Shown here piece after piece: positions 1 through 64,000 of a DNA stretch of 64,000 nt; positions within the stretch are counted from its first letter, which is position 1, and the number at the start of each line of letters is the position of its first letter. Below the pieces are notes generated by a model. It had not been told where the DNA came from. It worked only from the letters and a program-made list of their open reading frames with translations, and did not search any database. Made by a program: the position numbers and the translations under genes. Source of the stretch: Mobula hypostoma (taxonomy: Eukaryota); NCBI RefSeq assembly GCF_963921235.1, contig NC_086097.1:156118001-156182000 (forward strand), in the 5' to 3' direction.

Positions 1-1420
1 TTACCAGACCAGAGTAGTCTGGCTGGGTGCTGATGGCAGTATGCCATTTGACAGCAGGAATGGCCCTCTGTGCCCTTCTCCAAACATTCCACTTGTGGTA
101 GACCAGGACCCAGGTGGACAGAATCTCAACCATGGGCTCCTCCATGAGCAACAACAGGTGTTGGTAGCCATGAAGCACTGTGGCAGAGGTGGTGTGTAGA
201 TTCTGGGGCAGCTCAGCCCAGGACAGATACTGCTTCCATGTCGAAGGATTAGAGGTGGCAAAGCATTGCAGAGACTACTCCACTTGCTGATTAGCTCTAC
301 CTGACTGCAGATGATAACCATGGGACAATCTTACTGAGTTACAAAGGAGGAAACAGAGGCTCGCTAGAAGCGAGAGGTGAAGTGTGGTCTCCGGTCAACA
401 CTATATCCTCAGAGAAGCTGTAGAAGTGAACTAGATGTTGAAGAACCAGGTCCACCAGCTAAATAGCTGATCGATGTTTAGTGAGGGCAATGAAGAGAGA
501 CACCTTGGAGAACTGATCCACCACTGTCATGATCACCATGGCCCTATTGGAAGGTGGTAAATCAGTGATGAAATCCATGACTATGTGGGTCCATCAGTAT
601 CAAGGAACTGATAGGAGCCACAGGAGCACAGAAGGGCTCTGCTGGAGGAATTGGACCAGGCATACTAAGGACAGGAAGCGATGAATTGACGTACATTCAT
701 GATCATGTTGGGCCACCAGATCCAGTGTCACAGAAAATCCAGAATCTGTCATGTGCCTGGATTGCTGGGGAGGGATGAGGAGTGGGTGAATTGGAGTGCA
801 TCAGAGGGCAAAGCTGCCAGCATCTACATGAGGTTTTTAGATGTGTTGGCAGCAGACTAGGTTATTCATGAGGTAGTGATTTGATGAAGGAGAAGAGAGG
901 AGTGGCAATTTGGCTGTAGTCTCTGAGGAAATGGCGGCTGAAATTGGAGAATCCAGGAAGCATTTGAGGGAGCGCTGTTGGGCCCATTCAACAATGGCAT
1001 GCCATTTTTCTAGGTCCAGGGTAATACCTCAGGGTGAAAGGTCGTAACCTGGGATGGAGACAATTGGAATGTGGAACTGGCATTTTAAGGAGACGCCAAA
1101 GGACTGAACAGGTGTGCGAGGCTTGGTCTTGGGGGTCATTGGAGAAGATGAGGGTGTTGTCGAGGTAGGTAAACACATAGCTATGTAGCATGTCTCAGAG
1201 GATCTTATTAATGAAAGTTTGGAAAATGGTTGGACTGTTGTAAAGTTCGAAAGGCATCACCAAGTACGTGTAGTGGCCAATGGTTGTTTGAATGCTCTCT
1301 TCCACTCATCCTCCTGTCGAATGTAGATCAGTTTGTGCGCACTCCGTAGATCCAGTCTGATGATGATCTGTGCTCTGTGGAGTGTTTGCGAATGTGCTAT
1401 CCATCAATGTCTAGTAGTGG
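1..1420 (-). mobile_element. Degenerate Ty3/Gypsy (sushi/chromovirus-like) pol fragment: RT and integrase remnants
   Basis: Minus-strand remnants: [29 protein letters not shown] and VFTYLDNTLIFS (RT); HIVMDFITDLPPS..IMTVVDQFSK (IN). Frameshifted and stopped. Confidence 0.85.
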
Positions 1421-3799
1421 TAAGCACATTAAGTTGGGGTTACTGTCTGTTACTACAATAACACCGTAAATAAAGTCAGTGAATAAAGAAAATCATGAAT
1501 TTTTTCATTGGCTGCCCATTTTAAGTCTAGGAACTCTACTTTATGGGCAGGATGTCTTGATTCACTATGGGAGAGTCCCGTACTGGCATAGGTGATGACT
1601 CTAATGTTCCTTTCCTGTTCTTGGTAGAGGGTGGCCCCTAAACCAGTAGTGCTGGCATCTGTGTGTAAAATGTATGGCAGTTGAGAGTTAGAAAACTCCA
1701 ATACACAAGTAGGTGCAACTTCCTTTATGATTAGGTCAAATGCTTCTCAACATGTGGTAGTCCACTTGCTTCCAAATGGATTATAATACTGGCTATCTTT
1801 CTTCACCTTGGAGTTCTTTCTGGCAGGTGGGTACCCCGATGTCAAATCATTGCACTGCTTAACTTTTCAAGAAAAATCCTTGATAAATCAGCAGTAATAT
1901 CCAATAAATGTAAGGAAGGACTTCAGTTCCTTCAGATTTCTGGAAATTGGCTGGGTTTTGACCACAGCTATCTTGTCAGAGTCAGTTTAAACTTCTTGAT
2001 GAGACATGATACGTCTGAGGTATTTGACTGAAGTCTGTGCAAAAACAAGCTTTTCTGGAGCCTGCTAAAGGCCATACTCTCCGGAGTCGATTTAGGACTT
2101 TCATAAGTCTTTCCTCATTCTCATCCAAGTACTTAGAGAACACAATGATGTTGTCAATGAAAACAAAGGCTTTTCACAGGATCATATCAACCATGCATTT
2201 CTCCATGGGTTGCTGGTATGTGCTTGGCGTGTTGGTAATTCCCAAGAGGACACACAGAGGCGGTTTTAGGCTTGTTGGCTTTAACTTTTATCTGGTAAGA
2301 TCAAGGACTGAAAACCATACGGAACCAGTCAAAGCCACAAAAGCGGCTTCAAACTTCGGGAATGCATAAGCATCTTTAATTGTCTATTGAGTTAACTTTG
2401 GATAATCTATACGCAAATGAACATCCCCATTCTTTTTTCTCACCACATCAACTGGAGAAGAAAAAGGAGATTCAGACTGTCTGGTTACTCCTGCATTTTG
2501 AGTTCTTGGAGATGTTTCTGAGCAGCTTCTCTATTTTCCAGCTGTATAGGTCAAGATCGGTGTTCCATCAACAAGGGTGATTCGACGTTTCACTCTGTCG
2601 GTATTTCCGAAATTTAAGCGAGGATGGGAGAAACATCAGGGATGCTTCATAATTTCTGTGTAAGTCTTGTCTTCCACTCAGTGGGGATAGGAAAATCACC
2701 AAGTTAAGCTGGGCTTGATGCTTGAGTGGATTCAGACTCACTGAAAGTTTTATTTGGTTAATCTTTTGGAAGGATAGCTTGTACTGAATTTAGTTCAGCT
2801 GTAACACACCTGGAAGGAATTATGACATCATGTGCTGTTATATTGGAGATCACTACAGGTAAGTGACAATGTTGTTTGTTTTCCAAAGTAATGAGGCAAG
2901 TCTTTGCTACGACCTGCTGCGTTCACCAGCAACTTTTATGTGTGTTGCAAGTCTTTGCTATATGCATTCCAGGCAAGGGAGAAGAAAATAGATGCTCCAC
3001 AATAGCCCATTTGTCAGGAAGTGGCATTCTGATTGTAACTGATCCACTCAAGTCTAGAGACTGCCCAGCCAGAATTTTTTTAGGGTCCTTGCCAGGTACT
3101 CTCACCAGCCCAACATTTCCCTCTATAGTCTGTCTTTGTCACATTTGCAAAACTTTCAGGTCCTGCTTGGAGCCAGACTTGGGAGAGGATTTCTGGCTAC
3201 TTTGCAGTTTGGAGCAGTTTTTAGACAGCTCATCAAGGGTATTTATGTGAACTAACAGCACAGGCTGTGGACATAAAGAGACATCTGGAACAATCAATTG
3301 CTAGGATGGTAAGTTCCACATCCACTCCTATAAAGTCTTTTGGGAATGTACCACTGACTTCTACATATCCCATGTATGGAACAGCTTGTCCATTTGTACC
3401 CTCTAAGTCTAACAAGTTGGTTTGAGAATAAAGTGGTAGATGTGACAAGTTGTGATCCTAGTAGGATTTAGAGATAGTAGTGACCTGCAATCCTGTATCT
3501 AATAAACAATTACATTTTCTACTGGCTAGGCTTATTTGATTAGGGCACATTGTGCCGCCTAATCCCTTAGGTAAGTTAACAGTCTGTCTTCTGGACTTTG
3601 TTTCACCAAGCAAGATCCTGGAGCTTTTGGGACATACTTTGCCAATGTCAGTCCCCATTTCTCCAGCAATAAGAACTGCTTCTAGTTTCAAATGAGGCTT
3701 AAGAGTACCATAATGTGACTCCCACTTGCTGTCTTCTCTTTTCTGATACTAATGTAAGATTGGGTTCATGGCAGAGCTGCCTACGTGCCCATCTTCACC
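1421..3799 (-). mobile_element. Old Gypsy element with PNMA-like gag: protease-RT-RNase H part, truncated in RNase H
   Basis: CLLDTGLQVTTIS (protease); LPYILHTDASTTGLGATLYQEQ..YAS..HKVEFLDLKWA (RNase H). Continues at 8685 after the nested element. Confidence 0.85.
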
Positions 3800-4677
3800 T
3801 GTTACGTACCCCGTAACTGGGTTGCCAAACCAACAGAAATGGATCACTCAGTTGGAGTCTGGAGTACTAGAACTAAGAAAGTTTTATTAAAGAAACAAGC
3901 AACACATTAATCGAAAGGATAATAAATGCAACAGTTCAGCGATGATAAACGCACATGTGCACAGAATTAAGATAACAGCATCAATCAAGCTCTATCGTTG
4001 TCTAGGGGTACATGACCAATTTCAAAATGACTCAAAGTTCAGTCCAGTTTGTAGTTCAGTTCGCAGTAATCGTTGTCATGGCGATGGACAAGGTGGGGGG
4101 AGAGAGACAGAATAGGAACAACTGATCATTCAGAACGGCTTCACTCACAGACCAGCAGGATGGCTCACAGACCAGCGAGATGGCTCACAAACAGCTTTTT
4201 GGGCGGGTCCTTGGTGATGTCACCTGAGGTCACCGACTGTGACCCCTCCTCCAGATGCGGTCGATCCTCTGCAGTGAACCCGGCACCCAGGCAAGGGCGG
4301 ACACACACCGGGTTCCCGCTGATCGTACCTTTCCACCCTTGTCGTTGTCTGGGACTTCTCACCCACTCGTGAGAAGCGCACCGCTTCCAGGGTCTCGTTA
4401 CCTCGGGTGGCGTGTGTGTCTGTCTTAGCGAACCTGTCCCTTTTTATCCCCCTGCTGGGGTATCGCCTGTCCATCACTTCAAACAGTTCAGGGCTCAAAG
4501 GGGGGAGCCGCTCCAGACAGCTCTTCCTCCCACATCCCTTCATTACACATCTCCAGACGCCGCTCCATTGTTCCTTATCTCTCCTTCCCCTGAGGGCAGG
4601 TGGCAGACCAACTGCTGATGCCACTGATGCTAGCCCAGGCCAGCAAACATCTTAATTTTATGTGTATTCTCGTAACA
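3800..4677 (-). repeat. 3' LTR of copy 1 (878 bp)
   Basis: Direct repeat of 7823-8680; differs by one 20-bp unit and one substitution that I could see. Confidence 0.97.
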
Positions 4678-4690
4678 CTTCCCCCCTTTA
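4678..4690 (-). promoter_or_regulatory. Polypurine tract of copy 1
   Basis: AAAGGGGGGGAAG immediately before the 3' LTR on the minus strand. Confidence 0.9.
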
Positions 4691-4849
4691 AGGATTTTTA
4701 CCGGGAGGTAAAAATTACAAACATGACTACATTATCTGATACATACACAATATACATCTTTAACAGTTATTTAGCTAATACAGAGAATTTGAAATTGTCA
4801 ACACCTTGACAGACAGTCATCACATTTTCTGTTCCTTTTACACGTGTTA

Positions 4850-7723
4850 TTAATAATCCCTTAGACCAGGCTCCAACTCAGCAAACTTCATAGTGGCCAA
4901 AAACACTGATGAATTGCGACCAATGTAACCTCTCATTTGGTTTTGTCCCGGACCACAACAACAAGGGTCGTCCCATTCCGACTCAATTTTCCCTCGCAAG
5001 GGCTTAGTAGGAGGGGGACGGGTATTGACCGCAGAGTTATTGCAAAACTTCCTGCAGTACCCCACCATCTCCAAAAGCCTTCTGAGGGCCCTCTTGTCTG
5101 TCGGGGTTGGGAGGTCAGCGATAGCCTGCACTGTAGCTTGCATCACTGCCAGCTGCCCCTGTGTCACCACAATTCCCAGGTAAGTGACATTCGCGTGGCC
5201 GAATTCATTTTTTCCAAGGTTCACTATCAAGCTGGCTTCAGACAGCCGTGTTAAATTGCCAATACACACCTCTGTGTTCATCAGCCCTTTAGTCACTGAA
5301 TTACTCAAAAAATATGGGTGTTGTTTACTTGGCCGCCCTATTGTAACCGACATAACCCAACGTCCCAGTTCTTTGCATTTCCTCGGGACAATCAAACACA
5401 TGGGTGCGAGTCGTTTAATTACTCCTTCGGGGATTAAGGGAGAGACCTTATCAGTAGACCTGGCCAAAACAATAGCCTTCTCCCATCTGACCGATCCCAT
5501 CCTAATCTTTTCAAAATGGTTTTTTCCTCTTATCAGGGGGCCCCTAGCTTCATTGATTTCCACGCTAACACCGACTAGGTTTGTTAGCATATCAAAAGCC
5601 GGTGACCGTCTCAGTTCGCGTCGGTCATGATCAATAACATTTTTCCCCCTGGGCAGCCGGTAACTCTCTTTCATGATTCCACCAACTGTTTCCTCCAGCA
5701 CCGCAAAATGTCCACCGGGGGGTACCTCGTGGGCCATGTTAAAAACCTCATCCCCATAACTCTTTTGCACCACCCCCCACTCCTCATCTGCGGATGCTGT
5801 ACTTGATTTCCCTTTCTTCCTTAGCACTTCCTCATCCGCACAATAGCTTGTCAAGGCTGTGTCAGAGAGAGCGGTCTCGGCAAAAACCATCAGCCCCTCG
5901 TCTCGCTCCTGCGTCTGCACAAATTCTTTCCTGGCTACTGCTACGTCCGTCCCAGCTCCCTCACTACCTCTTATCTCACTACACCCTGTCTCATACAAGG
6001 TTGGCAGGAATGTTTCAGCCAAATTCACCATCGCGGGCGGGGCCTCCATGCTGGCAGGCTGACCCGTCAATCTCACGACTGGGAACACGATTCCTCCGGC
6101 GATGTCATTACCGAGCAAGACTTCCACGTCTTTCATCGGTAATTCGGACCTCACCCCGATCGTGACTAGTCCAGAGACCAGGTTGCTCTGTAAATGTATC
6201 TGGTGCAAAGGGACTGACTCTGTCCCTTCCCCAACACCTTTGACCTCTACCTCCCCAGTCTGGGTCTCTGAGCTAAACTCTAATACACTCTTCAATATCA
6301 ATGACTGACACGCTCCCGTGTCTCTCCAGATCCGCACTGGAACTGGTTTTAACCCCTCCTTCACTGACACCAGTCCGGCCGAGATAAACCTCTCGCGCCC
6401 TTCCTGGACTTTTTCAGACCTGTCCTTCCCTAGCGGTTCGCTTAACAGCTCAATACAGCCATTCAAAATTTCCGCTTTTCCTTTCCCCGTCTCCTTCCTT
6501 GGGGCAAAGCACCTGGACGCAAAGTGTCCGACTTTCCCACAATTATAACAGACGACCCCAGGAGACTTCCTACCAGGCTGCTCCCGGTCTACCTTATCCT
6601 TTTCACTAGTCCCCGGCTTACTTTCTGACTTTTCCGGCGGACTCTCCCCGCCGTCCTGACTACCCTTCTGGTAGCCTTTACTCGGGGCAACCTTCATTTT
6701 ATGCGTCAACGCATACTCATCCGCTAACTTAGCAGTTGCGGCTAACGTGGCTGCCTCTTTCTCATCGAGGTAGGGTCTCATACCCTCAGGGACACAACCT
6801 TTAAACTGCTCAATCAGAACCAGTTGCAGCAGTCTGTCATAATCCCCCTCTACCCCTTTCGAGGCGCACCAACGCTCACAATATGTTTGCATCTCACGAG
6901 CAAACTCCAAATACGTGCGGTCCCACCGCTTCCTCGCATTCCGGAACCTCTGCCGGTATGCCTCCGGGACCAACTCATAAATCCTGAGGATGGCCTCCTT
7001 CACCACCTCATACTTCTGGGCATCTTCCGCGGATAAGGCGGAGTAAGCTTGTTGGGCCTTCCCTTTCAGTACACTCTGAAGTAAGACAACCCACTTATCC
7101 CTCGGCCATTCCTGACTTATGGCCACTTTTTCGAAATGGAGAAAGTACCGATCCACATCGGTATCGTCAAAAGGGGGAACCAGCCTAACCTCCTGGGTCG
7201 CCCGGAACCCTCCACCTTGGTTCGGCACGAGCCCCTGCTCGGCCCTTATCTTTAACTTCTCCAGCTCAAATTCCCTTTCCCTCTGTTTCTCCTCTCTCTC
7301 CAACTGTCTGTCCCTCTCTCTCTCTTCTCTCTCCAACTGTCTTTCTCTCTCTTGCCTTTCTACCTCTTTCTCTCTCTCCCGCCTTTCTAACTCTCTCTCT
7401 TTCTCCTGCCTTTCTAACTCTCTCTCTTTCTCCTGCCTTTCTAACTGCCGTACCCGGAACTCGTGCTCGAGTCTCAGTTTTTCAAGCTGTACCTGTACCG
7501 CGTCTCCAGCAGGTTTTTCAATAGACACCTCCCCCAGCTCACCTTGGGGAAACACACCTTTAGATACATAGTGCTCTACAATAGCTCTGTGTATCTCCTC
7601 TCTCCTCATTGTCGACTTCACCTTAGCAAGATTCACCCGTTTTGCCACAGCTATCAATTCTGATTTCCTGGCATCCTCTAATGCCTCCAAGGTCGGCGCC
7701 TTTATAAATTCCTCAACCTCCAT
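4850..7723 (-). CDS. Gag (coiled coil, SCAN-like capsid CTD, CCHC)-aspartic protease-vestigial IN/RT polyprotein, 957 aa
   Basis: PEAYRQRFR...LVLIEQF (SCAN-like); CYNCGKVGHFASRC; WRDTGA; AHE.P.GGH; PSKQHPY; VTYLG...MVGYCRKF. No YxDD or DDE core. Confidence 0.9.
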   Translation of the reverse strand: MEVEEFIKAPTLEALEDARKSELIAVAKRVNLAKVKSTMRREEIHRAIVEHYVSKGVFPQGELGEVSIEKPAGDAVQVQLEKLRLEHEFRVRQLERQEKERELERQEKERELERREREKEVERQERERQLEREERERDRQLEREEKQREREFELEKLKIRAEQGLVPNQGGGFRATQEVRLVPPFDDTDVDRYFLHFEKVAISQEWPRDKWVVLLQSVLKGKAQQAYSALSAEDAQKYEVVKEAILRIYELVPEAYRQRFRNARKRWDRTYLEFAREMQTYCERWCASKGVEGDYDRLLQLVLIEQFKGCVPEGMRPYLDEKEAATLAATAKLADEYALTHKMKVAPSKGYQKGSQDGGESPPEKSESKPGTSEKDKVDREQPGRKSPGVVCYNCGKVGHFASRCFAPRKETGKGKAEILNGCIELLSEPLGKDRSEKVQEGRERFISAGLVSVKEGLKPVPVRIWRDTGACQSLILKSVLEFSSETQTGEVEVKGVGEGTESVPLHQIHLQSNLVSGLVTIGVRSELPMKDVEVLLGNDIAGGIVFPVVRLTGQPASMEAPPAMVNLAETFLPTLYETGCSEIRGSEGAGTDVAVARKEFVQTQERDEGLMVFAETALSDTALTSYCADEEVLRKKGKSSTASADEEWGVVQKSYGDEVFNMAHEVPPGGHFAVLEETVGGIMKESYRLPRGKNVIDHDRRELRRSPAFDMLTNLVGVSVEINEARGPLIRGKNHFEKIRMGSVRWEKAIVLARSTDKVSPLIPEGVIKRLAPMCLIVPRKCKELGRWVMSVTIGRPSKQHPYFLSNSVTKGLMNTEVCIGNLTRLSEASLIVNLGKNEFGHANVTYLGIVVTQGQLAVMQATVQAIADLPTPTDKRALRRLLEMVGYCRKFCNNSAVNTRPPPTKPLRGKIESEWDDPCCCGPGQNQMRGYIGRNSSVFLATMKFAELEPGLRDY

Positions 7724-7792
7724 TTCTGCTGTTTGTCTTTTCTTTCTTTCGGGAATTTTAACCCAATCAATTTACTCCGTCCCAAATTTAGC

Positions 7793-7818
7793 GTTCAAAA
7801 TCGCGGACGAGAACCCCA
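7793..7818 (-). promoter_or_regulatory. Primer binding site of copy 1 (variant tRNA-Pro)
   Basis: TGGGGTTCTCGTCCGCGATTTTGAAC, 4 nt after the 5' LTR; resembles the tRNA-Pro complement TGGGGGCTCGTCCGGGATTTGAAC. Confidence 0.8.
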
Positions 7819-7822
7819 CTTA

Positions 7823-8680
7823 TGTTACGTACCCCGTAACTGGGTTGCCAAACCAACAGAAATGGATCACTCAGTTGGAGTCTGGAGTACTAGAACTAAG
7901 AAAGTTTTATTAAAGAAACAAGCAACACATTAATCGAAAGGATAATAAATGCAACAGTTCAGCGATGATAAACGCACATGTGCACAGAATTAAGATAACA
8001 GCATCAATCAAGCTCTATCGTTGTCTAGGGGTACATGACCAATTTCAAAATGACTCAAAGTTCAGTCCAGTTTGTAGTTCAGTTCGCAGTAATCGTTGTC
8101 ATGGCGATGGACAAGGTGGGGGGAGAGAGACAGAATAGGAACAACTGATCATTCAGAACGGCTTCACTCACAGACCAGCAGGATGGCTCACAAACAGCTT
8201 TTTGGGCGGGTCCTTGGTGATGTCACCTGAGGTCACCGACTGTGACCCCTCCTCCAGATGCGGTCGATCCTCTGCAGTGAACCCGGCACCCAGGCAAGGG
8301 CGGACACACACCGGGTTCCCGCTGATCGTACCTTTCCACCCTTGTCGTTGTCTGGGACTTCTCACCCACTCGTGAGAAGCGCACCGCTTCCAGGGTCTCG
8401 TTACCTCGGGTGGCGTGTGTGTCTGTCTTAGCGAACCTGTCCCTTTTTATCCCCCTGCTGGGGTATCGCCTGTCCATCACTTCAAACAGTTCAGGGTTCA
8501 AAGGGGGGAGCCGCTCCAGACAGCTCTTCCTCCCACATCCCTTCATTACACATCTCCAGACGCCGCTCCATTGTTCCTTATCTCTCCTTCCCCTGAGGGC
8601 AGGTGGCAGACCAACTGCTGATGCCACTGATGCTAGCCCAGGCCAGCAAACATCTTAATTTTATGTGTATTCTCGTAACA
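7823..8680 (-). repeat. 5' LTR of copy 1 (858 bp)
   Basis: TG...CA termini, adjacent PBS, internal AATAAA. Confidence 0.97.
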
Positions 8681-8684
8681 CACC

Positions 8685-10300
8685 ACACTTAAAACAGTAC
8701 CAAGGCTTTGATTAGACACCTGGCTATTTGTCAGTGGTTGTGGACTCTTGCTTGTCTTTTGAGTCAGCCTTTTCTTTTAGTGGCTTATCACTTGCAGTCT
8801 TAGAGCTCACTTTTAACTTCTGCTGTTTTGTAGTTAGTTGACTTTGATAGGAGTCAACTAGCTACAAAGAGAGAAGTTGAGAAGTAACTGAAGTTAGCTA
8901 TGCTACGTCATCTTTTTTACATACACCTGTGTTCTGAGACTGTATTGACTGTTGTTTGACTGTTCTTAAATGCTATTTCATGCATGCAGTTCTGGAAGCA
9001 TGCTTGTTTTCAGTGCGTGAAAATATCAATAGTTCAGTAAACGATGGCGAGTTTTGTTTTTTCTCTTCCAGTTGCAGCTCTAAGATCAGGGAGCAGTCTC
9101 AACAGCCCCTACAAATGTGCTTTAAGAGATGCTTATTAGCCTCAGTTTCAGCAGCTCTGCCTCACTTTATCATCAGATTGAACTGCAGCCCCTGTAGGTA
9201 GGCAGGCGGTTTTTCACCCGTTTTCTATACCATATTTATGAAGTTGGTGAATAATCCATCACAGTCTTTGATAGAGGCAAAAGCTGATTCTAGGACTTGC
9301 ACATAAAAAGCGGGTTAGGTTCCAGGACTTATTGACGATCATGTCAGAAGCTGGTGGAAGAATATTTTCACATGCTTTATGAAGATCAGACACACTTGGG
9401 TCTTGCAAGAGCAGTTCAGTACTAGCATGCCAAGTCTCATAATCCACCTCCTTAGGTGGACAAGGGGTTCTACAAGAAAAAGTTCAGAGCCTTACTGGTG
9501 GATTGCCATGAGCCATAAGTCATTACTCTGCACAAGGTGCTCTACTGTGACTTTTCAAATATCTGGAGGGTTAAGATCACTGGGAGAGAGGGAGGGGGGT
9601 CACTATAATTCCATTAGTTTGTATTACAGGAACTGAATTATTTTGCATAGCAGCAAGATCTGTGTCTGGCAGGTTAGTATCAGAGGTGTCAGCTCTGAAG
9701 TGCGTAGTGGTAGTCTTGTTACATATATCTTCAGCAGTTTCAACAGTGACTATTTCCCTACCCTCGTTAGAAAGGGTTTCATGGATCTGTGCTAACACCT
9801 CTCTCAGGATTTCGTCATAATCTTTCCCATTGCACTTCACTAAGGTTTTCAACTCACTAAGGTAAGCTGGCGTGGTGTCTTTTCCAACTTTCTGAGTGTA
9901 AACACTGACCAAAGTAACTAAATGGTAGGAAACATTATAGTCACTGCTTGCCTGTTGAGTGTATGGTAGAAAGGGCTGGAGAATTTGCCTGCAGAGTCCA
10001 AGTTGTACTCTACTGTGAGGGACTTGGGAGAATCTGCACTGGGGCAACTAAACCATATTCTTTTGGAAAGTCTAGTATTTCCTTATCTTGGTTCTTTTCT
10101 CGTTATGCCACTGACTAAAACAGCATTTGGGATTTTAACGCCCTTTTCCTCCATGACTTCCATCTTCTTTCACTGTAGCTTTTAATTGAACAGAAGTGAA
10201 TTTGAACAATAAGATTCTTTTAGTGCTTTGTATACTAATCAGTATGTTAGTGTTTATGCAATAAACTGCCTCATGGCTGGCTTATCAAGTTTTATGTAAC
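8685..10300 (-). mobile_element. Degenerate PNMA-like gag and leader of the host Gypsy element
   Basis: Starts MEVMEEKGVKIPNAVLVSG near 10154; ends in zinc knuckle PWYCFKCG, interrupted by copy 1. Degenerate tRNA-Arg-like PBS TGATAAGCCAGCCATGAG (10270-10287) follows LTR end TGTTACA (10295-10301). Confidence 0.75.
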
Positions 10301-10807
10301 ACCTGTGTAGCATTTGTCTTCTCTCGTATGACTGGCCACAGCACTCTTTGTGAGAAAATTAAATTGCATAGTACTACACTGGGTGCTAGTGGGCCATCAG
10401 AAACTCTAGATATTGAAAGGAGGCAGTGAATAGAAAACACACGCTTCTAGAGGTAAGTTTCTTCATAAAAAAAACAAATAATACAAAATATTTACATGAG
10501 TAAGAACAATTCAAAATTCCAACATTCTGTTTAGGTTCCAAATCTCAGATATGAAATGAAAACCAAATTCCTTTTGAGTTAGAATCAGTGAGATTTGTTA
10601 GAATAACCCTTATCACTCCAATTTCTCTAACTAATTATATTTAGTGTTATTCCCTATTTAAAGGTTTACAAAAGGTTTAAGTTTGCCTTTTTATTTATCT
10701 TTAGTTAGTTAGGAAATTAATTGAATTCCTATTTGTTAGTATTATGGTTAACCACAGTTTCAGTTTCAGGTCAGTATGCCTGCAAATTCTAATTCAACCC
10801 TACATGT

Positions 10808-10808
<1 letters not shown>

Positions 10809-10875
<67 letters not shown>
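10809..10875. repeat. (GATA)n microsatellite
   Basis: Perfect tetranucleotide run. Confidence 0.98.
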
Positions 10876-11279
10876 CTTAACCCTTTCATGACAATTATCC
10901 AACATCACAACTTTTAACCAAAGTAAATCTCATTCAGTCACTTATCAATCTTTGCAAAAATAATCTGTTCTTCCAGAAAATCAAATTCAGATCCTTAAAG
11001 TGAGAAATAAATGATACTTTCAACCATATTAAATGCTTTACGCCTTGAAAGGTTTCATTTCTATACTAGTTTATCAAATTTGGGTGGCTTGCCATCTTGT
11101 TTCTTGGTTCGTTGGATGCAATGGTAGGTCATCCATGGAAAGTCGATTCAAAATAATTACACAAAAAATATCCAACTTGTACTACTTGTACAATCCATAA
11201 ATTCTTATATGCATTCTATTTTCTATTTCAAAGTAACTCAATATCACATTGTCATTTCCAACCACTTCTCAGTTACACT

Positions 11280-12138
11280 TGTTACGAGAATACACATAAA
11301 ATTAAGATGTTTGCTGGCCTGGGCTAGCATCAGTGGCATCAGCAGTTGGTCTGCCACCTGCCCTCAGGGGAAGGAGAGATAAGGAACAATGGAGCAGCGT
11401 CTGGAGATGTGTAATGAAGGGATGTGGGAGGGAGAGCTGTCTGGAGCGGCTCCCCCCTTTGAACCCTGAACTGTTTGAAGTGATGGACAGGCGATACCCC
11501 AGCAGGGGGATAAAAAGGGACAGGTTCGCTAAGACAGACACACACGCCACCCGAGGTAACGAGACCCTGGAAGCGGTACGCTTCTCACGAGTGGGTGAGA
11601 AGTACCAGACAACGACCAGGGTGGAAAGGTACGATCAGCGGGAACCCGGTGTGTGTCCGCCCTTGCCTGGGTGCCGGGTTCACTGCAGAGGATCGACCGC
11701 ATCTGGAGGAGGGGTCACAGTCGGTGACCTCAGGTGACATCACCAAGGACCCACCCAAAAGTTGCTCGTGAGCAATCTCGCTGGTCTGTGAGTGAAACTG
11801 TGCTGAATGATGAGTTGTTCCTATTCTATGTCTCTCTTCCCCCACCTTGTCCATCGCCATGGCAACGATTACTGCGAACTGAACTACTAACTGGACTGAA
11901 CTTTGAGTCATTTTGAAATTGGTCATTTACCCCTAGACAACGATAGAGCTTGATTGATGCTGTTATCTTAATTCTGTGCACATGTGTGGTTATCATTGTT
12001 GAATTGTTGCATTTATTATCCTTTCGATTACTGTGTTGCTTGTTTCTTTAATAAAACTTTCTTAGTTCTAGTACTCCAGACTCCAACTGAGTGATCCATT
12101 TCTGCTGGTTTGGCAACCCAGTTACGGGGTACGTAACA
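11280..12138 (+). repeat. 5' LTR of copy 2
   Basis: Direct repeat of 15386-16244; TATA-like GATAAAAA near 11509 and AATAAA near 12050. Confidence 0.97.
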
Positions 12139-12142
12139 TAAG

Positions 12143-12168
12143 TGGGGTTCTCGTCCGCGATTTTGAAC
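12143..12168 (+). promoter_or_regulatory. Primer binding site of copy 2 (variant tRNA-Pro)
   Basis: TGGGGTTCTCGTCCGCGATTTTGAAC, identical to copy 1. Confidence 0.8.
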
Positions 12169-12237
12169 GCTAAATTTGGGACGGAGTAAATTGATTGGGT
12201 TAAAATTCCCGAAAGAAAGAAAAGACAAACAGCAGAA

Positions 12238-15213
12238 ATGGAGGTTGAGGAATTTATAAAGGCGCCGACCTTGGAGGCATTAGAGGATGCCAGGAAATTG
12301 GAATTGATAGCTGTGGCCAAACGGGTGAATCTTGCTAAGGTGAAGTCGACAATGAGGAGAGAGGAGATACACAGAGCTATTGTAGAGCACTATGTATCTA
12401 AAGGTGTGTTTCCCCAAGGTGAGCTGGGGGTGGTGTCTATTGAAAAACCTGCTGGAGACGCGGTACAGGTACAGCTTGAAAAACTGAGACTCGAGCACGA
12501 GTTCCGGGTACGGCAGTTAGAACACGAAGAGAAGCAGTTAGAAAGGCAGGAGAAAGAGAGAGAGTTAGAAAGGCAGGAGAAAGAGAGAGAGTTAGAAAGG
12601 CAGGAGAAAGAGAGAGAGTTAGAAAGGCGGGAGAAAGAGAGAGAGTTAGAAAGGCGGGAGAGAGAGAAAGAGTTAGAAAGGCGAGAGAGAGAGAAAGAGG
12701 TAGAAAGGCAAGAGAGAGAAAGACAGTTGGAGAGAGAAGAGAGAGAGAGGGACAGACAGTTGGAGAGAGAGGAGAAACAGAGGGAAAGGGAATTTGAGCT
12801 GGAGAAGTTAAAGATAAGGGCTGAGCAGGGGCTCGTGCCGAACCAAGGTGGAGGGTTCCGGGCGACCCAGGAGGTTAGGCTGGTTCCCCCATTTGACGAT
12901 ACCGATGTGGATCGGTACTTTCTCCATTTCGAAAAAGTGGCCATAAGTCAGGACTGGCCAAGGGATAAGTGGGTTGTTTTACTTCAGAGTGTACTGAAAG
13001 GGAAAGCCCAACAAGCTTACTCCGCTTTATCCGCGGAAGATGCCCAGAAGTATGAGGTGGTGAAGGAGGCCATCCTCAGGATTTATGAGTTGGTCCCGGA
13101 GGCATACCGGCAGAGGTTCCGGAATGCGAGGAAGCGGTGGGACCGCACGTATTTGGAGTTTGCTCGCGAGATGCAAACATATTGTGAGCGTTGGTGCGCC
13201 TCGAAAGGGGTAGAGGGGGATTATGACAGACTGCTGCAGCTGATTCTGATTGAGCAGTTTAAAGGTTGTGTCCCTGAGGGTATGAGACCCTACCTCGATG
13301 AGAAAGAGGCAGCCACGTTAGCCGCAACTGCTAAGTTAGCGGATGAGTATGCGTTGACGCATAAAATGAAGGTTGCCCCGAGTAAAGGCTACCAGAAGGG
13401 GAGTCAGGACGGCGGGGAGAGTCCACCGGAAAAGTCAGAAAGTAAGCCGGGGACTAGTGAAAAGGATAAGGTAGACCGGGAGCAGTCTGGTAGGAAGTCT
13501 CCTGGGGTCGTCTGTTATAATTGTGGGAAAGTCGGACACTTTGCGTCCAGGTGCTTTGCCCCAAGGAAGGAGACGGGGAAAGGAAAAGCGGAAATTTTGA
13601 ATGGCTGTATCGAGCTGTTAAGCGAACCGCTAGGGAAGGACAGGTCTGAAAAAGTCCAGGAAGGGCGCAAGAGGTTTATCTCGGCCGGACTGGCGTCAGT
13701 GAAGGAGAGGTTAAAACCAGTTCCAGTGCGGATCTGGAGAGACACGGGAGCGTGTCAGTCACTAATACTGAAGAGTGTATTAGAGTTTAGCTCAGAGACC
13801 CAGACTGGGGAGGTCAAGGTCAAAGGTATTGGAGAAGGGACAGAGTCAGTCCCTTTGCACCAGATACATTTACAGAGCAACCTGGTCTCTGGACTAGTCA
13901 CGATCGGGGTGAGATCCGAATTACCGATGAAAGACGTGGAAGTCTTGCTCGGTAATGACATCGCCGGAGGAATCGTGTTCCCAGTCGTGAGATTGACGGG
14001 TCAGCCTGCCAGCATGGAGGCCCCGCCCGCGATGGTGAATTTGGCTGAAACACTTCTGCCAACCTTGTATGAGACAGGGTGTAGTGAGATAAGAGGTAGT
14101 GAGGGAGCTGGGACGGACGTAGCAGTAGCCAGGAAAGAATTTGTGCAGACGCAGGAGCGAGACGAGGGGCTGATGGTTTTGGCAGACACCGCTCTCTCTG
14201 ACACAGCCTTGACAAGCTATTGTGCGGAGGAGGAAGTGCTAAGGAAGAAAGGGAAATCAAGTACAGTATCCGCAGATGAGGAGTGGGGGGTGGTGCAAAA
14301 GAGTTATGGGGATGAGGTTTTTAACATGGCCCACGAGGTACCCCCCGGTGGACATTTTGCGGTGCTGGAGGAAACAGTTGGTGGAATCATGAAAGAGATT
14401 TACCGGCTGCCCAGGGGGAAAAATGTTATTGATCATGACCGACGCGAACTGAGACGGTCACCGGTTTTTGATATGCTAACAAACCTAGTCGGTGTTAGCG
14501 TGGAAATCAATGAAGCTAGGGGCCCCCTGCTAAGAGGAAAAAACCATTTTGAAAAGATTAGGATGGGATCGGTCAGATGGGAGAAGGCTATTGTTTTGGT
14601 CAGGTCTACTGATAAGGTCTCTCCCTTAATCCCCGAAGGAGTAATTAAACGACTCGCACCCATATGTTTGATTGTCCCGAGGAAATGCAAAGAACTGGGA
14701 CGTTGGGTGATTGTGGTTACAATAGGGCAACCAAGTAAACAACACCCATATTTTTTGAGTAATTCAGTGACTAAAGGGCTGATGAACACAGAGGTGTGTA
14801 TTGGCAATTTAATACGGCTGTCTGAAGCCAGTTTGATAGTGAACCTTGAAAAAAATGAATTCGGCCACACGAGGGTCACCTACCTGGGAATTGTGGTGAC
14901 ACAGGGGCAGCTGGCAGCGATGCAAGCTACACTGCAGGCTATCGCTGACCTCCCAACCCCGACAGATAAGAGGGCCCTCAGAAGGCTTTTGGAGATGGTG
15001 GGGTACTGCAGGAAGTTTTGCAATAACTCTGCGGTCAATACCCGTCCCCCTCCTACTAAGCCCTTGCTAGAGAAAATTGAGTCGGAATGGGACGACCCTT
15101 GTTGTTGTGGTCCGGGACAAAACCAAATGAGAGGTTACATTGGTCGCAATTCATCAGTGTTTTTGGCCACTATGAAGTTTGCTGAGTTGGAGCCTGGTCT
15201 AAGGGATTATTAA
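12238..15213 (+). CDS. Gag-SCAN-CCHC-protease-vestigial IN/RT polyprotein, 991 aa
   Basis: Colinear with 4850-7723. SCAN-like ~13096-13350; CCHC 13513-13554; DTG at 13741; RT thumb-like ~14810-15105. Confidence 0.9.
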   Translation: MEVEEFIKAPTLEALEDARKLELIAVAKRVNLAKVKSTMRREEIHRAIVEHYVSKGVFPQGELGVVSIEKPAGDAVQVQLEKLRLEHEFRVRQLEHEEKQLERQEKERELERQEKERELERQEKERELERREKERELERREREKELERREREKEVERQERERQLEREERERDRQLEREEKQREREFELEKLKIRAEQGLVPNQGGGFRATQEVRLVPPFDDTDVDRYFLHFEKVAISQDWPRDKWVVLLQSVLKGKAQQAYSALSAEDAQKYEVVKEAILRIYELVPEAYRQRFRNARKRWDRTYLEFAREMQTYCERWCASKGVEGDYDRLLQLILIEQFKGCVPEGMRPYLDEKEAATLAATAKLADEYALTHKMKVAPSKGYQKGSQDGGESPPEKSESKPGTSEKDKVDREQSGRKSPGVVCYNCGKVGHFASRCFAPRKETGKGKAEILNGCIELLSEPLGKDRSEKVQEGRKRFISAGLASVKERLKPVPVRIWRDTGACQSLILKSVLEFSSETQTGEVKVKGIGEGTESVPLHQIHLQSNLVSGLVTIGVRSELPMKDVEVLLGNDIAGGIVFPVVRLTGQPASMEAPPAMVNLAETLLPTLYETGCSEIRGSEGAGTDVAVARKEFVQTQERDEGLMVLADTALSDTALTSYCAEEEVLRKKGKSSTVSADEEWGVVQKSYGDEVFNMAHEVPPGGHFAVLEETVGGIMKEIYRLPRGKNVIDHDRRELRRSPVFDMLTNLVGVSVEINEARGPLLRGKNHFEKIRMGSVRWEKAIVLVRSTDKVSPLIPEGVIKRLAPICLIVPRKCKELGRWVIVVTIGQPSKQHPYFLSNSVTKGLMNTEVCIGNLIRLSEASLIVNLEKNEFGHTRVTYLGIVVTQGQLAAMQATLQAIADLPTPTDKRALRRLLEMVGYCRKFCNNSAVNTRPPPTKPLLEKIESEWDDPCCCGPGQNQMRGYIGRNSSVFLATMKFAELEPGLRDY

Positions 15214-15373
15214 TAACACGTGTAAAAGGAACAGAAAATGTGATGACTGTCTGTCAAGGTGTTGACAGCTTCAAATTCTCTGTATTAGCTAAATAACTAT
15301 TAAAGATGTATATTGTGTATGTATCAGATAATGTAGTCATGTTTGTAATTTTTACCTCCCGGTAAAAATCCTT

Positions 15374-15385
15374 AAAGGGGGGAAG
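15374..15385 (+). promoter_or_regulatory. Polypurine tract of copy 2
   Basis: AAAGGGGGGAAG directly before the 3' LTR. Confidence 0.9.
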
Positions 15386-16244
15386 TGTTACGAGAATACA
15401 CATAAAATTAAGATGTTTGCTGGCCTGGGCTAGCATCAGTGGCATCAGCAGTTGGTCTGCCACCTGCCCTCAGGGGAAGGAGAGATAAGGAACAATGGAG
15501 CAGCGTCTGGAGATGTGTAATGAAGGGATGTGGGAGGGAGAGCTGTCTGGAGCGGCTCCCCCCTTTGAACCCTGAACTGTTTGAAGTGATGGACAGGCGA
15601 TACCCCAGCAGGGGGATAAAAAGGGACAGGTTCGCTAAGACAGACACACACGCCACCCGAGGTAACGAGACCCTGGAAGCGGTACGCTTCTCACGAGTGG
15701 GTGAGAAGTACCAGACAACGACCAGGGTGGAAAGGTACGATCAGCGGGAACCCGGTGTGTGTCCGCCCTTGCCTGGGTGCCGGGTTCACTGCAGAGGATC
15801 GACCGCATCTGGAGGAGGGGTCACAGTCGGTGACCTCAGGTGACATCACCAAGGACCCGCCCAAAAGTTGCTCGTGAGCAATCTCGCTGGTCTGTGAGTG
15901 AAGCTGTGCTGAATGATGAGTTGTTCCTATTCTATGTCTCTCTTCCCCCACCTTGTCCATCGCCATGGCAACGATTACTGCGAACTGAACTACTAACTGG
16001 ACTGAACTTTGAGTCATTTTGAAATTGGTCATTTACCCCTAGACAACGATAGAGCTTGATTGATGCTGTTATCTTAATTCTGTGCACATGTGTGGTTATC
16101 ATTGTTGAATTGTTGCATTTATTATCCTTTCGATTACTGTGTTGCTTGTTTCTTTAATAAAACTTTCTTAGTTCTAGTACTCCAGACTCCAACTGAGTGA
16201 TCCATTTCTGCTGGTTTGGCAACCCAGTTACGGGGTACGTAACA
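15386..16244 (+). repeat. 3' LTR of copy 2
   Basis: Direct repeat of 11280-12138. Confidence 0.97.
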
Positions 16245-16659
16245 CACTATTGAACATATTTCACACACAAATTATACACACGGGACAGTAAAAGAGTTTT
16301 AACTCACTGAATCCCTTGGTATGATTTAACGAACTTATTTCCGGTTACATGATAGAGATCTTGGGCACTACTCTGCCGATATTGTCTCGCTATAGCTGGT
16401 GCTCATTATAGCTATAGCTTCAATAAATCTTTTATCAATATCATCTCTCCTCCAGGGGTTTAACTCTGAGGACTTATGATAAGTAGGGTAGAGATATTAA
16501 CTATGAATTCCATTTTAACAGTTTATATCTTTAATTAGCTTTTATAGTTTGCTGTTTCTGTCACTTGTTCATGCTTGCACCAGCCATGACTCATTCTCAC
16601 ATATTTATTTTTTTTTCCAATTTTTAAAACTTCATTAATCCGAAGAGTAGAAATTGCTG

Positions 16660-17075
16660 GCCAGTAATTTCATTCGTATGGCCAGTGATGTTGTGGGGAT
16701 GGAACTGGACTCTCTGACGGTGGTGTCTGAAAAGAGGATGCTGTCCAAGTTGCATGCCATCTGGGACAATGTCTCCCATCCACTACATAATGGACTGGTT
16801 GGGCACAGGAGTACATTCAGCCAGAGACTCATTCCACTGAGATGCAACACAGAGCGTCATAGGAAGTCATTCCTGCCTGTGGCCATCAAACTTTACAACT
16901 CCTCCCTTGGAGGGTCAGACACCCTGAGCCAATAGGCTGGTCCTGGACTTATTTCCTGGCATAATTTACATATTACTATTTAACTATTTATGGTTTTATT
17001 ACTGTTTAATTATTTATGGTGCAACTGTCATGAAAACCAATTTCCCCCGGGATCAATAAAGTATGACTATGACTA
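16660..17075 (+). mobile_element. Rex1/Babar-like LINE 3' end
   Basis: DNVSHPLH...RCNTERHRKSFLPVAIKLYN C-terminus, then AATAAA and a (TATGAC)n tail. A further piece of the same family lies on the minus strand at ~19562-19660. Confidence 0.8.
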
Positions 17076-17908
17076 AAGATTGATGCGTTTGATGACACAG
17101 CAGATTACTGGAATTTGTTTACTGAAGAGATAGAGCAATATTTTGAAGCAAATGAAATAGCCAATGAGAAACGAGTACAAAGTTTACTGAGTTCATTGGG
17201 TTTTAAGGTATACATTTTTTTTCAAAGTTTAACTGCTCCAACCAGTCCATCAGAGATGAGCTTTGCTGATATTATTAAAAGTGATGCAGGAACACTGAGA
17301 ATCAAAGCTATTGTTGATTGCAGAACACTAAGTTCAAAAGCAGAATGTAAAGGAAGCCGAGTGCATTTCAATGTACGTGGCTGTACTGATGCTGGTTTAA
17401 GGATGAAACACAGAAAATGCAACAAAGTAGGACACATACAAGGGGCATGTCAGGGAGACAAAAATAAATGTTCTGCTCAGGGTGAGAAAGTTCAGAAGTC
17501 AAGTTGCAATTTCAAAAAGAGCACCAATCTGCATGCTCTTGATGAAAAATCTGTTAGTGATGAAGGCAGCCTTGAGATTTACAGAGTGAAAATTAACTAC
17601 AGACAAGAAATATGCCTCACACCTGAAATGAATGGCAAATTAATTAAATGGAATTGGACATTGGTTCAGCTGTTTCAGTCATTCCACAAAGAGTTTGAAC
17701 AGCATTTCAAGGATACTAAACTGAAGCCTGTAGATTTCCAGCTGAGAACTTATACTGGAGAAAAGATAACTCCAGTGGGAATAACATCCATAAGCGTGAA
17801 ATACACCAACCAACAAACCACGATGAGCTTGCATGTGCTAATATCAGGAGGACCAACACTGTGGGTGTGTGATTGGCTACAATTTGATTGGAGATCCATC
17901 CACCATTT
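17076..17908 (+). mobile_element. Degenerate Gypsy (Mag/K02A2.6-like) gag-protease fragment
   Basis: EEIEQYFEANEI..KRV; knuckle remnant KCNKVGHIQGAC; LRTYTGEKITPVG. Confidence 0.8.
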
Positions 17909-20358
17909 GTAAGAATGTTTGATGTAGCCCAGGCATGGAGAGAGAAAAACTGAAGTGGGTAGACAGTTCACTGACCAATGAGTACTGTTGGAAAATTTAA
18001 AGAAAAAGGAAAGCAATAAATGCAAGGCCAACAGGGCCGTTAACTAGAACTGTCAAACTGAAAGTAAAATACCAATACTGAGGCTGAAAGCACTATCTAA
18101 GTAATAAATGAATACAGGTCCTCTCCAGCATCAGTCAAAACAGTAGTCCTCTTAGCAGGGTAAGGACGACAGTAAGTCTCGATAAGACTACAATGAAGAG
18201 AAGGGAGTTAACTACCACCATAAGAAACAGTATTTAGCTAATGAGAGCAATTGCTGAACCTCTTGCTCATCCTACCTGTGGGGGCATGTAGACCCTGCAG
18301 CAGAGTCGTGGTAGAGACAGGGCTCTCCTCCCTAGGCACAGCGCCTGAGGTGCCACAGATCTGCTCCTTCTGGACATCACAGATAAGAGATTTGTCCAGA
18401 TTGTCATCTGGGATCCAAGGACATTCTTCAGGACCATACCCTTCATAATCCACGAGGTACTGGACCTTGCTCCATACCTGGCAAGACGCCAGGAGGTTTT
18501 GTACAGTATAGACCAAAGAATCATCCACCAAGTTGGGAGGAAGGAGAAGTGGGGGAACTTGATCTGGGAAACATGGGACACTGGGTGAATCTTCACTGAT
18601 GAAGGCAGGCACAATCTATACGATACCTTGTTGATAGCCTTTTCCACTCCAAGTGGTCATGCATAGCGTGGGGCCAACTTGTGGCTCTTGACTTTCAGGA
18701 GAAGATCGCAAAATTCTAACCAGACAGATCTTCTTTCATGGCTTGAAAAGCCTTACCTATTGGTGGAGCCAATCAGCCTGCTGGGCATGTTGTTTCTGGG
18801 CGCGCAGCAGAGAAGCCCTGGCTCAACTCCGTGTGCGCTTGTGGCACTGGATCAGCTGTTCAGCAGCAGGAACTCCCACATCAGTCTCAGGGAATCAATG
18901 GTTGCTGGAATCCCTTCTGCAATTCAAAGGGGACATACCAGTGGAGGATGACTGGAGGTTATTGTGGACAATTTCTGCCCAAAGCAATTGGAAGCTCCAG
19001 GGCATGAGATTGAAAGAGGCAAGGTAGTGCATGGTTGTCTCCAACTCCTGATTCACTCTCCCAGTCTGGCCATTGGATTCGGGTTGGAACCAGAAGAGAG
19101 GTTGGCCGTGGTTCCTACAAGAGAGCAGGAAGTTTTCCGAGAATGGGATGTGAACTGTGGTCCTTGATCAGAAGGATGCCAGGCAAGGCTGCCAGGCTGC
19201 CTGAGCACACGTTGAATCCTGAGTGTGGCAGTCTCACGAGCTGACGGGAGGTTACGGAGAGCAATGAAATGGGCAGCCTTGGAGAAATGATCCACAACAA
19301 GTAAAACAGTGTTTCCATTAGACAGGGGGCAGCACACAGATGAATTCCACTGAGAGGTAGGACCGGGGCAGTGGGGCACAGGCAGCGGATATACTGTAGC
19401 AGATATGCAGGATGCTGGCATGACATCTATTTCTGGGCACAGGTGGGACATGCAGAGATGAAGTCATGGACATCCTGGGACATAGATGGCTACCAAAATT
19501 GTCTCTTGGCAAACTTCCAGGTCCTTTAAATTCCCTGATGTCCAACCAAACGGAATGACTCGGTGGAATGAGTCTCTGGCTGAATGTACTCCTGTGCCCA
19601 ACCAGTCCACTATGTAGTGGATGGGAGACATTGTCCAAGATGGCATGCAACTTGGACAGCTGTTGAAAACAAAAAGGGATGCTTTGCCCCTTCCTGCCAG
19701 TGTCACCATTCTTCCAGGGTTTCCTTGACAGCTAGAGGTTCTCAGCTCCCAATATCGTACTTACTCTTGGCTGGAGACAAACGATGGGAAAGAAAGGCAC
19801 AAGGGTGCAACTGGGACACAAGGGAGCGCTGAGAGACTTACAGCTCCAATGCCAATGTTGGATAGATCCACTTCAACAGTGAATGACCAGCATGTGTCTC
19901 GGTGTTGGAGCACAGGGTATTGAGGCATCACTTTGGTTCTGAGAAGGCTTGGTCTGTTTTACTTTCCTCCTGCAGAGCTCTTCCTGATGAGTGCACTTGT
20001 GGGGGCAGTGATAGAGCTGAAATTTCAGATGAAGCAGTGACAAGAGTTCACAAACTCCATCAAGTGCCTCACCTGTTTGACTACATATTTTGAGTCACCC
20101 TGTAAATGCCTGAACTTTACTCAGTTCCATTTGAACATTGGAAGGGGTAAGTGTAGATCCCAAAAACTCCACCTGGTCTGTATGGAACTCACGGTTCTCT
20201 GGGTTGGCATGCAGGTTATTCTCAAGATGCTGTCTGAGAACCATCTAGACATGCTGGACATGTTCCTGGTGAAAGTGAGAATAGAGAAGAATGTCATCCA
20301 AATACACAAAACAGATTGCTTCAACGTGTCTGAAAACACATCATTGACTACCCTGGAC

Positions 20359-20564
20359 CAGTGGTCCTCAACCTCCAGGCCGCGGACCGATACCAGGCCA
20401 CAAGAATGCAGCAGTGCAGCGGTAGCCGGAACGAACCCAGCACATCTTTAAGAAAAAAGCTGAAATAAACAAGATAATTAATTAACTGTCACCCAGCTAC
20501 CACTGCACCACTGCATTCTTCGTGGCAATATATCAGTCCACGGCCCAGAGTTTGGGGACCACTG
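20359..20564. mobile_element. hAT/Charlie-like MITE
   Basis: TIRs CAGTGGTCCTCAACC / GTTTGGGGACCACTG; 8-bp flanks CCCTGGAC and CCCCAGAC. Confidence 0.8.
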
Positions 20565-21394
20565 CCCCAGACCACACCAAAGGGTATCACAAGGTACACA
20601 ACATACTCATAGTGACCAGTGGAGATACTGAAGGCTGTCTTCCACTCATCCCCTTCTTTGATATGAACAAGATTATAAGTATTATGCAGACCTATCTTGG
20701 AAAATATGGTTGCTTGAGACTTTCTAATGCAGAGGCAAGCAGGGGAAAAGGATAGTGATGCTTCGTAGTGATATTGTTTAGGGGCTGATAATCAATAAAG
20801 GGATGGAGTTTGCCGTCGTTGTTCGCAAAAAAGAAGTCCACTCCTGCTGGCAAAATTGACGGTTGGATAAACCCCAATGTCAATGCTTCCTTGATGTACT
20901 CTTCCATGGCCACAGCTTCTGGATGAGAGAGAGAGAAAAGAGACAGCCCTGCAGCAGACTGGTACCAAGTAAAAGGTCAATGGCGCATTTATATGGCCCA
21001 TGTGGAGGCAGGGAGATGGCCATTTTAATGAAGACTTCAAGAATATCAGCATATTCAGCCAAAATTCCAGACAAATCCATATCAGTAGATGTCACAGGAG
21101 GGGATTTACACACCAGAGTGGGTGGAGTTAAGATGGTGTCATGGCTGCCTCTTCGAGCTCATCTGTGGAAACAGGTTAAATTCCTCTCTTTAATGTCTCT
21201 ATTTTTTTTTCCTTTTCAAGGTGGCTGTTGTTCTACTGAGGTCCTGATCTGCAAGTGCCACTCAAACTGCATTTTTTTAATCAGTGGATAAGTTTTCATT
21301 CCTGGAATTCGCCAGCCGACCATTTTCCAACATTCTCCAGGCACAGCATGAAAGGTGGAGCCTTTGAGATGTGGCCCTGTGGTTGACTGATTCC

Positions 21395-21808
21395 AGGCTC
21401 GTATTGCCAACTAAGGCACCATAGAGATGAAACATCAGGACTTTGCTGCGGCGGGTGGATGGTTGGATGTCTCTATAGCTGAGTGGTTACACTCCCTCTC
21501 TCTTCCTCTCAATGGTGAGAGGGTTTGGTGCTGATTCTCAAGTCACAGAGTCAGCATAAACAATGATGCCACAGTCTGTAATATCATATCAGTGAATGTC
21601 AGTCTCCCCTTTCACTTTTTGCTGAAATAGGCAGGAGGTGAGGTTGATACATTGATGCTTGCACCAGAGAGAGGCTTTGGGGTTTTAACATTTTTCTGCT
21701 GTTCATTCTTTTGGGGGTTCTTCTGTTTTTTTGTGGATGTCTGCAAAGATAAGTAATTCAAGTTGTGTACTGTATACATTCTCTGATAATAAACTGAACC
21801 ATTTGAAA
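21395..21808 (+). mobile_element. Non-autonomous retroposon (SINE-like) fragment
   Basis: Its 3' end (tgtatacattctctgataataaactgaaccatttgaa) is shared with the element at 56683-57484. Confidence 0.5.
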
Positions 21809-23589
21809 CAGAACTTGAGCTGGACCCAAACAGGAGGACAGAAATTCACTCCCCACCCTTGGAGTACTTTTAGGGACCTATTGATTCGTGGGTTATGTCA
21901 GGACAACCAGAGGAGACCAGGCACCAGTGGCAGTTCAGACTAATCAACCAGGTGGAAGGAGAGTTGTTCCCTATGGATACCTTCTAGCACAAGTTGAACG
22001 GGTTTGGTGGAAAGGCAGATCTGGCCAGTGTCCAGAGGTTGACCATCTGTGGCCTTGATCTTTTCTCTGAATTTCTGAGTCATAACTCCCCATCTTTGAG
22101 CGTAGAGATATCCATGAGATTCCCGGCTGCACCAGAGTCAAGAAATGCCTTAAGTTCATGGGTCTGAAACCCCCACGATAAGCAAGCTGAGAACATCACA
22201 CACTTAGGGGAAGCCAGATGCAGAGAGAACTGACCCATCAGGACTCCCCTCCCCGCTGATGGGTATCCTCTTTTAGTGGTCGCTTAGGATATAATGCCCA
22301 GAAATGTTCTGGATTGCCACAATGGAGGGGGGAATCTGTTCTCCTGTGCCAATCTCATCAGTCCTGAGATAGATGAAAGCTCCCCACTTGCATAGACTCC
22401 TCCATGGACTGGGTGCTGGGTGATGAGGAAGAGGGTGAAGACAGATGGTGATCAGATACTGAGTAGGAAGCTTGAGACATTTTTTCCCTGCGCCACTCAG
22501 TTACTTGGTCATTAACTCAAATAACCAAATTATTCAGGTCATCCTGAATATCCTGCTTGTTACAGATAGTGAGCTCATGCTGGACCCCTGTGTTCATTCT
22601 GCACTGGATGGAGTAATGAGGATCTCTCGTTCCATCACTTCTATGCTGCAAGCATGTGGAATTTGACTGCATAGGCTCTCACCGTCCCTCTACCTTGGCA
22701 CAGTTCTAGGAGATGGTGGGATACTTCTTGACCCCATACTGGAAGGTCAAGAACTCTCCTTAACTCAGCAACAAAATGTCGAAATGACTGGACTGAGGGG
22801 AATCCTTGCTCCTGTAGTGTGTTGAAAATGTGGAGCAGAGGTCCATCTAGGAGATGTACCGTGTATGCCAGTTTATGCTCCAAACTGACTTGGCTGGGCT
22901 TGGACAGTCGGCTGACACTGGGTAATAGAATTTCTGCAGTCCTGGCAGTCACCAGAATGTCTGCCCAGTGGAGGAATACTTGGTTCTGATATGGACACAG
23001 GGGTTGGTTCTGGTCCAGACATGGGAGTGGGGCATTAGTAGCTCAGGTTGTCAGAGCAACAGAAATGAAGGATGTGCAAGATTCTGGGAAAGGGACTGAT
23101 GTGTCCAATGGCTGCTGAATTGCATTGGTGAGAATGCTAATGGCTGTCCACTGTAAGTTTGTGGACTGCAGGCATGAGAGCAGAAATTGTGGCCACCTGA
23201 CTCCAGTTGCTGCAAGGGTTGATACCTGTTCCTCCAGCTGAGACTGCCTTGTCAAACTGAGATTATTTGCTTTGTTGCTTTGGTCACTCCTCCCAAAACA
23301 GATGCCTGTGATTTGTCGCCTAACTGGCCATGAATCTCAGGGCCAAGGGTATCTGCTCTCTCTCTGCTGGGTCCATCTTTGTGGTTGAGACTTGCTGTCA
23401 GAATGTTCGGATATAGCTAAGGTGTGGAGAGGGAGAGAGAGACTGAAGCAGGTCAACAGTTCACTGGCTTTAATGAAAGCTATTGCAGAATTTAAAGGAA
23501 AAGGAAAACAAGGCTAAAAGGAATAAAAAAAAGGGATTGAATTAGATCCAGAGAGAGAAAGGGAGAAGAAAGGTGTTCAGAACAGTCAG

Positions 23590-24072
23590 AACCACTTAGA
23601 CTCAGAGTAAGAGAAAAGTACAGCACAGGGACAGGCCTTTTGGCCCATCTTTTCCATACTGAAACCATTTAACCTGCCTACTCCCATCGACCTGCACCAG
23701 CCATAGCCCTCCATACCCCTACTATAAATGTACCTATCTAAACCGCTTAAATATTGAACTCGAGCTCGCATGCACTACTTGTGCTGGCAGCTCATTCCAC
23801 ACTCTCATGACCCTCTGAGTGAAGAAGTTTCCTCTCATGTTATCCTTAAACGTTTTGCCTTTCACCCTTAACCCATGACCTCTGGTTGTAGTCCCACCCA
23901 ACCTCAGTGGAAAAAGTCTGCCTGCATTTACGTTATCAGCACCCCTCATAATTTTGTATACCTATATCAAATCTCCTCTTAATCTTCTACATTCTAAGGA
24001 ATAAAGTCCTAACCTATTTAATCTTTCCTTCCAACTCAAGTCCTCCAAATCTGGCAACATCCTTATAAACAT
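23590..24072 (-). mobile_element. CR1 LINE 3' end
   Basis: TTTRGHGLRV..FFTQRVMRVWNELP. Confidence 0.9.
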
Positions 24073-24074
24073 TC

Positions 24075-24612
24075 GCTTCCTACAGTATCAGAGTCAACTC
24101 CTACAACCACCGCAGAGGAGGTCCCGGAACCTGAGATTGATTTCACAGTCACAAGTCTCACCAATCAGGCAGAGTGATCCCTATTGTCAGGAAAGCCATT
24201 ATCCCACAAGAGTAAGAAATCCTCCACAGCGATGAATCTTTTGGCATGAATGGGTCAATTTACAATTTATTTTGCTGTGGGTGTCTGTATATAGTGGTAG
24301 CATTAATATAATATACCTTGAATATAGCTGAGATGCATCCTCTATTGAATAGGAGTTTATAGCCAAGCATGGAGGAGTGTGTATTTAATATTTTAGTAAT
24401 AAGTAATTTTGGTTGATTAATATTCATGTTCATTTAAAATAATTCATTACCTGTTATATGTTTAAGTATATAAATTTGTTTTATATGTTTAAATCACGCT
24501 ACCAACAGATATGTGTGCTGCATTTAAAGTAATCCCAAAGTTCGACCCGCATTTTGGACTCCCTTATCTTCCTTTGAATTAGTTTAATATTTTGAAGCTA
24601 CAAAACATAACA
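24075..24612 (+). mobile_element. Gypsy (Mag-like) integrase C-terminus and LTR remnant
   Basis: Homologous to 39210-39500 (caaccacc..gaggaggtcccggaacctgagatt; tatcccacaagagtaagaaatcctcc). Confidence 0.65.
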
Positions 24613-24619
24613 TCACGCC

Positions 24620-26507
24620 CTTCAAGAGGCAGTTGTTGGCCTGCTATTGGGCTTTCCTGGCCACTGAGAGCCAAACAGCCTCTGAGCCAGTCATGTTGCA
24701 ACCACATCTCCCTATAGTGCAATGGGTAAAGTCCGACAATGCAAGTCACAAGGAGTGCCGTGCCCAATGGCCTTCAATCATTCCATGGAAATGATATATT
24801 GCAGAAAGGTTCTGACAGGGTGAGCCGTCTCCATGAACAGGTCATGTTCCCACCTGATAATGACCACGGCATACACGATGAAGTCCCTACAATTGACCTC
24901 TGGCCCATATGGTGGGGTAAACCGTACGATGATCTGAGCCCTGAGAAGAAGCAGCAGGTCTGGTTTACAATGGTTCCAGCCAATCCTCTCCACCCTGCTG
25001 ATGAGAGACAGGATCCAGCCAACTGGCTGATTTGTCCCATGACCCTGCCTGCCAAGAGGCAATCAAATATTGGAGACTCTACCAGCTCCTGAGCAGTGGT
25101 TAATAACATGGTGTTATGGATGCCTCAGTGGTACAAGCACAACTGGGAGGTGTATGGTGACCTTCCTGGGGCGCCCTTGTTCAGAACATATCTGGAGGGC
25201 CGCACACCAGCGACAGATTATGGTTCACTATATAGATGCTCACACTTCTCACTCCATGTAGGGGATTCAATCAGACAGTGGCTCACATTTTGCAGAAGCT
25301 AATGTCTAGGATTGTGTTGTGGAATCTGGCATTTCTTGGGTGTTTCATATCCCATATTACTTGCAGGCGGCAAGGGTGATCGAATGCGTGAATAGGTTGC
25401 TGAAGCTATCAATAGATAAAACTATTAGCCCCTAACCAAACCCTCCAGGATGGCTGGCTGTGCTGTAGGAAGCAGTGAACCACCTGAACTCCTAGCAAGC
25501 AAGTCCAGGTTGTCCCCAAAGTCTCAGCATTTAACAGTGTCGAATCCTCTGAAGCTAGAGGTGATGGAGATGGATGAGGAATCGGGCAAGTGTTGGGTGC
25601 AGGAACCCCAGGAGACACTGGTGCTGGGGGAGTTTTTGGCGTGCAGATTGGGAAATACCAATATCCTTTGATGACAAGGAAAAAGACTTTTGGGGGAACT
25701 TGTTCAGTATCTCAGGAAAAGCCAGGAGGGAGAAGTCTATTCGAGGCAACCTCACCCCATAGTATAGTAACAGCCTTAAAGAACTTCAGCTTCAGTGACT
25801 CTGATGGAGTAAGTTCTTTAAGGGCTGGAAATTTCCTATGCACAATTTGTTTAACCAAACGGTCCTAACTGTGGAAGTAATTCCCCAGCTGATAGGGAAG
25901 GGAAGGGAATATTGACGTATGCTGTATGACAGGCTCAGGTCTGAGGGCCAAGTTGTCACGTTGTCATGTCATTTGAGTGGTAGATTGTAATGTGAAGGGT
26001 TAACTTGCTTGTCGGTTAAAAGCTGCTTCTACGGTACCAGTGGTTGTTTGGCCCATTTGAAGGAAGTAGCAGCTCTCTCCAGCACTAGTTTTCAGTTCCA
26101 AGCACTGCAGGGATATAAAATAGCACGTGCAGGAGACTCTGTCTTTTTTGCTTGGTGTTCTCTTCAGACTGAGATTGCGACCAGTGCTGAAGAACTATTG
26201 GGACAATGTGCTGTAGATAGAAGGGTCCACATGCACAGTTAGGTAAATTACTGCCTGATGAATGTTTAAATTTGTAGTTGTGTAACTTGGGTAGAATTAA
26301 TAAATTATCCATTGAGTTAGAATTGGTACTGAATGCCTATTGTTGTAGACTTTTGTAACTTAGGGCGGCTCCGATGAGTAATTGTTTGATTTAGATGCTT
26401 GGTTGAGTGTTTCACTGTTTGTTTGTAAATATACAGTTAATGTGCTTACCCACAATCAGTGCCTTTAGTCCTACTTATCGAATCTGTGAATGTACTTCCT
26501 CATAACA
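24620..26507 (+). mobile_element. Endogenous retrovirus relic: class III (ERV-L/S-like) tether-RNase H plus 3' LTR
   Basis: WK*YIAER; VSRLHEQV; WGKPYDDLSPEKKQQVWFT(D)GS; AVVNNMVLWMPQWYKHNWEV; VHYIDAH. LTR at 25986-26507 (TGTAATG...CATAACA). Confidence 0.8.
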
Positions 26508-26509
26508 GG

Positions 26510-26812
26510 CACTGGATATAAAAGTCAGGAAGTCATCTTGCAGCCATGTAAACTTTTCAATTCGGCTTCATTTGAAGTCTAGTGCGGAATTCTGGCTGCC
26601 ACACTCTAAGAAGGTTATCTGAGAATCCACTGGGGCTGCAGGATAAAGAAGACATTTCAGGCCAAGACTCTTTGATGAGGATGTAGAAGAATCCTCATGA
26701 GAAGGATAAACAGGGCAAACAGATTCTTTTTTTCTCAGGGTAAAAAGGGGATGTGTAAGGCCGGTTTTCTGCACCGAGAGTTTTAGTTGCCTGGAATTAC
26801 CACCACTAAACA
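26510..26812 (+). repeat. Ancient CR1 remnant forming module D of the tandem array
   Basis: Homologous to 50990-51070 and 62745-63120. Confidence 0.6.
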
Positions 26813-27127
26813 TATATTTTGTGTTCTAAAAATAATAACTATTTTATTGCTATGTTGTTGGGTGTTGGTGTGGGGGGTGGGGGGGGTGCAACATGACCAT
26901 TCAATAGAATCAAAATGGTGTGACTCACTTTCCTGATCCACAGATACGGTATGATTTTATAATGTGGATTACAGTGAAACATACAATTAAATGTACCATT
27001 TGCAATACCAAACAACAGACCCAAGGATGTGTTGGGAGCAGCCCACAAGTTTTGCCAGACATTTCAGTGTCAACTTGATAGAACTACACAGGACACAACA
27101 AAACAGAGCACACCAAAGGACAAGACA

Positions 27128-27235
27128 ACTCCAGTCCTGCTGAAGGGTCTCAGCCTGCAATGTCAACTGTTTACTCTTTTCCATTGATGCTGTCTGGCCT
27201 GCTGAGTTTTTCCAGCATTTTGTGTGTGTTGTTAA
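27128..27235 (+). mobile_element. Penelope-like terminal repeat with a decayed hammerhead motif
   Basis: ctgctgaagggtctcagcctgcaatgtcaac..gatgctgtctggcctgctgagt..ccagcattttgtgtg. Confidence 0.6.
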
Positions 27236-27262
27236 ACAGCAAATCAAGCCACGTTCCTCCCT

Positions 27263-28108
27263 TTAACGGACTGGTGCAGAGCCAACAACCTGTCTGTGAA
27301 TGTGAACAAAACAAAAGAGATAGTTGTTGACCTCAGGAGGACACGGAGCGACCACTCTCCACTGAACATCGACGACTCCTCCGTAGAGTTCGTTTAGAGA
27401 ACCAAATTTCTTGGTGTTCACCTGGCGGAGAATCTCACTTGGTCCCTCAACACCAGCTCCATAGCAAAGAAAGCCCAGCAGTGTCTCTACTTTCTGCGAG
27501 GGCTGAGAAAAGTCCATCACCCACCCCCCATTCTCACCACATTCTGCAGAGGTTGTATCGAGAGCATCCTGCGCAGCTGCATCACTGCCTGGTTTGGAAA
27601 TTGCACCATCTCGGATCGCAAGACCCTGCAGCGGATAGTGAGGTCAGTTGAGAAAATCATCAGGGTCTCTCTTCCCGCCATTACAGACATTTACACCACA
27701 CGCTGCATCGTCAAAGCAAACAGTATTATGAAGGACCCTACAAAGCCCTCATACAAACTTTTCTCCCTCCTGCCATCTGGCAAAAGGCACTGAAGCATTC
27801 GGGCTCTCACGACCAGACTATGTAACACTCCTCAATACCCAGAGCCTGGACTGACACCAACCCACTGCCCTCTACTGTGCCTATTCTCGTTTATTATTTA
27901 TGGTAATGCCTGCGCTGTTTTGTGCACTTTATGCAGTCCTGGGTAGGTCTGTAGTCTAGTGTAGGTTTTGTGTTGTTTTACGTAGTTCAGTGTAGTTTTT
28001 GTATTGTTTCATGTAGCACCATGGTCCTGAAAAACGTCTCGTTTTTACTGTGTACTGTACCAGCAGTTATGGTCGAAATGACAATAAAAAGTGACTTGAC
28101 TTGACTTG
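27263..28108 (+). mobile_element. Rex1/Babar-like LINE 3' part
   Basis: [50 protein letters not shown] and a (GACTT)n tail. Confidence 0.9.
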
Positions 28109-28789
28109 AAATGTACAAACACAGTTCTTCAACCCCAGGACAGATCGTCTTTATCCCACAGCCTCCAGTGGATTGACGGATATTCAGCCTTCAACTTCAC
28201 AGCAGACTCACAGAAGTTTATAGACTCAGGGCTCCGGAAATCGCTCTTTGATTTCTGGACTTGCGATCAACCTTTGGGCTTCAATCTGGAATTCTGATCT
28301 ACCACACCCTGCTTTCATAGTTGATGCATGGCATCGGCCCAGGGCTCGCTAATGACAATGAATAACTACCAGAAATGTAAATCTTGAACTTCGGACTGAT
28401 TGATAATGTGACCCCGAACACCAGCCTTGAAGCCTGGTCTCATGGTTTGTTTACCAAGGGCATCACCAACCCTTGTTCTTCCTGCATCATGAAACTTAGA
28501 ACCCGGAACATAATGACCATGCCACCCTTTGTCCGTCCAGATCTGATAACCCGACATCTGGCCATATCCACATCACTACTCCATGTACATAGACATTCAA
28601 ATGTCAAGTAGTGGCTCAGGCTGCAGCCTGCTCTCTAAATTCCCCTCATCCCTGCCCCAAAACTAATCAGATACCAACTCACCTCTCTGCTCCTAAAATT
28701 ATCCCTATAACCCTAAAAAACTTAAACAAACAACACAGTCTTAGCCAAGGCCTCGACAAAGACCACAACTCTGCGCCATCTTTAACCCT

Positions 28790-29150
28790 CCTTACAAAAC
28801 CATATATTCATTTCCCTTCAGTGCTTCCATGAACAGTCATATCGGGTCTGAAGCCATTTGGGTATTCATCAAGATGCATATAATATCACTTTATAAGGTG
28901 AATACACTAATGCTTAGATTGATCATATCACGCGTATTGATGATACTCATCAATACACAGGAGATTCCAGTTTCTTTTTATCATTTACATACCATATCTA
29001 GATAAAAGGAGAGTAAGAATGAGTCCAAAGCATCCAGTGTTTTTGGTAATAAATACTCCCATTGCTGCTCTGTCTGCATAAATAGGGTGTTCATCTTCAG
29101 CTCTGCTGCTATCCCATTTATCCCATCTATTCCATCCACCTCAAGATTCA
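28790..29150. repeat. Tandem array module A, copy 1
   Basis: Homologous to 51405-51745 and 63205-63362. Confidence 0.85.
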
Positions 29151-29269
29151 CCAAAGCAAATCCAGCTGTGGAATGAAGGTAGCTGAAGTGCAAAGCACGG
29201 ATTCAACATCTGGTGAGACGATGGAGAACTCCAGCCAGGAAGCACCCCACAGAGCTGAAGATCTCTCTG

Positions 29270-29582
29270 CACTTGAGCTGCCCCAGTGTCAACTGTGATA
29301 AGACTGCTGAATGGATCCTGACCTGGATCTGGGCCGTACCCTCCAAATATCCAGACCTGCCTCTCGTTTTTTTTGCACTACCTTACTTCCCATTTTTCTA
29401 TTTTCTATTTATGATTTATAATTTGAATGTTTATATTTACTAAATTTACTATTTTTAATATTTAATGTTTGTAATCCAGGAAGTGGGAAGCACAGAATCA
29501 AATATCACTGTGATGATTGTACGTTCTAGTATCAATTGTTTGGTGACAATAAAGTATAAAATATAAAGTGTAAAGTATAAAG
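29270..29582 (+). mobile_element. LINE 3' end with (AAAGTAT)n tail
   Basis: AATAAA followed by tandem tail repeats. Confidence 0.6.
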
Positions 29583-29799
29583 AAGAGACCAAGTGAGTGC
29601 CCCTTCTGACACCCTAATCCATTCATCAAGGGTAGAGAGGATCAGATGGCCTAAATCATCAGGCAATGTATTTTGGTAGCATTTCAATGATGACCTGGAT
29701 TGCATCTTGAAAACTATATTGGCAGAACCTGTCTACTGGAAAATCGACTCCTTCACAGCCATTGTGTTCAACTTTGCTAAAGAGTGATTCAGCCCAATG

Positions 29800-32745
29800 G
29801 GGAAGAAAGGGGATCTTAATCCATCATGGCAACCAAAAAGGAGGGAAAGTGAAATTCGCCTCTTGAGGAGCAAGATAAAGACCCTGATCAAACAATCCAA
29901 AACAGTTCGCCTGATGAGAAAAATGTCAAAGATCTAAGCAGCAAACTGTGGGAACAGCTGCGCAAGCTCAGAAAGGTGGAGCAGCTGCAAAAGCAAAGAA
30001 GGGAGACAGAGAGCAGAGTGCTGTTTGTTAAAACCCAATCAGGTTCACTTGGGCTCTTCTCAGCCACCAAAAAATCTAGCACCCTAACCAGCTCAAAGCA
30101 GGAGGAAGAATTTCTGGGCAAATCACACAGCAATCCCTGTAGGAATCACAGACTAGAATTCAATCCGAAAATCCTCCAACCAAGAATCCTAGCAACTGAG
30201 CTGAATGTAGCAGGGCCTACATGTAGGAGGTCCAGGATGTCATCAAGAGAGCAAAGTCATCTGCCACCCCAGGACCAAGTGGTATAGTCTTCAAGGAATA
30301 TAAGAAATGCCCCTAACCTCCTCCAGGAGGTTGTGGAAGATAATGAGGAAGATTTGAACCAAAGGCTCTATTCCACCAAGCTGGAAAATGACTGAAGGAT
30401 GCTTTGCTCCCAAGGAAAAAGATTCCTCCATAATCATCCAGTTTAGGACAATCTCCCTCCTTAGCATGGAGTGCACGATGTTCTTCTCGGTGCTTGTGAG
30501 AAGGTTGATCTCTTACTTAATGGAGGACCACTCTATCAACACATCCATCCAGAATGGTGGCATCCCCAGTTTTTCTGGGTGCTTTGAACGCACCTCAATA
30601 ATCGGTCAATTGATTCGCGAGGCCAGGCAGAAGAAAGACAACCTAAAAGTCGTGTGATTAGATCTAGCTAATTCCAACAGATCAATTCCACATGTCCTCA
30701 TCCAGGATGGCTTGGACCACTACCATATCCCGCTAGAAACACGAGACATGATCACCAGCTACCTAGGAGGATTCAAGCTATGTTTCACTTCAGCCCACTT
30801 TACAACCAGGTGGCAAGACCTCCAAAAAGGGATTCCAATCAGCTCTACAATCTCCCCCATCTTGTTTGTCATGTGTATAATCCTTCACATATCAGCAGCA
30901 GGAGACGTAACCCAAGGCCCAGTGTTGGAACCTGGCATCTGACAACCTGCGGTACGGGGTTCATGGATGTCATCACAGTAACCACTGTAACCTACGTCAA
31001 GCAAGATGGGTATTGGAAACCCTGGACAACATAGCTACATGGGCTCAGATGAACTTCAAGGCCAGGAAGTCCAGATGCATGGTGATGAAAAAGGGCAAGG
31101 TTGTTAACAAGTTCAGTCTTCAAGTACAGGGATGTCATTCCATCCATAGAGGACAACCCAGTAGAGCGTCTTGGAAAGTTGTTTGATATAGCAGTGACAG
31201 ACAGTGCCAACATCACCGACGCTGTAAAGCAGACTGAAGACGGGCTGAAGAAGATCGACAAAACCAGACTCCCTGATAAATTTAAGATATTGCTGTACCA
31301 ACATGGTTTTCTGCCAAGGCTGCTATGGCTTTTCACTGTGTATGAGTTTCCCATGTCACCATAGAAGGCATTGAGAGGAAAGTTAACAAGCACCTGTGGA
31401 GGTGGCTGTGGATCCCCCTAAGTTTTTCTTCATTGGGGCTCTACATAAAATCAGGTAAGCTACTGCCTCCATTGTCATCGGTAGTGGAGGAGTTCAAGGT
31501 GGCAAAGTGTAGGAGTTGTGTTAACACTGAAGGGCTCCGATAAAAAGCTAATAAATCAAGCAGGAGTCATAAAAGATCGGGCTGAAAGTGGGTTCCAACT
31601 TGGCCATAGACCAGGCAGTGAGCTGCCTTCAAATGAGAGACATCATCGACAACCCATGCCTGGAATGGCAAGGCCTCAACTCTGCACACTTCCAAGGATG
31701 GGTGCAGTGCAAGTGTAAGGGACAGGCGTGACATGCTCCAGGCAGAGGTATGGAACTGTGAGGATGAAAGATGATTATCCAAGGCAATGGAGTTGGGGTC
31801 ACTGGGTGCCTGGACAAAATGGGGTCTTCCCAAGCACAAGATCACTTGGGCAGAGCTTTGGAGAATGGAGCCCTTCCGCATTTCTTTCCTCCCACAGTCC
31901 GTGTATGACACTCTCCCTGCACATCACATCTGCACACGTGGGGGCTGAGAGATGACACTAACTGCAAGCTTTGAGGTCAGTGCGGTTCACTGGCACCATA
32001 CTGTCAGGATGCAAAACAGCTTTAGCACAAGGACAGTTTTTGGGGGCGCCACGACGAGATCCTGCCATCCCTTGCTGACACACTGGAGCGGGAGAGGTGT
32101 AAAAAGAGACCAGCTGGCAGAGAGGCAAACAGGGCAATCATTTTCAACAATGAGAGGGACAGGCCAGTCATATCAAAGAGGCCTAAAGCCAATCTGGTCC
32201 AAACTGCCAAACCATGGGAGATGAGGGCCGATGTCAGGAAGAAGCTGCAATTTCCGGAGTTGGTGCAGACATAGTGGTCCATTGAAGACAAGAAAATCAT
32301 CCTGCTGGAGTTCATAGTACCACAGGAGGAAGGATGCAAGGAGGCTAACGGGAGGAAAGCCCTAAAGTACCAGTCCTTAGTCCAGGAGTATGTGGCTATT
32401 CCCTGTGGAGAGTTCTTGGCAAAGTCGGCATGGAGGTTACTGTCTGCTCTGGGCCTTGATGAAAAGAGCAAGAACACAGCAGCTCGCAGGATGGGGGAAT
32501 AGGAAGAGCCTTTTGCTGGATATGGAGCAAGTGACAGGAGTTGACCTGGAGGTCAGGAGCAGATGGGCAGTAACCTGGCCACCACTGCTGACCCACCAAC
32601 TGGAGAGTGTAGTGATAAAGGGGTTGAAACACTCTCTGAAGGTTGGGCACTACCTGACAACACCTGCTCCTGTCCAAAAGCTACAATTACCACATCAGGG
32701 AACTGGAGAGAGCACTCCGGTGTATGATGCAAGTGCTTAATAATT
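29800..32745 (+). mobile_element. Degenerate HERO/R2-group non-LTR retrotransposon (RT plus restriction-like endonuclease)
   Basis: EGCFAPKEKDS..QFRTISLL; TSIQNGGIP.FSGC; TISPILF; YQHGFLPRLLW; C-terminal KIILLEF.VP.EE..EA..RK.LKY. Confidence 0.85.
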
Positions 32746-32804
32746 TTGATGTCTATTTTGATCTTGTTAGTCTTGTTCTTCGTTAGATAAATAGAGTAAC
32801 AGAA

Positions 32805-33493
32805 AGATTGATTAGATTAGATTAGATTAGATAATGAGGACACTCAGTCCTCATTTATTGCAATTTAGAAATGCATGCATTAAAAAATGATACAATGTTC
32901 CTCCAGAATGATTCACAAGAAACACAGGACAAACCAAGACTAAAACTGACAAAACCACATAATTATAACATATAGTTACAACAGTTCAAACAAATACCAT
33001 AATTTGATAAAGAGCAGACCATGGGCACGGTAAAAAAAAGTCTCAAAGTCCCAATAGCCTCATCATCTCACGCAGGCGGCAGAAGGGAGGAACTCTCCCT
33101 GCCATGAACCTCCAAGCGCCGCCAACTTGCCGATGCAGTACCATTGGAAGCACCTGACCGCAGCGGACTCTGAATCTGTCCGAAAACTTCGAGCCTTCAA
33201 CCAGCCCTTCGACACTGACCACCGAGCACCATCCTCTGCTGAGCGCTTCGACCCCGCTCTGGCCACCAAGCAACAAGCAAAGCCAAGGACTCGGGGCCTT
33301 CCCCTCCGGAGATTTCGGATCACACAGTAGCAGCAGCAGCGAAACAGGTATTTCAGAAGTTGCATCAGATGTTCCTCCGTGCTCTCACATCTGTCTCCAT
33401 CAAATCAGGATTGTGCATGGTCCCCTACTTGACAAGTAACAGACATCACCACCGGAGTGGCTGCTGCGAGCTGTGTCGTGCCACCATCTTCTA
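32805..33493 (-). mobile_element. Non-autonomous retroposon with (TCTAA)n tail
   Basis: (GATTA)n on the plus strand at 32805-32833; GC-rich body; AAGATGG 5' motif. Confidence 0.65.
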
Positions 33494-33514
33494 CACACAA
33501 TGATAAAGGGGATA

Positions 33515-35335
33515 GAGATGGTAACAGAAAGATTGCAAGAGAAGGTAATAAGCATACACAATTACTTTCTGTAGGTGAAAAAGAAAATGTTAGCTTTCAG
33601 AAAAATTGAGATAAAGTGGGAATTTGGCTAACAAATGACAATCACTGGTGTGCATTATTTTCAGATCAGAAGTGTAGAAGAAGTAATCAAAATGTAAACA
33701 GAGTAGGGATGCTAGATGAGAGAGGTATCTTGGTCTGAAGTGAAACTATCAGCAGTAATAGGAGCAAACAGTCAGAGCAATGGAGCATAAAGAGATAATA
33801 CCCAGCATGGCTAGCTTTTGTATGATGTGCTCGGAATGCTCACTTACTGTAACTGGAATGTCTTGGGTTTGGTGATCGTTTATCACAGCAGATCACTCAC
33901 CCATAATAAATCAGGTCAAATTTACATCAATGTTGATGGATTCTCTAAAGGATTAGTTGTGCCAAATAACCAACAAGGCGATGTAGCTAAAAATCTGCTC
34001 TGTGGTTTCAAGTTTTGAATGATTTAGTTCATTTTCATAGTACGTAGTGAGAAAGTGATAATAACAAAAATATGGAGATTGACACATAGGAAATAAGACT
34101 GCATCAAAACTGCAAAGTAAATGGGATGAAAATTTTGTAATTAGGTAATGTTTCACTGATTACTCAGTTTATTACCAATCATACCATCCTGTGAAAAGTA
34201 TATTCTTCCATGTGATCATAATGCCACCGTGGGAAAGGCAGAATTAAAAATAAATGACTGGAAGTTTTCTGATTAGAAAAGGCCATTTGTCATTGGTGAT
34301 GATTGTTAGGATGTAGGATATTAGCAAGGATAATATAGATTAGTGGGACTGAGGTGCGATTGCCAGGGAATAGGCCTACTTAACTGTATGAAATCAGCCT
34401 TACTTACGCTTCTTATAAAAGCTTACTAAGGCATACTTGTGTGAAAGCCAGCGTGTAATTCTCAATTCATAAATAAAACATTCCATTTCAAGCAACATCT
34501 TGGTGAAATTCCTTTGCACCTCCAAAACTGCACATGGTAATATATCCACAGTTACTAATCAGTACTTTATAAATCTGTTCAATAATCTCCCTGCTCTGCC
34601 CTGATTAATGAAGGTAAATGTCTGGTATGACTTCTTCATCTCTTTAGGTACCTGTTATGTATTTGTGGAACAAGAATAACAATGAGCAGCGTGATTAAAT
34701 ATTTTAACTGAGTCATATTAGACAATGTACACACTGGGGAACTTACAGTACAGGATGTGACAAACTGGGCCCATGAAAACAAAAACATGCACACCCTCAA
34801 AAGCCCTCACAGAAAGAGACTGCCATGCACATGAAGCGTTCATCTTTAGCTCTACTGCTTCATTTTGGTACCATCCGACTTCTCACACCTATCCCCTTTA
34901 TTGTCAATCATTCATTCAACCATTTATCACCAGGTCAGTCATATCTAAACCCCTTTCCATCTCTACTCTAAGGAAATGGATCAGTAAAGCTGATGTTGGA
35001 CTAACTTGGACCAACATGGCAAGAGGTAGTGCATTCACCTGATAAGGTGCTATCAATTACATCATGATGAATACCAATTATGGCTATTCAGACAGTACAT
35101 GGTAGGATTTGTCTCTCATTGCAAGCATTCAAAGGTCTTTTTGAACCAAAAATAATAAAAACACATCAAAATCCATTGTATTAATTAACTCACCAATACA
35201 ATGTATGCATTACAAGATTTCCTAATCTCTCCATCCAGATACATTTTTACCTTTAAGGTGTCATGTTCTGTATCTCCAAGATTTTTTTTTGCCAATTTGG
35301 AAGCCAGAAACAGCTTCAGTTTATCAGCGATGCAT
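33515..35335. repeat. Tandem array module B, copy 1
   Basis: Colinear homology with 46080-47892 and 52290-54128, including a shared old CR1 remnant at ~34490-34655. Confidence 0.9.
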
Positions 35336-35464
35336 GTCCATAAGCCAGAAGAACAGAGTTAGGCCATTCAGCTCATCAATTCTGCCCAGCCATTCAATCA
35401 TGGCTTGCTTATTTTTAATCTCAACTCCATTTCCCTGCCTTCTCCCCTTAATCTTCAATACCCG

Positions 35465-36290
35465 TAGCAACACCATGGAAGACTATCAAAGCTTGCAACA
35501 GGATCTGAACCAGCTGGAAAAATGGGCTGAAAGATGGCTGATGGAATTTAGTGTGAGGTGTTAGATTTTGGGAGGACCAACCAGGGTAGGTCTTACACAG
35601 TGAAGAGCAGGGCACTGAGGAGTGTGGTAGAACAAAGGAATCTGGGAATACAGGTCCATAATTCATTGAATGTAGCATCACAGGTAGATAATGTTGTAAA
35701 GAAAGCTTTGGGCACATTGGCCTTTATAGATCAATATATTTTGCACATGAATTGGGATGTTATGTTGAAATTGTGTAAAACATTGGTGAGGCCTAATTTG
35801 GAGAATTGTGTGCAGTTTTGGTCACCTACCTACAGGAAAGATGGAGCTGGGATTGGATGAGCTGAGTTATAAGGAAATATTGAATAGGTTTGAACTTTAT
35901 TCTCTGGAATGTAGAAGGTTGAGAGGAGATTTGATAGAGGTATACAATGCGTATAAATAGCGTAAATGCTAGCTATCTTTTTTTTCCACTGAGTTTGGGT
36001 GAGACTACAATTAGAGTTCACAGGTTAAGGATGAAAAGTGAAATATTTGAAAGGAAATGTATGGGAAACTCCTTCACTCATAGGGTTGAGAGAGTGTGGA
36101 ACGCACTGCCGGTGCATGTGGCAGATGCGATTTTGATTTCAACGTTTAAGTGAAGTTTTAATAGGTACTTGGATGGGAGACCAGGTGGTGCTGGTCAATG
36201 GGACTAGGAGTTTAAAAGGTTTGGTATAGACTAGATCGGCCAAAGTGCCTGAGTCTGTGCTGTTGTTTTCTACGACTCTTTAACTCTATG
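35465..36290 (+). mobile_element. CR1 LINE fragment (RT C-terminus to tail)
   Basis: LQQDLNQLEKWAERWLMEF; KTLVRPNLENCVQFWSP; RVERVWNALP. Confidence 0.9.
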
Positions 36291-36880
36291 ACCCTTGCTA
36301 ATCAAGAACCCATTAAACTCCACTTTAATTATACCCCAATGTGGCTTCCACAAAAGTCTGTGGTATTGAATCCCACAGAGTCACCACAATCAGGCTAAAG
36401 AAATTTCTTCTCTCTATGTTCTAAAGGGGCATATTTCTATTCTGAGCCTGCTCCCTCTAATCCTTGGTTCTCCCACCACTGGAAACTTCCTCTGGATATC
36501 CACTTTATCTAAACCTTTCAATATTTATGAAGTTTCAATGACATTCCACCTCATTCTTTTAAACTTGAGCGAGAAAAGGCCCTGAGCCATCAAACTTTGA
36601 CCCTTTCATTTACAGGTTCATTCTTTGTAAACCTCTTTAGATCTTCTCCAATGCCTGCTCATCCTTGCTTAAATATAGGATCCAAAATTTCTCATAATAC
36701 TCTAAATGTTCTCTGCCCAGTGCTTTACAAAGCCTCAGCATTAATTAATTCATAGCATATGCTAGTTCTCAAGAAATGAATGCCAATATTGCATTTGTCT
36801 TCTTTGCTATCGCCACAACCTGCAAGTTAATCCTAGTGCTTGGAACCCTGCACTAGGACTCCCAAGTTCCTTTGCACCTT
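36291..36880 (-). mobile_element. Old CR1 fragment; its tail lies at ~35345-35455 and is split off by the plus-strand CR1
   Basis: Minus-strand CR1 3' motifs (cagagtcaccac..ggctaaagaaattt). Confidence 0.7.
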
Positions 36881-37244
36881 GTTGTCCTGGGAGGTCTATG
36901 CAGGCCGGTAGCATGAGGGCTGGTCATGATTCCATAATTCAGAGTCCTGGGATCGATACCAGAATTTGAAGCTCGAAGGTTCAGTGAATCCAGAGCTCTA
37001 GCCATGTCATCTGTAAATTCAAGCTAGGGACTAGAGATTAAAGGTCTGGAAGCAGCCTACTCTGGTGTTGGAGGCCTCTGAGTGAGTGAGTGAATGTGGG
37101 TAGGTGGGAGGAAGGAAAGGATGCTTGTTTTGCTGTTGTTCTCGTTGTTTGTGTTGTTGGATGTACATGGCAGACGTGCTATGTAGAGTCAGTGGCAGCA
37201 CATTGTTAAGTTGTGTTGGTTGCTAATACAAATGGCACATCTTG

Positions 37245-39508
37245 TTATGTATTTAATACTTCAATAATATTTGAGTAAAATTGTAAGTATTTTGTTTAAT
37301 TAAGCATTGTTTGTTTGTTCAAATAATGCATTTCAGGTTTTAAGTAAAAGTATGTGAATGGCATACATCATTACACCACCACATCATAAGCATACACCTC
37401 TCCCCAAGACCAAAGAACATGTCACAGTTACAGTCTTTTTTAGGATTTGTAAATTACTGTAACAGGTTCCTGCCAAACTTGGCTATTATGCTTCATGTCA
37501 TTAACTTATTACTGCAGATTTGGAAGAATTAACAGTGGACAAAGAAGTGTGAGGTGGCTTTCAAAAAAGTAAAGGAAATGGTGACATCAGACACTGTACT
37601 TACACATTATGATCCACATTGTCTAGTGAAGCTTGCCTGTGATGCCTTCTCTTTTGGTATAGATGCAATCATGTCACATGTTATGAGTGGAGGAAGTGAA
37701 CGCCCCATGGCTCTTTCATCATGTTCCCTTACTACTGCAGACCTAAATTTCACACAAGTTTACAGAGAGGCCTGGAGTCTGGTTTGGTATGTAAAATGCT
37801 TCAACCAGTATCTGTATGGTATAGAGTTTACTGTTATTATTGGTCATCAACCGCTAGTGTCCATTTCAATCCACAGAGGAGTGTTCCACTAACCGCAGCA
37901 GAACAACTGCAGAGATTGGGTCTGTTCTTGGAGGACACAGGTTGAAGATCGAACTCAAGTGGTCAACTAATATTAGAAAGGCTAATAGTTGTCCTGTTTA
38001 CCTTTGGAAGAGGAAATACCTGAAAAATTTAAAAAAGAAGACACTCCTCCTGATGTATTCTCCCCGATGGAAATCTGAAGTCTCCCTTTTCTGGTAGAGC
38101 TGATCCAAAGGGCAATCAGAAAAGACCCCACACAGACTCAGTAATACACGGCCGCCAAAAATGGCTGGAATGTACAGCAGAACTTCCAGTTCCCCCATTT
38201 TACCAGTGCCAGGATGAACTTGCCTTTGATGGAGGTTGCCTTATGTAGGGATTGAAAGTTGTTGTATCATTCGAGCTGAGAGATGAAGTGTCGGAGGAAC
38301 AACATGTAGGTCTCCAAGGCGCAGTCAAAATTAAAACTTTGGCTCAAAGCTTTGTCTGGTGACCTGGGATAAACCAACAGGTAGATCAACTTGCCATGCA
38401 CTGTTTGTAATGCCAATATGTCCAGAAGATGCCAAGAGTAGCACCTCTCCATCTCTGGGAATAGCCTTCATTGCAGAGGTTTCATATAGTTTTTGCTGGA
38501 CTATTCATGGGCACCAATTTCTTGGTAGTAGTGGATGCAGCTATAAAGTGGTCAGAAGTGTTTCCACTAGCCTTCACTATAGCTGCACACATTTCTGATG
38601 TGTTGTGAAGCCGTTCCTTGAGGACTGGTGTTGCAGAACACTAGATCAGTGACAATGGATCACAGTTGTGTTGTGTTTCATTTTTAATTATTCCTGAAAA
38701 TGAATGGAATAAGACACATAACATCTGCACCATACCACTCAGCTACCAATGGCTTTGATGGAAAGGATCGTCCAGCATCTAAAGAACACACTGCAAGCAA
38801 CGTCACAGGAACATACAACACCGAACCAGAAGCTTACCAATTTTCTCTTCGCATATCTCAATGCAGCACACTCGACAACCAACAGCTATTCAGCTATACT
38901 GCTCCTCAGTTTTTCCCTGCTCTCATGCTTGGATCTCCTCAAACCCAATCTAAGGAGTATGCAGGACAAATAGCTGAAACAAATTGAGGGTTCCTCAAGC
39001 AAGGAAGTTCAATGTTTCACTCCTGGACTAGTAGTTCTGGTGAGGGACTATAGAGGTGATCAAAAGTGTGTACTTGGAAAGATTAAGATAGAATGCGACA
39101 GAAGAGATTTTGTCTGTTGACATCTGGAGATAACACGTAGATCAGTTGAGGAGAGTGGAGTGAATTGCTAGAGAAGAAAAGTGTCCAGAGCTATCTGAAT
39201 CACTCTCTGCAGTCCCAGAGACAACTCCAACAACCACCATGGAGGAGGCCCCAGAAGCTGAGATTGTTTCACAGCCACAAGTCCCTCTTGCCAAGCATTG
39301 TTACACCCCTTGTCAGGAAAGACACTATCCCACGAGAGTAAGAAATCCTCCGTATTGATTAGATCTTTAAAGTTGAATGGGACAATTTAAAGTTTACTAT
39401 GCTGTGGAAGTTTACATAGTAGGTATATTACATAGTATAATTTATAAAATTAATTTTGAGTTATATATTAAAGTACATGAATGGTCTACATCAGCATGCC
39501 ACCATATC
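37245..39508 (+). mobile_element. Degenerate Gypsy (Mag/K02A2.6-like) RNase H-integrase with LTR-like ends
   Basis: LTHYDP..VKLACDA; GIRHITSAPYHSATNG; FLFAYLNAAHSTT. Confidence 0.85.
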
Positions 39509-41262
39509 TATTATGGTGAAGTAGGTGTACAGGTTTGGTAAGTGAGACAGTGAAACAGAAGACACTGATTGCGAGCAAGCACAATTAACCATTTATTTAC
39601 AAACGGTAAACATTCGATCAAACATATTAGTCAAACAATTACTCATCTAAATCACCCTGTTTCGAAGATTATGACACTAATCACTCAGTAACATCTCCAA
39701 CTCAACATGTACTTCATTAAGTCTCCCCAAGCTACACAACTACAATACTAAGCATTCAACAGATATGTTTCTAAATATTCAACAGATAGAGGAGAGCCCA
39801 TGGGGTAAGTGTGCCCGTGGGTCCTTCTGTATCTACAGTGTCCTTTCCCAATGGTTCCTCAGCACTAGCCGTGACCTCAGTGTGAATGTGCACCCCTGGA
39901 GACAAAGGAAAAAGAGCAAGACTCTCACAAATTCTATTCCTATTATCCTGATGTGACTGGAACTAGAAACCAATACTGTGGTGCTTAAGGCAACTAATGA
40001 GAAAGAGCTGTGGCATCCCTCGAATGAACCACTTAACAACCAGTACAATGGAAGCAACTTTTGACTGGCAAATATATTAACCTTTCGCATTACAACCATC
40101 CCTGAAAAAATGTGACACCCCGACTATTTGGCCCTCAGACTAGAATGACCCTCTAAACTACATATAAAAAATAAAAGTACAATCTCCAGTACTATAAACC
40201 CAATTGTCAACTGCCAGTGCACTACAGTAGACCACTAACCTCCTTGCACCCAAAAGCTTTGGAACAGCCCCACCCCCCACACATAATTTTATCCACCAGC
40301 TATTGGATGTGATCAGCCTGGTGAGTGATGTTCCTCGACTCATCAGAAATCTAATTGCAGCATTCTTGACCGACAACAGCACAAGTGCCACCTTTCTATG
40401 CAAATAGGTGTTTTAAAAACATCTGTATCAGTTCTCAGGACAATTTGGCTATACCGTACTAAGAAAGGTTATCATCCAAACCCTTTCTGCCTTTGCGATA
40501 GTCAACATGGGCAGCCCGCTCATCCAGGGTGCTAACATACTCTAGATATCAGTATCTGTAACACGCCAAGAGGAACCACAGATAGGCCTCGGAGCTGCAT
40601 GTCCAATTAAGTGCCAGGGCGTGTCCAGGGAGTGCCCACCTTCACAGCACAATTTGTTGTAGACACAGTTGTCCCAAGATACTGTTCCTCCTCAAACACA
40701 CTGTATCCCACTGACTGGTTGGCCCTGTGCTTATCATACTGCCTCCAATAACTTTCCATTCCCATCTCTATCAGCTGGGGAATCACTTTTCAGAGTTGGG
40801 ACCTTTGAGTTAAATGAATTGTATGTAGAGAAATTTCAGCCCTTAAAGAACTTAATTTATCAGTGTTCAATAAGGCTTAATTTCCTTAAGTCTGCAACCA
40901 TACTATGGGGCAAGGTTAGCTGTGATGGACTACTCCCTCCTGGCTTCCTCCAAAACAGAGTGCCAAAACCTGAGAAGCTGAACAATTTCCTACAAAAGTC
41001 TTATTTGTTGTTATCGGTATTAACGGCATCACCTCAGTGACATGAAAAGTATCCTCCAAATAAAGAAACAAACCATAAATACCGAGAAAACAAATCCAGC
41101 AATCTGACAGGTTGGTCCTGTTTGCATATTCAAATGTTATCCACGTGGATGTGTTATAGAACCACCCACCACAGATCAGCATCATCACTATTGTTGCCAG
41201 CATCGACCACTTGGCCATTCTGTGATGAAAGGAAACATGCACTCATTCTCCCCTGGCTAATT
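39509..41262 (-). mobile_element. Endogenous retrovirus relic: gamma-type env plus 3' LTR
   Basis: ANRTNLSDCWIC (CWIC at 41090-41101); LFA*KGGTCAVVGQECC (CX6CC at 40357-40383) followed by DESRNIT. LTR at 39509-40094 is homologous to 25986-26507. Confidence 0.85.
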
Positions 41263-41269
41263 GATGCAT

Positions 41270-41468
41270 ATAGAAACAAAGAAACATAGAAAACCTACAG
41301 CACCATACAGGCCCTTTGGCCCAAAATGCTGTGCTGAACATGTACCTACTTTAGAAATTACCTAGGCTTACACATAGCCCTTTATTTTTCTAAGCTCCAT
41401 GTACCTATCCAGGAGTCTCATTAAAGACCCTTTTGTATCTGCCTCCAACACCGTTGCTGGCAGCCTAT
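41270..41468 (-). mobile_element. Short CR1 3' tail fragment
   Basis: aaacatagaaaacctacagcaccatacaggcccttt tail motif. Confidence 0.7.
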
Positions 41469-41469
41469 T

Positions 41470-43195
41470 CATAGAATAGTACAGCACAGTACAGGCCCTT
41501 CGGCCCACAATGTTGTGCTGACCCTCAAACCCTGCCTCAAATATAAGCCCCCAACTTAAATTCCTCCATATACCTGTCTAGTAGTCTCTTAAACTTCACG
41601 AGTGTAGCTGCCTCCACCACTGACTCAGGCAGTGCATTCCATGCACCAACCACTCTCTGAGTAAAAATCCTTCCTCTAGTATCCCCCTTGAACTTCCCAC
41701 CCCTTACCTTAAAGCCATGTCCTCTTGTATTGAGCAGTGGTGTCCTGGGGAAGAGGTGCTGGCTGTCCACTCTATCTATTCCTCTTATTATCTTGTACAT
41801 CTCTATCATGTCTCCTATCACCCTCCTTCTCTCCAAAGAGTAAAGCCCTAGCTCCCTTAATCTCTGATCATAATGCATACTCTCTAAACCAGGCAGCATC
41901 CTGGTAAATCTCCTCTGTATCCTTTCCAAAGCTTCCACATCCTTCCTATAGTGAGGTGACCAGAAATGGACACAATACTCCAAGTGTGGCCTAACCAGAG
42001 TTTTATAGAGCTGCATCATTACATTGCGACTCTTAAACTCTATCCCTCGACTTATGAAAGCTAACACCCCATAAGCTTACTTAATTACCCTATCCACCTG
42101 TGAGGCAACTTTCAGGGATCTGTGGACATGTACCCCGAGATCCCTCTGCTCCTCCACACTACCAAGTATCCTGCCATTTACTTTGTACTCTGCCTTGGAG
42201 TTTGTCCTTCCAAAGTGTACCACCTCACACTTCTCCGGGTTGAACTCCATCTGCCACTTCTCAGCCCACTTCTGCATCCTATCAATGTCTCTCTGCAATC
42301 TTTGACAATCCTCTACACTATCTACAACACCACCAACTTTTGTGTCATCTGCAAACTTGCCAACCCACCCTTCTACCCCCACATCCAGGTCGTTAATAAA
42401 AATCACGAAAAGTAGAGGCCGCAAAACAGATCCTTGTGGGACACCACTAGTCACAATCCTCCAATCTGAATGTACTCCCTCCACCACAACCCTCTGCCTT
42501 CTGCAGGCAAGCCAATTCTGAATCCACCTGGTCAAACTTCCCTGGATCCCATGCCTTCTGACTTTCTGAATAAGCTTACCATGTGGAACCTTTTCAAATG
42601 CCTTACTAAAATCCATATAGATCACATCCACTGCACTACCCTCATCTATATGCCTGGTCATCTCCTCAAAGAACTCTATCAGGCTTGTTAGACACGATCT
42701 GCCCTTCACAAAACCATGCTGACTGTCCCTGATCAGACCATGATTCTCTAAATGCGCAGAGATCCTATCTCTAAGAATCTTTTCCAACAGCTTTCCCACC
42801 ACAGACGTAAAGCTCACTGGTCTATAATTACCCAGACTATCCCTACTACCTCTTTTGTACAAGGGGACAACATTCGCCTCCCTCCAATCCTCCGGTACCA
42901 TTCCCGTGGACAACGAGGACATAAAGATCTTAGCCAGAGGCTCAGCAATCTCTTCACTCACCTCGTGGAGCAGCCTGGGGAATATTCCGTCAGGCCCTGG
43001 GGACTTATCCGTCCTAATGTATTTTAAGAACTCCAACACCTCCTCTCCCTTAATATCAACATGCTCCAGAACACTCATATTGTCCTCATCATCAAGTTCC
43101 CTCTCATTGGTGAATACCGAAGAGAAGTATTCATTGAGGACCTTGCTCACTTCCACAGCCTCCAGGCACATCTTCCCACCTTTATCTCTAATCGG
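41470..43195 (-). mobile_element. CR1 LINE, 5'-truncated ORF2 (RT), fairly well preserved
   Basis: ORFs 42077-43171 and 41537-42067: KSPGPDG, NYRPVS, DFSKAF, GVPQGSVL, FADDTK. Confidence 0.95.
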
Positions 43196-43327
43196 TCCAC
43201 TAACCGCAGCAGCACAAGTGTAGAGACTGGGTCTGTTTTTGTTTGAGATATGGCCAATTAATGTAGTGTCCTCAGCAAATTTAATTAGCAGATTGGAGCT
43301 GTGGGTGGCGATACAGTCATGAGTATA

Positions 43328-44947
43328 CGGGTTTCCCCCGCCATCCGAAGGTAGAGCATTCCTATGAAGCAGTTCGTAAGCCGGAAGAAGTAATTACCAT
43401 TAATTTATATGGGAAAAATTTGTGAGCATTCGCAGAACCAAAAATAACCTACCAAATCATGCCAAATAACACATAAAACCTAAAATAACAGTAACATATT
43501 GTAAAAGCAGGAATGATATGATGAATACACAGCTTATATAAAGTAGAAATACTTTTCCACAATCATTGCCGCACTGTTCTCCGTAGTGAAAATCTCACGC
43601 AAGCGCTCTCGGCAGAAACACGGCGCAAGCGCTCTCCAGTAACCTTTAAGCTATGGAGCTGCCAAATCATACAAAATAACAGGTAAAAATACACAGCCGA
43701 TATAAAGTAGAAATAATGTACGTACAGTGTAGTATCACTAACCGGAATTGGGACAGCGCCGACCGCACTGATGATGGTGTGTTAGGCTGAGTCATCGGAG
43801 TTTGGGGTAGTGCAGTGGCCCCCAACCTCCGGGCAGCGAGCCGATACCAGTCTGTGAAGAATGCAGCGGTCCAGCGGTAGCCAGGACGCACCCAGCACAT
43901 CTTTAAGAAAAAAGCTGAAACAAACAAGCTAATTAATTAGGTGCCACCTGGTACGTAAATGTCAGCTTAGATCAGTGGCGACACAATTGGCAATCGCCTC
44001 TGATCTGGGCTGACATTTACGTGCTGGGCGGCACCTAATTAATTAGCTTGTTTATTTTGTCTTTTTTTCTTAAAGATGTTCTGTTTGCGTCCTGGCTACC
44101 GTTGCATTCTTCGCGGATCGGTATCTGTCTGCAGCCCAGGGGTTGGGGTGGTGGGACACTGGGGTGTCATCTGTTTCCATCAGGGCAGGCAGGTCATCTT
44201 CTTCTATGTCTGCCTGCCTCGATGTTGAAGGTCGAGGTTCGTCGTCTGCTGTGGCTGATGTGGGAGGCTTGAAAAACGACAGTATGTTTGACTGCTTAGC
44301 CTTGCGCATTTTTCTATCATAGCGTTCTTTGTAAGCACTCAAGCCATCCTGCAAATATGCCCTAAACTGACGTACCCTTTCAAAATTAAAGTTGTACTTT
44401 ATCATTGCAGCGAAAATCTCACGCAGGTACTTCACGTTCAGTTCCTGGATGACTTCACTTTCGGTCTGTTCGCTACTGCATTCAGTTTCGATTGTTATCC
44501 TTTCCTCTTCCATTTGCATCAGCTCTTCACCTATCAGTCCTTGGTCATGAGATGACAAAATCTCTTCAACATCATCTTCGTCAACTTCCACAAGCCAAAC
44601 TCCCTTTGTCCTTACTTCGTTCACCACGATCGAAATGCTTAATTATGTCTGTTTTACACTAAGTGTAACACCCTTATGAGCTCTTTTAGGCTTTTCCGAT
44701 ACCTTAGAACTCATCTTGCAAACAGATGCTCACAGGCACTTGTTTAAGCAATGCCGGCTAGAATGCCGTTCCGACTCTGGGGGAGGAGCGGCTGCTTGGG
44801 GTGTGTGGCGCGCTGCCTTTTTTTGCACGCTGCCTTTTCTCATAACAGTGTAAAAACCTTCTGTTAGCAAAAACAGGTAACTAATGTAGGTATTTTGCAA
44901 CTGTGAGGTTTCGTAAAGCGAACGTTCGAAAACCGGGGGGGGACCTG
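43328..44947 (-). mobile_element. Internally deleted Tigger/pogo DNA transposon
   Basis: TA at both flanks; imperfect TIRs CGGGTTTCCCCCG / CAGGTCCCCCCC; N-terminal KRAHKGVTLSVK..IIKHFDRGE joined to C-terminal VDEDDVEEILSSH..QSNILSFFK. Confidence 0.85.
43813..44161. mobile_element. Long palindromic hAT-like MITE inside the Tigger element
   Basis: Imperfect ~350-bp inverted repeat; its left arm matches the MITE at 20359. Confidence 0.75.
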
Positions 44948-46079
44948 TACATGGAGTAAAGGAGGGGACTCAGTACGCAGCCCTGAGGGGCTCCGGTATT
45001 GAGAGTCAGAGGGGCAGAGGTGAGGGAGCCCACTCTTACAACTTGCTGGCGATCTGACAGGAAGTCCAGGATCCAGCTGCACAAGGCAGGGTCAAGGCCG
45101 AGGTCTCTGAGTTTCTTGTCGAGCCTGGATGGAACGATGGTGTTGAATGCTGAACTGTAGTCCAAGAACAACATTCTCACATAAGCATCCTTCTTCTCCA
45201 GATGTGTAAGGACGATATGTAGAGCGGTGGCCATTGCATTATCTGTCGATCAGTTGTGTCAGTAGACGAGTTGTAGGGGGTCCAGTTTGGGTGGTAGCGT
45301 GCTGCAGATGTAGTCCTTGACCAGCCTCTCAAAGCATTTGCTTATTATTGAGGTGAGTGCGACAGGACGCCAGCCGTTCAGACATGTTACCTTGGTTTTT
45401 GTTGGTACAGGGACAATGGTGGATAATTTGAAGCAGGAGGGCACTCTACACTGGGAGAGGGAGAGATTTACAAAGTCAGTAAACACACCTGCCAGTTGTG
45501 CTGCGCACATCCTGAATACTCGTCCTGGGATGCTGTCTGGTCCCACAGCCTTGTGACTGTCCACTCGTTGGAAACATCTGTGTACCTCAGCCTCAGAGAT
45601 GACCGGGTTACAGGTTGTAGCGGTGGCTTTCCTCGGAGGTTCAGAGTTAGCAACATCGAACCCAGCATAAAAGTGATTGAGCTCATCTGGGAGAGAGGCC
45701 ACGATGTTGGCAGCACCGCAGCGTTTTGCTTTGAAGTCTGCGATGGTATGCAGCCCTCGCCACAAGTCACGTCTGCTATTCGTTGTGAATCTTGACTCAA
45801 TCTTGTCCCTGTATTGTTGTTTTGCAGCCTTGATAGCTTTGCGCAGATCATAACTGTTTTTCTTGAGCTCTAGATGATCGCCAACGATGTAAGCTCGATG
45901 TCGCGCTATAAGTGCTGCTCGCATGGAACTGTTGATCCAGGGTGTCTGGTTCGGGAAGACGCTGACCGACTTCTGGGGGGGACAACATCATTGATGCACT
46001 TCCGGATGAAGCACGTGACTCCATCAGTGAACTTGAAGACTTGCTCATCATGGAAGACATTCCAGTCATTCAGTTTGTT

Positions 46080-47892
46080 CCAGTTTGTTCAGATAGTTGC
46101 AGGAATCCTCTGAAAGGAAAAAAAAAATGTTCTCCTTTTGGCAAACTAAGTTTAGAGGAGATTCATAGCTGAATACAAGATCCCACTAGTTTAAGCATTG
46201 CTTAAATAAGCTTATCATTCAGAAGTCTATTAATTTGATGTCAACTTTGAACTTGGAAGTTTTGCTCCTGGTCAGATAAATAATAGAGGCAATTCTGGTA
46301 ACAGAAAGGTTGCAAGAGAAGGTAATAAGGAAACACAATTGTGTACTGTAGGTGAAAATGAATGTGTTAGTATGCAGAAGAATTGAGATAGAGTGGGAAT
46401 CTGGCAACTTAAGACTGTCAGTAGTCTGTATTTATTCAGATCAGAAGGCTAACAGAGCAATCAATTTCTTAACAGAATATGGATGCAAGATCGAGAAGCA
46501 TCATGGTCTGATGATGAAACCATCACCAGTAATAGGACCAAACAGTTAGGGCAACGGAGCATAAAGAGATGATGTCGAGCACTTACTGTAACTGGGATTT
46601 CTTGAGGATGTCATTTATCACATCAGATCACTTACCCATAGTGAATCTGGTCTAATTTACATTAATATTGATGGATTGGTTGTGCCTACTAACTAAGAAG
46701 GTGATGTAGCTAAAAATCTGCTCTGTAGTTTCAATCTTTGAAAGAACTAGCTTTCATGGTACATCGTGAGATTGCAATGTTAATGAAAATAAGGAATAGT
46801 TAACCTAGGAAATAAAATTGTATCAAAACTATAAAATAAACCGGATGAAAGTTTGTAATTAGAACATTTTACTGATGATTACATTGTGTTATTACCAATC
46901 ATATCATCCTGCGCAAAATATATTCATCCACCTCATCATAATGCCACTATGGGAAAGACAGAATTCAAAATAAATGACTCAAAGTGTTCTGATTGAAAAT
47001 TCCCATTTGTTGTTGTAGATTATGGTTAGGATGTGTGTTAGCAAGGAATAATGTAGATTAATGAGACTGAGAGGCAGCTGCCAGGGAATGCGCCTACTTG
47101 ATTCCATGATATGAGGCCCGCTCTGCAATTCCCTCTTTATGTTACAAGAAACAAACACCTGCATGTTTTGTAAAAGCTTGCTGAGACACTCATGTGTGAA
47201 AGCTACCCTGCTATTGTCATTTAAAAAAATAAAACATTCCACTTCAGACAACATCCTGGTGAAAGTCCTCTCCAGTGAAATTACATCACTTTCTATGGTA
47301 TGATGACCAACACTGCACACCATAATATACCCAATGGACTAATCAGTATTTTATAAATCTGTACCATTCCTGCTTTACAATTCTATGTCCTGATTAATGA
47401 AGGTAAATATCTGGTATGACTTCTTCATCACTTTAGCTACCTGTTACCTATGTTTGGAACAAGAACAACAATGAGCAGCATGGTTAAACGTTTTAACTGA
47501 GTCATATTAGGCCATGTACACACTGAGAAACTTACAGTATAGGGTGGGACAAACTGGGCCCATGAAAACAAAAGCATGCACGTTCAAAAGTCCTCACAAA
47601 AAGAGACTGTCTTGAACGTGAAGTGTTCATCTTTCGCTCTGCTGCTGCATTTTGGTATTATCCTACTTATTACACCTTATCGACCATTCATTAAAGCAGT
47701 CATTCTAGGATTATGTCACTTAAAAACGTAAGAAATAGGAGCAGGAGTAGGCCCATCATTCAATAAGTTCATGGCTGATCTATCTGTAAACAGCTCCATC
47801 TTTTGCCAAAGTTACCACAGGCATTTGTGCTCCTTTTGGCACAGAAATGGTATAATGACACTGAAATCTACTGTGTATTGATAAACTCACCA
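46080..47892. repeat. Tandem array module B, copy 2
   Basis: Homologous to 33515-35335 and 52290-54128. Confidence 0.9.
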
Positions 47893-49010
47893 AACAAAAG
47901 GAACCCATGAATGGCCTAGCAAAGTCAATATGTACTCCTTGTCATGGTGTAATGGTGCCTGAGGGGTGAATTTTGAACTTTTTGGCATCCCAGACAGCTT
48001 TTGGCCAAGTCTTCAATCTGCTGATCTATTCCTGGCTACCACACTTAGCTCTGGACAAGGCTTTCTATATTGAAAGTACCCAGTTCTAATACTCTGGTGC
48101 GCAGTTTAGAAGGAAACACAACACTAGATCCACACATTAGCATTCTTTGACATGCCAACAGTTGGTCTTATTTCAGAGGGTTACCATGAGCTGGCCATCC
48201 TTGCATAGTGATTTCATAGACCTTTGACAATGGCAGGTCATTCCTTGTTTCCTTTTGTATCTTGGAATTTGTTCCCAGCAACTGGTCCACCAGTGTGTTG
48301 TGGAACAGTTCTGCTGGGTCACAGCATGAAGATTTTCTTCTTCAGATGCCAATAGTGAAAGACTTGACAAGCCATCTGTGTTGTTTAGTACCCTTGAACT
48401 CTATGTCATAACAGTGGCCTTGTAGGAATAGTGGTCAATGTTGTAACCAGCTAGCAGACGTCACTGGAATGCCCTTGCTGGGATTGAAAATGGAAACAAG
48501 AGGCTGGTGACCGGCCACTAGTGTAAACTTTTGTCTGCAGAGGTCATGATGGAACTTCCTTTTTCCCCATACTAGACTAAAGGTCTCTTGGTCAATCTGT
48601 GCATAGTTGCGCTCTGTAGTTGTCAGTGATCTTGAAGCAAATGCAATCGGGCGTTCAGATCCATCTTTCACAATATGTGACAAAATGGCTCCAATCCCCT
48701 AAGGGGGCGCATCACACGCCAGCCTGATGCGGAGAGGTGGGTCATAATAGGTGAGTGAGCAGTTCATCAGATGTTATTAGTCACCTTGTTTCCTTTAACG
48801 CTTTTTCACATCTTTCTGACCACCCCTCTTTGCTCCTGTCTGTAACAATGTGTTCAACGGATGCAGCACCGTAGTGAAGTTTGGGAGAAACAGTGGTAGT
48901 AGTTTACAAGGGCCAACTATGACCTGAGTTGAGACACATTTTCCAGTAGCACTGCCTCAATCTTCTCCTGTGACTTACGTAAGCCCTGCTTGTCAATGAC
49001 AGCCCAAATA
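47893..49010 (-). mobile_element. Gypsy (Mag-like) RNase H/integrase fragment
   Basis: DGSERPIAFASRSL..ERNYAQI; VHIDFARPFMG. Confidence 0.85.
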
Positions 49011-49365
49011 CTAGCACTTACCAGAGACTGGCACAGCTGCTTAATGCTCATGAGGAGGTGGTTCAGGAGGGGTTTGCTAAATTCAAAGGCGTGAAGGTCA
49101 AAATTGAACTGGATGAAACAGTAACACCAAGATTCCATAAAGCACGTCCAGTGCCTTACATCCTACGTCCTAAAGCAGATGCTGAACTGCAGAGCTTGGA
49201 GGCATCTGGAATTCTCTCCAAGGTTGAGTGGAGTGATTGGGCCATGCCCATTGTACCGGCAATCAAGAAAAGAAGACTGGAGCTGTTCACGTATGTGGGG
49301 ATTTCAAGGTGAGCATCAACCCGGTTCTGCATACAGTGCAATATCCCCTGACACGAATAGAAGAC
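49011..49365 (+). mobile_element. Gypsy (Mag-like) RT N-terminal fragment, inverted relative to its neighbour
   Basis: PRFHKARPVPY..SDWAMPIVP..GDFKVSINP. Confidence 0.85.
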
Positions 49366-49499
49366 ATAGAAACATAGAAACAGAGAAAAACCACAGCACA
49401 ATACAGGACCTTCAGCTCACAAAGCTGTACCAAACATGTCCTTACCTAAGAAATTACTAGGGTTACCCATAGGCCTCTATTTTTCCGCCTCCACCACCG

Positions 49500-50470
49500 T
49501 CGCATGCAGCCCATCCTTTGTCTAATCTGTCCCTCTGCAACTCTCTCTGCAACGTAAAACCAGGCGGTTTTCTCTGATGAAGAGTCTTTGATGTGAAATG
49601 TCAACTTTGATTGTCTTTCCACGGATGCTATCTGGGCTGCTGCGTGTTTCTGGTGTTTCTGTTTTTGTTATGTAAAGTGAACTTTCTTTGATTAATGTTT
49701 AATTGAAAATAAATCAGAAGCATCTTCAAAAAAGGATTTATTAAATTTTTTTCTAGAAATCTTAATTAGAATAGTGGCTTGTTAATCAATTCATGAAATT
49801 ATTAAACAGAGTTATCTTATCCAGTATATTGGATTTGCAGGATATCCTATGGTCTGGTTGTCTCTGACTGGTAATATAAAATGTAGTACAGATCTGCTCA
49901 TAATTACGGATGTAGACTGTTAGTGCAGAGTAATTTAAACTTCTTGTGTTATCCATGTTACACACTAGTATAAAGGCTCTTGTGGCTGATACTTCATGCT
50001 CAAATGGTGGCAGTATCATTCATGTTAATAACCATAATATCCCCTGTCATTAACATGGAATTTCTTCAGTAAGGCTAATACAGTAATTTTTTATTGCTCT
50101 TCTGAGACCAACATAATGAAAAACTAATGATGATAAATGTGTTGCGTAAGGTATCACTTGATATTCACAAACATTGCAATCAGAGGAATGTGCTCAAACA
50201 AAAAGGGAGTGAATCGTTCCACTATCAAACATCTGTAAATCACGTAAATGTGAGGGAGGGCTTTCCTCATCTCCCGTTGTTTTGTTTCTTCAAGAATATT
50301 TTATTAGGATTTCATTCATTTTAGGTCATACAGTGTAGTCTGTCTTTTTGGCACTTTGAATTACTCCTAGTAGAATGAAAATTCAGTTCTATGCCTTGTC
50401 CTGCTTGATCCATAGTCCTGATGTTGTGTCTCAGCCTGAAGTGTTGAGAGCTTATTTTCCTCCACAGGAA
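49500..50470. repeat. Tandem array module C, first copy, bounded by Penelope-like tails
   Basis: Homologous to 56450-56682 plus 57485-58150. Confidence 0.85.
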
Positions 50471-50479
50471 AATGTCCTG

Positions 50480-51075
50480 TTGAGTTACATGGGATCCACA
50501 GTAAGTTGGGAAGATGCATATAAAATTGGATTGGTCATAAAAGATAGTTGGTAGTGGTAGAGTGGTGTCTTTCTGAATGGAGTCCTTTGACCAGTGATGT
50601 GCCACAAGGATGACTGCTGGGACTTTTATTGTTAGTGACATATATGTATGAATGATCTGAGTGAAAACAAAGGTACTTTGATAAAAAAGCTTGGAGTTGA
50701 CACAGATATTGGTAGAGTTGTGGATGTTGAGGGCAGTTATCAAAGGATAAAGCAGGATGCAAACCAGTTGGAAATATGGGCAGACAAATGGCTGGTGGAG
50801 TTTACTTAAGAAAAATATGAGGTGGTGCATTTTGCGTCAAAAGCAACAGGTACATGAAGAGTAAATGGTAGGGTACATAGGAGCATTGTTGTACAAAGTG
50901 ATCTTGAGGAGCAAGCCCACAGCTTCTGAAACTGGGACAAGGGTGGTAACGAAGGTGTACAACATGCTTGCCTTTATCAGTTTGAGGACTGGACATAAAA
51001 ATTGAAAGTCAAGTTACAGCTGAATAAATCTATAATTAAGTCACATTTGAATGGCTGAGTCTTCAATTTTGATTA
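50480..51075 (+). repeat. Ancient CR1 remnant, array module D
   Basis: Homologous to 62405-62835; decayed CR1 RT C-terminal motifs. Confidence 0.75.
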
Positions 51076-51404
51076 GGACACAACAGTGCGATTCCAGCCC
51101 TTGTGACCCACTGCACAGAACTTAAATCCCAGAGCATGGCAATGACTCCAGCACTTGGGTGTGTAGATCTGCGTGTCTGATTATCCAACTATGTCGATGT
51201 CACTTACCATCGAACATTGGGCGGAGGCATAGACTCCAGCCTGTCCTCTAACTCCCACAAATCCCTGTCACAAAACTGTAGCTGGATACGTAACTCTCCC
51301 CTCTGTGCTCAAAACTATCCCTATGAACCTAAACAAATCTAAAAGACAATGATGTCTGAGCCATGGCCTCCACGAAGTCCACTGCTTGGTGCCATCTTTA
51401 ATCC

Positions 51405-51942
51405 AGCTTCCAAAACCACATATTCATTTCCTTTCAGACCCTCCATGAACTGTCATGTTGGGTCTTAAACTATAGTCATCAAGATACATACAGCATCACC
51501 TTATAAGGTGAATACACTGATGCTTATATTGATCATATCACTTATATTGGTGATTTTGATCAGTACGCCAGAGATTTTAGTTTATTTATACCATTTACAT
51601 GCCATATCTAGATGAGAGTAAGAGTGATTCCAAAGCATCTGGTGTTTGGGGTAATAAATGCTCTCATTACTGCTTTCTCTGCATAAACGGGGTGTTCATC
51701 TTCAGCTCTGATGCTATCCCATTTATCCCATCTATCCCATTTATTGTCTACTGTTCATTCTACCTTATGTTCACATCAGACATTCCTAAAACTTTTTCCC
51801 TTCCCTGTCAAATCTTGGATATGCTTCAGCAGAGCCAATAATGCATTTCAAATTTTTTTTTATCTTTGGGGTGCCAAGTATTTCCAATATTTCCTTTACC
51901 ATTTTGGAAAACAAAAGTGCTTCAATTATCTGAACAAATATT
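51405..51942. repeat. Tandem array module A, copy 2
   Basis: Homologous to 28790-29150; the preceding 51230-51400 also matches 28615-28790. Confidence 0.85.
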
Positions 51943-52280
51943 ATAAGACTATAAGACATAAGAGCAGAGTTAGTCCACACAGCTCATCTTCTGCTCAATT
52001 ATGGCTGACTTATTTTCCATCTCAACCCCTATCTTGCCTCCTCTCTGTAAACTCTGACACCTTTACAAATCAATAACCTATCAACCTCTGCTTTAGATCT
52101 ACTCAATGACTTGGCCTTCACATCCATCTATCATAATGTATTCTTACTAATTCACCACAACTTAGCTAAAGAAATCCTTCCTCATCTCAGTTCTAAAGTG
52201 GCATCCTTCTATTCCGAGTCTGTACTCTCTGGTCCACTATTGGAATCATCCTGTCAATACCCACTCTATCTATCCACTCT
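51943..52280 (-). mobile_element. CR1 3' end fragment
   Basis: ataagactataagacata tail and CR1 3' UTR motifs. Confidence 0.75.
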
Positions 52281-52289
52281 TTCCATTGC

Positions 52290-54128
52290 TGTGGATGTTT
52301 GTTCAAATACGTAGTTGCAGGAGTGAGGTAATCCACTGAATAGAAACAGCTCATTTGTTCTCCTTATAGAAAAGTAAGCATTAGGGGAGGTTGATAACTG
52401 TATACAGGATCCCACTAGTTTAGAGTGTTGCTTAAATAAGTTGCTTGTCATTCAGAAGTCAATTAATTGCTTATTAATTCTGATGTCAATTTTAAACTTG
52501 TTAGTTTTGCTCCTGGTTAGATAAATAAGAGTCAATTCTGGTAACAGAAAGATTGCAAGAGAGGGTAATAAGCATACAGAATTGTGTTCTGCAGGTGAAA
52601 AGGAAAGTGCTAGCTTGCTGAAGAATTGAGATAAAGTGGAAATTTGACAAACAAATGACAATATCTAGTGTGTACTTGTTCAGACCAGAAGCGTGGAAAA
52701 AGCAATCTAAATCTAAAGAGAGTAGGGATGTAAGATTGGAGAGGCATCTTGGTCTGATGACAAAACTATCAGCAGTAATAGGAGGAAACACTCAGGGCAA
52801 TGGAGCATAAAGAGATTATACTCACATACTGTAACTGGGATGTCTTGAGTTCTGTGATCATTTATCACAGCAGATCACTCACCCATAATAAAGCAGGTCT
52901 AATTTACATTAATGTGGATGGATTCTTTCATGGTTTAGTTCTGCCAAATAACTAACAAAGTGATAAAGAAAAAAAATGTGCTCCGTAGTTAGCTTTCATG
53001 ATACATGGTGAGAATATGAGCTCATGAAAATATGGCAGAGGCAACATACTGCAGGAAATGTAATTCCACCAAAACTGCAAAGTAAGCTAGATGAAAGTCT
53101 AGTCATATCATCCTGTGCAAAATGTGTTTCAGCCACCTAATCATAATGCCATTGTGGGAAAGACAGAATTAAAAATAAATGACTAGAAGTTTTCCGATTG
53201 GAAAAGCCAATTTGTTGTTATTGATTATCATTAGGATGTGTGCTAGCAAGGAATAATGTAGATTAATGGGACTGAGTGGCAGATGCCCAGAAATGGGCTG
53301 ACTTGATTGCATGATGTGAGCCAACTGGGTGCTTCCTCTTTATGTCAGTCTTATAAAAGTTTGCTAAGGCACAAGTGTGAAAGCCAGACTGTAATTCTCA
53401 CTTCATTAATGAAACAGTCTAATTCAGACAACATCATATTTAAAGTCCTCTGTACCCTCTCCTGTCAAATTACATCTTTTCTATAGTATGGTTACCAGAA
53501 ATTCCCGCAGTAATGTATCTATAAACTAATCCGTGCTTCATAAATCTGCAACATAATCTTCCTGATTGTCAACTCTATACCCTAATTAATGAAGGCAAAT
53601 ATCTAGTATGACTTCTTTGTCACTTTAGCTTCCTGTTACCTGTGCGTGGAGCAAAAACCACAATGAAGCAGTGTGATTGAATGTTTTAACTGAGTCACAT
53701 CAGACAATGCACACTCAGGGCAACTTATAGAATGGGTGTGACAAACTGGGTTTTGTAAAGATGGAAAGCATGCGTGCTTGAAAGCCCTCACATAAAGTGA
53801 GAGCCTCGGGCATGACACGTCCATCTTCTGCTCCGATGCTCCTCCTCAATACTACCCCACCTATCACATTGCTCCCTTTTAGTCATTCAAACAGTCATTC
53901 TACCACTTATTCATCCCGTCATACCTAAGCCCCAACAATATTTCCACAGGCATTCAAGGCTCCTTTTGGCACAGCAATGGTAAAAAGACACTGAAATTCA
54001 CTGTGTTTTGATAAACTCACCAATATAATAACTGCATTCCAACAAGGCTAATACATTTTTATTTTTGGTGTGTCATGTATCTCAAGATTTGTTTTGCCAA
54101 TTTGGAAGAAAATCTGCTTCAGTTTATG
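52290..54128. repeat. Tandem array module B, copy 3
   Basis: Homologous to 33515-35335 and 46080-47892. Confidence 0.9.
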
Positions 54129-54139
54129 AAAAATATATT

Positions 54140-54900
54140 ATAATCCAGAAGAGCAGAATTAGGCCATTTGGCTCCTCATCTTGCTCTGTCATTCAATCAT
54201 GGCTGATGTATTTTCCACCTCAACTCCATTCTACTGCCTTCTCCACTTAACCTTTGACCCCTTTATTAATTAAGAACTTTACAAACTTCATTTTAAATAT
54301 ACCAAATGACTTGGCCTCCTGTGATCTCTAAATCCGGTCCACGTTTACAATAGACTACACCTTTTGTTCCCCTTCTATCATTGTACATGACCATATATCT
54401 CTATGCTGCATTCCATCTGCCACTGATTCACCTAATCTGTTCAAGTCCTTCTGTCAGCCCCTGCTTCCTAACCCTTACCAACCCCTCCACCTGTGTTTGT
54501 ATCATCCACAAACTTGGCCACAAAGCTGGCAATTACATTATCCATATCATTAGCACAGAATGTGAAAAGTAACAGTCCCAGCACTAGCCCCTGCAGAACC
54601 TCATGAGTCACATGCAGACATTCAAAAAAAGGTCCCCGTTATTCTTACTCTTTAACTTCAGCCAGTTAGACAATCTTCTGTCAATGCTAGTGTTGTTTCT
54701 GTAATACTATGGGCTGTTACCTTGCTTAGCAGCCTCATGAGCTGAAACTTGTCAAAGACCTCCTGAAAATCCACATAAACAACATCCACTGACTCTCCTT
54801 TGTCTACGCTGCCTGTTAGTTTATGATATAGAACTGAGAACATAGAACAGTACAGCACCGTACAGGCTGTTAGACCCGCAATTTTCACCAACACTTCAAC
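54140..54900 (-). mobile_element. Old CR1 fragments
   Basis: VDKGESVDVVYVDFQEVFDK plus CR1 tail motifs. Confidence 0.75.
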
Positions 54901-55289
54901 CTACTTGTTAGATATGTGGATATGACCATAGGAAAAAAATGGCTGGAGTCGCGAAGTACTTTAGTGCAAAGCTGTTTATTAGGTGCATCAAAAATCAAAC
55001 TTACAAAATTTAGCAAAAATACTGAAAATAGAACTGCCAATACCTACAAAAAAGGTATCTACCAGTAAACATGATAATAGCTCCATACTATTCTTGTCCA
55101 GTGTGAACTCCTGGCAGCCTCTATCTCTCTCTCGTTGAGGGCGAATGGCTCAATTTTTTTTCTGCACCAGGGCATACTGTCTTTAATTCCCAACAAAGTT
55201 AACTTAACACTACACCTGAATTAGAATACGATGCGCCCCACAATGTTGCTATAATCACAATGCAAAATAAGCAGAAGTATCTACCTTAA

Positions 55290-55732
55290 ATCATCATCAT
55301 CATCATCATCAGGCGCCATGCCCAGTTTGAGCTTTGACTGCCATGGCCCACACACTCCTGTTTGAGGTCAAGTGGATCAGTTCATTGGTATTCATTTCCA
55401 ATTCTCTGGCTGCTGTCTCCATCATAATTTTTCTTTGCTTTCCTTTTGCTTTCTTCCCTTCAATCTTTCCCATAATTACCATGCATTCTAACTCCTCTTT
55501 CTTAATCACATGTCCAATGAAGTTACGTTGCCTTTTCATGATCTCATACATTATTTTTCTTTTTGTGTTTGCTCTGTTCATGACATCCTTGTTAGATATT
55601 CGTTTCATCCATGATATTCTTTGCATCCTCCTCAAAAACCACATCTCTGCTGCTTCAATTCGTTTCCTCATGTTACTAGATATTGTCCAACATTCTGAGC
55701 CATATAACATCACTGGATAAACGTAATACAGT
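55290..55732 (-). mobile_element. RTE-clade LINE 3' end with (TGA)n tail
   Basis: PVMLYGSECWT..IEAAEMWFLRRMQRISW..GKIEGKK; (TCA)n on the plus strand at 55290-55310. Confidence 0.9.
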
Positions 55733-55989
55733 ATACAAAAAAAAATACATATTTGCACAACCCCATTACTAAAAAAACATAATATTCTGCCATGTATGCC
55801 AGGAAAGGCACCAGAAAGCCAAGCTGAGTGCATCAGCTCGGTTTAGGGCCCATTATGAGAATATACAGGGGAAGACATTAAAGTGTGTACACACAGCGCA
55901 CTGACAGCAGAATGACAAGGCAACGTTTGTGTGTGTGTAAATGTGCGTGTGTAAGGAATGTGTTTACTGAGGGCTCTCCATCGCACTAC

Positions 55990-56425
55990 TTTAAGATCAA
56001 ACTAACACTTCACTCCCACATCAGCCTCCATTTCTCATTCATCCATGTACCTATCTACGAGTCTGTAAAATGTCCCGAAGGTATCTGCTTCTACCATTAC
56101 ACTGGGCAGTGCATTTGATGCACTTACCACTCTGCAAAAAAAATCCACCTCTGACATTGCCCTTATACTTTCCTCCAATCAACTTCAAATTATTTCCTCT
56201 CATATTATCCACTGCCGCTCTGGGAAAACGGTGCTGCCTGTCCACCCCGTCTCCGCATCTTATCATCTTGTATATCTCTATCAAGTAACCTATCATCCTA
56301 CTTCACTCCTAAGAGGAATGCCCTAGCTCACCCATGTAAGTCTTGCTCTCTAAACCAGGTAGCACCCAGGTAAATCTCCTCTGCACCCTCTCTAAAGCTT
56401 ACACCCAAGTCCTATAATGATGTGA
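55990..56425 (-). mobile_element. CR1 3' fragment
   Basis: LIEIYKMIR..VDRQHRFP. Confidence 0.8.
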
Positions 56426-56449
56426 CTAGAAAAAAACAACTGACCCCAC

Positions 56450-58150
56450 CCTATCATTCCTTGGCCAAAATATACCCCTCAACTCCATTTGCCATTTAAA
56501 AGTAAGCCTTTTTCTCTGGTGATGAGTCTTTGATATGAAAAGAGTTTTGCTTCTCTTAACACAGATGCTAACTTGGCTGCTGATTGCTTCTAGCATATCT
56601 GTTATTTTTTTAAGGCAAACATTTATTGATAAATAAATATTTAAAATATATGTAAAAATAAATTCAGAAGCATCTGCCAAAAGGTTCAAAGGTCAAATTT
56701 AATGTCAGAGAAATGTATACAATATACATCCTGAAATGCTTTTTCTTCGCAAATATCCACGAAAACAGAAAACTGGCCCAAAGAATGAACAACAGTTAAA
56801 CCGGAGAACCCCAAAGTCCCCCCAGCTCCCCCCTCCCATGTGTAAGCAGCAGCGAGCAACGATCCACCCTCCCCCCACCAGCCAAAAAAACGCGCATTGG
56901 TACTATCACCGAGCCCAAGAGTAAAGACACTGAACGAAGTTACCCCAAAGGCCTCGCATTTCATCCAAAATTCGACAACTCAAAGGTTCTTTCTCTCCCT
57001 TGCAAGGGAGAGGGAGATGTCCCAATTTTCATAGCGAGCGGGAGACATAACAACAATCCGTCGGTTTACAATGTTAAAAGTCCGTATCATTGCTTTTTTG
57101 AGCTCTGTGTCTGAAGATCGCAAAGACCTCGGGTCTTCGGGCCCACAGTGAAAGGTTTTCCTGCCTGTCCAATGACACATGAGTCTCCTGCCGTGACACC
57201 AACCCTTGATCTGCCCATCTCCAGAGCCCCGAGATCTTAGGCTTCCGAACACAGTCGAGATTCTCAGGCCAAACCCTTGGCATGTCGAATACCGGCCAGT
57301 TGTGGAACCCCGAGAACGGGTTCCCTTCCCGCAAAGAACCGAAGCCTGCATGTAACTCCAGGTCAGGGTCTTCAAAAGAACCCTGAAAGAGAAAAATAAA
57401 GATATTAAAGGTAGAAATAGAGCTTTTTTCAAAGATGCAAACAAAAGGAGTCGCCGTTAGGCGCCATCATTCCTCCTAAGCTCCTAAAATATTGTAAATT
57501 AATTCACAAGATTACTAAAATACAGTTACCCTATCTAGTTCACAGGACTTGCAGGATATCCTCTTGCCTGGTTGTGGTGGTCTGGTAATAGTAATCATAT
57601 AGATCTGCTCATAATTATGGAGGTACAGTAGGCTGTTAATGAAGAGTAATTTAAACTTCATGTGTTAACCATGATACACACAAATATAAGGCTCTTGCAG
57701 CTGATGATTCATGTTCAAATGGTGGCAGTATCATTCATGTTAATAACCATAATATCCCCTGCCATTAACAAGGAATCTTTTCAGTAAGGCTAATACAGTA
57801 AGGTTTTGTTTCTCTTCTGGGACCAACATAATGAAGATATAATGATATTAAATGTGATGCATAAGGTATCACTTGATATTCACAAACACAGCAATCAGCG
57901 GAATGTACTCAAACAAGAAATGAGTGAATCACTCTGCTATCAGGCATTTGTAAATCATGTAAATGTAAGGGGAAGGTTTTCGCCATCTCCTGGTGTGTTG
58001 TTTAGAAATCAAGAATACTTCAATTGGATTTTATTAATTTTAAATCATATTTCCTATCATTTTGCAACTTTAAATTATTCCCGGTAGAGTACAAATTCAG
58101 TTCTATGACTTGTCCTGATTAATCCATAATCTTGATGAAGGATCTCAGCT
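56450..58150. repeat. Tandem array module C, second copy, interrupted at 56683-57484
   Basis: Homologous to 49500-50470. Confidence 0.85.
56683..57484 (-). mobile_element. Non-autonomous retroposon (SINE-like) with short-repeat tail
   Basis: GC-rich insert absent from the paralogous module C; 5' gatggcgcctaacggcgactcc; tail tttgacctttgaacc. Confidence 0.65.
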
Positions 58151-58184
58151 TTACCACATACATCACAGCAGAAGTACTTTTTGT

Positions 58185-61100
58185 TCGTGAGATAAATATA
58201 ACTGGTCCAGGAAGAGGTGCAAGCAGCTGTTGAGGAAGTGTGTACCACAAGTGTGGTAGGAATGAGGCACCAGGGAGCATGGACAATGTGGCACGGTGCA
58301 CTGAAATGGAAGGTCTCCTAATCCAACATCTGACAGGCAGAACCCCAGCTCATCAAGTTCATGATCCAGGTTGTGTACAATGCCCTGCCTAGTCCAGTGA
58401 ACTTTTATGCTTTGAGCAAAAACAAGGTATAATCATGTCCTCTCTGCCCTGGCAGGGGGTCCCTGGAACACATCCTCAGCAGCTGCCCAAAAGCTCTCGG
58501 AGAAGGCTGCTACTGTTGGTGCCATGACCAAGTGCTGAAGGCAGTGTCAGGAAGTATCTCCTTGGCCAATAATAAAAGTAAGTACCTCTGCCAACCTAGA
58601 AAGCCCTTAGCCTTTACCAAAACTGGAGACCAGCCACAGCCTCAACCCAGATAACCAGCAGACTTGTTCGCCACAGCATCAGACTGGCATATGAAAGTCA
58701 ATCTTGCCAATTATTTAAAGTTCCTTGACTTCATCAACAGGTTACACCTGAACCCGAAGGGGACCAATATCCTGGCGGGAAGTTTTAATAGATCTGTTAG
58801 GGAGGGTTTAAACTAATTTGGCAGGGGGATGGGAACTGGAATGATAGAGCGGAGGAAGGGGAAAACAGAAATAAATCTAAGATAGTGAGCAGTAAAGATG
58901 TCAGGAAAGACAGGCAGGTGATGGGGCAAATTTGTAGCCATTGGGATGAGTTGCAGTGCAATAAAGTTGCAGTGCAATCAAAGCAAAAAGTACCAAATAC
59001 TGGTCTTAAGGTGTTATACTTAAATGCACGCAGCATAAGGAATCAGGTGTCTGATCTTGTACAGCTACATATTGGCAGGTATGATATTGTGGCCATCACT
59101 GAGACGTGGCTAAAGGATGCATGTCTCTGGGAGCTGAACGTCCAAGGATACACGGTGTATCGGAAGGATAGGCAGGTAGGCAGAGGGGGTGGCGTGGCTT
59201 TATTGTTCAGAAATGATATCAAATCATTAGAAAGAGGTGACATAGGATCGGGAAGTGCAGAATCTTTATGGGTTGAGCTAAGAAATCACAGGGGTAAAAG
59301 GACCCTGATGGCAGTTATATACAGGCCTCCAAACAGCTGCAGTGATGTGGACTACAAATTACAACAGGAAATAGAAAAGGCTTGTCAGAAGGGCAGTGTT
59401 ATGATAATTGTGGGGGATTTTAACATGCCAGTGGATTGGGAAAATTAGGTCGGCACTGGATCTCAAGAGAGAGAATTTGTAGAATGTCTGTGTGATGGCT
59501 TTTGAGAACAGCTTGTTGTTGAGCCCACTAGGGGATCGGCTGTACTGGATTGGGTATCGTGTAATGAACCGGAGGTGATTAGAGAGATTGAGGTGAAGGA
59601 ACCCTTAGGCAATGATCATAACGTGATTGAGTTCTCTGTGAAATTTGAAAAAGAGAAGCCGAAATCTGATGTGTCGGTATTTCAGTGGAGTAAAGGAAAT
59701 TACAGTGGCATGAGAGAGGAACTGGCCAAAGTTGACTGGAAAGGGACACTGGCGGGAAGGACGGCAGAGCAGCAGTGGCTGGAGTTTATGTGAGAAGTGA
59801 GGAAGGTGCAAAACAGATATATTCCAAAAAAGAAGAAATTTTCGAGTGGAAAAAGGATGCAACCGTGGTTGACAAGAGAAGTCAAACCCAAAGTTAAAGC
59901 AAAGGAGAGGGCATACAAGGAAGCAAAAATTAGTGGGAAGACAGAGGATTGGGAAGTTTTTAAAAGCTGACAAAAGGAAACAAAGGAAGTGATTAAGAGG
60001 GAAAAGATTGACTATGAAAGGAAGCTAGCAAATAATATCAAAGAGGATACTAAAAGCTTTTTCAAGTATATAAAGTGTAAACGACAGGTGAGAATGGATA
60101 TAGGACATATAGAAAATGATGCTGGAGAAATGGTAATGGGAGATAAGGAGTTGGCGGAGGAACTGAAAGAGTATTTTGCATCAGTCTTCACTGAGGAAGA
60201 CAATCAGCAGTATACCGGACACTCAAGGGTGGCAGGGAAGAGAAGTGTGCGCAGTCACAATTTCGACAGAGAAAGTACTCAGGAAGCTGAATAGTCTAAA
60301 GGTAGATAAATCTCCCGGACCAGATGGAAAGCACTCTCATGTTCTGGAGGAGGTAGCTGTGGAGATTGCGGAGGCATTAGCGATGATCTTTCAAGAGTCG
60401 ATAGATTCTGGCATGGTTCCAGAAGATTGGAAGATTGCAAATGTCACTCTGCTATTTAAGAAGGGGGTAAGGAAGCTTGACATCGGTGGTTGGGAAGTTG
60501 TTGGAGTCGATTGTCAAGGATGAGGTATGGAGTACCTGGAGGCATATGACAAGATAGGCAGAACTCAACATGGTTTCCTTAAAGGAAAGTCCTGCCTGAC
60601 AAACCTATTACAATTTTTTGAAGAAATTACAAGTAGGCTAGACAATGGAGATGCAGTGGATGTTGTATATTTGGATTTTCAGAAGGCCTTTGACAAGGTA
60701 CCACACATGAGGCTACTTAACAAGATAAGAGCCCATGGAATTACGGGAAAGTTACATACGTGGATAGGGTGTTGGCTGATTGACAGGAAACAGAGAGTGA
60801 GAATAACAGGATCCTATTCTGGTTGGCTGCCGATTACCAGTGCTGTTCCACAGGGGTCTGTGTTGGGGCCGCTTCTTTTTACGTTGTACATCAACGATTT
60901 GGATTATGGAATAGATGGCTTTGTGGCTAAGTTTGCTGATGATACGAAGATAGGTGGAGGAGCTGGTAGTGCTGAGGAAGCAGAGAGTCCCCAGAGAGAC
61001 TTGGATAGGTTGGAAAAATGGGCAAAGAAGTGGCAAATGAAATACAATGTTGGAAAGTGTATGGTTATGCACTTTGGCAAAAATAAAAAAATAAGATAAA

Positions 61101-62400
61101 GTAAAAAATAAATAAATAAGAAATAAACGGGCAGACTATTATTCAAATGGGGAGAGAATTCAAAGTTCTAAGATGCAACGGGACTTGGGAGTCCTCGTGC
61201 AGGATACCCTTAAGGTTAACCTCCAGGTTGAGTCAGTGGTGAAGAAGGTGAATGTAATGGTGGCATTCATTTCTAGAGGAATAGAGTATAGGAGCAGGGA
61301 TGATTTAGCAGTTGAGGCTCTATAAGGCACTGGTAAGACCTCACTTGGAGTACTGTGGGCAGTTTTAGTCTCCTTATTTAAGAAAAGATGTGCTGACGTT
61401 GGAGAAGGTACAGAGAAGATTCACTAGAATGATTCCGGGAATTAGAGGGTTAACATATGAGGAAAGTTTGTCCGCTCTTGAACTGTATTCCTTGGAGTTT
61501 AGAAGAATGAGGGCGGAACTCATAGAAACTTTTCAAATGTTGAAAGGCATGGACAGAGTGGATGTGGCAAAGTTGTTTCCCATGATGGGGGAGTCTAGTA
61601 CGAGAGGGCATGACTTAAGGATTGAAGGGCATTCATTCATAACAGAGATGCAAAGACAGTTATTTAGCCAGAGGGTGGTGAATCTATGGAATTTGTTGCC
61701 ACGGGCAGCAGTGGAGGCCAAATCATTGGGTGTATTTAAGGCAGAGATTGATAGGTATCTGAGTAGCCAGGGCATCAAAGGTTATGGTGAGAAGGCGGGG
61801 GAGTGGGAATAAATGGGAGAACGGATCAGCTCATGATAAAATGGCGGGGCAGACTTGATGAGCCGAATGGCCGACTTCTGCTCCTTTGTCTTCTGGTCTT
61901 ATGGTCTTCATCACATCATCATCACAGAGGCTTGACATGATCATTGTCAGAAATGTCAGAGCAGGTGGGCATGCTACAATTGACAGTGTCTTGTGAAGAC
62001 TGGATTGAGGAGGCATTCGAGCAAAAGAAAGCCAAATACCAGGAGTGGTAGAGCAGTGCCAGAGACAGGAGTTAACAGCCCAATGCGAGCCTATAGAGGT
62101 GGCTTATAGAGGTTGTGTTGGCTGCTCACTCTGCACAACCTGCTCTCTCCTTAGCATTACTGGGTTGAAAAGAAAACAGCCATCAGAACCATCACAGAGG
62201 CTGCTGAGCAAGCCTCCAGATGGTTATGGGTTAAGAGTTATGACCCATGAATCAGTGCTGCTGGGAAACATACTGGGGCCTGAATATACTAGCTTTGTTG
62301 CATGGGTGAGGGTGCCTGATATTCAAAGACCAAAAACACCCAATGACCTCAGGTTACATCACTGATGATGTGTCACAGCGCATCCTAGGATGTATCTCCG
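58185..62400 (+). mobile_element. HERO-type RLE LINE 3' part, split by a CR1 insertion
   Basis: CPLCPGRGSLEHILSSCPKALGEGCYCWCHDQVL (zinc finger); resumes at 61906 with EEAFEQKKAKYQE..CEPIEV. Confidence 0.85.
58737..61905 (+). mobile_element. CR1 LINE: end of ORF1 plus nearly complete but disrupted ORF2 (APE endonuclease and RT)
   Basis: LHLNPKGTNILAG (ORF1 end); LYLNARSIRN, ITETW, YRPP, GDFN; DFQKAFDKV, PQGSVLGP, FADDTK; flanked by a CTTCATCA duplication. Confidence 0.95.
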
Positions 62401-62404
62401 CATC

Positions 62405-63362
62405 ACGATAAATGATCAGGATGAAAGCAAGGGTGTTTTGATAAGAAAGCTTGAAGATGAGACAGACGTGGGTAAAGTTCTGGATATTGAGAATGGTTGT
62501 CAAAGGATACAGCAGACAATAAATAGTTGTAAATACAGGCAGAAAAATGGTTGATGAATTTTAATTAAGACAAATATGAGCTGTTGGATTTTTGTATCAA
62601 ATGCAATAGGTAAGAATATAGTAAATGTCAGGATTCTAAGGAGCATTGTTGTACAAATTGATCTGGAGGAGCAAGTCCACAGCTTATGGAAGTGGACAAG
62701 GGTGGTAAGGAAGGGATAAAACATGCTTGCCTTTATCAGCTGGGTAACTGGATATAAAAGTCAGGAAGTCAAGCTATTACTGAATAAGTCTATGATTAAG
62801 TTACATTTGAATGGCCTAGGCTGCAACTTTGATTAATTCTATAAGAAGGATATGAAGGATTTGAAGAGGATGTAGAGTTTTGTTACCAAATGTTGGCAGG
62901 ATGGGATTGTGCTTTCCATCAAACTTGCAGTGTTTTTGTTGGAGCATTGGAGACTGAGGGGAAACCTGTGAGAAGTATATAAAATTATGAGCATCGACAG
63001 AACAGATAAAGCCTTTTTCCCTCAGGGTGAAAATATAAATTATTAAAGGGGATTGTTTGAATGAGATATGTAATGTGGGTTTTCTGCTCCGGGAGTTTTA
63101 GTTGCCTGGAATCACCACCGGGAGAAGTTGTGGAAACAGATACAAGAGAATCATTTAAGAGGAATTTGGACAGGAACATGAAGAGGCAGGACGTTAATTT
63201 TTTATCCATCTTACAAAACCACCAAAGTCACTTCCTTTCAGTCCTTCCATGAACTGTTATGTCGGGCCTGAAGCTATGTCAGTATTCATCAAGACACATA
63301 TAATATCACTGTGCAAACGCAAGACACTGATGCTTATATTGATCATATCACTTACATTGAAT
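62405..63362. repeat. Tandem array modules D (ancient CR1) and A, last copy
   Basis: Homologous to 50650-51075, 26510-26812 and 51405-51550. Confidence 0.8.
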
Positions 63363-64000
63363 CAGAAACAGAATCAGAATCAGGTTTAATATCACTGGCA
63401 TATGTCATAAAATTTGTTAAACTAGCAGTAGCAGAACAATGCAATACATGATAAATATAGAAAAATAAATAAATTACAATAAATATATGTGCGTCTTAAA
63501 AAGTTAAATTAAAAATTGTGCAAAAATAGAAAAAAAAGTGAGGTAGTGTTCATGAGTTCAATGTCCATTTAGAAATCTGATGGCAGAGGGGAAGAAGCTG
63601 TTCCTGAAACATTGAGTGTCTTCCTTCAGGCTCCTGTACCTCCTTCCTGATGGTAACAATGAGAAGAGGGCATGTTCTGGGTGATGAGAGTCCTTAATAA
63701 TGGACGCCACCTTTCTGAGGTATTGCTTCTTGAAGATGTCTTGGATACTAGGGAGGCTAGTACCCGTAATGGAACTAACTAATTTTACAACTTTCTGTAG
63801 CTTCTTTCAATCCTGTGCGTTAGACTCCCATACCAGACAGTGGTGCAGCCTGTCAGAATGCTCTCCACTGAACATCTATAGAAGTTTTCGAGTGTTTTAG
63901 GTGACAAAACAAATCTCATCAAACTCACAATGAAATACAGCCACTGTCTTCCCTTCTTTATATGGTAGCTGCATCAATATGTTAGGACCAGGTCAGATCT
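63363..64000 (-). mobile_element. Rex1/L2-like LINE 3' end with (GATTCT)n tail
   Basis: (AGAATC)n on the plus strand near 63370-63382; reverse strand reads VESILTGCTTVWYG. Confidence 0.8.

Follow-up and report, generated by a model that had tools for sequence, protein, structure and literature searches.

Structure of the LTR elements in the window

Two LTR retrotransposons of the same family were identified in the window, i.e., the whole analyzed stretch of 64,000 nt from Mobula hypostoma. Copies A and B lie on opposite strands, 2.6 kb apart. They have the same primer binding site (PBS) as well as the same polypurine tract (PPT) and are flanked by separate 4-nt target site duplications (TSDs; Table 1). 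The LTR pair of copy B (859/859 nt) shows 2 mismatches and that of copy A (858/878 nt) shows 1 mismatch and a 20-nt indel. Between the LTRs of A and B, 27 of 857 aligned sites differ. A local duplication of one broken copy was rejected, since the TSDs and LTR variants of A and B differ and the family is found genome-wide.

Table 1. Features of copies A and B, further frames in the window and Pfam domains of the full-pol partner. Positions refer to the window, those of the partner to its protein (aa).
Feature	Position	Strand	Remarks
Copy B, whole deleted-form Gmr1-type LTR element	11280..16244	+	TSD CACT at 11276-11279 and 16245-16248
B 5′ LTR	11280..12138	+	859 nt, TG...CA
B primer binding site	12143..12161	+	tRNA-Pro type; commoner, mismatched variant
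B single ORF	12238..15213	+	991 aa from ATG; Gag, protease, Pol remnant
B 27-nt tandem repeat in Gag	12500..12796	+	codes for an E/R/K-rich stretch
B SCAN-like capsid C-terminal domain	13096..13365	+	aa 287-376; Pfam
B CCHC zinc knuckle	13510..13554	+	aa 425-439; Pfam
B aspartic protease	13675..14028	+	DTG motif at 13735-13755
B Pol remnant	14029..15213	+	394 aa
B half IN zinc finger	14329-14355	+	in Pol remnant
B junction of 867-nt IN loss	~14441	+	
B IN-RT linker		+	between 867-nt and 384-nt loss junctions
B junction of 384-nt RT loss	~14755	+	
B decayed YIDD	14797-14808	+	now CIGN
B RT thumb block		+	between CIGN and 258-nt loss junction
B junction of 258-nt RNase H loss	~15103	+	
B RNase H C-terminal tail	15214..15270	+	out of frame past the stop; deletions of 14, 8 and 4 nt
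B polypurine tract	15374..15385	+	
B 3′ LTR	15386..16244	+	sole AATAAA at 16156, 942 nt past the ORF stop
Copy A, same family, independent insertion	3800..8680	-	TSD GGTG
A 5′ LTR	7823-8680	-	
A ORF	4850-7723	-	957 aa
A 3′ LTR	3800-4677	-	
Decayed Gag-protease-like frame	17073-17912	+	unrelated LTR element; CCHC-like and protease-like words
Putative LINE-type reverse transcriptase/endonuclease frame fragments	41537-43393, 45259-45987, 55309-55842, 58801-61099		
Partner Integrase_H2C2	aa 686-742		Pfam
Partner rve	aa 763-858		Pfam
Partner RVT_1	aa 1175-1332		Pfam
Partner RT_RNaseH	aa 1421-1527		Pfam

Each copy contains one ORF with a SCAN domain, a CCHC knuckle and a DTG protease, as stated in the initial annotation. 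In the Pfam search, SCAN (PF02023) was found with an E-value of 1e-12 in A, B and the full-pol partner described below, and zf-CCHC with 5e-6 in the ORFs of A and B. The protease match was weak in the window copies (E 0.05); the partner has the identical protease motif WRDTGAC, and 53 of 58 aligned copies retain it. Neither rve nor RVT_1 was matched by the ORFs of A and B in this search, and a search against the PDB returned zinc-knuckle and weak SCAN matches only. The 27-nt repeat in Gag, also found in the partner, is variable in copy number among copies and accounts for most of the ORF length variation.

The Pol pieces behind the protease, first estimated at about 360 aa, form a remnant of 394 aa. 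They keep the domain order of the partner (IN then RT) and are followed by the out-of-frame RNase H tail, both as originally described. The word RGPL, formerly listed among the integrase pieces, is a chance word aligned to the IN-RT linker; the real integrase RGPL lies inside the 867-nt deletion. The reported absence of catalytic cores agrees with the missing rve and RVT_1 matches, but the YxDD motif was mutated in place (YIDD to CIGN) and not deleted. The zinc-finger cysteines and YIDD are lost, and both catalytic motifs are absent from the remnant. Its best preserved piece is the RT thumb block with 76 codons free of indels. The 394-aa tail alone matched 0 Pfam families at E<=1.

The annotated proteins closest to the tail (81-96% over the tail) carry NCBI names from Mobula hypostoma. 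In the search for the tail in other species, only proteins named from Mobula hypostoma were present among 8,000 scored candidates. Sequencing runs of a second organism also cover the Pol remnant. Contigs of three runs, presumed to be RNA, cover 30 of 30 element bins, a coverage that is not evidence of transcription.

Identification of a full-pol partner and exchange between the two forms

The genome was searched with the integrase core of a fish relative (P0001), and 150 of 18,289 first-look candidates were scored. The fish query is itself a gene-model fusion of a Gmr1-type polyprotein and a lectin-domain host protein (residues ~1575-1931). Seven of the 20 loci fetched from this search share the LTR (93-98%) and Gag of the family. 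In the reference partner, SCAN, CCHC, PR, IN, RT and RH are located in one unbroken frame of 1,548 aa. This partner also matches RT_RNaseH_2, Integrase_p58_C and SH3_Tf2-1 and has no RVT_2 match, which identifies it as Gypsy-type and not Copia-type. The autonomous partner that the initial annotation had proposed to look for was found, together with a recombinant copy.

The domain order PR, IN, RT-RH with a SCAN-type capsid is that described for Gmr1 (bioRxiv 10.1101/2025.03.03.638093; PMC8220671), and the origin of SCAN has been linked to Gmr1-like elements (PMC4592553). The assignment of the family to the Gmr1 type is supported by the partner, in which the SCAN capsid is followed by PR, IN and RT-RH and which shares the 4-nt TSD and the tRNA primer with Gmr1-like Ty3/Gypsy elements. 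Unlike these elements, the dominant form here has no IN, RT and RNase H core.

Partner and deleted form have the same PBS variants and PPT, and the median LTR divergence is 0.35% and 0.24%, respectively. For young copies, the mean LTR distance in two segments was 2.4 and 3.2% between deleted and partner copies and 2.5 and 3.2% among deleted copies; for the capsid, these values were 2.5% and 2.6%. The 5′ LTR of copy B is likewise about as distant from the partner LTR as from other deleted copies. Further downstream, deleted and partner copies differ by 15.6% and 9.7% in the two linker-protease halves (about 10% in the C-terminal half of the protease), by 25.8% in the IN zinc-finger remnant and by 19.3% in the RT thumb. 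In FastTree trees, which were read with no formal clade test, those of LTR and capsid show the two forms mixed, and those of protease and RT thumb show them apart. Furthermore, the recombinant copy (L122) is a single-crossover chimera: its sites are of the deleted type as far as partner position 1981 and of the partner type from position 2138 on.

The chimera and the intermixed LTR and capsid trees suggest co-packaging of both forms and template switching between them, which would also be the route by which the enzymes are borrowed. Other Gmr1 families in the genome, in which 18,289 first-look IN candidates were counted and 150 scored, could provide enzymes as well.

The PBS is dimorphic in both forms. 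A minority matches tRNA-Pro, the host genes of which were confirmed, and in the majority the site has one additional base and is mismatched. A heritable variant, reset in part from the tRNA in each round and perhaps retained to evade PBS-directed silencing, would fit this pattern.

Abundance of the deleted form

The exact LTR/PBS junction was matched 2,252 times genome-wide (reversed-sequence control: 0). In the count of deleted against full pol that had been suggested initially, a 22-nt motif of the deleted form gave 1,608 exact genome matches and the full-pol motif 28, both numbers being lower bounds, as the former is present in 30 of 40 copies and the latter misses the chimera. Among 27 examined matches of the full-pol motif, 9 were young copies with the same LTR; the others were older relatives, either full or partly deleted.

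An unselected sample consisted of the first 40 LTR/PBS junctions on contig C1, picked without regard to the interior. It comprised 30 young deleted copies (two of them with extra private losses), 6 middle-aged deleted copies, 2 older less-deleted copies, 1 old full-pol copy and 1 chimera. The IN, RT and RH cores are missing in 38 of these 40 copies, which supports the earlier proposal that the family replicated in its deleted form. A frame of more than 900 aa is open from the Gag start in 16 of the 40. The median LTR divergence of the young unselected copies was 0.24% (n=30). Of 20 fetched close copies, 18 had a perfect 4-nt TSD and LTRs that could be read on both sides (L044 was unreadable, L048 imperfect). 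With an intact Gag-protease, no catalytic capacity for RT and IN, and a spread in the deleted form, the family appears to be a semi-autonomous Gag-Pro family.

Stepwise loss of pol

Copies of different age represent successive stages, so that a complete path from the full to the reduced element is visible in one genome. Full pol (stage 1) is followed by the 867-nt loss of the IN core, with RT and RNase H kept (stage 2; 5 copies aligned, median LTR divergence 5.2%). Stage 3 adds the 384-nt (RT) and 258-nt (RNase H) losses, with YIDD still intact (L101, L103). In the middle class (stage 4; median LTR divergence 3.4%), small trims are present and YIDD is decayed. The young class (stage 5) shows four extra trims (27, 21, 12 and 18 nt), three of which are still polymorphic. 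An extinct-looking class whose sole loss is the IN core, removed in frame, and in which RT and RNase H persist was multi-copy (L141, L146, L148, L153, L154 and L156).

The deleted lineage is old, because its remnant is 19-26% diverged from the partner. The description as a young family holds for the insertions in the window but not for this lineage.

In the part of copy B that extends from the end of the protease to the RNase H remnant, 14 indels were counted against the full-pol reference, and every one is a multiple of three (in nt: 27, 36, 21, 12, 15, +3, 867, 21, 18, +3, 384, 54, +3 and 258). Three deletions further on, of 14, 8 and 4 nt, end the ORF of B, and frameshifts were fixed only in the last ~15 codons of the ORF. 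Overall, the tail shrank from about 950 aa to 394 aa. It is ~390 aa long in all young copies, and 1 of the 40 copies (L125) is without most of it. The distance from the ORF stop to AATAAA, 942 nt in B, is 905 nt in the partner. Splicing was rejected as the source of the three large losses, the junctions showing short direct repeats (AGGCG, ATGA and TTTG-like) and not GT-AG ends.

Selection on capsid, protease and Pol remnant

With dN/dS values of 0.1-0.25, both capsid and protease are subject to purifying selection, in agreement with the initial view that the family supplies both itself. A variant set of 50 young copies was used, excluding the 6 middle-class copies and the 2 with large private losses. 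For variants shared by at least 3 of these 50 copies, dN/dS was 0.14 (capsid), 0.20 (protease), 0.58 (IN remnant) and 1.79 (RT remnant; 17 N vs. 4 S). Between real copies, values of 0.16-0.23 were obtained for the C-terminal half of the protease (P<0.004) and of 0.74-1.03 for the linker and the N-terminal half. The deleted lineage thus maintains its own protease, since this part is exempt from swapping and dN/dS is low in its C-terminal half. The capsid is swapped between the forms, and for this reason its selection signal could be partly imported.

For the remnant, 138 N and 56 S changes were counted in 297 scorable codons on the lineage to the young class, corresponding to a dN/dS of 1.02. 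The same segments on the partner lineage yielded 0.26, and the same RT block there 0.11. In pairs of real copies, dN/dS was 0.86-1.05 in the IN piece; the RT thumb had values of 0.68-0.76, and no value was significantly below 1. The range determined for the RT thumb block, 0.63-0.78, is not significantly below 1 either, which leaves room for a weak protein constraint on this block. The possibility that the remnant conceals a cis RNA signal was rejected: divergence is even, the longest unchanged run is 21 nt (P 0.9) and no conserved patch was found.

Selection on the open reading frame

In a conservative indel count, which omits the 867- and 15-nt losses already present in RT-retaining copies, 12 of 12 indels are in frame. 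As a control, 23 shared indels were scored in 50 LTRs, and 1 of them was a multiple of three. Private post-insertion indels in the scored coding regions were in frame in 8 of 25 cases. On the remnant lineage to the young class, 0 stops were fixed vs. 6.3 expected (P 0.002). Within the 50 young copies, private remnant variants included 5 stops and 6 frameshifts and shared variants no stop; of 61 shared changes none, and of 171 private changes 11, were stops or frameshifts, a difference that is not significant alone (P 0.07). One 1-nt remnant insertion was found in 2 of the 50 copies.

Selection on the tail acts on the open frame and not on the residues, since dN/dS is ~1 and yet there are no stops and all indels are in frame. 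The check on dN/dS and stops proposed at the outset therefore gave a divided answer: a value near 1 was obtained, but no stops, which means selection on the frame alone.

Possible reasons for the maintenance of the open tail

The results are probably best explained by an enzyme-less, high-copy Gmr1-type form with a selected capsid and protease, which borrows RT and IN from a rare partner with the same LTR and keeps its tail in frame for translation up to near the 3′ end. The element would be transcribed from the same LTR as the partner and would make Gag-protease with a junk tail. The deleted RNA is likely packaged with Gag-Pol of the partner, whose RT and integrase would copy and insert the deleted form. 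The tail residues would be irrelevant and reading through the tail would matter, with selection presumably acting in cis on the RNA of each copy.

The least certain step concerns the benefit of this translation, which, as a best guess, may protect the genomic RNA for survival and packaging. A stop just after the protease would lie ~2.1 kb from the poly(A) signal, compared to 0.94 kb (partner 0.91 kb). Such a long 3′UTR could expose the unspliced genomic RNA to nonsense-mediated decay (NMD) or a similar translation-linked surveillance, and as a consequence the tail could shrink only in frame. NMD has been described as a response to long 3′UTRs, from which Rous sarcoma virus is protected by a stability element (PMC6205489). 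A minimum RNA length is a possibility for why the tail was not lost in one step. Since many copies carry private stops at various places in the tail, RNA data would suffice for a direct test of the RNA-surveillance idea.

It is conceivable, though doubtful, that the two forms are a mutualistic pair, which would be compatible with the other readings. The partner would make one Pol per Gag and the deleted form would supply excess capsid. The unbroken 1,548-aa Gag-Pol frame of the partner, free of any frameshift, is consistent with this, as are the capsid being the same across the forms and the lack of partner escape through at least three age classes (medians 5.2, 3.4 and 0.24%). The same idea was proposed for wheat Quinta/Cereba and Sabrina/WHAM (PMC9744471; PMC11302176). 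However, recombination by itself homogenises LTR and capsid, the older full-pol copies amplified as well, and the present rarity of the partner (the 9 young same-LTR copies among the 27 examined matches) fits parasitism. A stable two-part system, with a rare Gag-Pol form, an abundant capsid supplier, continual swap of LTR and capsid and a dead Pol eroding in triplets only, is put forward just as tentatively. If it were true, the genome would hold erosion fossils and hundreds of natural premature-stop alleles for mapping the germ-line RNA surveillance of LTR elements.

The chief competing reading, a role of the tail as a sequence-independent protein, is rather unlikely. Its nascent chain could tether Gag-protease to its own RNA (cis preference), or it could be a Gag-Pol-sized spacer that times protease activation or assembly. 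Such a role and the RNA model explain an open frame of drifting residues equally well, and the protein role is favoured by the constant ~390 aa of the young copies and by the IAP 1-delta-1 fusion protein, which acts in cis (PMC6466679; PMC7411935). Against this, an out-of-frame tail of any sequence would do until reaching a stop, the tail kept shrinking to its 394 aa, and the protease by itself gives a tether of ~150 aa past the zinc knuckle.

The initial annotation suggested a Pol scaffold that helps co-assembly with the helper or interferes with it; as a sequence-specific scaffold, the IN zinc-finger half and the RT thumb would bind the helper Pol or interfere with it. The RT thumb block is indeed the best kept piece (76 codons, dN/dS 0.63-0.78), but the proposal is improbable: the residues are neutral (1.02 overall and 0.68-1.05 in pairs) vs. 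0.26 in the partner and 0.11 in its RT block, the shared RT remnant variants are 17 N to 4 S, no Pfam match is left, and the zinc-finger cysteines and YIDD are gone. That the tail is unselected and its frame was kept open by microhomology deletion bias and luck in a few master copies is highly improbable: microhomology pairs in this pol are in frame above one third (0.39-0.54) and few master lineages mean few independent events, but even at 0.54 the probability of 12-14 consecutive in-frame events is <0.001, the bias leaves the 0 stops vs. 6.3 expected unaccounted for, and of the 23 indels that this replication machinery fixed in the LTR, 22 are not multiples of three.

Comparison with known semi-autonomous elements

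A Gag-protease form with borrowed enzymes, as in the preferred reading, has counterparts in plants. Gag(-Pro) elements have been described there for RLG_Sabrina_SA and RLG_WHAM with RLG_Wilma, for RLG_Quinta with RLG_Cereba and for TR-GAG (PMC9744471; PMC11302176; bioRxiv 10.64898/2026.03.01.708851). As in these elements, an intact Gag(-Pro) ORF is combined with the lack of RT and IN, a high copy number, LTR/PBS motifs shared with the partner and LTR exchange by template switching. In contrast to them, the host is a vertebrate, LTR and capsid are fully intermixed and a decayed Pol tail is fused in frame. Such partnerships, known from plants, are thereby extended to the lineage of vertebrate elements from which SCAN arose. 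A survey of sugar beet reported families with decayed pieces of Pol, and its main text contains 0 matches of the terms 'in-frame' and 'open reading frame' (bioRxiv 10.64898/2026.03.01.708851).

The mouse IAP 1-delta-1 is similar in its internal deletion, in-frame gag-pol fusion, helper in trans and cis-acting ORF, and it out-replicates its helper (PMC6466679; PMC7411935). It is retrovirus-derived, has one deletion of 1.9 kb and needs the Gag of the helper too, whereas the ray element has 14 successive in-frame indels, ~20% neutral drift and a complete Gag and protease of its own. Defective-interfering RNAs of MHV require a long ORF but not the encoded chimeric protein (PMC8255065, citing de Groot 1992 and van der Most 1995). 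This is an analogy and not a membership, as these RNAs come from an RNA virus in cell-culture passages and the present case is a germ-line retrotransposon with a long genomic fossil series. With this family, a rule known until now from experiments on defective viral RNAs and the mouse IAP may have a natural counterpart that has operated over a long time.

In a literature search that had most subscription journals and Repbase/Dfam outside its coverage, no non-autonomous Gmr1 family was found described. With most subscription journals and the repeat libraries likewise outside, no report of frame-only selection in LTR retrotransposons was found, nor, in literature on elasmobranch Gypsy elements with most subscription journals outside, a description of such an element. 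Gag-protease semi-autonomous elements and a cis-acting fusion ORF are already known; new here are the frame-only selection and the fossil series. An intact retroelement ORF is usually read as a working protein or as domestication, and a 394-codon frame with neutral residues warns against such a reading.

Other elements in the genome

A second, older Gmr1 family with LTR pairs of 92-95% and its own shared deletion forms was observed (L088, L095, L096, L098, L090 and L091). In its first form, the integrase is kept, RT and RNase H are lost, and a stop is located at the junction, ~280 nt before the 3′ LTR; the ORF ends near 5200 in the oriented loci L088, L095, L096 and L098. In the second form, RNase H alone is lost.

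A 966-aa copy of the ORF analyzed here (P0003) carries the NCBI name 'metastasis-associated in colon cancer protein 1 isoform X1' and probably reflects a gene model into which an inserted element was drawn. A number of other copies of the ORF are annotated as host LOC genes. Two full-pol-type elements (L085/L086; G000:C80, ~24.47-24.48 Mb) are arranged in tandem with a common LTR, and a tandem pair with a common LTR, apparently of the deleted type, was found at 150,480,403 and 150,484,523 of G000:C1.
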